From: Acidobacteriota bacterium
GTDB lineage: Bacteria > Acidobacteriota > UBA6911 > RPQK01 > JAJDTT01
Length of the DNA stretch: 64,000 nucleotides
NCBI GenBank assembly: GCA_965209055.1
Contig: OZ242374.1
Location: 512,001 to 576,000 of the forward strand
Reading direction: 5' to 3'
Positions 1 through 64,000 of the stretch are shown here, one piece after another. The notes under the pieces are model-generated. The model saw only the letters and a program-made list of their open reading frames with translations. It was not told where the DNA came from and did not search any database. Numbering within the stretch: the stretch's first letter is position 1; each line of letters opens with the position of its first letter. The translations under genes were made by a program, and so were the position numbers.

Positions 1-1
1 G

Positions 2-1381
2 CTGCACCTGACCAAATACCTGTGGTGCGGCCGCTGCCTCGACCCCGACCGGGATCCCGGCCCCTGCCTCGCCGCCGGGGACCCGGACCTGAGGGACGCC
101 AAGGTCACGGTCTGGGTGCGGGGAAACGACTGGAAACCCAATGGCTCGGAGTTGCTCTGGTGGAGCCAGGCTTACGTCAACGTGGAGATGGTGGACGATC
201 CCGGCTGGAGGGCGTCCAACTGGGCCTACACCGGGTTCCTGTTGACCGATTTCCTGATGGACGGCGAGTGGCACAGGGTGGACTACCGCCTCTGGAACGA
301 TACTTCGTACTGGAGCTACGGAGGAAACAATCCTACCCGGCAAGGGGGCGTCGCCCGGCGCTATGACTACGGCTCCATCGACCAGGTCCAGGGTCACCTC
401 AACGACGACTTCTTCCACCTGGCGGCGTTCATCGACGTGGAGAACCCGCCCTCGGGATCCATCGATTTCGACGAATTCCAATTGGTCTACCGCAACGAGT
501 CGCTGCTCTTCCCCGACAACGGAGGCCGGCTGGTCTCCTGGCCCCAGGACTCGCCGGACGATCCGGCGACGCTCACCGACGGCTGGCGCCACGGCTCCGG
601 CCGCATGTGGAAGAGCTCTCCCGACCCGGAAGCGCCCCAGGAGTTCGTTTACACCTTTGAACGGCACGTGACCATCGACGCGATCCAGCTCCACCAGAAC
701 CCGGAAGCGCCCGGCAAGGAGGTGGAGATCCTGGCCTCGGAGGACGGAGAAACCTATACGCCGATTCTCAGCCGGACCCTTCCCCGCAAGGGGGACCCGA
801 ATGCCAACTTCGCCTTCACCCTGGACCAGGGCCTGGCGACCCGGGCCGGGCACCTGAAGGTACGCCTCCTTTCGGGATATGAGGCCCGTCACTGGGGGCT
901 GGGCGAGATCGAGGTCTTCGGATCGGGGGCCGTCATGAGGACCGACGACGAACTCTACAACGTCAACACGGACATCGGCCGCCTGACGCCGGGGACCACC
1001 TATCACTACCGGCTGGCGGCAACGAACGCAGCAGGCACGGCCCATGGCGAGGACCGAACCTACACCCTGCCGGCCGGCCATCGTCCCCTGGTGAGGACCG
1101 GCGCGGCAAGCCGGGTCCAGGCACAGTCGGTCAAGGTGGAAGGACGGCTCAATCCCATGGGCGTGCGGACCCGGTTCCATTTCCAGTATGGGACCGATAC
1201 CGGTTACGGCCGGGAATCTTCCGCCGGCTATGCCGGGTTGCAGGTCACCCCCAGGTTGGTCTTTTCCGACCTCACGGATCTGGCGCCCGGGACCACCTAC
1301 CACTATCGCCTGGTGGGCGAAAACGAGCAGGGCGTCAGCTACGGAACCGACGCCACCTTCACCACCGCGCCGGCGAGATGA
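2..1381 (+). CDS. 5'-truncated secreted-type protein with a discoidin/F5-8-like domain and two fibronectin type III-like repeats
   Basis: The frame of ORF 116..1381 is open back to base 2 (LHLTKYLWCGRC...). Discoidin-like segment (EVEILASEDGETY...GLGEIEVFG) and two Fn3-like motifs LTPGTTYHYRL / LAPGTTYHYRL. Confidence 0.7.
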   Translation: MHLTKYLWCGRCLDPDRDPGPCLAAGDPDLRDAKVTVWVRGNDWKPNGSELLWWSQAYVNVEMVDDPGWRASNWAYTGFLLTDFLMDGEWHRVDYRLWNDTSYWSYGGNNPTRQGGVARRYDYGSIDQVQGHLNDDFFHLAAFIDVENPPSGSIDFDEFQLVYRNESLLFPDNGGRLVSWPQDSPDDPATLTDGWRHGSGRMWKSSPDPEAPQEFVYTFERHVTIDAIQLHQNPEAPGKEVEILASEDGETYTPILSRTLPRKGDPNANFAFTLDQGLATRAGHLKVRLLSGYEARHWGLGEIEVFGSGAVMRTDDELYNVNTDIGRLTPGTTYHYRLAATNAAGTAHGEDRTYTLPAGHRPLVRTGAASRVQAQSVKVEGRLNPMGVRTRFHFQYGTDTGYGRESSAGYAGLQVTPRLVFSDLTDLAPGTTYHYRLVGENEQGVSYGTDATFTTAPAR

Positions 1382-1413
1382 CGCGCCGCACGAACAACGC
1401 CAGGAGGACCTTC

Positions 1414-2544
1414 ATGAACGGACCCCTCGATTCCACCCGGAGAACCTTCCTGGGCCAGGCCGGGCTGGCGGCCACGCTCGGCGCCTGCTCGCAGCCCGCC
1501 CCGGTAAGGAAAGCAACCCCGTCGAACCGGCCTCGAATCCGCATCGGCACCCGCGTCAACGCCAATTGGATGAAGAGCGAGGACGACGTCGACCTTCGTT
1601 TCCTGAAACAGATCGGCGTCGACTACGTGGACATCGTCCTGAGCATGGTCGAGGGTTACAACGAGACCGGCAGCTTTACCCGGGACGCTTTCCGGCGGCT
1701 GACCGACCGGCTCCGGAGAATCGGACTTCGCATCGAACGGGCCAACTCCCTGGGCCCCCACTACCTGGACGCCCACCTGGGGCGGCCCGGCGGCCAGAAA
1801 CAAATCGACAACCTGAAGCGGATCGGAGAGATCCTGGCCGAGTTCGAGATTCCGGTTTACGGCATCCAGGCCTGCCAGGCGGCCCTGCACCTGGACTACC
1901 GGCGGACCGGCTGGACTCGCCCGCGCGGCCGGGGAGGCTACGAGTACTATTCCTTCGACCTGGAGAAGTCCAAGGCGGCGCCCGCTCCCAAGTATCGCGT
2001 CAGCTCGCAGCAACTCTGGGACGGCCTGCTGAACATTTACCGACAGGTCATCCCCGTCGTCGACGGGAGCCGCACCCGGGTCGCCATGCACGGCAACGAC
2101 CCCCCGCTTTACGAATACCTGGGAAACCCTCAGATTCTGTGCCGGTTCAAGGACTTCGACCGGCTGTTTTCGGAAGTCCCCAGTCCCAACAACGGGATCA
2201 CCTTCTGCGTCGGGACACGGTACGAATCCGGAGAGGACGTGCTCGAGGGCATCCGGCATTTCGGGAGCCAGGGAAAGCTGTTTCACGTCCATTTCCGGAA
2301 CGTTCGCGGGACCCTTCCGGCGAACGGCGGATACTCCGAGGTCGCCGTGGACGAAGGCGACATGGAAATGGAGATGGTGCTGAGCGCCCTGGCGGAGGTG
2401 GGCTACGACGGGGTCATCGACTACGACCACGCCATGGGAATCACGGGCGACGAGCCCCTGCCGAAGCAGTACGTCGCCTTCGCCGTGGGTTACATGAGGG
2501 GCCTGCTGCACAGCATTCCCGGACAACGGCGAGCCCGCTCCTGA
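1414..2544 (+). CDS. Mannonate dehydratase (UxuA)-like TIM-barrel protein with Tat signal and lipobox
   Basis: RBS caggagga before ATG 1414; TRRTFLG...LGAC; motifs AMHGNDPP, NNGITFCVG, FHVHFRNVRG, DEGD, DYDH typical of the UxuA family. Confidence 0.75.
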   Translation: MNGPLDSTRRTFLGQAGLAATLGACSQPAPVRKATPSNRPRIRIGTRVNANWMKSEDDVDLRFLKQIGVDYVDIVLSMVEGYNETGSFTRDAFRRLTDRLRRIGLRIERANSLGPHYLDAHLGRPGGQKQIDNLKRIGEILAEFEIPVYGIQACQAALHLDYRRTGWTRPRGRGGYEYYSFDLEKSKAAPAPKYRVSSQQLWDGLLNIYRQVIPVVDGSRTRVAMHGNDPPLYEYLGNPQILCRFKDFDRLFSEVPSPNNGITFCVGTRYESGEDVLEGIRHFGSQGKLFHVHFRNVRGTLPANGGYSEVAVDEGDMEMEMVLSALAEVGYDGVIDYDHAMGITGDEPLPKQYVAFAVGYMRGLLHSIPGQRRARS

Positions 2545-2569
2545 CCCGGAGGCGGTCTCATGCTCTGCC

Positions 2570-4006
2570 TCAGACCTCCTCCAGGATGGAGGCCGCCAGG
2601 TAGACGTGCCTCCCCTCTTCCCGCTGCCGGTTGAAGTAATAGGTCAGGAGGACCCGCCCGTCCTGCATCAGGGCGCCTTGGGGATAACCCAGATCGCGCA
2701 TGAATCCGTCATCCCGCACCACCAGTTCCTCGGCCTCGTCGATATGCCTGCACTCCGGGTCCAGCAGGCGCGCCCGGACGCCGAAGGGCTCTTGGCGGTA
2801 TCCGTAGGCCAGGAGGATCCGTCCGCTGGGCAGCGCCGTGGCCCAATAGGGATAACCCCAGAGCCGATGGCGCACCGGCGCGCTCCAGGTCCTCCCGCCG
2901 TCGTCGGAGGACGCCGTCACCAGACGGCCGGCCGGATTCACGTCCCCGCCCCAATTCTCACGCTGGCGCTCGGTGGCGCCGGCGTGAATCCGGATGAAAG
3001 CCACCAACCTGCCCGAGGCCGTCTCCTGGACGAAGGTCTCGTTGTAGGCGACGGCGCCGTCGACCAAGCCGCCGGAAGGCAACTGCAACGGGTCCGAGGG
3101 TCCCGCGATTTCTCCAACGAACGACCAGCTCTTGCCCATGTCCGGCGATTCCATCAGGGCCGCACGCCATGGATTGGGATAGGAATACACGGGAAGAACG
3201 AGCCGTCCACTGTGGAGCTGGATCACGGGACTCCTGAGGTTCGCGGGTGAAGGAGCCCCCGGCAGCAGGGAGGGAACGCCGTCGATGGGAGAGACCCAGT
3301 AGCGGGGACTCCAGGTTCGACCTCGATCCAGGGATCGCCTCACGCTGACGCCCGAGATCACGGCGTAGATTCCCAGTTCCTCGGCGCTGTAGGACAGGCG
3401 ATAGCGTCCGGCGCCGCCTGGAACCCTTTCCTGGGGCAAGGCTCGAACCCGCTCATAGGAGGCCCTGGTGACGGTCTCCATGACCGCGGTGCAGTAGAGG
3501 ACCGAACCGTCCGCGAGCAGGGTCAGATTGACGTTGTGGACGCCCCCGTAGTCGACGGGGACGGGAGTTCCCCAGGTTTGTCCGCCGTCACGGGAACTGA
3601 CGACGAAATTCTCCGTTTCGATGTGAGTGTGCTTGCGGGCGGCGGCGGGATGCCGGCGGAAAGCCAGAAGGATCTCGCCGTCCGGAAAGATGACCGGAGA
3701 GGGTCCCGGACCATAGTAATAGCGGGGATCCTTCCGAATATCGAAATCCCGCACCTTCTCCAGTCGGCCGGAGCCGGTTGGAGCACTTCCCAGCGCAGTC
3801 TGGGGAAACGCAGAGCCCGGTGCCCAAACGAGGGCGGCGGCCAGCCGCCACGTGTCTCTGAAGAAAGTTCGCCTGTTCCCTAATGACGACTCCGGCGCCG
3901 GCTGGCTTGCCGAGGGCCTCGCAGGGGTGGAACGGCTCGAAAGCTCGATCGATTGACCCGACGGGACGGAGGCTTCAAGCGGTAGCGAAGCAGTAGTACA
4001 GCGCAT
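2570..4006 (-). CDS. Sialidase-like BNR/Asp-box beta-propeller protein, probably Tat-exported (true start uncertain, likely downstream of 4006)
   Basis: Asp-boxes SRDGGQTW, SLDRGRTW, SPDMGKSW, SDDGGRTW; C-terminal YGYR...DLGYP; NRRTFF twin-arginine motif. Confidence 0.75.
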   Translation of the reverse strand: MRCTTASLPLEASVPSGQSIELSSRSTPARPSASQPAPESSLGNRRTFFRDTWRLAAALVWAPGSAFPQTALGSAPTGSGRLEKVRDFDIRKDPRYYYGPGPSPVIFPDGEILLAFRRHPAAARKHTHIETENFVVSSRDGGQTWGTPVPVDYGGVHNVNLTLLADGSVLYCTAVMETVTRASYERVRALPQERVPGGAGRYRLSYSAEELGIYAVISGVSVRRSLDRGRTWSPRYWVSPIDGVPSLLPGAPSPANLRSPVIQLHSGRLVLPVYSYPNPWRAALMESPDMGKSWSFVGEIAGPSDPLQLPSGGLVDGAVAYNETFVQETASGRLVAFIRIHAGATERQRENWGGDVNPAGRLVTASSDDGGRTWSAPVRHRLWGYPYWATALPSGRILLAYGYRQEPFGVRARLLDPECRHIDEAEELVVRDDGFMRDLGYPQGALMQDGRVLLTYYFNRQREEGRHVYLAASILEEV

Positions 4007-4634
4007 CGCCTCCGGTACCCTGCAGGTTCTCCTGGCTGCAGCCCCGGGAACCGTGTGCCGAGTTCCAGGAGGAGGGATTCTGGCCCCCGCCGGTGCCGTC
4101 GTGATGGCCGACCTGGGCGCTTCCTTCGCCGTGGCTGGTCCAGTTCCCGCAGGTGGTGTCCTTGCCGGCCGGGAAGGCCGTGCCGTCCAACTGGGAACCG
4201 GTCAGGATATCGTGCCGGTTGGGACTGTCCCCACGTCCGTTGACCATCAACCCCAACTCGTTCAGTTGCGTTTCCTTGGTGAGGTTGTTGTTGTCCGAGT
4301 GCAGATCGTCGACGTCCCGGGCGACCTGGACGCCCTTGGCGTTGTGCCAGGGCCCGCTGCCGATCCGGTCCCGGGCGTTGACGGCCGCCTCGCCATCCGA
4401 CGCCGTCGCGCTCAGGTACGCACGCCAGGTCTTGTCGCCGACGCCGACGGCCCGTGCCAGCATCCGGCAGCGCTGGTCGGCTCCGGCAAGTCCGCCCAGA
4501 TCGGCACCGTTCCCGGCGCCGGAGCTGACGATGAAGAAACTCATCTTGGGATCCGCATTCTGAGCCGATACCGGGAACGAGGCGAGAGCGCCCACCAGGA
4601 ATGCGGCAAGGAACAGGGGGCCTGTCTTGTTCAT
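3975..4634 (-). CDS. Secreted lectin-like (C-type lectin fold-like) protein
   Basis: Signal peptide MNKTGPLFLAAFLVGALASFPVSA; motifs MSFF.SS, DLGGLAGADQRC, TWRAYLS, HDILTGS, TCGNWTS, WNSAHGSRGC, YCFA. Confidence 0.75.
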   Translation of the reverse strand: MNKTGPLFLAAFLVGALASFPVSAQNADPKMSFFIVSSGAGNGADLGGLAGADQRCRMLARAVGVGDKTWRAYLSATASDGEAAVNARDRIGSGPWHNAKGVQVARDVDDLHSDNNNLTKETQLNELGLMVNGRGDSPNRHDILTGSQLDGTAFPAGKDTTCGNWTSHGEGSAQVGHHDGTGGGQNPSSWNSAHGSRGCSQENLQGTGGDALYYCFATA

Positions 4635-4924
4635 CACTGTTCTCCTGCGATTGGGGACCGGAAGCGTTGGGGAATGGTACCACTTTGCCGTTCGCACCGG
4701 CGCCCACGATCACGATCCGGTCAACACCGGAGAGGACTCCTGAGATCTTCTTTCTGGTGGCACTCGAAAAACTGGCACACTATGGGGTCCTTCTTGCGGC
4801 AGTCGTTGAAGCGGGTCCGGAACACGAGCGATTTTGGGTCGCGGCTACGCAGGATCAAGTCATGTGCAGGCTCCTCATCCAAGGAGCGTATAATGGAACG
4901 AAGATAGAAAAAGGCGGTGCGGCC

Positions 4925-5149
4925 ATGACCCTCAAAGAACTCGAAACCGAAGCGCTCCGGCTGAATCCGGCCTCCCGCGCCAGACTGGCCAAGAAACTGT
5001 TGAACAGCCTCGACGCTCTCTCTGAGGCTGAGGTCGAACGCCTGTGGGTGGAAGAAGCGGAACGAAGGAACGACCAGATAGAACGAGGAGTTGTTGAGGC
5101 GAGACGCGCGGAAGATGTGATCCTGGACGCCAGGGCGCGGCTGGGGTGA
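4925..5149 (+). CDS. Addiction-module antitoxin (putative addiction module component family)
   Basis: 74 aa MTLKELETEALRL...RARLAKKLLNSL...W.EEAERR; GTGA overlap with a ParE-like ORF. Confidence 0.8.
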   Translation: MTLKELETEALRLNPASRARLAKKLLNSLDALSEAEVERLWVEEAERRNDQIERGVVEARRAEDVILDARARLG

Positions 5150-5481
5150 ACCGCCGGGTTGTTTTCCACCCCGAAGCTGAGGAAGAGTTGCATCGTGCCA
5201 CAAGCTACTACGAGGCCGAGAGCCCAGGTATAGGACAAGCTCTCCTTGAAGATATCGAGCTGGCAATCGCTCAAATCAGTCAAAATCGAGAGCGTTTCCG
5301 TGGACAGGCCATGCCAAGAGTCGTCACGGCATTCGGCCGGTTCTGTAATCCGGCTGACTCGGTCGCTCCTCGTTCACAAAGGGTCGAACAGGTCTACTCG
5401 TCACGCCTTGTCCGGCCGACGTACGTAGCCCCGCCTCAGTTCTACATGGGACTTTTTCCCCAGATTGTTGAAGTGAGGTGA
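5146..5481 (+). pseudogene. ParE/RelE-like toxin, apparently truncated after about 50 aa
   Basis: N-terminus VVFHPEAEEEL..A..YYE.ESPG.G..L...I..AI..I is ParE-like; the usual C-terminal R...FPY.I.Y...I.AV.H..R segment is missing. Confidence 0.6.
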
Positions 5482-5533
5482 CTAGAGAGGATAATGTCCC
5501 TCGCAACGTTTCCGAACCAGAGGAGGAAAGACG

Positions 5534-6691
5534 ATGACAAGTCGGCGAGTGGATCTGGTTGCAGTCCTGGTATTGGCCCTTGGGTGGATGTTCGCTCCAT
5601 TGCCCCGGCATCTGCTGGCGCAGGATTCCGGACAGTACCATCCCATTGACGGCGCGGTGATCTACGATCACGACCCGTCCACCAAGGTGGGCGATGACAT
5701 CTTCGGCAACGTCATCGCGGATTTCGAGAACGATGCGCCCGGGCGATGCTCCCACGGAGGTCCGGTGTGCATGGAATACCCCAACGGCGACATCGTTGCC
5801 TTCTACGCCAACACCAGCGACCACAACCTGGACGGTTGGAGCGAGTACGCCGTCAGCCGGAACCGGGGCAAGACCTGGGACCGGTACAACAAGCTCCCAT
5901 ACTCCTTCGAGGCCTACGCCCGGGATCAGAAGCATCCGGTCTGGGTCGAGGAGGGTCTGGTCACGGAGCAAGGCACCATTGTCCTGTTTCTGACCCAATT
6001 CCGGGTCCGCTCCGAAGAAACCCGGATCAAGCTGGGGACGATCCGAAGCTACGACAATGGGGGCACGTGGTCCGATTACGAAACCCTGGACGGCAAATTC
6101 GTCGGCTATCCCTGCTCCACGGCGGTGGTGGGAGAGACCAACTACGTCATGGTCGACAGCCATGGGGGTCCCCACGTCCTCTACGTCAGCCAGAACGATG
6201 GGCGCACATGGAGCAGGAGAAGCGCCATGTCGTTGGACGATGAGGCATGGTACGGAACCATGACCATTATGGAGGATGGCCGGTTGCTGGCTGGGGCCTA
6301 TAAGTCAGCCGACGAGGATCACTTCTACTACTGCATCAGCAAGGACCAGGGGCATACCTGGAGTCCCCAGAAGAAAGCCTTCCTGGACAAGATGATTCGC
6401 GATCCCGAGCTCGCCTACCTCGGCGGCAAGTACTATCTGCACGGCAGATCGGGACACTACAGCGAGGGGAGCCGCCGCTATGTCCTCTACCAGTCGGACG
6501 ACGGTGTCAATTGGGGGGAAGGGATCATCGTCAGCGGCGACGAGGGGCATCCCGACGGTTACGGGCAGAACTGCGTCATCAACACCTACGACGATTCGGT
6601 CCCGGATGAGCTGATGGTGATCTACAGCATCATCTACCGGGGACGCGACACCAACGAATACGTATTCTTCATCCGGCCGGACGAGAACTGA
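5534..6691 (+). CDS. Secreted sialidase-like BNR repeat protein
   Basis: Strong RBS gaggagg; signal peptide; Asp-boxes SRNRGKTW, SYDNGGTW, SQNDGRTW, SKDQGHTW, SDDGVNW. Confidence 0.8.
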   Translation: MTSRRVDLVAVLVLALGWMFAPLPRHLLAQDSGQYHPIDGAVIYDHDPSTKVGDDIFGNVIADFENDAPGRCSHGGPVCMEYPNGDIVAFYANTSDHNLDGWSEYAVSRNRGKTWDRYNKLPYSFEAYARDQKHPVWVEEGLVTEQGTIVLFLTQFRVRSEETRIKLGTIRSYDNGGTWSDYETLDGKFVGYPCSTAVVGETNYVMVDSHGGPHVLYVSQNDGRTWSRRSAMSLDDEAWYGTMTIMEDGRLLAGAYKSADEDHFYYCISKDQGHTWSPQKKAFLDKMIRDPELAYLGGKYYLHGRSGHYSEGSRRYVLYQSDDGVNWGEGIIVSGDEGHPDGYGQNCVINTYDDSVPDELMVIYSIIYRGRDTNEYVFFIRPDEN

Positions 6692-6753
6692 CGGAGAGCC
6701 GGGTCCCCCCCGGTGTGGGGTCGAGGAGAGGCGCGGCGGCGGCAAGCGGGTGG

Positions 6754-6775
6754 GAGCCGCTGATCCCGGCGGCTC
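6754..6775. terminator. GC-rich hairpin between convergent genes, possible terminator
   Basis: gagccgc-tgatcccg-gcggctc, a perfect 7-bp stem between the stops of 5534..6691(+) and 6800..7681(-); no long U tract. Confidence 0.4.
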
Positions 6776-6799
6776 TTCAAGACGCGCGTGAAACTGGCG

Positions 6800-7681
6800 T
6801 CAGGCCAGGTACTCCTTGGCGATCTTGGCCGCCACCGTCCCGATGGCGTAGTAACCGACCGAGATCCGGCCCACGTGGGTCAGCAGATCGTAAGCCTTCC
6901 AGCGGTTCCAGCCATATTCCTCCTCCATCCAGAGGATGAGCCAGGCGTAGGCCTGAGCCGTGGCCCGTTCCATGGGACAGCCGGTGGCCACGGTCATGAT
7001 CTCTTCCGCCGACTCGATCCGGGGTCCGGGAATGGTCTTTTCGCGGATCAGGTCCACGGTGATGATCGTCTCCGAAGGCATTTCGAGCCCGCTGGCCGAG
7101 AGCTCGCCATGGCCCATGGCGGCGTGGGCATCTCCCAGATAGAGGTAGGCGCCCGGAACGTAGACCGGGAGATAGACGGTGCTGCCGGGACCGGTCTCGA
7201 TGATGTCCATGTTGCCCCCGTGGGGTCCTGCGGGACCCGTGGTGGGCACTCCCATGTCCGGAGCCGTCCCGATGCAACCCAGCATGGGCCGATACGGAAT
7301 CGTGATCTCGTCGCTCCAATAGATCTTTCCGTCCCGGATGGGGCAGACGTGGGTGCCGTGGGGACAGTCCGTGCCGATCCACTCGGCAAGCTGCTTGGGA
7401 TCGCTGGTCCGGGTGGCGCATTGGCCGATACTGGGGCGAATCTCGTGGATATGGACGGCCAGCGCATCTCCGGGTCGCGCCCCGTTCACGTAGATGGGAC
7501 CGGTCTGCGGGTTGCCGAAAGGCATCGCCTTCCGGTCGCGGCGATCCTCGTTGGTCCGCACCTGCCCCGAGAAGGCGTCTTCAGCCTCGACCAGCACCTT
7601 CTCTCCAGGCTCGATCCGCAGACGCACTTCATTGTGCCGGCTGTATTCGTAGTAGAGAGGACCCTGGGAAAGTCTGTGCAT
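6800..7681 (-). CDS. Acetamidase/formamidase family protein
   Basis: NPQTGPIYVNGARPGDAL, PMLGCIGTAP, GGNMD, LPVYVPGA.L.LGDAHAAMGHGE. Confidence 0.9.
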   Translation of the reverse strand: MHRLSQGPLYYEYSRHNEVRLRIEPGEKVLVEAEDAFSGQVRTNEDRRDRKAMPFGNPQTGPIYVNGARPGDALAVHIHEIRPSIGQCATRTSDPKQLAEWIGTDCPHGTHVCPIRDGKIYWSDEITIPYRPMLGCIGTAPDMGVPTTGPAGPHGGNMDIIETGPGSTVYLPVYVPGAYLYLGDAHAAMGHGELSASGLEMPSETIITVDLIREKTIPGPRIESAEEIMTVATGCPMERATAQAYAWLILWMEEEYGWNRWKAYDLLTHVGRISVGYYAIGTVAAKIAKEYLA

Positions 7682-7817
7682 GGCTCACCTCACACTCCTG
7701 TGATGGAATCGATCGCCGAGAGTCTATCAGCCCGAATCCGTGCCCGCCGGGACGTTCCCCGGACTTCGACGCGGTGTATAATCTGCCCTCTGATTCACCA
7801 ACCGTCCCGACAGGAGA

Positions 7818-8561
7818 ATGACCATGACCTCCATCAGCGCCCGCGCGGCAGCTCTGAAAAAACGCATCCACGCAGGCGAAATCATTATCGGCGCGTACGC
7901 TCCACCCACGGCCGGGGACGAGATGCTCCGTCCCATCGCCGAGACCGGCTCCTACGATTTCCTGTGGGTCGACAGCCAGCATGACGCCTACAACGAGTCG
8001 AATCTGATCCGGGTTTGCGCCGTCGCGGCCGAGCTGGACATGCCGGTGCAGTTCCGAATCAAGCACACACGGCATACCTACCTGATCGGTAACGTCCTGG
8101 ACCTGGGTCCGGCCGGCATCGAGGTGCCGCAGGTCGAGACCGTGGAGACTGTTCGCGAAGCCGTGGACAACTTCTATTACGCCCCGGACGGTGTCCGCAG
8201 TTGGGGCGGCGTTCACCGGCTGAACTTCAATCCCGAGGACGATCACCGGGAGTACCGGCGCTGGTGGGGAGAGACGGGTGTCCTCTGGATGCAGCTCGAG
8301 TCGGTGGCGGCCGTGACTGCCTCCCGGCAATTGGCTCAACCGGGCGTGGATTGCCTCTCCTTCGGGCCCATGGACCTGACCTTCAGCCTGGAGAGCCACC
8401 CCCACCACCCGTTCAAGAGCGTCGACGACTGTGTCCGGCACACCTGCGAGCAGCTTCGCGGAACCGGCACCAAGGTCCTCTTCCGCAACTACACGCCCGA
8501 AACCCGCCAGAAATACCTGGACATGGGGGTCACCGTCCTTCTGGAGAGGGCTCAGGTATAG
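7818..8561 (+). CDS. HpcH/HpaI aldolase family protein
   Basis: DFLWVDSQH, LDLGPAGIEVPQVET, YYAPDGVRSWG, MQLES, GVDCLSFGPMDL. Confidence 0.85.
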   Translation: MTMTSISARAAALKKRIHAGEIIIGAYAPPTAGDEMLRPIAETGSYDFLWVDSQHDAYNESNLIRVCAVAAELDMPVQFRIKHTRHTYLIGNVLDLGPAGIEVPQVETVETVREAVDNFYYAPDGVRSWGGVHRLNFNPEDDHREYRRWWGETGVLWMQLESVAAVTASRQLAQPGVDCLSFGPMDLTFSLESHPHHPFKSVDDCVRHTCEQLRGTGTKVLFRNYTPETRQKYLDMGVTVLLERAQV

Positions 8562-8642
8562 GAGCCGGAGGCCGCCCGGTCCGGAGCGTCATGTCCGGAC
8601 GGGTGTCCCGGCGAAGACCAGGGCCGCCGGTCCATTCCGCCG

Positions 8643-10184
8643 TCAGAACCTGTACGACGCGACCAGGTAGGTGAAGGTGTTCCCGTCCCCTGGCGTATTG
8701 GCCTTGAGAAAGGGACCGGGGAACAGGTAGCCGATGCCGCCGCCCAGGTTCACGGCCTTGGACACCGGCATCGTGAACATGGCGTCCAGCTCGTTTCCGA
8801 CCTTCAGGTCGGTGGCCCCGCCGGCCGGCGGCGCAACGGACAATCCCCCCGAAACGTTGTAGAGGGCGTCATTGCCCGTGGCCAGCCAGAAGGAATGGAA
8901 ATCGACAGTCAGGCCAAACTTCGGATGGGGCTTGAACTCGGCTCCGAGCCGGATGTCCTTCAGATTGCGCCAGCCCACCAGGTCGTTGTAGCCATAGTGG
9001 AAGTGGGCGGTGGGATACAGGTTGTCAAAGGCGCCCGCCCGGCCGTCGCTGGCATCCTCGTCACCCGAGCCGAAGTTGTAGTGAACATAGAGCCTGGGGC
9101 TCGATTCGGCGGCGATGGAATAGCCCAACTCCACGTAATAGCCCCAGGCGTCGATCACCGCGCCGGCCATGTCGCCCCACTGCCGGACCATAGCCAGGTT
9201 GTAGTCCCAGGGCCCCAGCCCCTTCGCCCAAGCTCTCAAGCCCATGGTGTAGCGGTTGAGCTTGCCTCTCTGGTTCAACTCGTTGACGACGGAAGCAGCC
9301 GACCGCAACAGGAGGTAAGGTTCCAGGGTGGAGCCGGGGATCACGTTTTCGATGGCGCCGTACACGCCATGCAGGTTGTTCCCTTCCATCGAGCGGTTGA
9401 TTCGAACCGCAGGGTCGTTCTGCACCACTTGCGCTGAGAAGACGTCGACCCGGGCCCCGTCTCCGCGGAATTGGAGCTTTACGGCGTCAAAGGCCCGGGA
9501 GGTGTTGGTCCAGTTCAACGCGCCGACGAGGCGCTGATCTCCATAGGCCAGGACCTGGCGGCCCACAGTCAACGTGACCGGTGAGTTCTCGCTCCCGACC
9601 TGGGCGTATGCCTGCCGCAAGTCGAACCCGTCGCGGAAGACTCCGATGTTCGGCAACCCTTCACGGATGCCCGGTGCACTGGCGTCCTGTCCCTGAAACC
9701 CGAACTTCAGCCAGGAGGCCGGTGTGAGCCCCAGGTCCAGACGGGTCCGGATCAGACCGTATCCGTCGTCGTTCCCCTTCCGGTAACCCAGGCTACGGCG
9801 ACCTTCGAAGCGGCCGCGGAACTCGCCGGAGAGAGAAACCCAACTGGGAAGCTCGTTCCCCACGCCGCGTTCAGTCGCGGCCGGAGCCTTCTTCTCATCT
9901 TTTTCCTGGTCGTCGCCGCCAGCGGGAGCAGCCGTCAACGACAGCGTCCAGACGACGCCGGCCAACACGATCCGCTTGAGGAAAAAGGAAGAATTGGAAA
10001 TGTTCCGCAGACCGGGGACAGCCGTGTCTCCGTCTGTGTCATCTCCGCGATACGACTGCGAGCCGGATCGGCATGCGCCCGGGGGTACGCCACGCTGCGA
10101 CCGCGGTGTTTCCGTCAGCGCACCAGAACGTCGGAGAATTCCATCATCGCGAATCTTCATGCGTACTCGTGCGCCCTTCAGCAT
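8643..10184 (-). CDS. Alginate-export (AlgE-like) outer-membrane beta-barrel porin (true start probably nearer 9970-10160)
   Basis: GEFRGRFE, DLRQAY, GRQ.L.YGDQRLVG..NWTN..RAFD, GSGD, FDNLYPTAH..YG, C-terminal YRF. Confidence 0.8.
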   Translation of the reverse strand: MLKGARVRMKIRDDGILRRSGALTETPRSQRGVPPGACRSGSQSYRGDDTDGDTAVPGLRNISNSSFFLKRIVLAGVVWTLSLTAAPAGGDDQEKDEKKAPAATERGVGNELPSWVSLSGEFRGRFEGRRSLGYRKGNDDGYGLIRTRLDLGLTPASWLKFGFQGQDASAPGIREGLPNIGVFRDGFDLRQAYAQVGSENSPVTLTVGRQVLAYGDQRLVGALNWTNTSRAFDAVKLQFRGDGARVDVFSAQVVQNDPAVRINRSMEGNNLHGVYGAIENVIPGSTLEPYLLLRSAASVVNELNQRGKLNRYTMGLRAWAKGLGPWDYNLAMVRQWGDMAGAVIDAWGYYVELGYSIAAESSPRLYVHYNFGSGDEDASDGRAGAFDNLYPTAHFHYGYNDLVGWRNLKDIRLGAEFKPHPKFGLTVDFHSFWLATGNDALYNVSGGLSVAPPAGGATDLKVGNELDAMFTMPVSKAVNLGGGIGYLFPGPFLKANTPGDGNTFTYLVASYRF

Positions 10185-10336
10185 TTGGCACCCGCGCAGT
10201 GAAAAACTACCGGACCTGCGCCCGGTTTAGGACCGCCGTGTAACAATACCGGAACCGGTCCTTCTATTCCTCCCCCTTCAGCGACATTCACCCGGTTGGA
10301 CAAGTCCCTCCACCCCCCGGATCGACTTCTCCTGTT

Positions 10337-12064
10337 TCACTCCATTCGGCGCTGCGATTTTCGACCCGGAGCCCTCTCGCCGATCCGGCAATCCTCCGAA
10401 TCCAAGCTGACGGCGTAGTCTTCCCGGGCCGACCGAAGCGAAACCTTCTGGTTCTTCACGTCCCGCCTTACGGACTCGGGAGACCGCTCCAACGGGTCTC
10501 CCCACCCGCCGCCCCCAGGTTGCCGATGATAAAGAACTTCACCCGCTCTCATCGTCGTCGAGATCATGACGGGCAGCACCTCTCGGCTGCCGTCCTTTCT
10601 GTGCAGGACGTTTATCGAACCTTTTCCCGGTTTCCCGGAAACCAAGCCGTAGGGCATATGATCGCGGCGGTCGGAGCGTATGGCGAGATGGGTTTCGCCC
10701 TCCAGCAGTTCCCATTCCCGTTCCACGGCCAACCCTCCCCTGTACTTTCCCGGTCCTCCGGTATCGCCCACCAAGCCGTACCGACGAATCCGCACCGGGT
10801 ATTCGGCTTCCGCCTGCTCCACCGGGATGTTGCTGGCCACGACGATGGGATTGCAGAGACCATCGTTGCCATCCATCCCCGGCCGGCCTCCCCAGGTGCC
10901 GGTGAGCGACTCGTAGTAGATATAGGCAGACCGGTCCTGGTGCCGGCCACCGAAAACGACCAGGGTGTTTCCACCCTCTCCGGCGGCCGGGATACGATCG
11001 GGAAGCAGACCGGCCATGGCTCCGAAGATGGTGTCGACCATGCGAAATCCGGTGACGCCCCGCATTGAAGAGGCTCCCGGCATTACGACGTCCGCAACGG
11101 TTCCAGGTTCGGTGATGACATTCAGAGGACGGAACATCCCCGCCGTGTTGGGCACATCCCCGCTCATGGCGCAGCGCACACACACGGCCACTGCCCCGCA
11201 GGTGAAGGAGCGAGTCGAATTGAGCGCTCCCCGGACCTGAGGATCGGTTCCTCTGAAATCAGCGGTGAAGGTGTCGTCCTCTATGGTGGCGGTGACCTGG
11301 AAACGGACCCGGGGCCCGCCGACTCCGTCGCTGTCCATGTAGTCCACGAAGGTGCTGGTTCCGTCGGGCCACGACGCGATCTCGGCGCGCATGAGTTTTT
11401 CCGTGTAGTCGATGAGATCGTCGCCACAGGCCGAAAGAGTCTCGGCGCCATAGCGAGCGATGAGCCGCTCCACCGCCTGCTCCCCGATATTGCAGGCGGC
11501 GACCTGCGCCCGGATGTCCCCCACGGTTTTCTCAGGCACCCGGACGTTGGTGCGCAGCAGGGCGAAGATCGCTTCGTCCGGATCCCCCCGGTGATGGAGC
11601 TTGAGCCATGGGATGCGCAGCCCCTCCTGGAATATCTCCGTGTTGTCGCAGGCCGAGCTCCCCGGCAGTCTCCCCCCCAGGTCCAGATGGTGGGCCGTCG
11701 TCACGGCGAAACAGACGATTTCACCTTCCCAGAAAACCGGTTTCACCACGTAGATGTCGGGAATGTGCATTCCCCCGCCGAAGGGATCGTTCATGATGAA
11801 AACATCCCCCGGCTCCATCTTCCGGCCGTACTTCTCCAGCAGGGTCTCCATGGCGTGCGGCACCGAACCCAGGTGCAGCGGTATGGTGACGCCCTGGGCG
11901 ATCATCTCCCCGCGCGCGTTGCACAGGGAGGTGGAGTAATCCAGGCAGTCCCTTACGATGGTGGAGTACGCGGTGCGGTAGAGGGCCAGCGCCATCTCGT
12001 CCGCACCCGAGGAGAGCGCATTCTGAACGATTTCACGAGTGATGGGGTCGACCTTAGAACGCAT
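10337..12064 (-). CDS. Hydantoinase B / 5-oxoprolinase beta-subunit family protein
   Basis: DPITREIV..AL...DEM, YSTIVRD.LDYS, NDPFGGGMH.PD, AHH.D.GG..PGS, EIFQEG, GG.GKYRGG, PGGGGWGDP. ATG 12064 overlaps the transglutaminase stop. Confidence 0.9.
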   Translation of the reverse strand: MRSKVDPITREIVQNALSSGADEMALALYRTAYSTIVRDCLDYSTSLCNARGEMIAQGVTIPLHLGSVPHAMETLLEKYGRKMEPGDVFIMNDPFGGGMHIPDIYVVKPVFWEGEIVCFAVTTAHHLDLGGRLPGSSACDNTEIFQEGLRIPWLKLHHRGDPDEAIFALLRTNVRVPEKTVGDIRAQVAACNIGEQAVERLIARYGAETLSACGDDLIDYTEKLMRAEIASWPDGTSTFVDYMDSDGVGGPRVRFQVTATIEDDTFTADFRGTDPQVRGALNSTRSFTCGAVAVCVRCAMSGDVPNTAGMFRPLNVITEPGTVADVVMPGASSMRGVTGFRMVDTIFGAMAGLLPDRIPAAGEGGNTLVVFGGRHQDRSAYIYYESLTGTWGGRPGMDGNDGLCNPIVVASNIPVEQAEAEYPVRIRRYGLVGDTGGPGKYRGGLAVEREWELLEGETHLAIRSDRRDHMPYGLVSGKPGKGSINVLHRKDGSREVLPVMISTTMRAGEVLYHRQPGGGGWGDPLERSPESVRRDVKNQKVSLRSAREDYAVSLDSEDCRIGERAPGRKSQRRME

Positions 12065-12926
12065 CTTTCTGGATGACCTGTACATCCACCTCGAGATTGG
12101 TCTCTCCGCCTCCCTGGCGGACACCTTGGGTCGGCGAGACGTCCTTATAGTCGCGGCCCACGGCGATTCGCACGTGCCGCTGGTCGACCAGACTCACGTT
12201 GGTGGGGTCGAAGCCGATCCAACCCAGTTCCGGCAGCCGGCATTCGACCCAGGCATGGGTGGCATTTCCGACAGCCTGCTCGCCGGGCTGGCCGGTTTCG
12301 CTCAGGTACCCGGAGACGTACCGCGAGGGAATGCCCCAGGACCGGGCGACGGCGATCATGACATGCGCGTAGTCCTGGCAGACCCCCCGGCCCGATTGAA
12401 GGATGTCGTCGATGGGAGATGCCGCCGACGTACTGCCCGGCACGTAGCTGAAGCTGCGGTGAAGCCGGCGGGAGAGGCGAAGCAGCCCCTCGAGAGGATC
12501 GTCCCCGCGCTCGATACCTTTCCTGGACACGAACTCGTCCAGCAGCATTGACGGCCGCGCCAGAGCGCTGGGGCGAGTGAAGTCCCAATAGTCCGCAGAT
12601 TCGCTCCAGGAGAGGATCTCCCGCCAGGCCTGGGTGCCGAGACTCCCGGGAAGAGGATCCGGAACCGCCGGTTCGACCGTCGACCGTGCGGAAATTTCCA
12701 GGCCATCGTGCTCGCGGTGCATATAGAGAACGTGACGGACGTTTCCGAAGCAGTCCGTTTCACTGGTCAGGGAAGCCGGTGGACTGGTCTCGATTTTGAA
12801 ATCCCGGAGCCGCTGGCCGCCGTCGCCGCGCGGCTTCAGACAGAGCAACATGACGCACTCCCGGGCCGGGAATGCGTACCGGTACCGGGAAACGTGCTCG
12901 ATCTCATATCGGACCGTCCCGGTCAT
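12054..12926 (-). CDS. Transglutaminase-like protein (bacterial TGase N-terminal domain plus core)
   Basis: YEIEHVSRYRY, DCFGN; catalytic triad motifs GVCQDYAH, THAW, GFDPTN; GRDY.DVSP. Confidence 0.9.
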   Translation of the reverse strand: MTGTVRYEIEHVSRYRYAFPARECVMLLCLKPRGDGGQRLRDFKIETSPPASLTSETDCFGNVRHVLYMHREHDGLEISARSTVEPAVPDPLPGSLGTQAWREILSWSESADYWDFTRPSALARPSMLLDEFVSRKGIERGDDPLEGLLRLSRRLHRSFSYVPGSTSAASPIDDILQSGRGVCQDYAHVMIAVARSWGIPSRYVSGYLSETGQPGEQAVGNATHAWVECRLPELGWIGFDPTNVSLVDQRHVRIAVGRDYKDVSPTQGVRQGGGETNLEVDVQVIQKDAF

Positions 12927-12930
12927 GGGA

Positions 12931-13920
12931 TCAGCGCAGAGGGGAGTCCTCGATGGGGTAGTCGACATAGGCGGCCATGACCAAACCATGGAGTTTCCGG
13001 CAGTGCTCCCCGATCCACTGGAGGAGACTCTCGTGGTCCTCCCGGTCCGGCCAGGCATAGTGGATCAGAGCTCGCAAGCGCCCTGCCAAACGCCGGGCCG
13101 GCGCCCCCGAGTGAGCGCTGGGGCCGGGGCCGATGGCGTCCAGCTCCGCGACCGCCGCATCAAGGGACCGAAAGAGGGAGCCGGGCAGTTGCGGATCGGT
13201 CACAAGCAAGTCCAGGACCCGATCCGGTTTGACGTCGACGCTGTGTTTTCGATTGTAGGCATCGAACGCCTGGCAGAAACGCAGGAGGCTGGTCCAGTCC
13301 TCGCCCAAGGACTCGTCGATCCGCCGTCCGGCTTCAATTTGAGCCAGAAACAACGAGGCCGAGGATTGGACCCGCTCGATGGCTCGCCCCAACCGCCAGA
13401 AACGCCAGCCTTCGTCCCGATACATGGTCACTTCGGCGACACCGACGAAGGTGTCGATGTCATGCGCCGTGGCGACGTAGAAATCCTCCGGGGAGACCTC
13501 CCAGATTTTCTGGATGGTCATCTCCTGGAGCCTCAAATAGGACAGGTTCAGGCAACTCCACATTTCGCCGCTGATCCGGTTGCGCATCTGGCGGGCGTTC
13601 TCTCGGCCCAAGGAGAAGCAGCTGTATATCGAATCGGAATTCGACCTCTCAAAGGTGAGATCGTCGGCCAAGGTGTAGGAATCAGCCAGCGTATACGAGT
13701 CGACCAGCGGGTCTTCTTCGTCGCCCCACAGAAGCTCCAGGCTACCCCCCGGCGGATTCCGGTTCAGACTGATGTAAATGCGGCTCCAGCCAAAGTGGAT
13801 CTCCCGAATCGGGCGATCCACCAACGCCTCGACCTGCAAACGCATCAGGCGGCAGAGATGCTCCGCCCTCTCGAGGTAACGGCCCATCCAATACAGGCCT
13901 TGGGCGCTACGTGAAAGCAA
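12931..13920 (-). CDS. Alpha-E domain protein (DUF403-type)
   Basis: MLSRSA..LYWMGRYLERAE, RENAR..R..IS.EMW..LN, M.RDEGWRF..LGR.IER, P.S. Confidence 0.9.
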   Translation of the reverse strand: MLSRSAQGLYWMGRYLERAEHLCRLMRLQVEALVDRPIREIHFGWSRIYISLNRNPPGGSLELLWGDEEDPLVDSYTLADSYTLADDLTFERSNSDSIYSCFSLGRENARQMRNRISGEMWSCLNLSYLRLQEMTIQKIWEVSPEDFYVATAHDIDTFVGVAEVTMYRDEGWRFWRLGRAIERVQSSASLFLAQIEAGRRIDESLGEDWTSLLRFCQAFDAYNRKHSVDVKPDRVLDLLVTDPQLPGSLFRSLDAAVAELDAIGPGPSAHSGAPARRLAGRLRALIHYAWPDREDHESLLQWIGEHCRKLHGLVMAAYVDYPIEDSPLR

Positions 13921-13950
13921 CTTGGACCCCCAGTCGATGAGAACCGGCCG

Positions 13951-15342
13951 TTATTCCTCGTCCAGTTCTTCCGGCATGAGCACGAACTCGGGATAGGCTT
14001 CCATGCCCAACTCGCCCACGTCCTGTCCCAGCCGTTCCACTTGCTCCGACACCCGAACGCTCATCGTCATCGCCAGCACCTTCCACAGAATCAGGGACGT
14101 CGTGAACACGAACGCTCCCACCGCCACGATGCCCAACAACTGCACCCCGAGGTTGCCGCCCGCCGCGATACAGACCGCGATCGTGCCCCAGATCCCCGCA
14201 AACAGGTGCGCCGGCACCGCCCCCACCACGTCGTCGATCTTCGCCCGCTCCAGGAACTTGATCCCCGCCGTGCACAGGATCGCTCCGATCGCCCCGATGA
14301 CGATCGACCAGTGGTGCGAGACGATGTCCGGTCCCGCAGTGATCGCCACCAGTCCCGCGATCGCACCGTTCAACGTCGCGAACAGGTCGTTGCGCCCCAG
14401 GATCGGCCGCGACACGATCAGCGCCGTCACCACTCCGGCCGCCGCCGCCAGGTTCGTGTTCACCAACACGTGGCTCATGGCCAGCGCGTCCGCCGCGCTC
14501 CCCAGCGCCAACTGCGACCCGCCGTTGAATCCGAACCACCCGAACCACAGGATGAACACCCCCAGCGTCACCACGATCACGTTCGACGGCGGCGTCGGCT
14601 TCGCCGTCCCGTCCTTGCGGAACTTGCCCAGACGCGGCCCCACGATCAGGATCCCCGCCAATGCCGCCCAGCCCCCCGTGCCGTGCACGATCGTCGATCC
14701 CGCGAAGTCCTGGAAGCCCATCTCACCCAGCCAGCCGCCGCCCCACGTCCAGGCGCCCACCACCGGGTAGATCACCGCCGTCAGCACCGCCACGAACACG
14801 AAAAACGACCACATCTTCACCCGCTCGGCCAGCGCCCCCGAGACGATCGACGCCGCCGTCGCCACGAACACCATCTGGAAAAACCAGTCCGACATGGTCG
14901 AGTACTTGCTGTCGGCCCCCGTCACCGCCGCCGCCGCTCCGTCCTCGCCCGCCACCAGCGCCAGATCCTGCGCCGACGGTCCGTACAGCAGCTTGAACGA
15001 CCCGATCACGCTCCCCACGTCCGCGTACATCAGGTTGTAGCCGATCACGTAGTAGGCCAACCCCGCAATCGAGTACAGACCGATGTTCTTCATGCAGATC
15101 ATGGAGGCGTTCTTGGTCCGCACCGATCCGGACTCCAGCATCGTGAATCCGGCGCACATCCACATCACCATGGCGCCCCAGATCATGAACGAGAAGGTGT
15201 TGAACACGTACAGCACCTCGTCGTCCACCGCCGCCTGCGCCGCCGTCGTCCCGCACAACAGGCAGATCGCCACCAACAGCAATTTCCCCACCGCTCCCCG
15301 CACCAGCCGCTTGTGCAACGGCATCTTCGTTCTCTCTCTCAT
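13951..15342 (-). CDS. amtB: Ammonium transporter (Amt family)
   Basis: MCAGFTMLESG, FFQMVF, SGALAER, DFAGSTIVH, WFGFNGGS, DDVVGAVPAH; twin-His and Phe-gate residues present. Confidence 0.95.
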   Translation of the reverse strand: MRERTKMPLHKRLVRGAVGKLLLVAICLLCGTTAAQAAVDDEVLYVFNTFSFMIWGAMVMWMCAGFTMLESGSVRTKNASMICMKNIGLYSIAGLAYYVIGYNLMYADVGSVIGSFKLLYGPSAQDLALVAGEDGAAAAVTGADSKYSTMSDWFFQMVFVATAASIVSGALAERVKMWSFFVFVAVLTAVIYPVVGAWTWGGGWLGEMGFQDFAGSTIVHGTGGWAALAGILIVGPRLGKFRKDGTAKPTPPSNVIVVTLGVFILWFGWFGFNGGSQLALGSAADALAMSHVLVNTNLAAAAGVVTALIVSRPILGRNDLFATLNGAIAGLVAITAGPDIVSHHWSIVIGAIGAILCTAGIKFLERAKIDDVVGAVPAHLFAGIWGTIAVCIAAGGNLGVQLLGIVAVGAFVFTTSLILWKVLAMTMSVRVSEQVERLGQDVGELGMEAYPEFVLMPEELDEE

Positions 15343-15422
15343 TGCTCCCTCCCCAAATGCAGTCGAGTCACTCCACCAGGATCCGTCGCCGGGCGCCGCG
15401 TGGAACTCGCGCCCCCATCAAC

Positions 15423-16856
15423 TCAATCTTCCAATACCCACAGGTCCTTGCCGCCTCCACCCTGACTCGAGTTCACCACCAGGCTGCCCCGGCGCAACGC
15501 CACGCGGCAGAACGCTCCGGGGACGATGCGGATCCGGCGGCCATTGAGAACAAACGGGCGAAGATCGACGTGGCGCGGCTCTGTCCGTCCGTCGATCACA
15601 CAAGGCGCACGCGAGAGCGAAAGGACAGGCTGAGATATGAAATCGGCCGGGTTGGCCCGCACCTGCTTGGCGTAGGCGTCGCGTTCTTCCGCAGTCGAGT
15701 GCGGTCCCACCAACATGCCGTATCCTCCGGACTCTCCCACCCGCTTCACGACGAGGTCCTCCAGGTTGTCGAGGGTATATTCCAGCTCCTCGGGTCGACG
15801 GCAAAGCCAAGTCTTCACGTTCTTCAGCAGCGGCTCTTCTCCCAAGTAGTACCGGATCATATCCGGGACGAATGCGTAGACGCTCTTGTCATCGGCGACG
15901 CCGGTGCCGGGAGCGTTCACCAGGGCCACGTTGCCCTGCTTGAAGGCATGAATCAATCCGGGGACGCCGAGCAGCGAGTCGGGACGAAAGACCAGGGGAT
16001 CGAGAAAATCGTCGTCCACGCGCCGGTAGATCACGTCGACGCGCTTCAGGCCCACCGTCGTGCGCATGTAGACGAAACCGTCATTGACCAACAGGTCCCG
16101 GCCTTCCACCAGCTCCGCGCCGATCTCGTTGGCCAGAAATATGTGCTCGTAGAAGGCGGAATTGTAGACACCGGGTGTCAGCAACACGATGCAGGGTCCG
16201 GACCGGTCCCTGGGCGCCAGCTCCCGCAGGGTCTGGAGCAGGACCCTTCCATAGTGCTCGACTTCTCTGACCCGGGAGTTTCGATAAAGGAGGCGGAAAT
16301 TGGCTTTCACCGCCTTTCGGTTGGCGATCATGTAGGAAACTCCCGAGGGGACCCTCAGGTTGTCCTCCAACACGTAGAAACCGTCGTTGGTACGCACCAG
16401 GTCGGTGCCGCAAACGCCCACCCAGACGCCATGGGGCACCGAAACTCCCCGCATTTCATTGCGGTACTGGGGACAGCCCTTCACCACGTCCACCGGGATC
16501 ACGCCATCCGCGATGATGCTTGCCTCGTTGTAGATGTCGCCCAGAAACAGGTTCAGCGCCCGGAGGCGCTGCTTCAGGCCGGTGACGAGCCAGCGCCATT
16601 CCTCGGCGGACAGGATTCGGGGAACGCAGTCGATGGGAATGATGCGCTCCTCGGCTTCCTCGTCGCCGTAGACGGTAAAGGTGATCCCTTCGTTGGAGAA
16701 CGAACGCGTGACCCGTTCCTGAATGCTGCCGACGTCCTCGACCGACAGACGGCTCAGGGTTTCATGCAGCGACTGGAAATGTTCGCGAGGAGTGCCGTCC
16801 CCCTGGAACATCTCGTCGTAGTACCGGGCATCGAGATCGTAGGAGCGAAAATCCAT
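15423..16856 (-). CDS. Circularly permuted type 2 ATP-grasp protein
   Basis: YDEM, GITFTVYG...ERIIP.D..PR, VLEDNLRVPSGVSY, LTPG.YNSAFYEH, RVDVIYRRVDD.FLDP, GVADDK, PRHVDLRPF, VVNSSQGGGGKD.WV. Confidence 0.95.
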   Translation of the reverse strand: MDFRSYDLDARYYDEMFQGDGTPREHFQSLHETLSRLSVEDVGSIQERVTRSFSNEGITFTVYGDEEAEERIIPIDCVPRILSAEEWRWLVTGLKQRLRALNLFLGDIYNEASIIADGVIPVDVVKGCPQYRNEMRGVSVPHGVWVGVCGTDLVRTNDGFYVLEDNLRVPSGVSYMIANRKAVKANFRLLYRNSRVREVEHYGRVLLQTLRELAPRDRSGPCIVLLTPGVYNSAFYEHIFLANEIGAELVEGRDLLVNDGFVYMRTTVGLKRVDVIYRRVDDDFLDPLVFRPDSLLGVPGLIHAFKQGNVALVNAPGTGVADDKSVYAFVPDMIRYYLGEEPLLKNVKTWLCRRPEELEYTLDNLEDLVVKRVGESGGYGMLVGPHSTAEERDAYAKQVRANPADFISQPVLSLSRAPCVIDGRTEPRHVDLRPFVLNGRRIRIVPGAFCRVALRRGSLVVNSSQGGGGKDLWVLED

Positions 16857-16967
16857 ACGTTGACTCGCAGTGCGGAATTCCGCCCGATATTAGAACATCT
16901 CGTTCCTCGAAACCACACTCGCTCGGGGAACCGGCCGGTAAGAATTCGGGACGGGATCCTACAGTTG

Positions 16968-19145
16968 CTACCCCGAAGCCCCTTCCATGGCAACGGGGCG
17001 CATCACGGGGACTTCGACAATCATTTCGGTGAACTCGCCGGGTTCGGTTTCCACTCGAATGGATCCTCCATGCTCCCGCACGATGTCGTTGGAGAGAGCA
17101 AGGCCCAGACCCGTTCCCTGGTCGGTGGGTTTCGTGGTAAAGAACGGATTGAAGATCTTTTCTACGATCTCAGGCGGAATTCCGTTCCCATTGTCCTTGA
17201 TTCGGACCTCGATCCGGTCTTCGAGACGCCGGGTGGCGACCCACAGAGTCGGCATGTAGTCGAAAAAGCCTTTCCCCGCCTCGATCGCCGCGCGCCGTTT
17301 CTGATCGGTGGCGTAGCAGGCGTTGCCCACCATGTTCAGAAAAACCCGGCCCATGTCCTGCGGAACGACTTCGAACTGACCGGCCTCCGGGTCCAGACTC
17401 ATCTCCATATGGAGCTGGAAATCGGGATCGGTCGCCCTCGCGCTGTGGTAGGCAAGACGGGTGTGCTCGTCGAGCAGGTTGTTGACGTCCGTCACCTGCC
17501 ATTCGCCCGAGCCACGGCCCATCATAAGCATGTCGTGAACGATCCGGTTGGCCCGTTCGCCGTGCTGGTGGATGCGGCGTAGATTGTCGGTGATGTCCTG
17601 AATCAGCTCCGCGACCAGCTCGCGGTCGTCCTTACTCAGTTTCTCGCCTTCTTCTTCCAGGACTTCCTGGAGTTCCTCCAGGAGTTCCTGCGACGCCTCC
17701 GCGAAGTTCTTAACGAAGTTCAAAGGATTCTTGATCTCATGGGCAACGCCCGCGGTGAGCTCACCGAGCGCCGCCAGCTTTTCACGCATGACGATCTGGT
17801 CCTGAGCTTTCCGCAAGTCGGCGAGGACGCTCTCCAACTGTTCGTTCTTACCCCGCAATTCCTCTGCCAGCTTCTCCACCAGGTTCAGACGCTGGACCTC
17901 CAGCGCGTGGCGCCGAAACACCTCCAGGGCGGCGGCCATGTCGGCCACCTCGTCCCTTCCTTCGATCTCGACCTTGCCCTCCAGTTCTCCCCCGGCCATT
18001 CGCCGCATGCGCTGCGACAACAGCGCCAGGCGGCGCAGCAGTATCCGTCCCACGATCAGCCAGGCGATGAGCACGGCGCCGACGATGCTGAGCCCGTTGA
18101 TGGCGACGAGGAGGACTCGGCCCGCCAGAATGGCTTGTGTGGATTCTTGAGTGTCGGCTGCCGCTCTCGCCTGAGACGCTTTCACCAACTCGTCGACGGC
18201 CGCCACCAGGTCAATGGCGATTCCGCGGTTCTCCGCCAAGAGGTCTCTCTGCCGCGCGGTCAGTCTCAATTGGCGGACCAGCAGATTGAGGCAGCCCTCC
18301 TCTCCGGCGCCCAACTCGAAAAGAAGTTGGAAGTCGGCGGAGATCTGCCCAAGCAATTCGGACTCTCCCAGCGACGACAGGCTCCTTTCGATGCGATTGC
18401 GAGACGCCTCGAACTTGTCTCGCAAAGGCTCGATCAGGAAGGCGTCCGAAACCGTGAAAGCACTGTCCAGAAGTTGCGTGGCGGTATTGGCGTCCGCCAG
18501 CAGATCGGTCAAGTGACGAAAGCGATCGAACTGATCTTCCGAGAAATGTTTCCAACGAGGAGCCGGAGGCTCCCCCAAGGTTCGGTGTCCCGTGATGGTG
18601 TAAAAGAATTGGTCATCCACGGTCGGGAAGATGACCCGCTGCAGGCGTCCTTGCAGATCCGCGAGTTCGGTGCGCAGAGCCGAACTCCGCTCGGCCAATT
18701 CGTAAATCGCCGACATGTCGGTTTCGATGGCCTCGATGTTCGATCTCAAGGTATCGGCGTGAGCGCGAATGCGCCGGAAACGTTCGTCGGCCGCATCCTG
18801 GCGCTCCAAAACGGCCAACTGCTCCTCGAGCGCCGTTTTCGACTCGTTGATGCTTGCCGCAACCTGGGCGAAGTCGTCGGTCGTTTCGGCGGTGGTCAGC
18901 CGAGGCGCAGCCGCGACCAGGGCGGCGCTGTACTGCGCCACACCGAACGCGGCCTCCAATTCCGGGAACCGAAGTTCATTGACCCGCCGCTGCAGATCGC
19001 CCACGCGGTCAAAGGAAAACCAGCCCACGAGACTCGCGGCGATCGTCAGGGCGACGGCGCCTCCGATGGTGACGTAGAGCTGCGTCGAGATCCGAAAGCG
19101 ACTCTGCAGCAGACTACCGAGCAAGCGGTTCAGTCGTTCGATCAC
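16968..19145 (-). CDS. Membrane sensor histidine kinase: TorS-like helical periplasmic domain, HAMP, HisKA, HATPase
   Basis: Two TM segments around a long helical region; HAMP (EGRDEVADMAAALEVFR); H-box GVAHEIKNPL; N-box N..GNA; DNG.GI; FFTTK..GTGLGL. Confidence 0.9.
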   Translation of the reverse strand: MIERLNRLLGSLLQSRFRISTQLYVTIGGAVALTIAASLVGWFSFDRVGDLQRRVNELRFPELEAAFGVAQYSAALVAAAPRLTTAETTDDFAQVAASINESKTALEEQLAVLERQDAADERFRRIRAHADTLRSNIEAIETDMSAIYELAERSSALRTELADLQGRLQRVIFPTVDDQFFYTITGHRTLGEPPAPRWKHFSEDQFDRFRHLTDLLADANTATQLLDSAFTVSDAFLIEPLRDKFEASRNRIERSLSSLGESELLGQISADFQLLFELGAGEEGCLNLLVRQLRLTARQRDLLAENRGIAIDLVAAVDELVKASQARAAADTQESTQAILAGRVLLVAINGLSIVGAVLIAWLIVGRILLRRLALLSQRMRRMAGGELEGKVEIEGRDEVADMAAALEVFRRHALEVQRLNLVEKLAEELRGKNEQLESVLADLRKAQDQIVMREKLAALGELTAGVAHEIKNPLNFVKNFAEASQELLEELQEVLEEEGEKLSKDDRELVAELIQDITDNLRRIHQHGERANRIVHDMLMMGRGSGEWQVTDVNNLLDEHTRLAYHSARATDPDFQLHMEMSLDPEAGQFEVVPQDMGRVFLNMVGNACYATDQKRRAAIEAGKGFFDYMPTLWVATRRLEDRIEVRIKDNGNGIPPEIVEKIFNPFFTTKPTDQGTGLGLALSNDIVREHGGSIRVETEPGEFTEMIVEVPVMRPVAMEGASG

Positions 19146-20326
19146 GGCGCCGCTTCCAGCATTGAGCTGATGGGACGATATTGACCGTCACGACCGATTA
19201 CGGTCAGATAAACGGCATCCGATCCCTGGTTGTCCTGGTCGCCGAAACGAAGCCGGAACCCACCGAGGTCCATCATTCCGGCTTGGCGAAAACCGTCCAG
19301 AAAACCGGCTCGACTAATCTCACCCCCGGACTGCTTCAGGCCGGCAATGGCCAGGCGCCCGGCCAGATAGCCTTCGAAGGAGATGAACCCGGGAACCACG
19401 CCGGATGCGTAGGCAGCAAGGGCGCGATTGTAGTCGCGGACGATGGAACGCGATTTGTCGGTCGGGAAGGGCACGACCTGAGTGACGTAAACACCGGCGC
19501 CGGCGGAGCCGAGCTCCTTCGCCAACGCGTTGCTGCCGACGAAGGAGATGTTCATGAATACGGCTTGGAGGCCCGAAAACCGGGCCCAGGAAATGAATGT
19601 GGCGAGAGGTTTGTACGCGCCGATGAGAATCACGGCTTTGGGGTCCCCGTCGTTGATGTCCAGGAGAGCCATCTTTACCGCCAGGGTATTGCGAGGGTAA
19701 AGGCCGATGGCCACCGGCGTCATATTCCGTCGATCGAGCGCGGCCCGAACCCCACGGTATCCGGCCCGGCCGAAGGAATCGTCCTGGAACAATACGGCGA
19801 TCCGCTTGATTCCCATGTCCTCGGTCAACCTGGCTACCATTTCTTCGGTCTCCTGGTTGTAGGAGGCCCGAAGGTTGATGACGTTGCTCCACTCGGCGGC
19901 GCGCAGGAACTCGGCACCCGTGAAGGGGGCGATATACGGCACGCTGGCGTCCGCGGCAACCGGTACGGCCGCGCGTGAGGTGGGTGTGCCGACTGCGCCG
20001 ATGAGAGCGAAGACCTCTTGTTCCCTGATCAGAGTGACGGTATTGGCAACGGCGGCCTCCGGTTCGTAGGCATCGTCCAGCGACGTCAACTCCAGCCGAC
20101 GGCCATCGATGCCGCCCGCCCGGTTGACCTCGTGGAAGGCGGCCTGGATGCCGAGACGCATGCTGATACCCAACTCCTGGGCAGGACCGCTGAAAGCGGC
20201 GGACTGTCCGAAGAGAATGCGGTCGTCGGAAACGCCGGGTTCCTGCGCCGGAACCGGCAATGCTGTCAGCAACCATGCGGCCACCAAAATGAGGACGCCG
20301 GCCGGCCGGCCGGACCATCGCTTCAC
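19142..20326 (-). CDS. Type I periplasmic binding protein (LivJ/branched-chain amino-acid-binding-like), no adjacent ABC permease or ATPase
   Basis: Signal peptide; GQSAAFSGP, GGIDGR..L...DD.YEP, GAVGTPT, RASY.QE, QDDSFG, EGYLAG. GTGA overlaps with both rsbW and the kinase. Confidence 0.9.
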   Translation of the reverse strand: MKRWSGRPAGVLILVAAWLLTALPVPAQEPGVSDDRILFGQSAAFSGPAQELGISMRLGIQAAFHEVNRAGGIDGRRLELTSLDDAYEPEAAVANTVTLIREQEVFALIGAVGTPTSRAAVPVAADASVPYIAPFTGAEFLRAAEWSNVINLRASYNQETEEMVARLTEDMGIKRIAVLFQDDSFGRAGYRGVRAALDRRNMTPVAIGLYPRNTLAVKMALLDINDGDPKAVILIGAYKPLATFISWARFSGLQAVFMNISFVGSNALAKELGSAGAGVYVTQVVPFPTDKSRSIVRDYNRALAAYASGVVPGFISFEGYLAGRLAIAGLKQSGGEISRAGFLDGFRQAGMMDLGGFRLRFGDQDNQGSDAVYLTVIGRDGQYRPISSMLEAAP

Positions 20327-20742
20327 CGGACCCGCTCCTTGACCAGAGTCACGTGGTTTCTCCCCCCCTGACGCCGATAGCGCAAGTTGTCCACCAGGCT
20401 GCGTACGATATGGATCCCGAGGCCGCCGATGGTGCGTTCCCCTAATTCCACATCCAGATCGGGCTCGGGAGCCTCGCTGGTCGGATCGAACGGATGGCCG
20501 TTGTCCACGATTTCGACGGTGAGGGACTCACCTTCCGCGGTCAGCGTGATCTCGATCTTCTCGAGGTTCTTGGTCTTCCCGTGGGTCATGATGTTGAGTC
20601 CCAGCTCTTCGATCACCAGGTTGATTTGAAAGATCATGTCGGACGGCCATTTTTCCGCGTCGCCGAACTGCTCCACAGCGGCCGTAATCACACTCAGTTC
20701 CTCAACTCTGGGGTCGATTTCCAGGGACAGCTTTCGGCTCAA
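20323..20742 (-). CDS. Anti-sigma factor / Ser kinase, RsbW-like (copy 1)
   Basis: L..EELGLNI..HG, DNG.PFDP, R..GGLGI..VR...D...Y.R..G.N. Confidence 0.9.
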   Translation of the reverse strand: MSRKLSLEIDPRVEELSVITAAVEQFGDAEKWPSDMIFQINLVIEELGLNIMTHGKTKNLEKIEITLTAEGESLTVEIVDNGHPFDPTSEAPEPDLDVELGERTIGGLGIHIVRSLVDNLRYRRQGGRNHVTLVKERVR

Positions 20743-20909
20743 CGACGCCTCTCGCTCAGACTGGACCTCATAAGGGAGACGACGGGCGACTGCGCCTTGT
20801 CACCGGCGTTATTCCCGTCCGCTCCGAATTTGGCTGGTCATCGGGCATGCCCCGACAGCGCGGCACAGCAGACTCGACCGGCATCCACTCCGGTCTCCAC
20901 GCCGGGATC

Positions 20910-21248
20910 CTATCCGCCATGCTTGGCGACGGCTTCGGACCGGGAGGCATGAGTGGGGATGATTCTGCTGAAACCACTGATCTCAAACACCTCGTTGATG
21001 GTATCGGTGAGCGAGCACACAACGAGCTTTCCACCTCGTCCCTGCAGCTTCTTGGCAATCATCAGAAAAGCTCGAAGGCCGGCACTGCTGATGTAGGAAA
21101 GATCTTGTAAGTCCATGATCAGGAGACGATCGTCCTCCCCGATTGCCTCGTGGAGCGCCTCCTCGAATTCGCGGGCATTGGTGCCGTCGACACGGCCCTC
21201 CGCTCGGGTGATCAAGATCCCTCCTTCCCGCTCGGCGTGAACCTCCAT
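20910..21248 (-). CDS. STAS-domain anti-sigma antagonist, RsbV-like (copy 1)
   Basis: GRVD..NA.EF, DL..LSYISSAGLR (phospho-acceptor Ser motif), EVFEISGF. Confidence 0.9.
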   Translation of the reverse strand: MEVHAEREGGILITRAEGRVDGTNAREFEEALHEAIGEDDRLLIMDLQDLSYISSAGLRAFLMIAKKLQGRGGKLVVCSLTDTINEVFEISGFSRIIPTHASRSEAVAKHGG

Positions 21249-21484
21249 TGCTCTGACTCCCGGATATTGTGACCTAATCCTTCCGACAATTTGCCGCGAT
21301 ATTACCACCGGTGGACCTTCAAGCGAAACCACCACGCCACGGTCGGCAGATGGTTTTCGTTGCCGGGAAATGGTACGGAAGGCTGAATGCCACTGATGAG
21401 GCCGACTCCTTTTCCCGCTTGAGGACGCCCGAGCCGGCGATTTGAGCGGCGCGGCTGCCTGATGCCGAGGGAACCCGGCGACCC

Positions 21485-22735
21485 TCAAAAATTGTAAATC
21501 AAGGCCAATTCGACGAAGCTGTCGCGCCGAGTCAAATAGGTGAGATCCACTTCCTGGATACCCCGAAAGGCGATCGACTCCAGACGCAGAGACCACTGAT
21601 CCGAGATGCGCCGGTTCAATTCCAGAGTCAGCACCTGTCCTGAACTGTCGGCGTCTCGCAGAATGCTGGCGAGAAGCTCGGTGCTCTGAACGTCGTTGAA
21701 GGCTATCCTCGCGGCCAGGAAAAAATCATTCTGGAAGATGTTGGTGGCATATTGGCGCCGGTCGTCGTAGTTCCATTCGCTGAGCAGCGTAAGATCCAAC
21801 GCCGAGCCGGATACGGAATAGAACGTGTACTCGCCGCCAAACGTGGAAGCCGAGTAGTCTTCTTCCACGCCGAGAAGGTTTTGGGCGCCGGTTCGCCGAA
21901 TCGCCTCGAGCTTGAACAGCCAGGACCCGGCCGTCACCTGGGCGTCCAGCCCGAACTGCCGGATCTGCTCGTAGTATGGGACCAAGGCCGGTTCTCCGGA
22001 GAGGCCCGGATCCAGAGTCAGAAAGGGATCTCGACTGGTGCCGTCGAAAACGCTCATGCCCAGGTCGAGAGGCCCGAAACTGCGACTGTAGCGGCCGGCT
22101 AAATCCAGATGCCACTGCTTGGCGTCGCTCTCATAGGAAATCATGTCGTTGTCCACAACAAACGGAAGTCGCAGACGGCCGAAGCGGCCTGGAAAGGTGC
22201 GGCCACGGTGATACGTCAGGCCGAAGACTTCCGCCGTTCCCCAATCGCCGGAAAAAGTAAGGTGGGCCATGGGTTGGCCCAGCTTGGGTTCCTTGTAGGG
22301 ATGTTCCACCAGGTCGATCTGGTTGACGATGTTGACCAGGTGGCGGGATTCGGTGACTCCCCAGAACACCCGGTCCACCCCTAGACGGAGCTCCCATTCG
22401 CTATTCGCGACGTCGCCGAACAGCAGAAGGTAGGCTTCACGCAGATCGACATGGGTTCGGCTCGGGTCCCCGGCGTCGTAACGAAAAAACGGCGCCAGAT
22501 TGAAGCTCCGGCCTCCATGGTCTTCGAGATAGAATTCGGGCTCGATGGCCAGACCGCTTGCGTGTGAACGCTGGCCGGGGTACGCCGCACTTTGGGGATG
22601 CCACCGGCTTTCAAGGCTCACGCGCCCCGAAGTCTCGTGCCTGACGATCTCGGCCCGGAGTCCGCCAATACAGACTGGGATGAGAAGCCCCGCAGTGCAG
22701 AATCGCGCGCACCGAATGACGAGACGGCGGGGCAT
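21485..22735 (-). CDS. Outer-membrane beta-barrel protein associated with MMPL/LolA-like loci
   Basis: Signal peptide; R.H.DLREA, G..RVFWGV.ES.HLV.I.NQ.D, K.GQPM, alternating beta-strands, terminal YNF. Confidence 0.75.
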   Translation of the reverse strand: MPRRLVIRCARFCTAGLLIPVCIGGLRAEIVRHETSGRVSLESRWHPQSAAYPGQRSHASGLAIEPEFYLEDHGGRSFNLAPFFRYDAGDPSRTHVDLREAYLLLFGDVANSEWELRLGVDRVFWGVTESRHLVNIVNQIDLVEHPYKEPKLGQPMAHLTFSGDWGTAEVFGLTYHRGRTFPGRFGRLRLPFVVDNDMISYESDAKQWHLDLAGRYSRSFGPLDLGMSVFDGTSRDPFLTLDPGLSGEPALVPYYEQIRQFGLDAQVTAGSWLFKLEAIRRTGAQNLLGVEEDYSASTFGGEYTFYSVSGSALDLTLLSEWNYDDRRQYATNIFQNDFFLAARIAFNDVQSTELLASILRDADSSGQVLTLELNRRISDQWSLRLESIAFRGIQEVDLTYLTRRDSFVELALIYNF

Positions 22736-23559
22736 TAACGAATCCGTTGCAGCCCGGTGCGGGTGAAGTCGCGATCGTTGAGCTTGGTCCGGAATTCATA
22801 TTCCGTCCATGTCAGAACGGTGCTTTTCCCGGTGAGATGATTCACCATCGTCATCTCGCCCGCCTGCCAGTAGCGATCCAGGTACTGCCGGTAGTTCCTC
22901 AAGGTGAGGGTCTTCAGGTGCGAATCCTTGCGATCGTAGTATTCCACCTTCCAAACGCGAAACGCGTCTTTGTCCTGCCAGACCAACTGCCTGCGGTAAC
23001 CCGATTTCTTGTCCACAGGGACGCGCTCGGAGACGGTGCACGTCAACTCGCCGCAAGGCTCGTCCCGCAGGTATCGGTAGCTGAATCTCTCCACTTCCTG
23101 CGCGCTCATGTCCTCATAGGCGAACTCGCTGCCCATGAAGGAGCCGGAGCGGTTCGACGAACTGATCCGTTTCACCCGCTTCAGCGCCGGGAGATAGAGC
23201 CACTGGTCGTCCGCCTTGTCGCGATGGGCGTGGATCAGGAAAGCCGTTCCCTTGACGTCCCGCGGCTCATCGAAGACGAACATGCTCTTGTCTCCGTCTC
23301 CGGGCACTTCGAGCACCCTGACCCGGAGTTGGCGCCGACTCTCCTTCCCCTGCTTGTTCCGCAACACCATGGTCTGTTGAGCCGTAAAATTGCCGAATCC
23401 GTCTCCCTGCTCCCGCGCTTCGAGCGCAATCTTCAGGCCGATTTCTTCGGGGGAAGCGTCGTCGGAACGGGCGAACGCCGGCGAAGCCAGACAGGCCATG
23501 ACGACGACGGCAGGAACCACATGCGCGAGGGGAGACCGGACGGAACAAGAGTAAATCAT
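22735..23559 (-). CDS. Outer-membrane lipoprotein-sorting (LolA-like) periplasmic carrier
   Basis: Signal peptide; F..P.DVKGT.FL, DDQWLYLPALKRVKRI, SGSFMGSEFAYED, YYDRK...LK, M.N..TGK.T. ATGA overlap with the MMPL gene. Confidence 0.9.
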   Translation of the reverse strand: MIYSCSVRSPLAHVVPAVVVMACLASPAFARSDDASPEEIGLKIALEAREQGDGFGNFTAQQTMVLRNKQGKESRRQLRVRVLEVPGDGDKSMFVFDEPRDVKGTAFLIHAHRDKADDQWLYLPALKRVKRISSSNRSGSFMGSEFAYEDMSAQEVERFSYRYLRDEPCGELTCTVSERVPVDKKSGYRRQLVWQDKDAFRVWKVEYYDRKDSHLKTLTLRNYRQYLDRYWQAGEMTMVNHLTGKSTVLTWTEYEFRTKLNDRDFTRTGLQRIR

Positions 23560-25859
23560 GATTTTCTCCGATCGAGGGCCATCAACAGAGGCGGCAGCAG
23601 AAAGAAATCGGCGAGAAGCGCGAACACTATGGTGATCGTGACCATGAGTCCGAGCGACCGGCTGACCTCGAATCCCGATGAAGCGAACACCAGGAAGCCG
23701 GCCGACAAGACCGCAGTCGTGGTCCACAGAGCCTTTCCGACAGTGTTGAATGTGGAACGCACGGCCGCGGCCGCATCCAGGCCCTGGCGGCGCCCCTTCA
23801 GATACTTGGTCAGGAAATGAATCGTGTCGTCTACGACGATACCGAACGCAATCGCGGTCATCACGGAACCGGCCAGACCCAGATTGCCCACCAGATAGCC
23901 CCAGAATCCGAAGCTCATTGCCGCAGGAATGAAGTTGGGAATCAGACTGATGAGTCCGTGGCGCACGCTCCGGAATATCAGGACCAGGATGAACGAGACG
24001 ATGGCCATGGCAATGATCGTCCCCCGCAGCATGCTTTCGATGTTTCGAAGAGAAAGGTGGGCAAAGACCACACTGAGGCCCGTGGCCGGCACGACTCGAT
24101 GGGGCAGGTTGGCGCGGAGCCAATCTTGAGCGCGAGCGTCCAACTCGCGCAGGCCCCGCGACGAAGAGTCACGGACCGTCACCGTCATGCGGGTCTCGGA
24201 CTTGGCGATGTCGATCCGGTTGTTCAGGTCATTGCCGAAGGGAAGCGACAGCTCGTAGACCAACAGGTATTGGGCCGCGAGTTCGGGGTCGTCCGGCAAC
24301 CGATAGTAACCGGGGTCGTCGCCGTGCATGTTCTTGTTCAGGCGTTTCATGATGTCCGGGAACGCCTGGACATGGGTCACTTCGGGTTGCGTGCGGTACC
24401 ATTCGGCGAATTTCTCGACGGCGCCCAGATATTCGGGATCGGTGATGCCGCCTTCCCGTCCCGCTTTCAGCGAATACTCCAGCGTATCCAAGCCGGTCAG
24501 GTTTTCGATGACGAAATCCGTATCGCGCCGGAACTGGTAGCGCTCGTCGAAATACTTGGGCCAATTGTCGCTCAACTGGTTGCGGGGGATGCCCATGACG
24601 AGGCCTATGGCGATGAGGGGAACGAACCAGAGCAGAAATCTGCGCTTGGCCACGACAAAGGCGCCGAAGCGTTCGAAGAAGAGAGTCTTTTCAGGGAGCA
24701 GCCGGCGCGCGCGCAGCGGCAGGATCGAAAGCACCGCCGGCAGAAGCAACATGGAATAAACGAAAGCACAAGAAACACCGAACGCCACCAGATTGCCCAG
24801 GACGCGAAACGGAGGCGAGTCCGAAGCGTTCAGGCTGAGAAAGCCGATCACCGTTGTGAGAGTCGTCAGAAATACGGGATAAGCATTGGTCCGCACGGAT
24901 GCCGCGATCGCGGCGTTCCTGCTCAAACCGCGGCTCATGCCCAGCAAGGTGCTGGTGACGATGTGAATTGAATCCGCAACGGCGACCGCCATCACGATAA
25001 TGGGTACCCCGGCATTGGTCGGACTCATCACGGTTCCGAGCCAGCCCGCCAACCCCATTGTCGTGTTGACGATGAATACGAGCAGGACCGAGATGGACAG
25101 GGTGGCAAGAAACGAGCGCAGAAGAATCGCGGCGGAGGCCGCGATCACCAGAAAAACGATGGGAACCAGGATCTGAAGATCGTCCTGTGTGGCTTCGGCG
25201 AAGGCGCGGTGCATGACGACATCGCCGGTCAGGAAATAGGCGATTTCAGGATGCCGTCCGCGAGCCTCTTCCAGAGCGGCGTTGAGATAGTCGGTGATCT
25301 CCGCCACCGCGGCGTCCGGATCTTCGGGCAGGACGAAATTGATGGTCAAGCCGCCGACGCGGCCGTCGGTGGAGACCAGGCGCCCGGCGATCTCGGAAGC
25401 ATTCAGCGCAATCGTCCGGATTCGGGCCAGGTCGGCATCGTTCAGAGACTGTGCGTCATCGACCAGCGGCTCGACCACCAGATCGTCCTCGACCGCTTCG
25501 CTATGGGAATAGTTGGTGAGGGAATCGACCCGTGTGGAATAGGGGGCGCCCCAGGCAGCTTCGGTCAGTTCCTCGATCGCCCCAAGCGCCTCGAGCGTGA
25601 ATACGGAACCCGCCCCGGGCGCAATGGCGATCAATGCCCTGTTGGATGCGGCATACGTGTTCTCCAGGGCATCGAATGCGGCGAGTTGAGGATTGTCTTC
25701 GTCGAACAGAATTCGGTAGTCGTTCGTGGTGGTGATGTACCGGGCACCTGCCGTCATGACCAGCATGACCACTGTCGCAACCACCAACACCGTCCAGCGG
25801 TGGTTCAGGACAACAGCAATGTAGCGGTCCAAGAAGGGCGACGTCATACCTTCGTTCAC
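23556..25859 (-). CDS. MMPL/RND family lipid transporter
   Basis: Two-repeat 12-TM layout; AVADSIH, T.LTT.IGF.SL..S..PPF..LG, GIVVDDTIHFL..Y. Confidence 0.9.
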   Translation of the reverse strand: MNEGMTSPFLDRYIAVVLNHRWTVLVVATVVMLVMTAGARYITTTNDYRILFDEDNPQLAAFDALENTYAASNRALIAIAPGAGSVFTLEALGAIEELTEAAWGAPYSTRVDSLTNYSHSEAVEDDLVVEPLVDDAQSLNDADLARIRTIALNASEIAGRLVSTDGRVGGLTINFVLPEDPDAAVAEITDYLNAALEEARGRHPEIAYFLTGDVVMHRAFAEATQDDLQILVPIVFLVIAASAAILLRSFLATLSISVLLVFIVNTTMGLAGWLGTVMSPTNAGVPIIVMAVAVADSIHIVTSTLLGMSRGLSRNAAIAASVRTNAYPVFLTTLTTVIGFLSLNASDSPPFRVLGNLVAFGVSCAFVYSMLLLPAVLSILPLRARRLLPEKTLFFERFGAFVVAKRRFLLWFVPLIAIGLVMGIPRNQLSDNWPKYFDERYQFRRDTDFVIENLTGLDTLEYSLKAGREGGITDPEYLGAVEKFAEWYRTQPEVTHVQAFPDIMKRLNKNMHGDDPGYYRLPDDPELAAQYLLVYELSLPFGNDLNNRIDIAKSETRMTVTVRDSSSRGLRELDARAQDWLRANLPHRVVPATGLSVVFAHLSLRNIESMLRGTIIAMAIVSFILVLIFRSVRHGLISLIPNFIPAAMSFGFWGYLVGNLGLAGSVMTAIAFGIVVDDTIHFLTKYLKGRRQGLDAAAAVRSTFNTVGKALWTTTAVLSAGFLVFASSGFEVSRSLGLMVTITIVFALLADFFLLPPLLMALDRRKS

Positions 25860-27028
25860 CAGGGACTCGATTTCGACGCCCGAACGTGGTCAGGCATCTT
25901 GTAACTCATCGCGCCCAACACGGCCTCGTCGTAGACCGAGATTTCGAGCATCTGGCAAAAATTCTCCGACCTGATCAACTGCTGGCTCTTGAGCAGATGC
26001 TGAAAACGTTGTTTCAACCGGTAAGCGAACAGCACACCCAAGGTATTCGACTTTGGAAACTGCAACTGGTCGGCAAGCCTGTTTCCGATCAGGGAGCGTG
26101 ACAGCCGGTAGGCCAGGTCCTTCACGGCGACCTGTTCCTCCGGGTCTTCGATTCCCGCCGTCAGGGGAATCGCCTCTACCAGCGCGTTGGCCATGGTGGC
26201 CGAATCACTGTCCGGGGTCGGCTCGCACATGTGGGCTACATCGAATATTTCGCGCGCGTGGCTTTCACTGGAAAAGAGGATGGACTCGGGCACCCCCATG
26301 ACGTACCCGGCGTATCGCCAGACTTGCAGCACACTCTCTCGCTCCTCCCCGGAATACCTGGCCCCCACGGAAATCGAATGCTGGAGCAGGCGCATGGAAA
26401 AGACGGTGGTGGCGAAACCCAGGTGCGCCGCGCTGATCGGCGTACCCCAAGCATCGGCATCCCAAGCGTCGGAATTCGCCAACAGGTGCCTCACTCGGGC
26501 GTGAACGAAGCGAAGGCGCATGGAGAGCTTCCAACCATCTCCATCCCTCCGCAGACCTCCGGGGAAAAACACCTCCAGCAGATGGCGGTTGTTCTGCATC
26601 AGGCGCCTTCTCGCGGTCAAGGGGCTCAAGACGCGTCCCGTCGTGGCGAAAGACTTGGCGATCAGCGTCGCAAATCCCTCGATCAGCACGCCCGTGACAA
26701 AGGCGACGAGGATTTTCGTCGTGTTCAGGTGAAAGGCCCGGACGCCGGGACGAAAAGCTTCGTAGTCGAACCAGGGGGGATCTTCCAGATTCTCGAAAAA
26801 ACCGCGCAGTGACTGCGGCGCGGCGCGAAGACCCTCTTCGTCCTGGTCGATCCCGGCTCGGATGAATCGATGCAATACGTGGGGCGGCAACGAGGAGACC
26901 TCGTCCATCACCGGATCGAGCGCGGGGTCGCCGACGGTCGTGTGCCGGATATAGCTGTCGGCAAGCGTCTGGTCGTAGCGCCGGGCCTCCCGGTAGCCCT
27001 CGACATACGCCGAGGGGGATTGCAGCAT
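25856..27028 (-). CDS. MpaB/Lcp (DUF2236, rubber-oxygenase-like) heme oxygenase
   Basis: GDPALD, PPWFD...F..G..F, TG...RR, R.VHARVRHLL (heme-ligand His motif), W....WG.PIS, WRY.GYVMGV.E. No signal peptide; GTGA overlap with the MMPL gene. Confidence 0.85.
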   Translation of the reverse strand: MLQSPSAYVEGYREARRYDQTLADSYIRHTTVGDPALDPVMDEVSSLPPHVLHRFIRAGIDQDEEGLRAAPQSLRGFFENLEDPPWFDYEAFRPGVRAFHLNTTKILVAFVTGVLIEGFATLIAKSFATTGRVLSPLTARRRLMQNNRHLLEVFFPGGLRRDGDGWKLSMRLRFVHARVRHLLANSDAWDADAWGTPISAAHLGFATTVFSMRLLQHSISVGARYSGEERESVLQVWRYAGYVMGVPESILFSSESHAREIFDVAHMCEPTPDSDSATMANALVEAIPLTAGIEDPEEQVAVKDLAYRLSRSLIGNRLADQLQFPKSNTLGVLFAYRLKQRFQHLLKSQQLIRSENFCQMLEISVYDEAVLGAMSYKMPDHVRASKSSPW

Positions 27029-27153
27029 TCGTCGATCTCCTGACAGTCTGCCTGACTGATGGACAGCAGCGGATCTTCAGGACGCTCCGTCCGGAGAACT
27101 GTCCCGGTCGAAGGCCATTCCAGATTCGACGGTGAATCTCCAGGCCCGATCAA

Positions 27154-27169
27154 TGCGCCGCGCGTGCCA
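27154..27169 (-). promoter_or_regulatory. Possible sigma-54 (-24/-12) promoter upstream of the oxygenase-MMPL operon
   Basis: Minus strand TGGCACGCGCGGCGCA: perfect TGGCACG and correct GG-N10-GC spacing, but the TT before -12 GC is missing. Confidence 0.25.
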
Positions 27170-27419
27170 GCCAATCACATGCGGATGCGCCGAAAGTGCC
27201 CGCCGTAAAGGGTTTTATGCTCGATCCAATTCCCTGGACCGAGTCAGCAACAAATCATAGCACACAGTAACGACCCCCCTCCCATTTTCAGGAAGGCCGC
27301 TGCCGGATCAAATATCCCGGCCGCAGGATTGATCAACCGGCGGTTTCCGGCCCCATGCACGTTGTCGCATTCCGGTCATTGATCCAGAGTCCGGGAGTCT
27401 GATCGAACCCGTCAACCGG

Positions 27420-28697
27420 CTACGGGCGCTCCGCACCAGGCGTCCCGGATCCCGCTATGACGCGAGCCGCCATCTGACCGGAACGAACTGCGCTCTCGAT
27501 GGTTGCGGGCAGACCCGTGTCGATCCAATCCCCGGCCAGAAACAGGTTGGCGAACTCGCTTCCGGTCGAGGGACGGCGCCTCACCTGGCCGGGCGTCTGC
27601 GCGAACGTGGCGCGCTTTTCCTTGACGACGCGGCAGCGGGGTATCCTTTCGCGCTCCTGGCCCAACGCCGCCGCAACGTCGTTCCAACTCCTGCGGGCAA
27701 TGACTTCTGCCGGCTCGCCTGCCAGTGCGTCCGCTGCGCTGACGGTGACGGAAGCCACGTCGCCGCGAATGAAGAGCCACTGCGCGGTTCCCCCGATCAG
27801 TCCGAGGAGAGGAAGCTCCGGCGGCATTCCGGCCGGTTTGGACAACCGGAAATGAGCGTTGACGATGGCGTGGGTTTCGCCGGGGACGGACAACCCCGGC
27901 ACCAGCTCCGCCGCAGCCAGAGGAGGAACAGCCAGTACCACGGACCCGCCTTCCCGCAATCGTATTCTTTCGGAGCCGAAGTCCAGACCGTTCGCGCGGC
28001 GGCCCCGGTAGCTGATCCTGCGTAATCGGCGGCCGAACCGAACCGTCGCGCCCCTTTGGTGAAGGAACTTCAGGGCCGGGTCCACGAAGGCGGCGGAGAG
28101 TCCTGTCTTGGCGATCCGCGGCCGGCAGGCCGCCTCCCCTCGGGCGAATGTCTCACGCAAAACGGACCACAGGAGCCTCGCCGCCCCGGATCGAGCCGGC
28201 GTATTCAATGCACCGACCGCCAGCGGTTTCCAGAATCTCTCGAAGAGAACGCCGGTTCCTCCGACGCAGTCGGTCACGGTCGCGTCGGCACCCGCCGTGA
28301 CGAACCGCAGCGCCGAAAAGTAATTCCAGACCCTTGTGTCCGGCACCCGCCGCCCGGACTTCAGGATCCACCACGGGAGTCGTCCGGCATTCGGCCGCAG
28401 CAGCCACCTTTGACCCGTGCGCAAATCCAGGAACGGAAAGCAGGCGGAAGCCGGGCCGATCAGAAAGTCGGCGGCCTCGATGTCAGCCAGGTAGCGCATC
28501 GCGGCGCGGTTGCCGCTCAGCAGCAGATGGTTGCCGTTGTCTATCGTGCGCTCAAGCTTGGCATCGGCGTAGGAGCGGCAGCGGCCTCCCGCATGGCCGC
28601 CCGCTTCGTAGAGCGTCACGTCCCGGCCTCGCCGCACCAGCGACACCGCGGTGGCGAGACCCGCCAAACCGGCGCCGATGACGTGGGTTCGGGGCAC
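27420..28697 (-). CDS. hpnE: Hydroxysqualene dehydroxylase (FAD-dependent)
   Basis: VIGAGLAGL, GGRCRSY, DNGNHLLLSGN, EKRATF, LAGDW..TGLPATIESAVRSG; follows hpnCD. Confidence 0.92.
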   Translation of the reverse strand: MPRTHVIGAGLAGLATAVSLVRRGRDVTLYEAGGHAGGRCRSYADAKLERTIDNGNHLLLSGNRAAMRYLADIEAADFLIGPASACFPFLDLRTGQRWLLRPNAGRLPWWILKSGRRVPDTRVWNYFSALRFVTAGADATVTDCVGGTGVLFERFWKPLAVGALNTPARSGAARLLWSVLRETFARGEAACRPRIAKTGLSAAFVDPALKFLHQRGATVRFGRRLRRISYRGRRANGLDFGSERIRLREGGSVVLAVPPLAAAELVPGLSVPGETHAIVNAHFRLSKPAGMPPELPLLGLIGGTAQWLFIRGDVASVTVSAADALAGEPAEVIARRSWNDVAAALGQERERIPRCRVVKEKRATFAQTPGQVRRRPSTGSEFANLFLAGDWIDTGLPATIESAVRSGQMAARVIAGSGTPGAERP

Positions 28698-28709
28698 GGT
28701 GAAACTCCG

Positions 28710-29642
28710 TCAGCACAGACCGTAACGCAGAGCGAGCAGCAGCTTCCGGAACCGCGTCAGCCGGATGCCGACGTCGAGCCGCGTCCATCCCCGCTCTTCC
28801 AGGCGATCGAGCAATTCCCGGTACACCGCCATCATGAGAACGGCAGGGCGAATCCTCCGCCATCCGAATTCGGCGATGAGTCTTTCGGTTTCGGCGTAGT
28901 AACCTCGAGCGAGACCGGCCAGTTCGGCGCAGGCTGCGCTAAAGCCTGGATGACTCAGGGTTGCGTTCAACGACGTGGCGGCGACGCCGTGCTTGCTCAG
29001 CAACTCCTGTGGCACGTAGAGCCGATGCAACGCCGCATCCGCCTTCAGGTCACGAAGGATATTCGTCAGTTGCAAAGCGTTCCCCAGCGTCTCGGCGATT
29101 TGAAATCCGGGGTTGCGCGGCACGCCGAAAGCATGGATGGACAGCCTGCCGACAGCTCCCGCGACCTTGCGGCAATAGTGCAACAAATCATCCAGGTCCT
29201 GCATCCGCACGGTGGGCCCGGCATCGATTTCCATACCCTCGATCACCGCCAGGAATTCCTCTTGCGGCAAGTTGTAACGGCGCACCGGTTTCAACAGTGC
29301 CCTCGTGGTCGGCCAATTCGGCTCCCCCGCATAGAGCCGGTCAATCTCTTGCCTCCATGCCGCCAGCGCTCGCCTCTTGTCGGCGTCTTCGCCCGGTTCG
29401 TCGGCAATGTCGTCGACTTCCCGGCAGAACGCATAGATGGCGTAGATTGCACGGCGCCGCTCCGCCGAAAGCGCTCTCATGCCCCACAGGAACGACGTGC
29501 CCGAACGCGCTACGACACGATTCACGTGATCCGCGGGATTGATCCGACCGCCGGGCCGGCTTCCCGGTCCGGCTTGCGATCGAGATACCGTCCTCACGTT
29601 GTCAGCCTTCCCGCGGCGGAAACCTTCATGTCGCACAACCAC
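28710..29642 (-). CDS. hpnD: Presqualene diphosphate synthase
   Basis: SGTSF..GMR.L, YAFCREVDDIAD, YC..VAGAVG, LG.ALQLTNILRD, RLY.P. Confidence 0.92.
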   Translation of the reverse strand: MVVRHEGFRRGKADNVRTVSRSQAGPGSRPGGRINPADHVNRVVARSGTSFLWGMRALSAERRRAIYAIYAFCREVDDIADEPGEDADKRRALAAWRQEIDRLYAGEPNWPTTRALLKPVRRYNLPQEEFLAVIEGMEIDAGPTVRMQDLDDLLHYCRKVAGAVGRLSIHAFGVPRNPGFQIAETLGNALQLTNILRDLKADAALHRLYVPQELLSKHGVAATSLNATLSHPGFSAACAELAGLARGYYAETERLIAEFGWRRIRPAVLMMAVYRELLDRLEERGWTRLDVGIRLTRFRKLLLALRYGLC

Positions 29643-29690
29643 TGCGACGTCGGCCCTCCAGCCCGCGTTTCTTCATCGGAAACACGACGA

Positions 29691-30578
29691 TCATGTTACT
29701 TGTTCGGCTTCGGTGCGCCGACGCCGGACCCTCACGAGCAAGGTCCGGCCGATTCCACGCCAAAAGCAGGCCGCGTACTGAACCTTGGTCAGCACGACCC
29801 GTTCGGCCAAAGGGTCCCGCCGGCGCAACTCCCTGCTGAGCTTCCGGGCGATGGCTACGATCACGGCCGTTTCCATGGCGAAACGAAGGTTGCGAAACCG
29901 GTCCGGCAGGCGATCCGCCGACTCCAACAACGTCTCGGTTGCATCGAGGCACCGATTCAATACTCGCCTGAGCGCCGGAGTCGAACGCCTGCGTCCCAGC
30001 ACCTCGACACCGGCCCCGGCCGCCGCCATCCAGTTCTGAGGAAGATAGACCCGGTTCAACGAACGGTAGTCAGGTCCGCAGTCCTGCAGGTGGTTGAGCA
30101 CCTGGAGCGCGTTGCAAAGGGCGTCGCAGGCGGGATACGCGGCCTTCGATTCGCCATGAAGGTCGACCAGGTAGCGCCCCACGGGCGCCGCCGAAAGATC
30201 ACAGTAACCGATGAGATCGTTCCAGTCGGCATACCGCAGTTTGGTCGCGTCCTGAATGAAGGCGCGCGTCAGATCGACACAATGCCGATGGGTGACCTGC
30301 GTGATCTCCAGACTGCGGCGGACGGCGTGAGCTTTGCCAAAAGCCGGATCACCTGTTTCGGCGCCCCTCACCGCTCTGGCGAAGCCGTCCAGTCGTTCGA
30401 TCTTGTCTCCCGGATCCAGGTCGGGGTTGTCGGCAATATCGTCGATCGCCCGGGCATAGGCATAGAAGGTTGCAATATGAGGTCTCAGGTGCGCCGGCAG
30501 CAACCAGGAGCCGACGGGGAAGTTCTCATCCGCCGCAGCTTTGCCGGACGGCGTCTCCATGGCAGCGGCCCTGTCCAT
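29691..30578 (-). CDS. hpnC: Hydroxysqualene synthase
   Basis: ENFPVGS.L, Y.YAR..DDIAD, AF.QD..K.RY, YC..SAAPVGR, C.ALQ.LNHLQD, RVYLP. Confidence 0.92.
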   Translation of the reverse strand: MDRAAAMETPSGKAAADENFPVGSWLLPAHLRPHIATFYAYARAIDDIADNPDLDPGDKIERLDGFARAVRGAETGDPAFGKAHAVRRSLEITQVTHRHCVDLTRAFIQDATKLRYADWNDLIGYCDLSAAPVGRYLVDLHGESKAAYPACDALCNALQVLNHLQDCGPDYRSLNRVYLPQNWMAAAGAGVEVLGRRRSTPALRRVLNRCLDATETLLESADRLPDRFRNLRFAMETAVIVAIARKLSRELRRRDPLAERVVLTKVQYAACFWRGIGRTLLVRVRRRRTEAEQVT

Positions 30579-30757
30579 CGCGAACCCATAGGCGACCGAT
30601 CAGATCGCTCGCGTGTTTGACAGCACCGGGGGTTGGGAGCCTGGAACTGCCAACGTCAGGCTATGGCGAAAGTTGCCGTCCCTACCAACCGCCGCGCCGG
30701 CGTGGCGCGCTTGGAGCCGGGAGGAGTTGGAGCGCGCCGCCATGGCGGATCCCGGCG

Positions 30758-31177
30758 TCACTCGGCCAACTCTTTGACCAGGGTCAGGTAGTTTCTACCT
30801 CCGTCGCGGCGATAGTGCATCTCGTCCATCATGGTGCGCACCAGGTAGACACCCAGACCGCCCACGGCACGGTCTGCGACTCCGGAGTCCAGATCGGGCG
30901 AGGGCGCATCCTCCAACGGATCGAAGGGAAGGCCATTGTCCACGATCTCGATGGTGAGCGTTCCCGGTTCCGAGGTCAAAGTGATCTCGATCTCATGGAG
31001 ATCGTCGGTCCTGCCATGGTTGATGATGTTGAGTCCCAACTCCTCGAGCACCAGATTGACTCGAAAGACGAGTTGCGGGGGCCATTTCTCGGCGTCGCCG
31101 AATTCTTCCACGGCGGCTGTGATCGTATCCAATTCTTCGGCCCTGGGTTCAACCTTCAGGGCCAGCTTCCGGCTCAA
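30758..31177 (-). CDS. Anti-sigma factor / Ser kinase, RsbW-like (copy 2)
   Basis: LVLEELGLNIINHG, DNG.PFDP, GGLGVYLVR.MMD...Y.R; same length (139 aa) as copy 1. Confidence 0.9.
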   Translation of the reverse strand: MSRKLALKVEPRAEELDTITAAVEEFGDAEKWPPQLVFRVNLVLEELGLNIINHGRTDDLHEIEITLTSEPGTLTIEIVDNGLPFDPLEDAPSPDLDSGVADRAVGGLGVYLVRTMMDEMHYRRDGGRNYLTLVKELAE

Positions 31178-32364
31178 CGATCGCTCTCCCTTCGATAGAG
31201 CACCATGCAGGTGATGTCGTCCGATTGAGGAGTATCCCCGACGAAGTCCCTGACCGCCTCGAAGACCGCGTTGTTGGCCTCCTCGGAATCTTTCGGGGGC
31301 CCATCCGCAAAGATCTCGAACAGACGTTCCGTACCGAACTCTTCGCCGTCGTCGTCCATGGCCTCGGTGACGCCGTCGGTGTAGAAAATCACGGTGTCTC
31401 CGGGTGAAAGGACCACGGTGTTTTCGTGGAAATCGAGGTCGGGAATCACGCCCAGGGCGATCCCATGAGTGAGAGGAAGCAGAGAGGAGCGTCCGTCGGC
31501 ATGGACGACCAGCGGGGAGTTGTGTCCGCCGTTGGCGTAGGTCAGTTCTCCGCTGGCCGGATTGTACACCGCGTACAGGAGGGTGACGAACATGGCGGCG
31601 TCGTTGTCCTCGTCAAGCAGGTTATTGACCTCCCCCAGGACCCGGCCCGGATCCAGAGTTCCGATGGCGGCGCCCTTGAGCAGAGTCCGGCTGGACATCA
31701 TGAAGAGCGCGGCAGGCACTCCCTTGTCCGAAACGTCCGCAATGGCCAGGCCGACCCGGCCTTCGTGGAGGTAGATGACATCGTAAAAATCTCCGCCCAC
31801 ATTGCGAGCCGCCTCCATGCTGGCGGACACTTCGTAGTCGGTGCCCTTGGGGAACTGACTGGGAAGGATGGATTGCTGCATCTGGTTGGCGACATTGAGT
31901 TCGTTCTGCAACGCGACCAGCTTGTCCCGCGAAGCCAGGGCCTCGCGCCACTCCATCATGTGCTGGACCGTCCGGTCGATGGTGATTCGAAGGTCTTTGA
32001 AATCCAGCGGCTTGGTGACGAAGTCAAACGCTCCCCGGTTCATCGCCGTCCGGATATTCTTCATGTCCCCGTACGCCGAAATGATGACGGAACGGATGTT
32101 GGGATCGACCTTGGGGATCTGCTGCAACAACGTGAGCCCATCCATTTGGGGCATGTTGATGTCTGACAGCACCATGTCGATGTCCTGCTCCTCGTTCAGG
32201 CGTTCGAGAGCTTCGACACCATTTCGGGCAAACACGAAAGTGTACCGGCCGGAGCGTATTGGCCGCCGCATACGCTGAAGCATGAGCGGCTCAAGATCCG
32301 GTTCGTCGTCCACCACCAGGATCTTGCACGGACGGTTCATCAGGTCCAAATCATTCGTTCCCAC
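31174..32364 (-). CDS. Response-regulator receiver fused to SpoIIE/PP2C phosphatase (RsbU/RsbY-like)
   Basis: REC: ILVVDDE, SDINMP.MDG, SAYGD, GAFDFVTKP. PP2C: VGGDFYD, ADVSDKGVPAA, NGGH, YTDGVTEA, QSDDIT. Confidence 0.92.
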   Translation of the reverse strand: MGTNDLDLMNRPCKILVVDDEPDLEPLMLQRMRRPIRSGRYTFVFARNGVEALERLNEEQDIDMVLSDINMPQMDGLTLLQQIPKVDPNIRSVIISAYGDMKNIRTAMNRGAFDFVTKPLDFKDLRITIDRTVQHMMEWREALASRDKLVALQNELNVANQMQQSILPSQFPKGTDYEVSASMEAARNVGGDFYDVIYLHEGRVGLAIADVSDKGVPAALFMMSSRTLLKGAAIGTLDPGRVLGEVNNLLDEDNDAAMFVTLLYAVYNPASGELTYANGGHNSPLVVHADGRSSLLPLTHGIALGVIPDLDFHENTVVLSPGDTVIFYTDGVTEAMDDDGEEFGTERLFEIFADGPPKDSEEANNAVFEAVRDFVGDTPQSDDITCMVLYRRESDR

Positions 32365-32536
32365 TTCATGTCTCCCGTAGACTCCGGCGCAAGCCTACTC
32401 GTTCCGAAAATCCATACACCACGCCGGGAGCCGGTCGCAGCAATTACGTCCGTTTCCCGGCATTGGCCGCCATTGGGGGCCAGAAATTCTCATTATGCGA
32501 CGTTGTCGCCACCTGTCTGACGGATGCGCCCCCCAA

Positions 32537-32896
32537 TCAAGGGTACTTGGGGACTGCCTGCTCGCCAAGGGCGGCGAGCGCATCGGAACGGGTCTCAAGG
32601 GTCGGGATGATCCGGTTGAAACCACTGATCTCAAAGACCTCGTTGATTGATTCCGAGAGCGAACAGACCACGAACTTCCCGCCCCGCCCCTGGAGAATTT
32701 TTGCAGCCATCAAAATGACCCGAAGACCCGCGCTGCTGATGTAGGAGAGAGACTGCAGATCCAGGATCAACAAACTGTCATCCTTGCCGAGCGCCGCATG
32801 CAGGGCATTCTCGAATTCACGCGCGTTGGCGCCATCGATACGGCCCACGGCCCGGGCGATCAAGGCGCCACCTTCCCGCTCCGCGTGAACCTCCAT
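32537..32896 (-). CDS. STAS-domain anti-sigma antagonist, RsbV-like (copy 2)
   Basis: MEVHAEREGG..., LSYISSAGLR; 83 of 112 positions identical to copy 1 by my hand count. Confidence 0.9.
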   Translation of the reverse strand: MEVHAEREGGALIARAVGRIDGANAREFENALHAALGKDDSLLILDLQSLSYISSAGLRVILMAAKILQGRGGKFVVCSLSESINEVFEISGFNRIIPTLETRSDALAALGEQAVPKYP

Positions 32897-33085
32897 CAAA
32901 TAGACTCCCTGAAAATATGGGCCGGATATTCGCTTCTGCCCGGGGACAACGTAACCGCACGGAATCATAGCAAAGCCATTCCCGGTTCACAATTCGCTCC
33001 AAACAGCCTGGCCGGCGAATTTCGTCCGGCCGGTTGCGTGGGTTTCTCAAGGAACATTGACACATGACGTCTCCCGGGAGCCTCG

Positions 33086-34501
33086 TTGACCCGAATTTGG
33101 TATTGCCGCGGCTGGGCAGTATCCTGGCCAGACTGTCCGTGGCGAACTTCCCCGCGGACCAATCTGGGAGGCCACGTCGTGAGATCCGTTCCAACTCAAA
33201 TTCGCGCATTCAGGAGCGTTGCTGCGAGCCGGCCCCGGATCGGGTGCCTGTTGCTCTTGTCCGGCGTCCTGGCGGGGTGCCAGACCGGCCAGGTTCCCGC
33301 GGACGCCCCGCCGGGGAGGGTTTCCACCCCTGACCCGGGTCCGGTTCGTTTCACCGAGCACCTGATCATGGACGGCTACGCCTATCCCTACGGCATCTGG
33401 GCCGCCGACCTGGACAAGGACGGAGACCTGGACCTGACCAGTGCGGATTACACTCCCGCCAACGACCTCTACTGGTTCCGAAATGACGGTTCCGGCACCT
33501 TCACGCGCCGCTTCATCCAGAAGGACGATCCGGAGCGGCTGGAGCGGCACATGGTGAGCGACGTCAACCAGGACACCCACCCCGATGTCGTGATCGTCAA
33601 GAATCTGTACGGTCACCTCCTCTGGTTCCAGAATCCCGGAAACCACGACACCCCGGAACTGTGGAAGCGGCACGTCATCACCACGCGGCTGGCCGGCGCC
33701 TACAACGTCGCGGTCTCGGACCTGGACGGCGACGGCGATCCGGACGTGGCCGCCTCCTCCTGGAGGATGGGGAACCAGTTCGCCTGGTTCGAGAACCCGG
33801 GGACGCTGTGCAATGGTCCGCCGACTCAACTCTGTTATGAAGAGGGGCAGGAGTGGCCCAAGCACTTGATTGACGCCAACGTTGCCGAGACCCGTTGCAT
33901 CCGGGTGGCCGACGTGGACGGCGACGGCGACGAAGACCTCATGGGAACGGCGGCCGCCGACGGGCTGGTCCTCTGGTACGAAAACAGCGGCGATCCGGTA
34001 TCCCGGCCCTGGAAGCGTCACCTCATAGACGACCCTGTCCGACCCGCGCACGGGAATCCGGTCGACATGGATGGTGACGGCGATCCGGATCTGGTTCTGG
34101 CCCTGGGCATGGGCGTGCGGCCGGGCGCGGAGGACCGGTCCGGAGTCGTCTGGTACGAAAACGACGGCACCCCCGGCGACGGCCCGTGGCCCCGGCACAC
34201 CATCCTGGAACCTCTTCCCGGCGCCTTCGAGGCGGTGGCGGGCGATCTGGACGGCGACGGCGACCCGGACGTGGCGGCCACGGCGTGGGGCCCCGCAGGG
34301 CAGGTCGTCTGGCTCGAGAATCCCGGGAACCCCCGGTCGAAGTGGCCCGCCCACTCCCTGAAGACTTCCTGGCCCCGCGCCAATATGGTCATCATGGCCG
34401 ATTTGGATGGGGACCAGGATCTGGACGTGGCGGCCGTGGCCGAGATCGGAAGCAACGAGTTCCGCTGGTGGCAAAACCAAGGCGCGGGAGCCGGGGATTG
34501 A
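33086..34501 (+). CDS. FG-GAP/VCBS repeat seven-bladed propeller lipoprotein (true start probably near 33180)
   Basis: Lipobox VLAGC; seven DxDxDGxxD-type motifs, each followed by W(F/Y)xN. Confidence 0.85.
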   Translation: MTRIWYCRGWAVSWPDCPWRTSPRTNLGGHVVRSVPTQIRAFRSVAASRPRIGCLLLLSGVLAGCQTGQVPADAPPGRVSTPDPGPVRFTEHLIMDGYAYPYGIWAADLDKDGDLDLTSADYTPANDLYWFRNDGSGTFTRRFIQKDDPERLERHMVSDVNQDTHPDVVIVKNLYGHLLWFQNPGNHDTPELWKRHVITTRLAGAYNVAVSDLDGDGDPDVAASSWRMGNQFAWFENPGTLCNGPPTQLCYEEGQEWPKHLIDANVAETRCIRVADVDGDGDEDLMGTAAADGLVLWYENSGDPVSRPWKRHLIDDPVRPAHGNPVDMDGDGDPDLVLALGMGVRPGAEDRSGVVWYENDGTPGDGPWPRHTILEPLPGAFEAVAGDLDGDGDPDVAATAWGPAGQVVWLENPGNPRSKWPAHSLKTSWPRANMVIMADLDGDQDLDVAAVAEIGSNEFRWWQNQGAGAGD

Positions 34502-34514
34502 GGGAGGGTCGGAC

Positions 34515-35891
34515 TCAGGCGTAATCGAACAGCGGCGGGAAGCCGACCGCCACGAAACCGGCCCAGACCGCATAGACCGGAAGATACGCCGTCTGCCAGC
34601 GCTCCAGAGCGAGGAACGAACCGCGTCCGACCAGGAAGCGCCCGTAGATCCAGGCCGACCACGCCAGATTGACCAGCAAAATCAGGTTCTCGCCCAGCGC
34701 TGCCACCCGGTTGGGGCTGAATCCGAACTCGGAGATGCGAGTCGCGATGGCCGCCAGAGCCAGAAGGTCGACGATCAGAGCGCTGACCACCAGCACGAAT
34801 TGCAGCACGTCGAAGGCATCCGGCGGCGTCTTCGGGTCACGTGCCGACACGGCATAGAGCAACAGGCCCAGCACCAGCGCCAGCAGCAAATCGAAACCGA
34901 TCAGCACTTCCCGCTCCACGTCGATGCCGCTGCCGGTCCAGGCCATGGTCGCCAGAAAGGCCAGCAGGACCAGGGTGAACAGGGGGGTGAACAGACGCGT
35001 CAGGACGGGCGCCATGTTTTCGATGACGCTCTGCTTGGCCTCCACCAGCCAGGCCCCGATGATGACGGCCCCCGCGGCGCCGCAGGGCAGCAGCCACTTC
35101 TCGGCCAGCCCCTCCACATCGAGGCCGATGGATTTGAACATGACCCCGGTGAAGCCCGTCAGCACGACTCCGCCCAAGGCGATCAGCACGTAGTAGATGA
35201 ACAACTCGCCGGAGAAACGGATGAAGTCCATGCGCCCGCCCCCGCGGCGCCAACGTCCGCCCGCGTAGGCGATTCCCACGACCAGCCAGAGCGCGATCGG
35301 CAGGTGAAGCGCCGCGAGCACCTCCGTGTGCCCGCCGGCCTTGAAGGGGAGAAGGTTCATGAAGAGGGCCGCCGCGACGAAGGGGAGCGCCAACCAGAGG
35401 CAACGGAGATCGAGAGTGCGCCGTTTCCAGACGAAGTAGCCCGTGAGGAGAGGCAAGACCAGGAGGCTGATGTTCCGGGGGTAGAATCCGTCGCCGTAGC
35501 CGATTTGGGAGTGGCCGAAGAGTTCGGGCGCCTTGACGGCCAGCGCGGCGGCCACGGCCACGCAGACGGCCACCGCCGTCTCCACAAACCCGGCCCGGCC
35601 CGGCTCGCCGCCTTCCCCGTTCACCAGCACCAGTTGTTTCCAGAGACGCTCCGAATGCTCCCGCGCGAACTCGCGCGAAAGAGCGTCCAGGCTGCCCATC
35701 CGCTTGACTCCCAACAGAAAGGCTTCGTCCGGCGCCAACCCGGCGTCGATCAACTCCTTCACCTGTTCCCGCAGATGGCTCTCCAGCTCTTCCACGTCCG
35801 GGTCGAAGATGGCCCGGCGGCGGCGCAGATAGGCGCGCCACTCCGCGATCTGTCCCTCCAGAGCCTCCCGTTGTCGACCGGATGCGGACAT
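34515..35891 (-). CDS. Permease-prefix-domain membrane protein
   Basis: D.EELE.HL...V.EL...GL..DEAF...V.RMG followed by multiple TM helices; SPNR.AALG.N. Directly downstream of padR. Confidence 0.8.
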   Translation of the reverse strand: MSASGRQREALEGQIAEWRAYLRRRRAIFDPDVEELESHLREQVKELIDAGLAPDEAFLLGVKRMGSLDALSREFAREHSERLWKQLVLVNGEGGEPGRAGFVETAVAVCVAVAAALAVKAPELFGHSQIGYGDGFYPRNISLLVLPLLTGYFVWKRRTLDLRCLWLALPFVAAALFMNLLPFKAGGHTEVLAALHLPIALWLVVGIAYAGGRWRRGGGRMDFIRFSGELFIYYVLIALGGVVLTGFTGVMFKSIGLDVEGLAEKWLLPCGAAGAVIIGAWLVEAKQSVIENMAPVLTRLFTPLFTLVLLAFLATMAWTGSGIDVEREVLIGFDLLLALVLGLLLYAVSARDPKTPPDAFDVLQFVLVVSALIVDLLALAAIATRISEFGFSPNRVAALGENLILLVNLAWSAWIYGRFLVGRGSFLALERWQTAYLPVYAVWAGFVAVGFPPLFDYA

Positions 35892-35896
35892 TTGCT

Positions 35897-36265
35897 TCAG
35901 CTCTCCTGCGCCTGCGGCTGCCAAGTCGCCGTCCAGGACCTCTCGTGCCAGACGGCCCGAAGCGTGGCGTCCACCACTTGCCACTGCCGCCGCTGGAGCT
36001 CCAGTTGCGTCCGTCCCCGCCGGCTGATCCGATAGTACTTGCGCCTCCGTCCGCTCCTGGAGGTCTCCCACCGCGTCTCGACGTAGCCGAGCCGATCCAT
36101 TCGGTGCAGCACCGGATAGAGCATGCCGTCCGTCCATTGCAACTGCCCTCCGGAGAGCTCCCGGACACGCCTGAGTATGGCGTAACCGTAGCTGTCCCCC
36201 TCGGCCAAAATCGCCAGTACCAGCGGCGTCGCCGAAGCCGCCACCAGGTCCTTGCTGAAATTCAT
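35897..36265 (-). CDS. PadR family transcriptional regulator
   Basis: L.IL..G.SYGYAI, W.DG.LYP.LHR, RRKYYRI...G..L..R.QW. Confidence 0.92.
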   Translation of the reverse strand: MNFSKDLVAASATPLVLAILAEGDSYGYAILRRVRELSGGQLQWTDGMLYPVLHRMDRLGYVETRWETSRSGRRRKYYRISRRGRTQLELQRRQWQVVDATLRAVWHERSWTATWQPQAQES

Positions 36266-36309
36266 TTGGCCTCGCCTCCCGCGCGGACGGCGACAGAGTC
36301 CATGGCTTG

Positions 36310-36350
36310 ATACATAGAAGAATAATGCATTGTACTTCTATGTATGTCAA
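36310..36350 (-). promoter_or_regulatory. Sigma70-type padR promoter overlapped by a palindromic operator
   Basis: Minus strand TTGACA (36350-36345), 17-bp spacer, CATTAT; perfect 11-bp inverted arms atacatagaag (36310-36320) and cttctatgtat (36335-36345). Confidence 0.7.
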
Positions 36351-36409
36351 CCCCTTGGAACGACTTTCGGTGCGCGGCACCTGGCGCCGATAGTAGAATT
36401 CCCCCCGTG

Positions 36410-37945
36410 ATGCGCCTGATTGCGGCTTCGTTGCCGCTGTTGCTGCTGCTGGCCGGATTCGGCCCGGCTGCCGCCAAGCCACCCAACATCCTCTTCATCT
36501 TCACCGACGACCACGCCTACCAGGCCGTCGGGGCCTATGGCTCCAAGCTGAACCGGACCCCCAACATCGACCGGATCGCCCGGGAGGGAATGCGGTTCGA
36601 CCGGGCGCTGGTCACCAATTCCATCTGCGCCCCGAGCCGGGCCGTGATCCTCACCGGCAAGTACAGCCACCTCAACGGCGTCCTGAACAACCTCCTGCCG
36701 TTCGACGGCTCGCAGCAGACCTTTCCCAAGCTGCTGCAGGAGGCCGGGTACCAGACGGCCGTCTTCGGCAAATGGCATCTGAAGTCGGCGCCCACCGGCT
36801 TCGACGATTGGGAAGTGCTGCCGGGACAGGGGGCGTACTACAACCCGGACATGCGGGTCGGTCCGGACGACAGGCGCCGCCGGCATACCGGATACACCAC
36901 GGACATCGTCACGGACCTCTCGCTGGAATGGCTCAAGAACCGGAACCCGGGCCAGCCCTTCCTGCTCATGAGCCAACACAAGGCGCCGCACCGCCACTGG
37001 ATGCCCGGACCGGAGCACCTGACCCTCTATGACGGCGAGCAGATGTGGGAACCGCCGACCCTGTTCGACGACTACTCGGGACGGGCATCGCCGGCGGCCG
37101 CCAACCGGATGGAGATCGGACGGCACATGACCGCCCACGACCTGAAGTTCCGGCCTCCCCCGGGAACACCCCGGGACGACCCCTTCATGATCCGCTGGAA
37201 CCGGACCTACGGAAGGATGAACCCGGATCAGAAAGCGGTCTGGGACGCCATCTACCAGCCCAAGAACGAGGCCTTCCAGGCGGCGAACCTGACGGGGAAG
37301 GAACTCGTCCGCTGGAAGTACCAGCGCTACATCAAGGACTACCTGCGCTGCATCGCTTCCGTCGACGACAACGTCGGGCGCCTCCTCCGCTATCTGGACG
37401 CCACCGGCCTGTCCCGGAACACGGTCGTGGTCTACAGCTCCGACCAGGGCTTCTACCTGGGAGAGCACGGCTGGTTCGACAAGCGCTGGATGTACCGGGA
37501 GTCGCTGCGGACCCCGCTGGTGATCCGGTGGCCCGGTGCGGTCGAGCCCGGCTCGACCAGCCGCGAACTGGTCTCGAACCTGGATTACGCCGCCACGTTT
37601 CTCGAGATGGCCGGTATCCGGGTCCCGCCCCGAATGCAGGGCCGCAGCCTGGTGCCCATCCTCAAAGGCGCGCCGCCCCGGAATTGGCGGCGGTCCTTCT
37701 ACTACCACTACTATGAGAGCCAATTGGCTCACGGCGTCCCGGCGCACGAAGGGGTGCGGACCGCACGTTACAAACTGATCCGGTTCTACGAGAGCGGCGA
37801 GTGGGAGTTGTTCGACTTGGAGCGGGACCCGCAGGAGCTGCGGAGCCTGTACGGGAGGGAGGGCACGGAACGGATCACCGCGGAACTGAAGGCTGAGCTC
37901 GAACGCCTGCGCGAAGCGTACGGCGTCTCCGAACCTCCGTTGTGA
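36410..37945 (+). CDS. Secreted formylglycine-dependent (Cys-type) sulfatase
   Basis: [51 protein letters not shown]. Confidence 0.95.
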
Positions 37946-37960
37946 TGGCGGGGCTGAATG

Positions 37961-39712
37961 TCAGGACCCCGTTCTGACGATGATCTCGCAGCTCTCCAGG
38001 GTGGGCCAGGGCGCGCGACGATGGGTGTGCTCCTCCGGCGTCTTTTTTCCCTCCAGCACCACGAGGACGGTATTGACTCCACCCTTCACCGGCGGGTTCT
38101 CCACCACCAGCCACTCCTCCCCCTTCCGGTTCCGGATCCTGCCGGCGGACGCGAGATCGACCCCTTCCCCGTTGACTTCACAGCGGACGCGCCCCAGCGA
38201 TTTCTCCACGTGGGTCAGACGCAGACGCAACTCGGTCTTCCGGATTCTGCCGTCGGCCCGGCCCGCCGCGATGTCGTCATCCACGCGGATCCGAATGGCA
38301 TGAGCCGGCCCGGCGCCCCGGCCCGCGAGAGACAGTTGCTGGGGTACCTGGGGCGGATAGTCCCCGGGAAAGTTCATGGCGCGGGATTCGGCATAGTAGC
38401 AGCGGTCCAGACGCTCCAAGGCCTTGGCGTCTCCCAGGTCCTTCAGGTCCTGTAGATCGGACGCGGTGAAATGGCCCGGCCTGTCGGTCCCCACCGGCTT
38501 GGCCACCACTTCGGCGGCTTCCGGAACGGGACTCTGGCGATGACTTCGGTAGCCGTAGTTGAAGAGATGGACCCCGGCGGCCCCCTGCTTGTAGCCGTTC
38601 AAGGCCGACGCCCTCAATACCGTGACCGGATTCCGTTCGTACCCCCCCTGGGGCGATGCCGCGTGAGTCGAGGAGTCGAATCCGGTGTAGACGAGGACCC
38701 CGCTCCCCGATGCCGCCGCGACGGCCCGCTCGATGTCGATGCGCTGCACGCAGTAGGAAGGAGAACCCAGGATCACGGCATCCACCAGTCCTTCCCCGAT
38801 CCAGGTTTCGAGATCGAAACCCAGCTCCAGAGCGGCGTCGATGCTGACGGGAACCCGGGCGATGAGCTTGAGCTCCCTTCCTTTTCCCGACTGCTTCCGG
38901 CGGACGATCTCCCGGGCGTTCCGCATGAACCCGGTCAGCGTCGGGATGTTCCGGAACCGCTCCCCGGTTCGAAACAGTAGACCGCCACGGCCGAAATCCA
39001 GCTCCAGTCCATCGAAGTCGTAGCGGGTCAATACCTCCTCGAAAAGGCCCAGAAAGCGGTCTCGCACCTCTTGCTTGGAGTAGTCCCACTGCCAGGAAAA
39101 GTTCCACCGGCCGGCTTGGCCGGGTCCCCACCAGACCGGATGGCCCAGCAGCAGGTCGGTCCTCTCCAGCTTTTGGACGGACCGGCCGTACCACCCCCGG
39201 TCCTCGAGATTGACGTGGGCGTCGTTCATGCGGAAGGAGGCGAACATTCCCAGATTCAGCTCTCGTGCCCGGTCGATATAGATCTTCAGGAGATCGTGGC
39301 CGTCGTCGGCCACCGCGGCCAGGTTCCGGTGCAGGCGCTCCACGTCGGACATGCTCATGCCGCCCACAGAAGCCACGGCGGTGTCGTCGTCCGGGTCCCA
39401 GTCCTCGATGTTGTCGCCCCAGAGCTCGCCGTGCGGGCTCCCGCGCCAGGAGAGATCGTCGTCGATTCCCACCAGGACGGTGACGATGTCCACCGCGGTT
39501 CCCTGGAGCGCATCCAGAATCACGGTCAGGTCCCGGGGGTCGCGGTTGGCCAGGTAGTTGAAGGCCCAGTTGCCGTCGGTGTTGTAGATGATGCGGGGAG
39601 GCCAGTTGGGAGTCGGCTCCGGGGCCGTCTCAGTTTCCCGCGGCACCTGGCAGGCGGCCACGGTCAAGAGCACGGACGACAGGATCAAGAGACACTTGCG
39701 CCAACGATTCAT
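37961..39712 (-). CDS. Glycoside-hydrolase-like TIM-barrel lipoprotein (GHL10-like)
   Basis: Lipobox VAAC; RIIYNTDG, ASFRMNDAH, DYS..EVR, RYDFDGLELDF, GFD.ETW, G.HLFN. Confidence 0.7.
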   Translation of the reverse strand: MNRWRKCLLILSSVLLTVAACQVPRETETAPEPTPNWPPRIIYNTDGNWAFNYLANRDPRDLTVILDALQGTAVDIVTVLVGIDDDLSWRGSPHGELWGDNIEDWDPDDDTAVASVGGMSMSDVERLHRNLAAVADDGHDLLKIYIDRARELNLGMFASFRMNDAHVNLEDRGWYGRSVQKLERTDLLLGHPVWWGPGQAGRWNFSWQWDYSKQEVRDRFLGLFEEVLTRYDFDGLELDFGRGGLLFRTGERFRNIPTLTGFMRNAREIVRRKQSGKGRELKLIARVPVSIDAALELGFDLETWIGEGLVDAVILGSPSYCVQRIDIERAVAAASGSGVLVYTGFDSSTHAASPQGGYERNPVTVLRASALNGYKQGAAGVHLFNYGYRSHRQSPVPEAAEVVAKPVGTDRPGHFTASDLQDLKDLGDAKALERLDRCYYAESRAMNFPGDYPPQVPQQLSLAGRGAGPAHAIRIRVDDDIAAGRADGRIRKTELRLRLTHVEKSLGRVRCEVNGEGVDLASAGRIRNRKGEEWLVVENPPVKGGVNTVLVVLEGKKTPEEHTHRRAPWPTLESCEIIVRTGS

Positions 39713-39749
39713 CTTTGCATCCTCTGCAGGCTGTGCCAGCCCCGGTCCG

Positions 39750-41225
39750 TCACCGGCGCGGCGGACGGCGGCAGTAGAAGCCGTAGACGGTCGCCTGGTC
39801 CAGGTAGAGCTTGAGCCGGACCGTCCCCTTGCGCAGGTGCTGCTTCAGCTCCTCCTGCCCGGTCCAATGAACCGGCAACCGGCTTCCCTTGCCCCGAATC
39901 GGCCGGCAGTCGTCTCGGGAGAAGCCCTCCAGGACCCGCCCCGAGCCGTCCAGCAGCTCGGCCCGGATGGATCCCTCCCCCGCGTCGGCATTGAGGAAAA
40001 ACCGGCTGCGGCTGTCCCGAATCCGAAGCGGGTGGGTGAGAAGACTCCCTTGGGACGCCGCTTTCCGTCCCACGAAGGCGCCGCGGCCCAGGAAGGCCAC
40101 GCCGATGCCCCGCTCTCCCGTGCCGTCGTGGGCGGGCCTGGTGCTCCCCTGGTAGAAGAGGGCGGTCTCGCCTCCGATGGACGCATCGGCGGGAATGGGC
40201 ATGACGTGCCCGCCGTCCCACTCCCCCTCTTGCGAAGTCCCCAGGAAGGGCCGGCGGAAACGATGCCATTCGATGCCGTCCCGGCTCGTCCCCAACTCTC
40301 CGTACATGGCGTGGGTGACCTCGTCGAACCCGGCGGTGAGCATGAAGTAGGCGTTGCGAGCCCCCGCGTACTTGAAGATCCCCGGAGTGTAGAGATGCCA
40401 GGTGGGGGGATCCTGCTCGTCCGGAGTGTGGATGGTCACCGGCCTTGACCAGTGGTACCCGTCGGGACTGGTGGCCCGGGATATCGAGCGCCGGCTGCCC
40501 ACGTGACTGCGGAAATAGCCCACGTAGGCTCCGGCGATATCGTCCCAGAAGAAGATGTTCCGGGTATCGAAGGGACCCAGCCGGTTGCCGAATTCGGGAA
40601 TCGTCCAATGGATTCCGTCGGGGGAATGGGCCATGGCGGCGCCGCGTCCCCGGAAGTCCCATCGCTGCAGCATCATCTTGTAGCGGCGCGACGGATCGGA
40701 GGCGGCATAGTCCTTCTCCACCCAGTAGGACGGCGTCCCCCGAATCCCTTCGTGCTCGTAGAAGAGGATGTTGTTCCGGGTGGAGCCGTCGTGCTCCACG
40801 ATCCCCAGTTCCGGTTTTTCCCAGACCAGCCCGTCGGGAGACGTGGCGTAGAGGCACCAGCTCTCGTTCCCTCCGCCCCCCGCCTTGGGCCGGATGATCT
40901 GGTACCACATCTTGAAGAGACCCTCTTCCCGGTCCTGGAGCACACAGGTGTAGTTGAGGATTCCCACTTCCCAGGGGCGGTCCTTGACCAGGATCGGATT
41001 CCCGGGATGTCTCCTCACCGTTGCCGGGGCCAGCACCAGGCCCTGACTCCGGTCCACGATCGTGTCGTCGTGAAGGAACAGCTCTTCCAGGTTGTACTCC
41101 GGCCCGACGTGGACGACGCGGCCCCCCTCTCCCGGAGGTTCGGCATGAAGTCCGGCAGAGAACGGCAGGACCGCCTGGACGATCCACAACAGCAAAACGA
41201 TCCGGATTCGAGAAGGTGTGCGCAT
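39750..41225 (-). CDS. Secreted five-bladed propeller glycosidase-like protein (GH32/43/130 clan-like)
   Basis: Signal peptide; HPGNPIL...PWE, KMWY, YATS.DG..W.KP.LG, S.DGI.W repeats, C-terminal LNADA..G.I..E beta-sandwich. Confidence 0.7.
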   Translation of the reverse strand: MRTPSRIRIVLLLWIVQAVLPFSAGLHAEPPGEGGRVVHVGPEYNLEELFLHDDTIVDRSQGLVLAPATVRRHPGNPILVKDRPWEVGILNYTCVLQDREEGLFKMWYQIIRPKAGGGGNESWCLYATSPDGLVWEKPELGIVEHDGSTRNNILFYEHEGIRGTPSYWVEKDYAASDPSRRYKMMLQRWDFRGRGAAMAHSPDGIHWTIPEFGNRLGPFDTRNIFFWDDIAGAYVGYFRSHVGSRRSISRATSPDGYHWSRPVTIHTPDEQDPPTWHLYTPGIFKYAGARNAYFMLTAGFDEVTHAMYGELGTSRDGIEWHRFRRPFLGTSQEGEWDGGHVMPIPADASIGGETALFYQGSTRPAHDGTGERGIGVAFLGRGAFVGRKAASQGSLLTHPLRIRDSRSRFFLNADAGEGSIRAELLDGSGRVLEGFSRDDCRPIRGKGSRLPVHWTGQEELKQHLRKGTVRLKLYLDQATVYGFYCRRPPRR

Positions 41226-41312
41226 GGATGAGGCCTCCCAATGGGTCGGGGTCGAATCGACGCCGACCTTGCGGCATTTGGAAATCCGAGTCAAGTTTCT
41301 TCATCAGGTAGA

Positions 41313-42065
41313 ATGGCCGCACCCATGAGTGGCTTCGCAGTGCTTCTTTACGGGGCCACGTCCTACGGCGTCGCCCTCGCCACCGTTCTCTATACCGCCG
41401 GGTTCGTGGGCAACCTGATGGTCCCCAAGAGCATCGACTCCGGGACCCCGTATCCCCTGTCGGATGCGATTCCGGTGAATGCCGGCCTGCTGGGACTTTT
41501 CGCCCTCCAGCACAGCGTCATGGCCCGGCCCGGGTTCAAGGCCGTCTGGACCCGGATCGTGCCCGAGCCGTTGGAGCGGAGCACTTACGTCCTCCTGACC
41601 AGCGGCGTCCTGGCAGTCATGTTCTGGCAATGGCGGCCCGTGCCCGAACCGGTCTGGCAGGTGGAACATGGAGCCGGAGTCCTGTTTTTGTCCGCACTCT
41701 CATGGCTGGGTTGGGGGATCGTAGCCCTGTCGGCGGCCATGATCGGCCATCTCGACCTGTTCGGCCTGCGCCAAGCCTATTTCCGGTTCAAGCGGCGGGA
41801 AATCCCGCCCGACCGCTTTCGAACGCCGGGTTTCTACCGGCTCGTGCGCCATCCGCTCATGCTGGGACTCATCGTCGCCTTCTGGGCCACTCCCGTGATG
41901 AGCGCCGGACACCTGATGTTCGCCGCGGCCGCCACCGGCTACATCCTCCTGGCCCTTCCCCTGGAGGAGCGCGACCTCATGACGCGGCACGGCGACGACT
42001 ACCGCCGGTACCGGAAGAGGGTCCCGATGCTGGTGCCCACCCGAATTCTCAAAGACCAGGAGTAA
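41313..42065 (+). CDS. mddA: Methanethiol S-methyltransferase-like membrane methyltransferase
   Basis: LFALQHSVMARP.FK, ERSTYVL, DLFGLRQ, F.TP..YR.VRHP.MLG...AFWATP.M, EERDL, Y..YR..VPML.P. Confidence 0.75.
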   Translation: MAAPMSGFAVLLYGATSYGVALATVLYTAGFVGNLMVPKSIDSGTPYPLSDAIPVNAGLLGLFALQHSVMARPGFKAVWTRIVPEPLERSTYVLLTSGVLAVMFWQWRPVPEPVWQVEHGAGVLFLSALSWLGWGIVALSAAMIGHLDLFGLRQAYFRFKRREIPPDRFRTPGFYRLVRHPLMLGLIVAFWATPVMSAGHLMFAAAATGYILLALPLEERDLMTRHGDDYRRYRKRVPMLVPTRILKDQE

Positions 42066-42069
42066 AACG

Positions 42070-43122
42070 ATGCCCGATATCAGGATCGATCTGTACAGCG
42101 ACACCTTGAGCATGCCCACTCCGGAGATGCGGCGTTTCGCCTGTTTTGCCCCGGTGGGGGACGAGCAGAAGGGAGAGGACCCCTCGGTCAACGAGCTGCA
42201 GGAGATGGTGGCGGAGATGCTGGGTAAGGAGGACGCGGTCTTCCTGCCTTCCGGGACCATGTGCAACCAGATCGGCCTGGCGGTCCATTGCCGGCCGGGA
42301 GACGTGATCCTGCTGGACCGGACCGCCCATCCCCTCATCGCCGAATCGGGAGGGACGGCGATCCTGGCGGCGTCCACGGCTTACCCCATCGACGGTCCCG
42401 ACGGAATGTTCACGCCGGAGCAAGTCAGAAACCTCATGTATCCGCCCAGCCGGTACCGCCCCACCATGCGCGTCGTCTCCATCGAGCAGACGGTCAATGC
42501 TCCTGGCGGGCGCATCTGGCCCTTGGAACAGTTGCGGGAAGTCTGTGGAGTCGCTCACGAATGGGGATTGGGGACCCACATGGACGGCGCCCGGCTCTTC
42601 AACGCCTCGGTGGCCAGCGGGATCGGCGTCGCCGACTACGCCGCTACCCTGGACTCCGTCTGGATCGACCTGAGCAAGGGTCTCGGCGCTCCGGTGGGAG
42701 CCGTCCTGGCCGGAAGCCGGGAGTTCATCGAAGAGGCCTGGCAGTGGAAACAACGCATCGGCGGGGCGATGCGCCAGGCCGGGATCATCGCGGCGGCGGG
42801 GACCCACGCGCTGCGGCACCACATCTCCCGCCTGGCCGAGGACCATGAGAATGCCGGCCGATTGGCCCGCCACATCGCCGGGATCCCGGGTCTGGACATC
42901 GACCTGGACGCGGTCGAGACCAACATCGTGCGGTTCGACGCTGCCCGTCTCGGCATCTCGTGTCCCGAGTTCGCCCGGCGCCTGGAAGAGGAAGAGGGCG
43001 TTCGGGTCAGCACGCCCGGGCCCTTTCTGAGAGCCGTCACCTATATCGGCATCAGCGAGGCGGACGTGGACGAGGCCGCCGCCGCCATGCGCAGGCTGGC
43101 CATGAGAATTCGGAGCGGATGA
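42070..43122 (+). CDS. ltaE: Low-specificity L-threonine aldolase (PLP beta-eliminating lyase family)
   Basis: DL.SDT...PT..M, VGD....EDP.V, PSGTM.NQ, H.DGARLFNA, SKGLGAPVG, GG.MRQAG. Confidence 0.85.
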   Translation: MPDIRIDLYSDTLSMPTPEMRRFACFAPVGDEQKGEDPSVNELQEMVAEMLGKEDAVFLPSGTMCNQIGLAVHCRPGDVILLDRTAHPLIAESGGTAILAASTAYPIDGPDGMFTPEQVRNLMYPPSRYRPTMRVVSIEQTVNAPGGRIWPLEQLREVCGVAHEWGLGTHMDGARLFNASVASGIGVADYAATLDSVWIDLSKGLGAPVGAVLAGSREFIEEAWQWKQRIGGAMRQAGIIAAAGTHALRHHISRLAEDHENAGRLARHIAGIPGLDIDLDAVETNIVRFDAARLGISCPEFARRLEEEEGVRVSTPGPFLRAVTYIGISEADVDEAAAAMRRLAMRIRSG

Positions 43123-43137
43123 GTCATTCGAGAGGAA

Positions 43138-46100
43138 TCAACCCGTCGCGCGTGACGGCTGGCCCAGGGCCAGGTCCGGCCTTTCCTGGCGCCGGCGGCT
43201 CCACACCCGCTCGAGGACGAGAAAGAGGGTGGGGATCAGAAAGAGGGTCATGAAGGTGGAGGAGATCAGGCCGCCGATGAGGACCCGGGCCATGGGGACC
43301 TGAAGCTCGGCGCCCTCTCCGATTCCGATGGCCATGGGAGTGAGTCCCAGGACCGTGGTCAGAGTGGTCATCAGTATGGGCCGCAGACGCCGGCGGCCTC
43401 CCGTCAACAGGGCGTCCATCAGCGGCAGACCGTGTTGGCGATGAAGCTGCAGGACGTAGTCGACCAGGACGATGGCGTTGTTCACCACGATTCCCACCAG
43501 CATGATCAAGCCGATGAAGCCCTGGAGATTGAAGTTGGTCTGGGTCAGAAACAACGCCAGGATCACTCCGATGAAGGCGAGCGGGATGGAGAACATGATC
43601 AGAAACGGGTACTTGAACGACTCGAACTGCGCCGCCATCACCAGATAGACGAGAATCACCGCCAGCAGGAAGCTGATCTGCAACAGGAACCGGGCCTCCT
43701 CCTGCTCCTCCCATTCGCCCGAGAAGACCAGAGCGATGTCCGGAGACGTCGCCAATGGCCTCACCGCTACTTCCAACTCGCGGACCACCGATCCCATGTC
43801 GCGGGTTCCCGAGAGGTTGCCCGAGACCGAGACGATTCTCTGCTGATCCTTCCGGGAGATGGAATTCGGGCCTTCACTCCGGTTCAAATCCACCAGGGAG
43901 CGCAGCGGCACCACCGAACCCGCCGGAGTCTGGATCGGAATGGCCATGACGTCCTCGCTGCTCAGCCGATCCTCTTCCCGGTAACGCACCAGAATCTCGT
44001 ACTCGTCCCCGCCCTCCCGGAAGTAGCTGGCCACGGTGCCCCCGATGCTGGCGCGTACGGTGGTGGCGACGTTGGAGACGGTGAGGCCCATGGTGGCCGC
44101 CTTGGCCCGATCGATCCGGATGTGACTTTCGGGCCGGCCCGGGCTCCTGCTGATGGCGGCGTCGGAAACTCCCTCCAGCGACTCCATGATCCGCTTGATC
44201 TGCACGGCCAAGTTGAAACATTCGTTCATGTCGTGCCCGCGAATGTCGATGGAGAGGCGATCGCCTTCACTCTCGGTGGCCCAGCGCATGGCATAGTTGC
44301 CGCCGCTGGTGCGGACCCGGGGGACCACTCCCGGGAAGTCGGCGAACAACGGACGCAGGGCGTCGGCGATCTGCTGGCTGCTCCGCTCCCGCTGGGCCAG
44401 CGGGACCAGATAGACTCGAAGAGTCACCGTATTGGTGTTGGCCGTTCGCCAACCGCCCCGGGAACCGACCTCCACCAGCAGGTTGTCGAGTTCCGGAACC
44501 CGCTCCCGCACCAATCTCTCCGCCCGGTTCGCCAACTGGTCCGTCACCTCCAGCCGGGTCCCTTCGGCCAGCTCCAGCCGGACCCGCACCTGACCCTCGT
44601 CCGCCTCCGGCTGCAGTTCCAGGCCGATGAAGGGCACCAGCAAAAACCCGCCCACCACCACCAAGGCGCTGGTGGAAACGATCAGCGCCGGATGCCGCAG
44701 GGACCAGCGGAGGACACCCGAATAGCTCCGGTCCAATCCTTCCATCCACTGTGCGCCCTTTCGGGATAGAGCCTGGATCCAGCCGGCTCGATCAGGCTCT
44801 CTGACGCGGATGAAGCGGCTGGAGAGGAAGGGGACCAGAGTGAGCGACACCAACAGCGAACTGAACAGCGAGAAGGAGACCACCCAGGCCAGTTGCTGGA
44901 ACATGAGACCGGACATGCCGCTCATGAAAACGACCGGCAGGAATACGGCAATGGTGGTGAGGGTCGACGCAGTGATGGCGAGAGCCACCTCCTTGGTGGC
45001 GTTGCGGGCCGCCGCCTTCTTCTCCTCACCGTCCTGCCGGTGCCGGAAGATGTTCTCCAGCACGACGATGGCGTTGTCCACCAGCACTCCGACCCCCAGC
45101 GCCAGTCCGCCGAAGGTGATCACGTTCAACGTGAACCCGCTGAAATACATGAGGCCGAATGCGGCCAACACCGAAATGGGAATGGAGATGGCCACCACGA
45201 GCACGCTGCGAAAGTTGCGCAGGAACACCACCAGAATGAAGACGGCGAGGAGCGAACCAAAGAAAGCGGCGTTCCGAACATTGCCCACCGCCCGCGTGAT
45301 GAACTTGGAGGTGTCGTAGAGGGAGTAGACACGGACCTGCGGAAAGTCCCGGTTGATCCTCTCGATGGCCCGGTCCACCGACCGCGCCACCAGCACCGTG
45401 TTGGCTCCCGACTGCTTGCGGACGCCCATCCTGATGCCGGGGACGCCGTTGACCCGCACCAGGTGCCGGATTTCCTGATGGCTGTCCTCGACCGTGGCGA
45501 TGTCCTCGATATAAATCGGGGTGCCTTGCCGGATGGTCACCATGGTTCGACGGATTTCGTCCATCGAGGCGTACTCGCCCTCGGTTCGCATCAGCACTTC
45601 GAACGTGTCCTCAATGACGTGTCCGGCAGGCTCGTTCAGGTTCTCGCGGCGCAGTGCCGCCATGACCTGGGCCGGGCTGATGCGGAGGGTATGCATCTTG
45701 GCCCGGTCCATCACCACGTGGATCTCACGCTCCAAGCCTCCCCAGATATCGGCCTGGGCCACACCCGGAATCCTCTCGAACCGGTATTGGATCTGCTTCT
45801 CCGCGAATTCGCGCAACTCCCTGGGGGGCATCTCGCTGGAGATTCCCAGAAACATAATGGGGAAGATGCTCAGATCGTACTTGTACAAGGTCGGCGGATC
45901 CGCATCTTCGGGCAACTGTCCGCGAATCCGGTCGATCCGGGCGCGGAGTTCTTCAGCGCCCGCATCCAGGTTCACTCCCCACTCGAAAGAGACCCGCACG
46001 CGGCTGGTCCCCTCGGAGGACCGCGAAGTCATTTCCTTGATGCCGGGAGTGGAAGCCAGGGCCCGTTCCAGAGGAATGGTGATCAGTTCCTCGATCTCCC

Positions 46101-46269
46101 GGGGCCCCACGCCCTGATAGGTGGTGGTCACGCTGATGGTGGGAAAAGAGACGTCCGGCATCAAGTCGACCGGGAGGTTGAGAAAGGAGATCCCGCCCAT
46201 GAGGGCAACGATGAGGAAGACGACGACGATGAAGACGGGGCGACGGATCGCCAGATCGGGAAGACTCAT
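43138..46269 (-). CDS. RND efflux permease (AcrB/AcrD/AcrF family)
   Basis: LAIRRPV, GVLVDNAIVVLENI, GIVVNNAIVLVD, RLRPILMT.LTT; 1043 aa. Confidence 0.95.
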   Translation of the reverse strand: MSLPDLAIRRPVFIVVVFLIVALMGGISFLNLPVDLMPDVSFPTISVTTTYQGVGPREIEELITIPLERALASTPGIKEMTSRSSEGTSRVRVSFEWGVNLDAGAEELRARIDRIRGQLPEDADPPTLYKYDLSIFPIMFLGISSEMPPRELREFAEKQIQYRFERIPGVAQADIWGGLEREIHVVMDRAKMHTLRISPAQVMAALRRENLNEPAGHVIEDTFEVLMRTEGEYASMDEIRRTMVTIRQGTPIYIEDIATVEDSHQEIRHLVRVNGVPGIRMGVRKQSGANTVLVARSVDRAIERINRDFPQVRVYSLYDTSKFITRAVGNVRNAAFFGSLLAVFILVVFLRNFRSVLVVAISIPISVLAAFGLMYFSGFTLNVITFGGLALGVGVLVDNAIVVLENIFRHRQDGEEKKAAARNATKEVALAITASTLTTIAVFLPVVFMSGMSGLMFQQLAWVVSFSLFSSLLVSLTLVPFLSSRFIRVREPDRAGWIQALSRKGAQWMEGLDRSYSGVLRWSLRHPALIVSTSALVVVGGFLLVPFIGLELQPEADEGQVRVRLELAEGTRLEVTDQLANRAERLVRERVPELDNLLVEVGSRGGWRTANTNTVTLRVYLVPLAQRERSSQQIADALRPLFADFPGVVPRVRTSGGNYAMRWATESEGDRLSIDIRGHDMNECFNLAVQIKRIMESLEGVSDAAISRSPGRPESHIRIDRAKAATMGLTVSNVATTVRASIGGTVASYFREGGDEYEILVRYREEDRLSSEDVMAIPIQTPAGSVVPLRSLVDLNRSEGPNSISRKDQQRIVSVSGNLSGTRDMGSVVRELEVAVRPLATSPDIALVFSGEWEEQEEARFLLQISFLLAVILVYLVMAAQFESFKYPFLIMFSIPLAFIGVILALFLTQTNFNLQGFIGLIMLVGIVVNNAIVLVDYVLQLHRQHGLPLMDALLTGGRRRLRPILMTTLTTVLGLTPMAIGIGEGAELQVPMARVLIGGLISSTFMTLFLIPTLFLVLERVWSRRRQERPDLALGQPSRATG

Positions 46270-47399
46270 TCGGACCTCACCGCATCCCCTTCGTTCAAGT
46301 TCTGGGCTCCGGAGGCGACCACCTCGGATCCATCCTCCAAGCCGGCCAGAACTTCGACCACGTCGCCCTCGATGCGACCGATCTCGATATCACGGAACAC
46401 CGTGGTCCGTTCCTTGGTCAGAAAATAGACACCGTGCCGCTCGCCGCGGGTCAGCAACGCCGAACGGGGGATGCTGAGCGCCGTCTCGGAGATTCTGGCG
46501 TCGATCCTCACGTGGGCGAACATCCCCGGTTTCAGCATCCCGTCGCGGTTCACGATCTCGATCTCGACGTCGGCGCTCCGCGTCTCCGGATTGAGGAAGG
46601 GACTGATCCGGGTGACGGTTCCCTGGTACACCCGGTCGGGATAGACGTCCACCACGACCCGGGCCGGAAGACCCACCCGGATGCTGCTGATTCCGCTTTC
46701 CGAGACCGGGACCACGGTCTTGACCCGCTCCAGTTCCAGCACCGAGACGATAGTCACGCTGGGGTTCACCAGCGCGCCCGGCTCCAGGTGACGGACTCCG
46801 ACGAAGCCGTCCAGCGGTGAGTAGATCCGGGTCTGGCCGTGCTGAATCTTGTACTCGCTGAGCGAGGCCTCCGCCTGCCTGACCTGCGCCCGAACCAGAT
46901 CCAACTGCGCCTGCGACACCCGCATCCGGTTGACCAGATCCTCCAGGTCCTGATTCGAGATGAGATTTTCTTCGTGGAGCTCACGGTACCGCGCGACCTG
47001 GACCTTCAGGTTCTCGTTGGTGGCCTCCTCCCGGCTCACCGCGGCGGTGGCCACGGCCACGGCGGCCTCGGCCCGGTGAATCTGCTGCAGGAGATCCACG
47101 TCGTCGACCACCGCCAGCAGTTGTCCCTTGCTGACCGGATCCCCCCGGTCGGCCAGAACCTGCTGGAGGCGTCCGCTGATCCGGGACATGACCTCGACCA
47201 CCGCTTGGGGCCTCAACTCGCCCAGGAGGTCCAGATTGGTCTCAAACGCGTGAGGCCGTACGGTAGCGGTCTCGACCAGAAGCGCCGGTCCCCGTTGCGG
47301 CGCGTCCATGGACTCCACCGCCAACTCGCGATAGAGGCGCAGTCCCACCCACGCCAACAGGGCACCCAGAATCAGGACGACGAAAAGGCGCTTCAACAA
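46266..47399 (-). CDS. RND periplasmic adaptor (membrane fusion protein)
   Basis: N-terminal TM; G..V.KGQLL, I.SP.DG.V, LKPGMF, GL..G..VV..G. Overlaps the permease start. Confidence 0.95.
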   Translation of the reverse strand: MLKRLFVVLILGALLAWVGLRLYRELAVESMDAPQRGPALLVETATVRPHAFETNLDLLGELRPQAVVEVMSRISGRLQQVLADRGDPVSKGQLLAVVDDVDLLQQIHRAEAAVAVATAAVSREEATNENLKVQVARYRELHEENLISNQDLEDLVNRMRVSQAQLDLVRAQVRQAEASLSEYKIQHGQTRIYSPLDGFVGVRHLEPGALVNPSVTIVSVLELERVKTVVPVSESGISSIRVGLPARVVVDVYPDRVYQGTVTRISPFLNPETRSADVEIEIVNRDGMLKPGMFAHVRIDARISETALSIPRSALLTRGERHGVYFLTKERTTVFRDIEIGRIEGDVVEVLAGLEDGSEVVASGAQNLNEGDAVRSE

Positions 47400-47559
47400 G
47401 TCCGCTCTCCCGGAATCAGACCAGTGTAGTCCTTTCCTGATTCAAGATCAGCCAGGAATTCTTCCGGCGTCAGCCTGTGACCGAGCAATCCTCCTGTGAT
47501 TGGTGCCGGGATTTTGCCGATGCTATTTTGATAGGGATCTTCGGAACCGGACTCATCCA

Positions 47560-50460
47560 TTGAGGCAAGCGGCGCGAAAACTCGGCTTCCTGGTTGCGGC
47601 CTACCTCCTGTCATCCGGCTGCGGGACCGGGCCGGATCCGGACACGGCGCTGCCATCGGACCTGACATCCGGGAAACGATGCTTCCTGATCGAGTTGGGC
47701 CTCGACGATCCCCGGCCCTCCGATTGGAGTGGACGCCTGGAAGCGGAGCCCGGTTCCGTACAGTTGCTGCCGTGGCGAATCAACGGGGACACTTCGGTGG
47801 GGCCAGGATCCTCCTGGAGCGCCCGGACCCGGAGATTCGACGCGCGCCGACCCAACTACTGGGAAGAACCCACCCAGAATCAGATGTTTGTCGGCGGCGA
47901 CCCCCTCCGCAGCACCACCGCCTACTCCAGGTTGGTCTGGCCGGGCCTCTTGGCGGTGACGGCGCAGCCCGGGGAGTGGGCTCTCTCAACTCCAAGGGGA
48001 CTGCTGCAGATCGACACCCGCAACTTGAAACCGGGGCTGAGAAGGTTCGAACTGGCGGGACAAGTGGCGGCCAGCCAGGTGCCTCTGTTTCAGGTTCTGA
48101 CCCGGGAAGAGACCTATGACGACTTCCCCGCCCTGGCGGCGGACGAAGCAGGTTGCCGGGTCGGTTGGATCGAATTCAGGGACGGCGTCCAACGGATTCT
48201 GAGCCGCCGCTTGTCCGGAGGGACCTGGTCTCCCCCAGTGGAGATCCGGGAGGGTCAGGATCTCTCCGACCTTCAGATGGTGCGAACCGGGGCCGGCAGG
48301 TTCTGGTGGATCTGGTCGCAGCAACTTGAGGACAACTGGGACCTGTACGCCCGCTCTGGGGAGGACGGCGTGCTGGGGCCGGTGACGCGCCTCACCGAGG
48401 ATCCGCGTCCCGACCTGTACCCGCGGGCCACGGCCGGTCCCGGCGGCGAGGTCCACCTGGTGTGGCAAGGCTTTCGCGGTTCCCAATCGGACGTGCTTAT
48501 CAAGACCCTCCGAGGCGGTTCCTGGGGGCCGGAACGGAAGGTGAGCCGTACGGCGGCGAACGACTGGAAGCCGGCCGTCGCGGCGGATTCCCAGGGCGGC
48601 GTTCACGTGGTCTGGGATTCGTACGAACGAGGCGACTACGATCTTCAACTGCGCCGGGTGGGTCCCCAGGAAATGGGCAAGATCATCCCGGTGGCCCGCT
48701 CCAGGAAATTCGAAGGCTACGCCGATGTGGCGTGTGACGCCCAGGACCGGGTCTGGATCGCCTGGAACGAATCGGGCCCCAACTGGGGGAAGGACTCGGG
48801 CTTCTGGATCGACCGTTCGCGGCAGACCTTCCTGGACGAGCGGACCATCCGCGTGGCGGTCTGGGACGGGGATCGATGGAGCCGCCCGCTGGAGGAGGTG
48901 TCCCAAGCTCTGGAGGACCATTTCTCGAGGCTTTCCCGGGGCGGACTGCGGCGCTACCGCCCACCCGCAGCTCAGGTCCGGTTTCGCAACGACAATGAGC
49001 TCCCACGGCTGTTCTGGGACCGGCAGGGACGAATGTGGCTCTTCTTCCGCCACCAAGTATCCACGGCAGGCGACGGCGCTTCGCATCGACCGGGCTGGGA
49101 GGTTTACGGCGTCTTCTACCAAGGCTCCTCCTGGTCCACACCCATGTTGGTTCCTCGCAGCACAGGGAGGCTGGACATGCCCCTGGCGCTGGACGCCTCC
49201 ACGGACGGCACGTTGTGGATGGCGTGGCTCACGGACCACCGGTCGATTCACCGCGCCACGCCTGACTCCAGGCTCCTGCAAGAAGACGTGGTGGTGGGAC
49301 GGTTGGAGCTTGCCCGCAACGGCGAAGTGTCCCGTCTGAAGGGGCATCACCCTCGAGAAGAACCCATCGAGCCATACCACCCGGACGAGCCGGGCGACCT
49401 GGACCGGATCCGGTCCTACCGCGTGAAGTTGGACGGAAAAACCTACCGGATCGTCCGGGGAGACATGCACCGCCACACCGACTACTCCCAGGACGGCGGG
49501 CTGGACAGTTCGCTGCACGAGACCTACCGCTACGCCCTGGACGCCGCCTCTCTGGACTTTCTGGCCATCACCGACCACTACCCGGGCGAATACGTCTGGT
49601 GGGAGACCCAGAAATCGCTCCAACGGTTCCACCTCCCCGGCAGGTTCGTCCCGTTGTTGGGATACGAACGAAACCTGGGCTACCCCAACGGGCACCGGAA
49701 CGTGGTCTTTGCCGGCAGAGGCGCGCCCGTGCTTGACGCCGGACCCAGGGAGCGTTCGGGCGAAGTCAACAGCGGAGCAGTCCTCTACGAATACCTCAGA
49801 AAATACGATGGACTCGCCATGCCCCACACCTCGGGCACCCCCACCATGGGGACCGACTGGCGGGACCATGCCGAGGACGTGGAGCCGCTGGTGGAGATTT
49901 TCCAGGGGGACCGGACCTCCTACGAACGTCCGGGAGCGCCCCTGGCGGCGGTTCGGGACAACAACGCCACTCACCGGGGCGGCTATCTCGAGGAGGGCTT
50001 CGTCTGGAAGGCCTGGGAGAAGGGGTACCGGCTGGGCGTCCAGGCCAGCTCCGACCACTGGTCCACCCACTACTCCTACGCCTGCCTGCTGGTGGAACGC
50101 TTCGACGCCCAGGGGTTGATGGACGCCATGCGCCGCCGCCACTCCTACGCCGCTACCGACAACATCGTCCTCGATTTCAGGGCGGAACACGGCGGCCGCA
50201 CCCACATCATGGGAGACGCCTTCGACGCAGACTCCGGGGCCACGTTGCGGGTGCACGCCGAGGGGACCGGACCGGTTGCCGACGTGGTCCTGATCCGGGA
50301 CAACCGGGTCGTCTACACCCGAAAGCCGGGCGGGAGCCGCGTGGACTTCTCTTTCCTGGAAACGGATCCGGTACCCGGAACACACTTCTACTACGTCCGC
50401 CTCCAGCAGGCCGACGGTCACGTGGCCTGGTCGTCCCCCATCTGGATCACCTATCGTTGA
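47560..50460 (+). CDS. Large lipoprotein with a beta-propeller region and a PHP-like (DUF3604-type) metallohydrolase domain
   Basis: Lipobox LSSGC; H.VW/W.AW blades; GDMHRHT..S.DG, DF.A.TDH, GHRNV, PHT, LVEIFQG, ASSDH, YYVR..Q.DG..AWSSPIW. Confidence 0.75.
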   Translation: MRQAARKLGFLVAAYLLSSGCGTGPDPDTALPSDLTSGKRCFLIELGLDDPRPSDWSGRLEAEPGSVQLLPWRINGDTSVGPGSSWSARTRRFDARRPNYWEEPTQNQMFVGGDPLRSTTAYSRLVWPGLLAVTAQPGEWALSTPRGLLQIDTRNLKPGLRRFELAGQVAASQVPLFQVLTREETYDDFPALAADEAGCRVGWIEFRDGVQRILSRRLSGGTWSPPVEIREGQDLSDLQMVRTGAGRFWWIWSQQLEDNWDLYARSGEDGVLGPVTRLTEDPRPDLYPRATAGPGGEVHLVWQGFRGSQSDVLIKTLRGGSWGPERKVSRTAANDWKPAVAADSQGGVHVVWDSYERGDYDLQLRRVGPQEMGKIIPVARSRKFEGYADVACDAQDRVWIAWNESGPNWGKDSGFWIDRSRQTFLDERTIRVAVWDGDRWSRPLEEVSQALEDHFSRLSRGGLRRYRPPAAQVRFRNDNELPRLFWDRQGRMWLFFRHQVSTAGDGASHRPGWEVYGVFYQGSSWSTPMLVPRSTGRLDMPLALDASTDGTLWMAWLTDHRSIHRATPDSRLLQEDVVVGRLELARNGEVSRLKGHHPREEPIEPYHPDEPGDLDRIRSYRVKLDGKTYRIVRGDMHRHTDYSQDGGLDSSLHETYRYALDAASLDFLAITDHYPGEYVWWETQKSLQRFHLPGRFVPLLGYERNLGYPNGHRNVVFAGRGAPVLDAGPRERSGEVNSGAVLYEYLRKYDGLAMPHTSGTPTMGTDWRDHAEDVEPLVEIFQGDRTSYERPGAPLAAVRDNNATHRGGYLEEGFVWKAWEKGYRLGVQASSDHWSTHYSYACLLVERFDAQGLMDAMRRRHSYAATDNIVLDFRAEHGGRTHIMGDAFDADSGATLRVHAEGTGPVADVVLIRDNRVVYTRKPGGSRVDFSFLETDPVPGTHFYYVRLQQADGHVAWSSPIWITYR

Positions 50461-53195
50461 TGGCTCGCACCCGTGCCTTTACCAACGGGCTCATCCTCTC
50501 GGTTTGCCTGCTCTGGACCACGCCCGACGCGGCTGCGGTTCTGACGCTGCGGACAGGCAGCCACAACGGAGTTCCTCCTTTCCCCAGAACCAATGGACGA
50601 CAGATCGCCGGCAACTCCAAGGGAATCTGGTTCCTGGCCCACGACGGCGCCGCCGATGGGAACCCGACGGTTTTCCTATCGACCTCCAAAGACCCCCGTC
50701 CTGAATTTGCCGGCGATTTCAAAGCAGCCATAGCCCTGGCAGGGGGGTCGAGCCGGCCGGTTCTGACCGGTCCGTTCACGGGTGCGCGGGCGGCGAGCCT
50801 GGTCATCGGCCGGGACGACATCCTGCACCTGGTCTTCCAGAGTTCCGAGCCGCAAGGGATCTGGTATGCGCGGTGCCCAGCCGGAGGCACGGACCCGTCA
50901 GGGAGCCTGGGAAGGAGAAAGAATTGGACCCGGGCCGACGGCAAGACTCCGGGTCCCGAAAGAATCGATCACGGCGAGGGGACCGAATTCGGGGACCTGG
51001 TGACCGATGCGCGGGGCCGGCCCTGGATCCTCTACAGCCAGGCCGTTCCGGCCGCCGCCGAGAACATCTATGAGTTCCGGGACAAGGGCCATTCGTACTC
51101 GAGGCGCGCCCGCCGGCCGGCCCGGCAACTCTGGGCGGCTTCGCCAAGAGAGGGAGGCTGGATCCGGCGGCCCCTGACGCGTCCGGGCGATTTTGGCGCC
51201 CCGGTCGCCGATCTGGACCGCTCCGGCACATTGCACCTGACCTCCTCGAGAAAAGGGTTCAACTTCCTCTTCTATCTCCAATTCCCCAATTTCACCGACG
51301 GCTTCGACCGTCAGCGCGACTTCACCACCTCCGCCCCCCATGTCCCCTGGACCGGAACCGGATTCGTCAGCCACAGCGTCATCGGCTGGGGCCGGCACGC
51401 CCTGGTGGCCTGGGAAAAGGTGGAGCATCAGATCCTGTACGCCTTTTTCGACGGAGAATCCTGGAGCGTCCAGGGACTGCACTCGAGTCCGGAGCATTTC
51501 CATCACCCCATTCTGGTTCGGGATCCGCACGACGCCGGTTGGGTCTTCTGGACCAACACGACGCGGAGCCACACCTTCTATTCCCGGTGGCTGGGCTCCC
51601 GGTTCGGCGCGGCCTGCAGAGGACGAACGGCCGGCGGCGATCCGGTTTCCCACGAGGCGATGACCCGGGCGCCCTCCCTCAGTCACTTCCACACCGTGGG
51701 CAAAGGGACGGGAGGGAACGCGGAAGCCCTGGGGATGGCCCTCGCCACCCGGGGCAGCGGCGGCGGCGTCTTCTTCGACACCTTGAAGGTCCCGGACCTG
51801 AATCCGGAGCCGGGCCGCAAGATCCTCTTCCTCGACATGCTGGAAGTGAGCGCTCTGGACAACCTGCGGCGCTCCTTTCACCCCATGCGCAAGCACCCGG
51901 CCAACCCGGTCCTGCGCAGAGGTTCCCCCGGGACCTGGGACGACGCACGAGCCATCGCCTACGGAGAGGTTCTGCTCGACGACGGCAAATTTCGAATCTG
52001 GTATTCGGGCACCGACCGGGACACCGTGAGAAACCGGTACTCGGGCGGTTACCGGGTTGGTTACGCCGAGAGCGAAGACGGCATCCACTGGGTCAAGCCG
52101 GTTCTCGACCAGGTGGAACACCGGGGATCAAAGCGGAACAACATCGTCGACCTGAGCTACCGGCCGCACGGCCATTGGGCCATGGTGGTCAAGGACGAAC
52201 GGGATCCCGACCCGGAGAAGCGCTACAAGGCGATGGTGGACCACACGGACGGCAACCGGCTCCACTACTCGGCGGACGGCATCCGCTGGTCCGGCGGGAC
52301 CCTGGTCAATCCGAACCGGCTTCCCGGCGGCGGCACGAATCCGGGCCGCTTCGGAGACCGGAGGAATCTGTTCCACGATTCGCTGGAGACCGATCCGGAG
52401 CGCCGCTGGAAAGTGTTCGGCCGCCACTGTTTTGGGACCGGCCTGCTGGTTCCGCGATACACTCGCCGAACCTGCCGGTACTGGAGCCCCGACCTGATCC
52501 GTTGGACTTCCGACCCCCGGAATCCGGTCTTCTATCCACGCGCCGGAACCGAAGTGGAGCAACATGCCATGTCCGTCTGGATCGCCGGCCAGGTGTATCT
52601 GGGTCTGTTCGACGCTTGGGACGCCCTGCAATTGAGCCCCCAACAACTGGCCGTGAGCCGGGACGGGCGCAACTTCGTTCACGTCTTCGACGGCGTCCCC
52701 GCCGTCGAGTTGGGGCCGCCCGGCGCCTGGGACGGCGGCTGGACCTCCCCCGCGGATCTGCCGGTGGCCGTAGGAGACGACCTGTGGCTCTACTACTCGG
52801 GCAGTCCGGTGAGCATCGGGCCGTACCACGACTGGATCGACCTGCCCATGGAGAGCGGTCTGGCCACCATTCGCAAAGACGGATTCGTGAGCCTGGAGGT
52901 CACGGAAGGGAAGGACTCGGGGTGGTTCACCACGATTCCTCTGGCCGGAAAGTCTATCCCTCCGGATCTTGAGGTGAATGTCGAAGGACTCTCCCGTAAC
53001 GCGGGCCGAATCGCCGTCGAGTTGATCGATGCCCGGCAAGTGCTGGCCACCGGTCGAGTCCTGAACCAGGATGGAGTGGCGGTCCCGGTCCGGTGGACCC
53101 GGACCCGAAGGGTCGAGCACCCGGGCACGGGAACGCTACGGCTCCGCTTTACGCTCGACGGCCGAGCCCGCCTCTACGGTTTCACCTTCAGGTAG
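50457..53195 (+). CDS. Secreted two-module protein: propeller-like N-terminus and GH32-clan-like propeller C-terminus
   Basis: Signal peptide; C-terminal half has KHPANPVL, WD, RIWY, YAES.DGI.W.KP.L, DP.KRYK, G.WD, GLA..RKDGFVS. Confidence 0.7.
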   Translation: MMARTRAFTNGLILSVCLLWTTPDAAAVLTLRTGSHNGVPPFPRTNGRQIAGNSKGIWFLAHDGAADGNPTVFLSTSKDPRPEFAGDFKAAIALAGGSSRPVLTGPFTGARAASLVIGRDDILHLVFQSSEPQGIWYARCPAGGTDPSGSLGRRKNWTRADGKTPGPERIDHGEGTEFGDLVTDARGRPWILYSQAVPAAAENIYEFRDKGHSYSRRARRPARQLWAASPREGGWIRRPLTRPGDFGAPVADLDRSGTLHLTSSRKGFNFLFYLQFPNFTDGFDRQRDFTTSAPHVPWTGTGFVSHSVIGWGRHALVAWEKVEHQILYAFFDGESWSVQGLHSSPEHFHHPILVRDPHDAGWVFWTNTTRSHTFYSRWLGSRFGAACRGRTAGGDPVSHEAMTRAPSLSHFHTVGKGTGGNAEALGMALATRGSGGGVFFDTLKVPDLNPEPGRKILFLDMLEVSALDNLRRSFHPMRKHPANPVLRRGSPGTWDDARAIAYGEVLLDDGKFRIWYSGTDRDTVRNRYSGGYRVGYAESEDGIHWVKPVLDQVEHRGSKRNNIVDLSYRPHGHWAMVVKDERDPDPEKRYKAMVDHTDGNRLHYSADGIRWSGGTLVNPNRLPGGGTNPGRFGDRRNLFHDSLETDPERRWKVFGRHCFGTGLLVPRYTRRTCRYWSPDLIRWTSDPRNPVFYPRAGTEVEQHAMSVWIAGQVYLGLFDAWDALQLSPQQLAVSRDGRNFVHVFDGVPAVELGPPGAWDGGWTSPADLPVAVGDDLWLYYSGSPVSIGPYHDWIDLPMESGLATIRKDGFVSLEVTEGKDSGWFTTIPLAGKSIPPDLEVNVEGLSRNAGRIAVELIDARQVLATGRVLNQDGVAVPVRWTRTRRVEHPGTGTLRLRFTLDGRARLYGFTFR

Positions 53196-53240
53196 ACTCA
53201 CGGTGCGTTTGATCTGAATCGAACAGCGAGGAAAGAGACC

Positions 53241-54563
53241 ATGCCTGTTGTAGTGACCGGGACTCTGTTGCTGAGTCGTCTGCTGGGAATTGCCTTTGCC
53301 GGCGCGCACGTGCCGGCGGCCCCGCCACAAGAGAAACCGATGCTGCTCCATTCAAGGGCCGCGGTCACGTCGGTGACCGTCTCCGAGCCCTCCATCGTGC
53401 ACGAAGATGGGGCGGCGCCCCCCTACTACTCTCGCTACACGCCGCTGCTCAAGCTGCTCGACGGTTCCATCATCCTCATTGGGAGCGCGGACAAGATCCT
53501 GCGTTCCACCGACGGCGGCCGCACTTGGCGGAAACAGCCGGTCGCGATCTCCAGATTCCAGGCGCTACAGCGCCGGGATGGTTCGTTCTATCTGCTCAAG
53601 CGGGGCGTCCGGCCGTCAGAACGGCCGGGGGTTTTCCTCGCCGGATATATGAAATTGAACGGGCTCGGCGACTTCAAGGACGTTGGCGATGAATCCTGGC
53701 AGGAAACCGCCATCTCCGTGCCCCGGTTCAAGCCTGTCATCGCTGACGATTACAAGACCGTGTCTCGAGCTCCCCATGTCGAGCTCGCCCATGAGCTGCC
53801 GGACGGAACGCTGCTGGGGCTCTCCTACGGCAACTTCGTCGGCGACGACGTGCCCATCAGCGGATTCGACACCAAACTGGGCGTCGCGCCCATGTACCGC
53901 ACCTACATGTTGTCCTCCACCGATGACGGGAAGAATTGGGAATATCTTTCGACCATTGCCTACGACGGCAAGACCGGGCAGGAGAGTTTCTGCGAGCCGG
54001 CCCTCGTGGATTTCGGCGGCGGGGAACTGATGGCGATCATGCGAACCGGCCGCTACGCGCCCCTTTATCAGTGCCGTTCCATGGACGGAGGACGGACCTG
54101 GAGCGAGCCGGTCTCCCTGGAGACGCTGGGCCTGCGGCCGAGAATGACCCTGTTGGAGAATGGGATCCTGGCCTGCAGCTTCGGCTGGCGCCCCATGCGG
54201 TACATCTACTGGGAGGATCCCAACGGCGGGTACTACCCCGCGGGCCTCGCCGACTATCACAAGCGCTACAAGAGCCAGGTCGGAATTGAAGATCCTTCGG
54301 CGGCGGCGGGAGACTACGTCATGTTCAGTCCCGACAAGGGGTATACCTGGACTCAACCCCGCAAGATCGCCGAACCGTTGACGCAAGGGTACACTCAGAT
54401 CGCCGCCACCGGACCCGACTCCTGCGTCGTGCTCTCCTATCGTTTCGTTTTGCCCGGGAAATCGCTGGGTGAAACACTCCGGATGTGGGAAAACGACAGC
54501 GAGCATTTCCTGCGGGACATGAAGACGCTCTACGAGGCGCGCCGGATCGTCGTCCGGCCCTGA
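53241..54563 (+). CDS. Secreted sialidase-like BNR repeat protein
   Basis: Asp-boxes STDGGRTW, STDDGKNW, SMDGGRTW, SPDKGYTW; CEP, MRTG. Confidence 0.8.
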   Translation: MPVVVTGTLLLSRLLGIAFAGAHVPAAPPQEKPMLLHSRAAVTSVTVSEPSIVHEDGAAPPYYSRYTPLLKLLDGSIILIGSADKILRSTDGGRTWRKQPVAISRFQALQRRDGSFYLLKRGVRPSERPGVFLAGYMKLNGLGDFKDVGDESWQETAISVPRFKPVIADDYKTVSRAPHVELAHELPDGTLLGLSYGNFVGDDVPISGFDTKLGVAPMYRTYMLSSTDDGKNWEYLSTIAYDGKTGQESFCEPALVDFGGGELMAIMRTGRYAPLYQCRSMDGGRTWSEPVSLETLGLRPRMTLLENGILACSFGWRPMRYIYWEDPNGGYYPAGLADYHKRYKSQVGIEDPSAAAGDYVMFSPDKGYTWTQPRKIAEPLTQGYTQIAATGPDSCVVLSYRFVLPGKSLGETLRMWENDSEHFLRDMKTLYEARRIVVRP

Positions 54564-54686
54564 CTGTGGAGATTTCCCGTCAACGAACTGCATTCGCCAA
54601 CGGCCCCGGCGCGGCAGGCCGATACGAAATTCCCTTTCCCGGGCCGTGCTAGACTCGCTCCCAAGAACCGGTTCTGAAGACAAGAC

Positions 54687-55925
54687 ATGACCTTTCGATT
54701 CGGCGCTCGCTCACCACGGCTGCGAACTCTCGTCCCGTTGAGCGTCCTGGCCTCCATTCTTCTTCTGATTCTTCCCCTGATCGGCTGCGGAGAAAGTTCC
54801 TCAGGAGCCGATGCCGGACCCGGCCCGCTGGACGTGCGGAAGATCTACTTCATGTTCCACCCGGTCTGCTGGCAGACGGCGGGACTGGATCCTCCGCCCG
54901 GGGACTGGGACGAACACAGCCCCTACAGCCGGCCCGTCTGGGACGCGACCTACCGGAAGGAGCTGGAGGTCAACCGTCTCCAGAAGGACCTCATGTCCAG
55001 GATGAAGGCGGACGAGGTCTTGCTCCTTTTCCCCATCGGCGACAAGGCACCCATGCTCGAGCTGCAAGACTACGCCAGCCGCACTCTGGGACGGCGAGCC
55101 GTTCTCGTGGACCGGGAGCTGAAGCAACCGCCGGCGGAGTGGCGGAAGCTGGACCATCCTCTGGAGCGATTCCTGTCGGTGCCGGACTTGCCGGGGCGAG
55201 ACGAGTTCCTGGATGGAGTGCCGGCGGAGATCCGGGAGGAGTTGGCGGCGGAGATCCGGGAGGCCATCGACGAAGCCGGCGCCGTGGCCGCCACCTGGAA
55301 TCCAGCCGTGTTGGAGGTGCTCTACTTCAGCCGGCTGGCCGCGTGGGACATCCGGAATGAATTCCGGAAGCGCAACCTGAGATACGATCCCGCCACGACG
55401 CAGGGAGTCGCCTTCGGCGAGGGGTTCGAGCAGTGCGCCATGACCTACAAGCAGATGCTGGCCCCCTATCTGGGGCTTCAGACCCCCGTGGACAACCGGT
55501 ACGACCTTTCCGTCAGCGGCGCCTCGTTCCTGATGGGATCCCGATTCCGGGAGCGGGTCGACCTGGATCCCAACCTGCGCCTTTATCTCTGGGAAGCAAC
55601 CGGGGGGCGCCTGGTGGGTCTGTACACCCGGGCCTGGTGCCGGCTCAAGGATCCTCTGCTCTACGCCCGGATTCCCGTCCAGGGTCTCGATCTCCAGGTT
55701 CGGGAGGTCCACGGAAAGCTCTGCTGGCCGGAACCTGACGCCCCCGAGTTGGCCCTGGATTCGGAGGGAGGCGAGTTGAAGCTGCCGGTCTACAACGGGA
55801 TCCGGCGCGACTTCGACTGGTACGGCGTGGTGAATACCGCCGAGGACGCCTGCTACGTCATTGCCAGGAACATGACTTACGGCGACTTCCGCCGCGTCTT
55901 GACGGATGCCCGGATATCGCCGTGA
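54687..55925 (+). CDS. Hypothetical lipoprotein
   Basis: 412-aa ORF with typical codon usage; hydrophobic leader ending LIGC; no family recognised. Confidence 0.65.
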   Translation: MTFRFGARSPRLRTLVPLSVLASILLLILPLIGCGESSSGADAGPGPLDVRKIYFMFHPVCWQTAGLDPPPGDWDEHSPYSRPVWDATYRKELEVNRLQKDLMSRMKADEVLLLFPIGDKAPMLELQDYASRTLGRRAVLVDRELKQPPAEWRKLDHPLERFLSVPDLPGRDEFLDGVPAEIREELAAEIREAIDEAGAVAATWNPAVLEVLYFSRLAAWDIRNEFRKRNLRYDPATTQGVAFGEGFEQCAMTYKQMLAPYLGLQTPVDNRYDLSVSGASFLMGSRFRERVDLDPNLRLYLWEATGGRLVGLYTRAWCRLKDPLLYARIPVQGLDLQVREVHGKLCWPEPDAPELALDSEGGELKLPVYNGIRRDFDWYGVVNTAEDACYVIARNMTYGDFRRVLTDARISP

Positions 55926-56051
55926 ACGGGCGTTCAGGACCCGGCGTCGAGGACCCCACGCGGCTCGGCGGGCCTCCTCAGGCCTGCAGGTAGGGATGCA
56001 GGTCAAGGGGCAACGGTAGACGGGACGTTGGGAATGCTCTCGCAAATGCCG

Positions 56052-57047
56052 TCAGGAAACGGCCTGGTAGATATGGTCCAGCCAGAAGACCATTTCGGCG
56101 GTGATGTCGCTGTTGGCCGCCGTCTCGCCGACGTTGCCCCACCAACCCTCAGGCGACTGAGACGCGATCAGGCCGTCGCCCACGCGAACCGCCATCTCCC
56201 GGTACTTCTCCTCGGCAGTCAGGGTGTACATCACGGATGCCGCCCATCCCGGTTTTCCGGCGCGGACCAGGCTGTAGAGATACTCGCTGGCTCCCTCCGC
56301 CAGAAGCATGTACTCCCTGGCGAGTTCCAGCCACTCTTCCTCGCCGGTGGCCTGATAGAGGAGGGCGAGAAACCCGCCCGCGATTCCCGGGTTGTAGAAG
56401 GGTTCATCCCGCTCGGCGTCCCGGTTCAGGACATACCGGAACGCGTCGGCGGCGTCATGCTCGACGTGCAACCCCTGTTCCCTGCTGTAGACCGCGTAAA
56501 ACTGGGCCGGATAGTTGGGCTGGACCTCCATGAGGGTCTTCATCCACCGGCCCACTCCCCGGGCAACTTCGATCCTACCGGTGTAGAGGGCGGACCAGCC
56601 GCATCCCGCGACCACCCAGAGGTCCTGTTGCTCCAGGGGATCGTGTTCCACCGGACTGGACAGGAACCCGCCGGTCCGGCTGTCCCGGAAGCTCATGAGG
56701 AAATCCATGCCCCGCTGCGAAAGGTCGAAATGTCCCAAGCGGTGAGCGGCCTTGATCACCCACGCGTTGAAGTAGGTGTAGCCGTAACCGCGGATCGCCT
56801 CGGGCCTGGGCCCGAAGTCCCCGTCGGGAAGCGTTCCGTTCTCCCGAATCCAACTGCAGAGGCGGTTGGCCGCGAAGGTTTCGCCGCACGCGGCCAAGGC
56901 CGCAGGGACCTTGTGGTACTCGAGCAGGCCCTTTTCGGAGTCTCCGAAGCCGCCGTCGGTTCGCAATTGGTCCAATAGAAACGCACAGCCCTTGTCCCTG
57001 GCCTCTCGGAAGCGGCTCGTCCCGCGGGTGTCGCCTGCAACAATCAT
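56052..57047 (-). CDS. (alpha/alpha)6-barrel protein with prenyltransferase/terpene-cyclase-like QW-type repeats; function unknown
   Basis: FLLDQLRTDGGF, WIREN..PDGDF, FLMSFRD..TGGF, LIASQSPEGWW; LYQATGEEEWL and YTLTAEEKY repeats. Confidence 0.6.
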   Translation of the reverse strand: MIVAGDTRGTSRFREARDKGCAFLLDQLRTDGGFGDSEKGLLEYHKVPAALAACGETFAANRLCSWIRENGTLPDGDFGPRPEAIRGYGYTYFNAWVIKAAHRLGHFDLSQRGMDFLMSFRDSRTGGFLSSPVEHDPLEQQDLWVVAGCGWSALYTGRIEVARGVGRWMKTLMEVQPNYPAQFYAVYSREQGLHVEHDAADAFRYVLNRDAERDEPFYNPGIAGGFLALLYQATGEEEWLELAREYMLLAEGASEYLYSLVRAGKPGWAASVMYTLTAEEKYREMAVRVGDGLIASQSPEGWWGNVGETAANSDITAEMVFWLDHIYQAVS

Positions 57048-57086
57048 ATTTCTGTCTCCAGTTCGGGAGCCGGCTGCATGAGGATA

Positions 57087-58118
57087 CTACGGACCCGGCG
57101 GGTTCTCTTTCCCGCTTCGATCCAAGAGTCGCATCACGCTGCCCTCCCGCCGCCGGAATTCCTCCAGGCTGGCGCGAACGATGAGGACGCTTCCGCCGCG
57201 GGTGACCCGCTGGCCGGGCCGCAGGTCGCCGAACCAGAGTAGCAGATCGGTGCAGGGGGCATTCTGATTCGCCAGCACAGCCAGAGCATCTTGCGAAAAA
57301 TGCGCGGTCAGGAGGTGCCCCTTGTCCGTGATGTTCCAGCAGACGACCCCCGGGAAGCTCACGGAGGAGGACGCCTTCGACCCGGGCCGGACCCGGAAAA
57401 ATTCACCGTTTCTTTCGTCCACCGGAAGAAACGTGGCAGCTCCGACACCGGGCAGGCTCTGGTATTCGGTCCAGGACGATCCCACCTTGAGATAGGGCCG
57501 GTATCCGGTGGCCGGCGCGTGGTAATGGTCCAGGCAGATCCATGCATGGACATCTCTCCAGGGCTCACCGGAGTTGTTGGTGACTGACACGGAATAGTGT
57601 GCGCCCGTGGAGTCCGCATGGATGCCGGCCGACTGGCGGCCCAAGACAGCTTTCGTCGCCGCGGCTTCGTCGAGCAGGTAGCAATAGAAATCGTGCTTTG
57701 GATCCAGCTTCCAGAGCCCGTTGAGATCCCTGACCGGAGCGCCGGAATAGGTCCACCGCTCTCCCGCATTCACCCATCGCATCCCCACCTGGTAGTGGAG
57801 CTTCCGTCCATTGACGTAAATCTGCTCCGGCAGCCTGAGGAGCCAGGAGGCCCTCTCAGGCCGATCCTCCCAGCCGATCCGCTCCAGGCCCCGTGCCGTG
57901 ATGACCACCACCTGGGGGGCCAGGGCGTCGTGGTAGCGCCGATAGGTGGGATAGGTGGAGTGGACCAGGGGCTCGACCTGGAGACGGTGGAAGTCCAGAT
58001 CCGCCGGCGGTTCATGACCAGCCTCCCCATCGCGTGGACCCGCCGCGCAGCCCGCGAGCAGAAGGGATGCCGCCGCAAGGGTGGCCAAGGAGGCTGAACG
58101 GCTCGATCCTTCCTTCAC
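57087..58118 (-). CDS. Hypothetical lipoprotein (start uncertain)
   Basis: C-terminal part of ORF 57087..59009; lipobox LLAGC. The upstream part is antisense to the TolB-like gene. Confidence 0.6.
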   Translation of the reverse strand: MKEGSSRSASLATLAAASLLLAGCAAGPRDGEAGHEPPADLDFHRLQVEPLVHSTYPTYRRYHDALAPQVVVITARGLERIGWEDRPERASWLLRLPEQIYVNGRKLHYQVGMRWVNAGERWTYSGAPVRDLNGLWKLDPKHDFYCYLLDEAAATKAVLGRQSAGIHADSTGAHYSVSVTNNSGEPWRDVHAWICLDHYHAPATGYRPYLKVGSSWTEYQSLPGVGAATFLPVDERNGEFFRVRPGSKASSSVSFPGVVCWNITDKGHLLTAHFSQDALAVLANQNAPCTDLLLWFGDLRPGQRVTRGGSVLIVRASLEEFRRREGSVMRLLDRSGKENPPGP

Positions 58119-58196
58119 CGCAACGACTTTACAGACCCGGGGGTTGACGTCACCATGCGGACTCTCCATCACTGGTGGCCGGAGCAGAAACGGGCC

Positions 58197-59456
58197 ATGG
58201 AAGACTGCCTTTCCCGCCGCGATCTCCTGGTTTCTCTCCTCTCCGCGTCCGCCCTGGCCTCGACTGCCCGTCGTGCCTCTCCGGCGTCGGCCTCGCCCGG
58301 CCCGGCGATGCGTATCATCTTCACGACGGCGGGCAGGACGGCCATCATGGACGCTGCCGGCGGGGACCTGCAAGTTCTGGATTTCCAGGAGCCGGACCAG
58401 GTGACGTGGCAGCCGGCCGGGTTCTTCCGCGACGGCCGGAGAATCCTGCTCTTGAGCATGGAAGCGCGCCGGGACGGTCCGGGCCGTCCCTTCGCCCAGT
58501 ACTACACCCGGACCCCCACCCATATCTGGACCTATGACCTCCAGGACAAACGTCTCACCGAAATCGCCACCCGGAACCGGATGGCGGTCTTCTACACTCC
58601 CCAACTGCTGCTGGACGACCAACGCATGTTGGTGCAGGTCTTCCGAGACCAGGTCGGACAGATCTTCAGCATGAACCTGGATGGCAGCGATGCCCGCGAG
58701 TTCACGGCTGCGGGAGAAGGCCTCCCCTACGGCTTCAGCCTGAACCGGGAGAGTCGACGGGTCGCCTTTCACCTGGCCGGCCCGGCGGGTTACCAGGTCT
58801 GGACCAGCGATTTCCAAGGACGCCGCCGCACCCTGGTTGCGGCCCATCCGGACCATCTCTACTTCGGGCCCGCCTGGTCGCCCGACGGAGCATGGCTCGC
58901 CTACCTGGATTGCCGCTTCCGGCAAGATCCGGGTCACGACTGGTCCGATGTCTGCGTCAGCCGCCCCGACGGATCGGAGCAGCGGGTCCTGACCCGGGGA
59001 CAGTCCCACTGGTTCGGCGCCAGCTACGGCAGTCCGGGAAACCGCGGCGGCGGGTCAAATTTGCTCTCTTGGACTCGAGACGGCGCCATTCTCTTTTCGC
59101 GAAAGCTCCCGGGCAGCAAGGTTCCCTGGGAATACCAGCCGCAGCGTCCGGACACGGACCACTTCAACCGCGACTACAAGCCGGAATCGGCCCGGGGCGG
59201 CACGGAGATCTGCCGGATCGACCCCAGCGGCGGCGAAATCCGGTACTTGACCGGGAGCCGCCCCCCCGTCTGGGACCTGAGGGCAAGCGAATCTCCCGAC
59301 GGCCGCACCATCGTTTTCTGCCGGGCCAAGACGGGGCGGATGCCGGAGATCTGGTGCGTGGAGTCCAACGGAAACAACGCCAGGCGCCTCACCCGCGGCC
59401 TGCAGGGCCGGGGAGCCGATCACCCCCGCTGGCTGCCGTTGCGGGAGGGTGGTTAG
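58197..59456 (+). CDS. Tat-exported TolB-like (PD40 repeat) beta-propeller protein
   Basis: SRRDLL twin-arginine leader; M.LDGS..R, P.WSPDG.WLAY, PDGS..R.LT, SPDG..IVF, HPRW. Confidence 0.85.
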   Translation: MEDCLSRRDLLVSLLSASALASTARRASPASASPGPAMRIIFTTAGRTAIMDAAGGDLQVLDFQEPDQVTWQPAGFFRDGRRILLLSMEARRDGPGRPFAQYYTRTPTHIWTYDLQDKRLTEIATRNRMAVFYTPQLLLDDQRMLVQVFRDQVGQIFSMNLDGSDAREFTAAGEGLPYGFSLNRESRRVAFHLAGPAGYQVWTSDFQGRRRTLVAAHPDHLYFGPAWSPDGAWLAYLDCRFRQDPGHDWSDVCVSRPDGSEQRVLTRGQSHWFGASYGSPGNRGGGSNLLSWTRDGAILFSRKLPGSKVPWEYQPQRPDTDHFNRDYKPESARGGTEICRIDPSGGEIRYLTGSRPPVWDLRASESPDGRTIVFCRAKTGRMPEIWCVESNGNNARRLTRGLQGRGADHPRWLPLREGG

Positions 59457-59592
59457 CAGCCCGTGGTAAAAGTCGTCACGGCATTCGACCGTCCCTGCAT
59501 CCCGGCGGGCTGATTCCAAAAATTCCGTAAACTATTCAACCTAAAAGAGTTGAGAATATTTCTTCGACTCTCTTCCCCCCATTATTTCCACC

Positions 59593-60000
59593 TGATCGAA
59601 TCGGATGCCATTGGCCCTTCATGGCCGTGAACGGACGTAACCGTTCGGTTAAGCCGTGGAAGAGAGGTCGGTTGGCATCCTCGCCGCAATGATCAATTCC
59701 CGTTGGGTTGGTGTCGAGCTTGAACCACTTTTCGTGGCAGTAAGACCTCCGTGGGAGAGGCTACCATCAGGTGATCGTCGGCCGCGAAGTCCTTACACTC
59801 CACACGATCCGACCGCATCGTTCCGACGCTATGGGGCAAATTATCCGGTCTGTCCTCCATCCCGTGGGAGGCGGAAGAGTGGCGCTTCCACAGGTGCTCG
59901 CCCCCCATTGAGCGCGAGGCCGCAGGCCCGGCTCAGGAAGTCGATCCCCACGGCTTGACCGAACGGTTACCTGTGGACTCCATGGGCAAGATTCGGGTCA
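59593..60000 (+). repeat. Inverted-repeat-bounded non-coding element (structured RNA or MITE-like)
   Basis: gtaaccgttcggttaagccgtgg (59637-59659) pairs with ccacggcttgaccgaacggttac (59948-59970) at 22 of 23 positions; outer imperfect pairing extends to about 59593/60000. Confidence 0.7.
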
Positions 60001-60405
60001 CGCCTCCAGACCAAGCCATCTCGTGTGGAGGCCGGTGAAGCGCCACAGGTGAATGCCCATGTAGCCCACCGCTCGTTCTAGCAACGCACCGGTCGCTTTC
60101 TACTTGCCTGGTTGGGCAAATAGCCCTGCTCCCGGGCTGCTGCCCCGCTGAACCCTCCGAGTGGAAAGAGAAACACCCGCTGGAAATCCCTGGACAGAAA
60201 GGCTCAACGCTCCCTCGTTGCCCGGAACCCCCTATGGAAAATCGGAGATTTCCCACAGGGTGCTCCCTTCTGCTGACGCCACAACCTGGTGCCCTACACG
60301 GAAGAAAGAAAGACCAGTGGATGAGATCGACGGTCCGATTATTTTCGACCAAGTGAACCTCCTTCACGTCCGGCTCCGGATCGCCGAGAGCCGGATCTTG
60401 GATCA

Positions 60406-61050
60406 TCAGCACAATACCTGAACCGCTAGATACCGGAACTGTCCGTAGCGTACGCTGTCAAATTCCTCATAATCTCGCCATAGGAGCCCATAGGAACGCG
60501 CAAGACAGATGGATTTTTCCCGGCCCTTTTTCGTTCCATCCGACGCATCCTTTGACCAATCCAATTCTTTTTCTTTGGAAACTTGCCGACCGTCATGGAG
60601 GCGGAAAGCAGCGTCCACAATGTCGTCCCGTGCCGGTCGTGTCCAATAAAGGGGATCGTTAGTCAGCAAGACCGCGAAACCAGCTTGAGCTATCCCCCGC
60701 TCTCCGCACACTCGCTCGAGGCGTTGGACGTCTTTCAGAAAGTCGTATCGGCGGAGAGGATAAGCCGCATGGTGGCGGAGCGCGAACGACTCACCGTTGT
60801 GTTCAAATTCGAGTTTTCGGGTGTAGTACTTCAGTTCCACGGCAACGCCGATGTCAGGAAGCCAAAGGTCCAGGTACACTCGTTTTTCCCGAATAGGTCT
60901 GGACTGAAAGGGTTGGTACTCCAGACGAACGCGGAGATCCGGATTTGTGGTGCGAATGCACCACGCCAACGCGTGCTGGAAGTCAGCTTCAGAATGAAAC
61001 ACCGGTCGCTCCTGGGCCAGCGTGCTCATGACGTCGTCGATTTCAATCAT
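60406..61050 (-). CDS. Putative PD-(D/E)XK-fold nuclease
   Basis: FHSEADFQHALAW...RLE...LDLW...VAVELKY...YDFLKDV.RLE...LTND..YW; lower GC than the core genes. Confidence 0.65.
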   Translation of the reverse strand: MIEIDDVMSTLAQERPVFHSEADFQHALAWCIRTTNPDLRVRLEYQPFQSRPIREKRVYLDLWLPDIGVAVELKYYTRKLEFEHNGESFALRHHAAYPLRRYDFLKDVQRLERVCGERGIAQAGFAVLLTNDPLYWTRPARDDIVDAAFRLHDGRQVSKEKELDWSKDASDGTKKGREKSICLARSYGLLWRDYEEFDSVRYGQFRYLAVQVLC

Positions 61051-61511
61051 GATGAGAGTTCGTGTTGGTCAAAGTGCAGCACCGGGCCAACCGGCATTTT
61101 CTCCGAGGATTTGGCCCGCCGGCGAACCGCAGTCTATCCTTTACCCGAATCTTGAACCAATCAGGCCCCCTTTGGCCTGGGTAAAGGGCCTCACGACGTG
61201 GGCCGCGAATAATTGTCGGTAAGTCCGTTACCGTAAATGGTTACGGTTGGACCTTTGACCGCTCTCGCTGAACCCACCCTCAGTGCGAAGGCGTTTTATC
61301 CGGTGCTAGAGCGTGCCGGCCACGTCGCCTGCTTCGCCGCGGCCGGGTTCTTCTCCGCCCGGATCTCGAACCCGAAACAGGTCGGGCCGACGCCCGGGCT
61401 GTCGGGTGGTTCTTCAATTTTTGCGAGCGCGAGGATATGGATCTCGCCCGCGTCACGCGCGGCCCGGCCGGGCGCTTCCTGACTACCGGCTGCTCGGAGG
61501 AGGGTGGACTC

Positions 61512-62837
61512 ATGGAAGGCGACCTGCGGAACCTGATCGACGACCCCCGGTTCCGGGCATACCAGCGGGAACTCCTGACGCCAAGGGAATTCAACACGTT
61601 CGATGTTCTCCGGTACGCGAATTACGAAATCCGCCACAGCAACGTGCTGGCGTGGCTGCTCCGTCCCAACGACACTCACGGTATCGGCACACGGTTCCTG
61701 AAATGGTTCGTCCATCACGTCAATAGGCGACTCGCGGCGGGGGAGATGGAGCGTCTTCCCCAAACCAGCTTCGAGGCGGCGAATGTCGCTGTATGGAGAG
61801 AGCGGGACCACGTCGACGTCACGGTCTGCTTCAAGAGGGAAAAGTGTTTGATTGCCGTCGAGAACAAGACGGAATCCGCATCTTCCGTCCATCGCCACCA
61901 AGTCATGGGCTACGAACGCAAGCTACGACGAAAGCACACGGACCACACGGTGAGAAGTGTCCTGTTGACCACCTCGCCGGACGGAAGCGTCAACTTCCCT
62001 GGTATTGCCCATGTGGGTTGGGGGTCCGTCCACGAAGCCATCCGTGAATTCCTTATGGATGGGGAGTTCCAGTCTCCAAGTGTGCAGGCCTTCATCGAGC
62101 AGTACCTCGACATGGTCGGGAGGTGGTACCGTCCCGCCGCCGGCGAGGGCTTCACGGCGCTTCTCGACGACCATCGCTCCATCCTGAAGGAGATGCGCCG
62201 GGTCCTGGAGAAGGACGGAGACGACGGCGTCCGCGGGATGGTGTCGGAGGATGAAACAGACTGTGGCGCCGCGCTCATCCGGCTGGTGAGACAATCCAGG
62301 CACGATCCGAAGAAACTGAGGTCCAGGGTGGCAAACCATTTAAAGGGCCGGGGCCTTACGCCGGGGTATGCCCACAACCCCTCGCGGCCCGTTTACTGGT
62401 TGGTGTGGACGGACACTACCCTGGCTGACGCCGCGCAGGGCATGGGCGGCCACCGTGGCGCCCTTTCCTGGGACATGGGATTCACACATTATGGCGTCGA
62501 GATGGATTTCAATTTCTACAGCAAGAGCAGCAGGGAGCGTTCGTTCGTGGATCGGCTAAAGAGTTTTATCGAGAAGACGCCGATCAACAGACAGAAATCA
62601 GACGGGTACTCCTTCGTGGACGAGGGATACGGCTGGGAAAGGGTCTATCGCGAGGAGATCCTATCCCACGAAGAACTTGTCGAAATGTCGGCGCCCGAAG
62701 TCGAGGACGAAGTGATCCGAAGATTGAAAGACTTCATGGATTCGGACGATTCGGAGTACAGACGCATTGACGACTACTTCCAGTGCCTTGCCTTCAGATC
62801 GGACGAGTTGGCATCCACGCGAGAGGACTCGCCGTGA
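61512..62837 (+). CDS. PD-(D/E)XK nuclease family protein (PDDEXK_4-like) with long C-terminal extension
   Basis: FN.FDVL....EIRHSN.LAWLL.P...HG.G..FL, RE...VD....IAVENK......HQ..Y. Confidence 0.8.
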   Translation: MEGDLRNLIDDPRFRAYQRELLTPREFNTFDVLRYANYEIRHSNVLAWLLRPNDTHGIGTRFLKWFVHHVNRRLAAGEMERLPQTSFEAANVAVWRERDHVDVTVCFKREKCLIAVENKTESASSVHRHQVMGYERKLRRKHTDHTVRSVLLTTSPDGSVNFPGIAHVGWGSVHEAIREFLMDGEFQSPSVQAFIEQYLDMVGRWYRPAAGEGFTALLDDHRSILKEMRRVLEKDGDDGVRGMVSEDETDCGAALIRLVRQSRHDPKKLRSRVANHLKGRGLTPGYAHNPSRPVYWLVWTDTTLADAAQGMGGHRGALSWDMGFTHYGVEMDFNFYSKSSRERSFVDRLKSFIEKTPINRQKSDGYSFVDEGYGWERVYREEILSHEELVEMSAPEVEDEVIRRLKDFMDSDDSEYRRIDDYFQCLAFRSDELASTREDSP

Positions 62838-62888
62838 CCAGTTGGATGAGTTCAACGCTCTGATGGAGCACGCGCTGGAGCATCCCAC

Positions 62889-63170
62889 GTGGCTCGTGCG
62901 CCGGAGCGGACGGTGAGCGGAGATGCGGGATCGGAAATTCGATTTGAAGCGGTCTATGTGGAGGCTCAGAACGGACGTGGCAACCAGTTCGCTCACGCTT
63001 GCCCACGTTGTGACGAGCGGCTGAAGCGCGAAGGCGACGGGCCCTCGAAACGCTGGCGTGTCGTGAAGCCCGGTCCGGTGGCTCCCTTCGTGGGCGATCG
63101 AGTTCCCCGGTGTCGGTTGTGCAAGCGGCCGCTGGTCCGGGTCGGGAGCCAGCAGCAGGGGTTGTTTTGA
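62889..63170 (+). CDS. Small putative zinc-ribbon protein
   Basis: Two CxxC motifs (CPRC, CRLC); stop overlaps an in-frame TTG of the next ORF. Confidence 0.45.
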   Translation: MARAPERTVSGDAGSEIRFEAVYVEAQNGRGNQFAHACPRCDERLKREGDGPSKRWRVVKPGPVAPFVGDRVPRCRLCKRPLVRVGSQQQGLF

Positions 63171-63391
63171 GGGCTCCAGAAAGATATTTACAGGTGATCT
63201 TTCCCGGAGGAGATTGTGCGATCTTTCGGGCGGAGTCGGTGAAGTGGGATCGGCGCGCCGGAACGTTGACCTTGGCGCGTTCCGGCCGATCCTCCGTGTT
63301 CGAGCATTGGGGGTCGAGCCTTCAGGTCACCGCTTGGAGGTGGGTCGACGGGTCGGTCCGCGACCGGACCTGGAGGCTGAAGAGCCGATAG
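63167..63391 (+). CDS. Small hypothetical protein
   Basis: In-frame TTG at 63167 within ORF 63110..63391, TTGA-coupled to the previous stop. Confidence 0.35.
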   Translation: MRAPERYLQVIFPGGDCAIFRAESVKWDRRAGTLTLARSGRSSVFEHWGSSLQVTAWRWVDGSVRDRTWRLKSR

Positions 63392-63451
63392 GTTGGGAGG
63401 CCCATCAGATCACGACGAGTTGATCTTAAGGAGGGTGAGCGGCTGGAAAAC

Positions 63452-63838
63452 TTGAAGATTGCCGACTTGATCGGCCGCGCGCCGTGGCGGGAAGCCGTCA
63501 CCTACCGGAACACATGGCCCCATGAGTACGTCCTCAGCCGCAAAGATGGCCAGGATGAGTTGATCGAGTTGGTCTGTGCCCGTTTCCGTGCCGGGGAGGG
63601 AGTTGACGGCACCTTCTTCAGTATGCGGAACACCTACCTGTTCATCGGCGAGTACAAATACTGGCTCATGACCCATTGGGACGCTATCGACCTCGACGAT
63701 GGCCAGAACTATGTGCTCAACCGGGCGCGCCTGTATCGCGACCGGCGTGACTTCGTCATTCAGGCTGGAGATACGGGGAAGCGCGAGGACTATCCCACCA
63801 AGCCGCCCAAGCCGCATTCGCCTACTTATTCTGAGTAA
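63452..63838 (+). CDS. Small aromatic-rich hypothetical protein of mobile-element type
   Basis: W.EA.TY...PHEY, G....F.....Y....Y.YW.M, LNRA; good codon usage. Confidence 0.65.
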   Translation: MKIADLIGRAPWREAVTYRNTWPHEYVLSRKDGQDELIELVCARFRAGEGVDGTFFSMRNTYLFIGEYKYWLMTHWDAIDLDDGQNYVLNRARLYRDRRDFVIQAGDTGKREDYPTKPPKPHSPTYSE

Positions 63839-64000
63839 GGCACCCCACCTCGCCGGCTGAAGCGTTCTGGGCAGCTTCTTCTGGTCCTTTTCCCCGCAGG
63901 ATTTCCATTAATTTCAGTTAACAGATGTAGTCCAAAAGATCGTCACCTGTGGAAGGAAAACGCGTACTGATGGTGCGCCTCGCGGCAGCGGGGATTCCGA

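Follow-up and report, generated by a model that had tools for sequence, protein, structure and literature searches.

Squalene synthesis genes beside a DUF2236 haem oxygenase and an envelope transporter point to an undescribed squalene-derived exported lipid

Introduction

What is squalene made for when the genes that make it are followed by an oxygenase and a transporter? The known fates of bacterial squalene are hopanoids, sterols and C30 carotenoids. The question is raised by a 64-kb stretch of an Acidobacteriota genome (the window), in which hpnC, hpnD and hpnE are followed by genes which the original prediction assigned to a DUF2236 oxygenase, an MMPL protein, a LolA-like carrier and an outer-membrane barrel. 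All seven assignments proved correct by NCBIfam and Pfam, at the following positions on the minus strand:

29691-30578, minus strand: hpnC, squalene synthase of the three-enzyme route (TIGR03464, 270.8 bits, cut-off 250.45; PF00494)
28710-29642, minus strand: hpnD, presqualene diphosphate synthase (TIGR03465, 312.6 bits, cut-off 278.6)
27420-28697, minus strand: hpnE, hydroxysqualene dehydroxylase (FAD; TIGR03467, 389.3 bits, cut-off 283.05)
27029-27419, minus strand: intergenic gap of 391 bp between hpnE and the oxygenase gene, with an extended -10-like element (TGTGCTATGATT) and a conserved ribosome-binding site
25856-27028, minus strand: DUF2236/MpaB-Lcp haem oxygenase, 390 aa (PF09995 MPAB_Lcp_cat, 68.6 bits, cut-off 23)
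23556-25859, minus strand: RND inner-membrane transporter, HAE3-like, 767 aa (PF03176 MMPL, 97.3 bits, cut-off 20.5)
22735-23559, minus strand: LolA-like periplasmic carrier, 274 aa with a signal peptide (PF17131, 206.8 bits, cut-off 30)
21485-22735, minus strand: outer-membrane beta-barrel, DUF1302-like, 416 aa (PF06980, 26.7 bits, cut-off 23.2, marginal)

Squalene synthesis without a nearby cyclase

Enzymes of the HpnCDE type convert farnesyl diphosphate (FPP) through presqualene diphosphate (PSPP) and hydroxysqualene to squalene. All three proteins exceed their NCBIfam equivalog cut-offs and are true counterparts of those in the hpn hopanoid cluster; in contrast to that cluster, shc/hpnF, hpnH and hpnG are absent from the 64-kb window and the locus flanks. 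No squalene-hopene cyclase (PF13243/PF13249) was found among the 97 window ORFs of at least 150 aa outside 17000-32300 (E<=1e-8), the 14 ORFs within that interval (111 window ORFs scanned in total) or the 171 representative neighbour ORFs of 80 related loci. The earlier statement that there is no cyclase stands within the 64-kb window and within 10 kb on either side of the related loci, and is limited to that scope; other parts of the genome may encode a cyclase or another enzyme that consumes squalene. Cyclase-free use of squalene has a precedent in C30 carotenoids, made by HpnCDE with CrtN-type desaturases according to an excerpt of PMC9907078; here no CrtN/CrtP-type gene was found in the window, and the partner is instead a haem oxygenase with a transporter.

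Recurrence in related loci

The comparison set consisted of the best 80 of 334 confirmed oxygenase loci, from uncultured bacteria of seven phyla; these are the closest relatives and so are not independent. The oxygenase gene is followed by RND and LolA-like genes in 70 of the 80, standing first in the unit and being translationally coupled. In 38 loci a gene for squalene synthase is found no more than 10 kb from the oxygenase, of the HpnCDE type in 15 and of a single-enzyme Sqs-like type in 23, with both together in none; the Sqs-like protein matches squalene synthases along its full length as its top solved relatives. IspH, Dxs or an HMGR-mevalonate kinase is encoded within 10 kb in 37 loci, and any isoprenoid gene in 46, leaving 34 (all 13 Nitrospirota loci included) with none in that range. 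Hopanoid clusters, too, typically have IspH and Dxs close to their squalene genes. By hand estimate rather than a computed control, fewer than 1 in 80 random 21-kb stretches would adjoin a squalene synthase gene if a genome of about 5 Mb has one or two of them.

The arrangements are varied. In one locus (L035) the Sqs-like gene sits between the LolA-like and barrel genes, that is, within the transporter operon; in L044 IspH ends 3 nt ahead of the oxygenase, and in L029 an HMGR-mevalonate kinase fusion ends 9 nt ahead of it. In L050 hpnCDE follows immediately after the barrel, and L017 preserves the order hpnCDE, gap, unit with an oxygenase that is only 63% identical. Judged from these neighbourhoods, the arrangement of hpnCDE and oxygenase is more than chance, because two kinds of squalene synthase occur within 10 kb in 38 of 80 loci, and the link of the four-gene unit to squalene is well supported. 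The functional link that was proposed to join squalene synthesis with the oxygenase and transporter finds strong support in this comparison, two synthase systems and precursor-supply genes recurring in differing arrangements across several phyla. In the neighbourhood survey proposed with it, the oxygenase-RND-LolA-like set with HpnCDE-type genes does recur, but the link is not universal.

In the oxygenase tree this linkage switches often, the starred branches implying that hpn changed at least 5 times and sqs at least 9 times. The tree cuts across taxonomy and the cassette proteins are unusually conserved (the LolA-like protein is 64-80% identical between phyla), which together suggest that horizontal transfer has spread a trait tied to a particular niche.

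The oxygenase

The DUF2236 protein is predicted to bind haem b. It matches LcpK30, the haem b rubber oxygenase of Streptomyces (5o1l/5o1m), in sequence (E 4e-8, about 19% identity), and its AF2 model (pLDDT 93.5) has the same all-helical fold (Foldseek against 5o1l_A: E 6e-8, TM 0.68/0.70). The two share PF09995 and equivalents of the proximal haem histidine and R164, since H176 corresponds to Lcp H198 and R142 to Lcp R164 in an alignment without gaps; neither residue varies among 20 close homologues, and among 61 diverse ones each is conserved to at least 90%. The Lcp distal pair K167/T168 is replaced by Q145/N146, which is invariant within the subfamily, and as the distal residues are not conserved the chemistry may differ. 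The numbering of the Lcp residues matches the aligned LcpK30 chain. The only other Foldseek match listed above TM 0.2 was t-anethole oxygenase from Stenotrophomonas maltophilia (8s1j, E 7e-3, TM 0.39-0.52), another haem-dependent alkene-cleaving enzyme; this similarity is weak and the substrate is a small aromatic. By analogy with the chemistry of Lcp and t-anethole oxygenase, the enzyme would cleave a C=C bond of squalene to give apo-terpenoids.

Unlike Lcp, a secreted enzyme that breaks down external poly(cis-1,4-isoprene), the protein described here lies among biosynthetic genes and has no signal peptide by inspection (no hydrophobic N-terminal segment), its residues 6-31 forming core helices at pLDDT 94-98. 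A further parallel, by description, is fungal MpaB/MpaB' of mycophenolic acid biosynthesis, which belong to the same Pfam family and oxidatively cleave a farnesyl-derived chain in the service of biosynthesis rather than catabolism, as given in an excerpt of PMC6900556. These enzymes differ in being eukaryotic and ER-bound, and their substrate is an aromatic that carries a prenyl group rather than a free triterpene. The DUF2236 family is large (2521 representative clusters at E<=1e-3). An ESM Atlas search with the oxygenase returned solely generic MpaB-family clusters, and a fusion ("Rosetta stone") check of six longer DUF2236 relatives gave no substrate hint, one of them bearing cNMP-binding and methyltransferase domains. 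In the available part of a preprint (10.64898/2025.12.11.692455), DUF2236 is only listed among known haem families.

The transporter

The top NCBIfam model for the RND pump is TIGR00921 (HAE3; 164.7 bits, under the cut-off of 351.9), and its closest solved relative is HpnN (5khn, E 9e-6; also 6wu0). RND pumps are exporters as a rule, and export is proposed here by analogy with that family, the cargo likewise being putative. The LolA-like protein matches PDB 3bk5 at E 1.4e-82 and has two invariant cysteines, C169 and C174. A longer ORF (22735-24123) considered for this gene is over-extended, the start ATG at 23559 preceding the signal peptide. The AF2 model of the barrel (pLDDT 67.8) has about 18 strands, with Foldseek matches to porins and AlgE at TM up to 0.56. 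A complex of LolA-like protein and barrel was predicted with a score of 0.56 against 0.00 for the best control, with at least 91% of contacts agreeing between runs and partner pLDDT of at least 85. This gives weak support to a pairing: of 157 solved complexes 116 attained the score, as did 2 of 215 mismatches, but only 18 of the 157 and both mismatches lay at 0.60 or less.

The nearest assembly of such parts is AmeABCD of Castellaniella defragrans, which according to an excerpt of PMC6394551 combines an HAE3 RND pump, a DUF1302 outer-membrane protein and a DUF1329/LolA-superfamily protein and acts on terpenes. The unit has the same kinds of parts, with a DUF1302 barrel (PF06980 marginal) and a LolA-superfamily partner encoded together with the RND pump by overlapping genes. 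AmeABCD differs in its gene order, in its role in tolerance during monoterpene catabolism and in having no link to an oxygenase of the PF09995 family; AmeA has 605 aa against 416 aa for the barrel, and AmeB is of the DUF1329 type (451 aa) against the PF17131 type here (274 aa). No counterpart of AmeC (COG4447), the fourth protein of that system and a periplasmic one, was found within 21485-27028, BNR_2 proteins occurring only at least 15 kb away. Aryl polyene clusters, with ApeL/ApeM/ApeN, are biosynthetic gene clusters that likewise include an RND pump and LolA-like proteins of their own, for which delivery of a lipid to the outer membrane is proposed in the available part of PMC8253772. Likened from that description, they handle a polyketide-like lipid and have LolB-like ApeN in place of a barrel.

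Alternative explanations

The resemblance of the RND pump to HpnN allows another reading, in which intact squalene, or another triterpenoid produced elsewhere, is moved to the outer membrane as hopanoids are by HpnN, while the DUF2236 protein oxygenates without cleaving (by epoxidation or hydroxylation, for example), turns over surplus lipid or acts as a haem-based sensor. The changed distal residues agree with it, and a flavin amine-oxidase gene within the unit in 6 of 80 loci hints at further tailoring. It is nevertheless unlikely: the pump is not HpnN by curated equivalog cut-offs, falling far under them (74 against 751.85 for TIGR03480 and 23.7 against 1100 for NF052374), both solved relatives of the oxygenase are named alkene-cleaving in their entries, and the oxygenase gene comes first and is coupled in 70 of 80 loci, as would be expected of a committed enzymatic step. 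HpnN acts without LolA-like or barrel partners in the account given by the available part of PMC6394551.

Operon structure bears on a second alternative. The four downstream genes overlap, as had been predicted, on the same strand as hpnCDE; the overlaps, read directly in the sequence, are GTGA at 25856-25859, ATGA at 23556-23559 and TAATG at 22733-22737. The ORFs 'unk490' and 'unk459', antisense to the barrel and hpn genes, were discarded as artefacts of greedy ORF calling. The gap ahead of the oxygenase, predicted at about 390 bp, measures 391 bp, and its -10-like element and ribosome-binding site are conserved in an alignment with L001, L002 and L017. The unit may have its own promoter there, so that co-transcription of hpnCDE and the oxygenase is unproven. 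A consensus scan gave no promoter and no terminator in the gap, with counts not above those of shuffles (promoters 5 against 2.9, terminators 10 against 10.6). Rfam had no match in 16000-34000, the gap included (E<=0.1), and the fold of a putative 222-nt leader has a z-score of -0.23, hence no structured element.

Taken with the 34 loci devoid of nearby isoprenoid genes, the gap could mean that the linkage is incidental here, hpnCDE supplying squalene to a distantly encoded cyclase that makes hopanoids or other triterpenoids and the unit serving detoxification or efflux of hydrophobic compounds, as AmeABCD does in monoterpene tolerance (PMC6394551, in excerpt). This seems quite unlikely given the 38 loci that carry either squalene synthase system in varied arrangements across phyla, the Sqs-like gene inside the L035 transporter operon, the precursor-supply genes abutting the oxygenase and the order retained in L017.

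Finally, the original prediction allowed that external (for example host-derived) isoprenoids are imported through barrel, LolA-like protein and RND pump and cleaved for catabolism, as Lcp, a catabolic polyisoprene enzyme, might suggest (PMC6797691 and PMC5658616, in excerpt). In its favour, a few loci have genes for an acyl-CoA dehydrogenase (the L019 type, common to 2 loci) or an enoyl-CoA hydratase (the L030 type, common to 3). The reading is highly improbable, because the oxygenase, in contrast to secreted Lcp, lacks a signal peptide, its N-terminus lying in the confidently folded core, and because its recurrent neighbours belong to biosynthesis (IspH, Dxs, HMGR-mevalonate kinase, squalene synthases) and not to beta-oxidation, with no recurrent catabolic gene found among the 171 representative neighbour ORFs; the usual direction of RND pumps also stands against it.

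Flanking regulatory genes

The locus is bracketed by genes of a regulatory kind:

32537-32968, minus strand: STAS-domain protein of anti-sigma antagonist type, whose gene opens the same-strand array (PF01740, 69.3 bits)
31174-32364, minus strand: response regulator-PP2C (SpoIIE) phosphatase fusion (PF00072, 87 bits; PF07228, 185.9 bits)
30758-31177, minus strand: HATPase_c_2 anti-sigma-type serine kinase (PF13581, 92.4 bits)
20910-21596, minus strand: second STAS protein (PF01740, 75.1 bits on residues 120-222; TIGR00377)
20323-20742, minus strand: second HATPase_c_2 kinase (PF13581, 85.6 bits)
19142-20326, minus strand: periplasmic binding protein, Peripla_BP_6 (PF13458, 187.8 bits)
16968-19145, minus strand: HAMP sensor histidine kinase (PF02518, PF00512, PF00672)

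The true start of the second STAS gene is probably downstream of 21596, as the ORF overlaps the barrel gene. A counterpart of the first STAS gene is found upstream in L001 and L002, the response regulator-PP2C gene recurs close to the unit in other loci, and the pairing of Peripla_BP_6 with a kinase recurs in about 20 of 80 loci by manual count.

Proposed function

The best explanation, to which we give a probability of about 45%, is a horizontally spread biosynthetic cassette whose product is a lipid derived from squalene, either secreted or placed in the envelope; endogenous squalene would be oxidised, probably by cleavage, and the product exported. HpnD, HpnC and HpnE would turn farnesyl diphosphate into squalene. 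The DUF2236 protein, as a cytoplasmic or inner-membrane-associated haem b oxygenase, would oxidise squalene or a late intermediate, most probably by O2 cleavage of one C=C bond to an aldehyde and a methyl ketone, as in the solved relatives. The product would then be taken from the inner membrane by the translationally coupled HAE3-like pump, ferried through the periplasm by the LolA-like protein and moved into or through the outer membrane by the barrel; these transport steps are proposed because of the protein families and the AmeABCD and ApeLMN precedents. The two partner-switching sets (STAS, PP2C response regulator, serine kinase) and the binding-protein/histidine-kinase pair probably control the genes, judging by position and recurrence. 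Both chemistry and transport direction are inferred.

A bolder version, tentative and somewhat unlikely as a whole, would make the DUF2236 protein the first dedicated squalene-cleaving dioxygenase. Working with the transporter, it would produce and release acyclic apo-triterpenoids of a new class (aldehyde, ketone or acid) to act as a surface lipid or diffusible signal. On this view the uncultured marine bacteria that carry the cassette occur together, and its passage between seven or more of their phyla would reflect the value of the product in the niche they share. Neither a description of this cassette nor a report of an Lcp-family enzyme acting on squalene was found in PMC and bioRxiv; in the available parts of the rubber oxygenase papers (PMC6797691, PMC5658616) squalene occurs only as an analogue or in references.

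Significance

The unit points to an undescribed squalene-derived exported lipid. If true, oxidation by a haem enzyme of the Lcp family with dedicated export would be a fourth fate of squalene and a new triterpenoid branch. It would also provide a physiological substrate for the mostly uncharacterised bacterial DUF2236 family, and would assign a cargo to the poorly understood transporters built of HAE3 RND, LolA-like and DUF1302-like proteins.

Gene array of the window

All window genes between 32968 and 16968 are encoded on the minus strand, in the following order:

32537-32968, minus, STAS protein
31174-32364, minus, response regulator-PP2C phosphatase fusion
30758-31177, minus, HATPase_c_2 serine kinase
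29691-30578, minus, hpnC, above the NCBIfam equivalog cut-off
28710-29642, minus, hpnD, above the NCBIfam equivalog cut-off
27420-28697, minus, hpnE, above the NCBIfam equivalog cut-off
27029-27419, intergenic gap of 391 bp between hpnE and the oxygenase gene
25856-27028, minus, DUF2236/MpaB-Lcp oxygenase (PF09995)
23556-25859, minus, RND transporter
22735-23559, minus, LolA-like protein
21485-22735, minus, DUF1302-like barrel
16968-21596, minus, second STAS protein, second HATPase_c_2 kinase, Peripla_BP_6 binding protein and HAMP histidine kinase, in that order 3' of the barrel

Overlaps of 4, 4 and 1 bases join the four genes located 3' of the gap. The seven-gene arrangement on which the original prediction was built, hpnCDE followed by the oxygenase and three transporter genes, proved correct in every checkable particular (coordinates, strand, families and gap). 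Elsewhere in the window, transglutaminase-like, alpha-E domain and circularly permuted ATP-grasp proteins are grouped at 12054-16856 with an ammonium transporter in between, an FG-GAP repeat protein, a sulfatase and three BNR_2 proteins are encoded at 33086-37945, 2570-6691 and 53241-54563, and the large ORFs 47500-50460 and 50457-53195 gave no Pfam match at E<=1e-8.

The oxygenase

Besides PF09995, the oxygenase matches LcpK30, the rubber oxygenase of Streptomyces, at E 4e-8. With Lcp numbered as in the deposited chain, the ungapped stretch of this match pairs H176 with H198, R142 with R164, Q145 with K167 and N146 with T168; in Lcp, H198 is the proximal haem ligand, R164 the conserved arginine and K167/T168 the distal Lys/Thr. 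All 20 close homologues have H176 and R142, and in 61 homologues with identity down to 24% each of the two is at least 90% conserved. The AlphaFold2 model obtained from the 61-homologue alignment has a mean pLDDT of 93.5, and Foldseek relates it to Lcp (TM 0.68-0.70), t-anethole oxygenase being the only other match above TM 0.2 among the 50 matches listed. With a threshold of E<=1e-3 the wider family comprises 2521 representative clusters, and with E<=1e-30 it comprises 169. Complete chromosomes bearing the cassette include OZ220706.1 and OZ241897.1, whose oxygenase regions are 93-94% identical to that of the window. A homologue (P0274, WP_088617768.1) is present in the cultured methanotroph Methylovulum psychrotolerans, and the representative of its cluster is 48% identical.

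Association with squalene synthesis

An alignment of 20 oxygenase homologues served for one pattern scan of a species-level genome collection, which gave 430 pattern matches, 334 of them encoding an oxygenase relative. The best 80 of the 334 confirmed loci (L001, L002 and so on), mutually related and all from metagenome-assembled genomes, were taken with up to 10 kb per side. Genes were called with an in-house ORF script and tblastn thresholds, and neighbours by tblastn with the window proteins and recurrent-cluster representatives (E<=1e-8, at least 50% query coverage). Taxa are given as named in the record titles, which include Acidobacteriota, Gemmatimonadota, Latescibacterota, Nitrospirota, Verrucomicrobiota (Opitutales), Pseudomonadota and Binatota. 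Across these best 80 of 334 loci the oxygenase subfamily shows 59-94% identity, and RND and LolA-like genes are found together near the oxygenase in 70 of the 80; any of RND, LolA-like or barrel accompanies it in 74, two of the remaining six being contigs under 5 kb.

HpnC/D/E-type genes occur in 15/80 loci, with all three in 12 of those, and a gene for a single-enzyme, Sqs-like protein (50% or more identical to the query) in 23/80. The latter protein belongs to PF00494 and stays under the TIGR01559 cut-off; its full-length best solved relatives are squalene synthases (7wgh, E 4e-18). One kind or the other is present in 38/80 loci and both kinds in none (0/80). IspH, Dxs or an HMG-CoA reductase-mevalonate kinase fusion was noted in 37/80 loci and any isoprenoid gene in 46/80, while 34/80, including 13/13 Nitrospirota, have no isoprenoid gene within 10 kb. 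The neighbourhood survey proposed in the original prediction came out in favour of a link between squalene synthesis and the oxygenase-transporter unit.

Depending on the locus, the squalene genes precede the unit on its own strand, follow it on that strand, or follow it in convergent orientation. Inside the transporter operon of L035, and on its strand, the Sqs-like gene (14634-15545) separates the LolA-like gene from the barrel, and in L050 the barrel is followed directly by hpnCDE. IspH ends 3 nt upstream of the oxygenase in L044, and in gammaproteobacterial loci a 761-aa HMG-CoA reductase-mevalonate kinase fusion (L029:7710-9995) stands 9 nt upstream of the oxygenase gene; this fusion is also found in L030, L037, L038 and L042, and more distantly in L061. 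On the maximum likelihood oxygenase tree (quick mode) the hpn label cannot be explained with fewer than 10 changes, nor the sqs label with fewer than 13, and starred branches force 5 and 9 of these, respectively; therefore, the association of the unit with squalene genes was made or lost many times. The unit is very probably linked to squalene, and its metabolite would be squalene or a close derivative, the strongest evidence being that two mutually exclusive synthase systems recur beside it.

With regard to consumers of squalene, no squalene-hopene cyclase domain was found in the 14 ORFs inside the cluster or in the 97 window ORFs of at least 150 aa outside it (E<=1e-8). The 1395 ORFs of the loci were clustered, and 171 unassigned representatives (shared by two or more loci, or 400 aa or longer) were scanned at E<=1e-4, 1e-10 or 1e-15 depending on the batch, 114 shorter single-locus representatives being left out; no match to a cyclase, squalene epoxidase or CrtN-type desaturase was seen among these 171. 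At the level of the locus, the earlier claim that a cyclase is missing therefore holds.

Several loci carry further genes. In L014-L016, L018, L020 and L036 (e.g. L016:13567-14964) the RND and LolA-like genes are separated by a gene for a 465-aa protein of the flavin amine-oxidase family; its product passed no NCBIfam equivalog, with protoporphyrinogen oxidase and HpnE as best matches far under cut-offs, and may be an extra tailoring enzyme. L019 and L034 (e.g. L034:15235-16725, L019:14402-15268) have hpnD alone, above the equivalog cut-off, with no hpnC or hpnE match and no DUF1302-like barrel; in L034 a TolC-like OEP gene lies just upstream of hpnD. A conserved ORF of about 570 aa, convergent to the barrel and with no Pfam or NCBIfam match, is present in L003-L008 and L039 (e.g. 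L007:17376-19088), in the Gemmatimonadota/Latescibacterota clade devoid of nearby isoprenoid genes. GPP34 (Golgi phosphoprotein 3) domain proteins adjoin the unit in L019 (7948-9618) and L025 (13818-15845), the latter ORF, possibly a merged call, also having a cytochrome P450 domain. Polyketide synthase-type ORFs (ketosynthase and acyltransferase) occupy the edges of two Latescibacterota loci (L010:1-2570, L012:1-4090), and a 1170-aa leucine-rich-repeat protein is encoded upstream in L001 (2-3514).

Regulation and spread of the unit

Scans of the gap 27029-27419 gave neither an Rfam match nor a consensus promoter or terminator, and folding revealed no structure of unusual stability. The gap contains, upstream of the oxygenase, an extended -10-like motif, TGTGCTATGATT (27251-27262, minus strand), absent from the output of the consensus promoter scan. 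L002 has the same motif as the window, L001 shows a single mismatch to it, and L017 retains it in part. The ribosome-binding site is likewise kept in L001 and L002 and, in part, in L017. On this conservation the four-gene unit may have its own promoter, and co-transcription with hpnCDE is no more than possible. Two partner-switching sets flank the lipid genes on the same strand, one at 30758-32968 (STAS, RR-PP2C, HATPase_c_2) and the other downstream at 16968-21596 (STAS, kinase, Peripla_BP_6, HAMP histidine kinase). The binding protein (at least 55% identity) and the histidine kinase, often with RR-PP2C, recur near the unit in about 20/80 loci of four phyla, which suggests a shared sensory input.

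The oxygenase tree is discordant with taxonomy: Acidobacteriota and Latescibacterota each fall into several separate starred clades, and Opitutales stand beside Nitrospirales (SH-aLRT 81, not starred). LolA-like proteins share 64-80% identity across phyla, and at least 7 loci have a transposase or group II intron gene within 10 kb. Horizontal transfer explains this pattern most simply. Sulfatases and Kelch, LRR, NHL, FG-GAP and BNR proteins abound in the flanks, a content typical of host-associated marine bacteria.

Transport and the proposed pathway

The RND protein is of HAE3-like type and among NCBIfam models scores best with TIGR00921, at 164.7 bits, below the cut-off of 351.9; it is not HpnN on curated NCBIfam scores, and HpnN is its nearest solved relative. 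A structural-genomics entry, 3bk5, closely matches the LolA-like protein (E 1.4e-82), which carries a signal peptide and in which two cysteines are invariant. The barrel has a marginal DUF1302 match, and its model of about 18 strands (pLDDT 67.8, moderate) is porin- and AlgE-like, with TM up to 0.56. Prediction of the barrel with the LolA-like protein scored 0.56 (best control 0.00), runs agreeing in at least 91% of contacts with partner pLDDT of at least 85. This score is reached by 116/157 solved complexes and 2/215 mismatches, both mismatches lying at or below 0.60 together with only 18/157 solved complexes, so the prediction lends weak support to pairing of the two.

The components belong to known families; their combination and the implied fate of squalene were not found described in the open-access papers searched. 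Lcps are described as b-type cytochromes cutting the double bonds of poly(cis-1,4-isoprene) to aldehyde and methyl-ketone ends (PMC6797691, PMC5658616). Aryl polyene clusters, like the cassette, encode both an RND pump and LolA-like proteins, and according to one proposal these deliver the lipid of the cluster to the outer membrane (PMC8253772). It is conceivable, and rather unlikely, that an intact triterpenoid is transported here and that the haem protein has a non-cleaving role. The nearest characterised system, AmeABCD of Castellaniella defragrans, is reported to join an HAE3 RND protein and a DUF1302 barrel to a LolA-superfamily protein and one further, fourth component, and to be needed for monoterpene tolerance (PMC6394551). 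That the unit is a similar detoxification system in an incidental neighbourhood is improbable, given the recurrence of two synthase systems beside it. The oxygenase differs from Lcp in that inspection shows no signal sequence at its N-terminus, which belongs to the folded core; therefore the enzyme should act inside the cell on lipid produced there, and import with catabolism is very improbable. The full chain, to which we give a probability of about 0.45, would start from squalene, proceed through haem-dependent C=C cleavage by the oxygenase and end with export of the cleavage product through the RND, LolA-like and barrel proteins.
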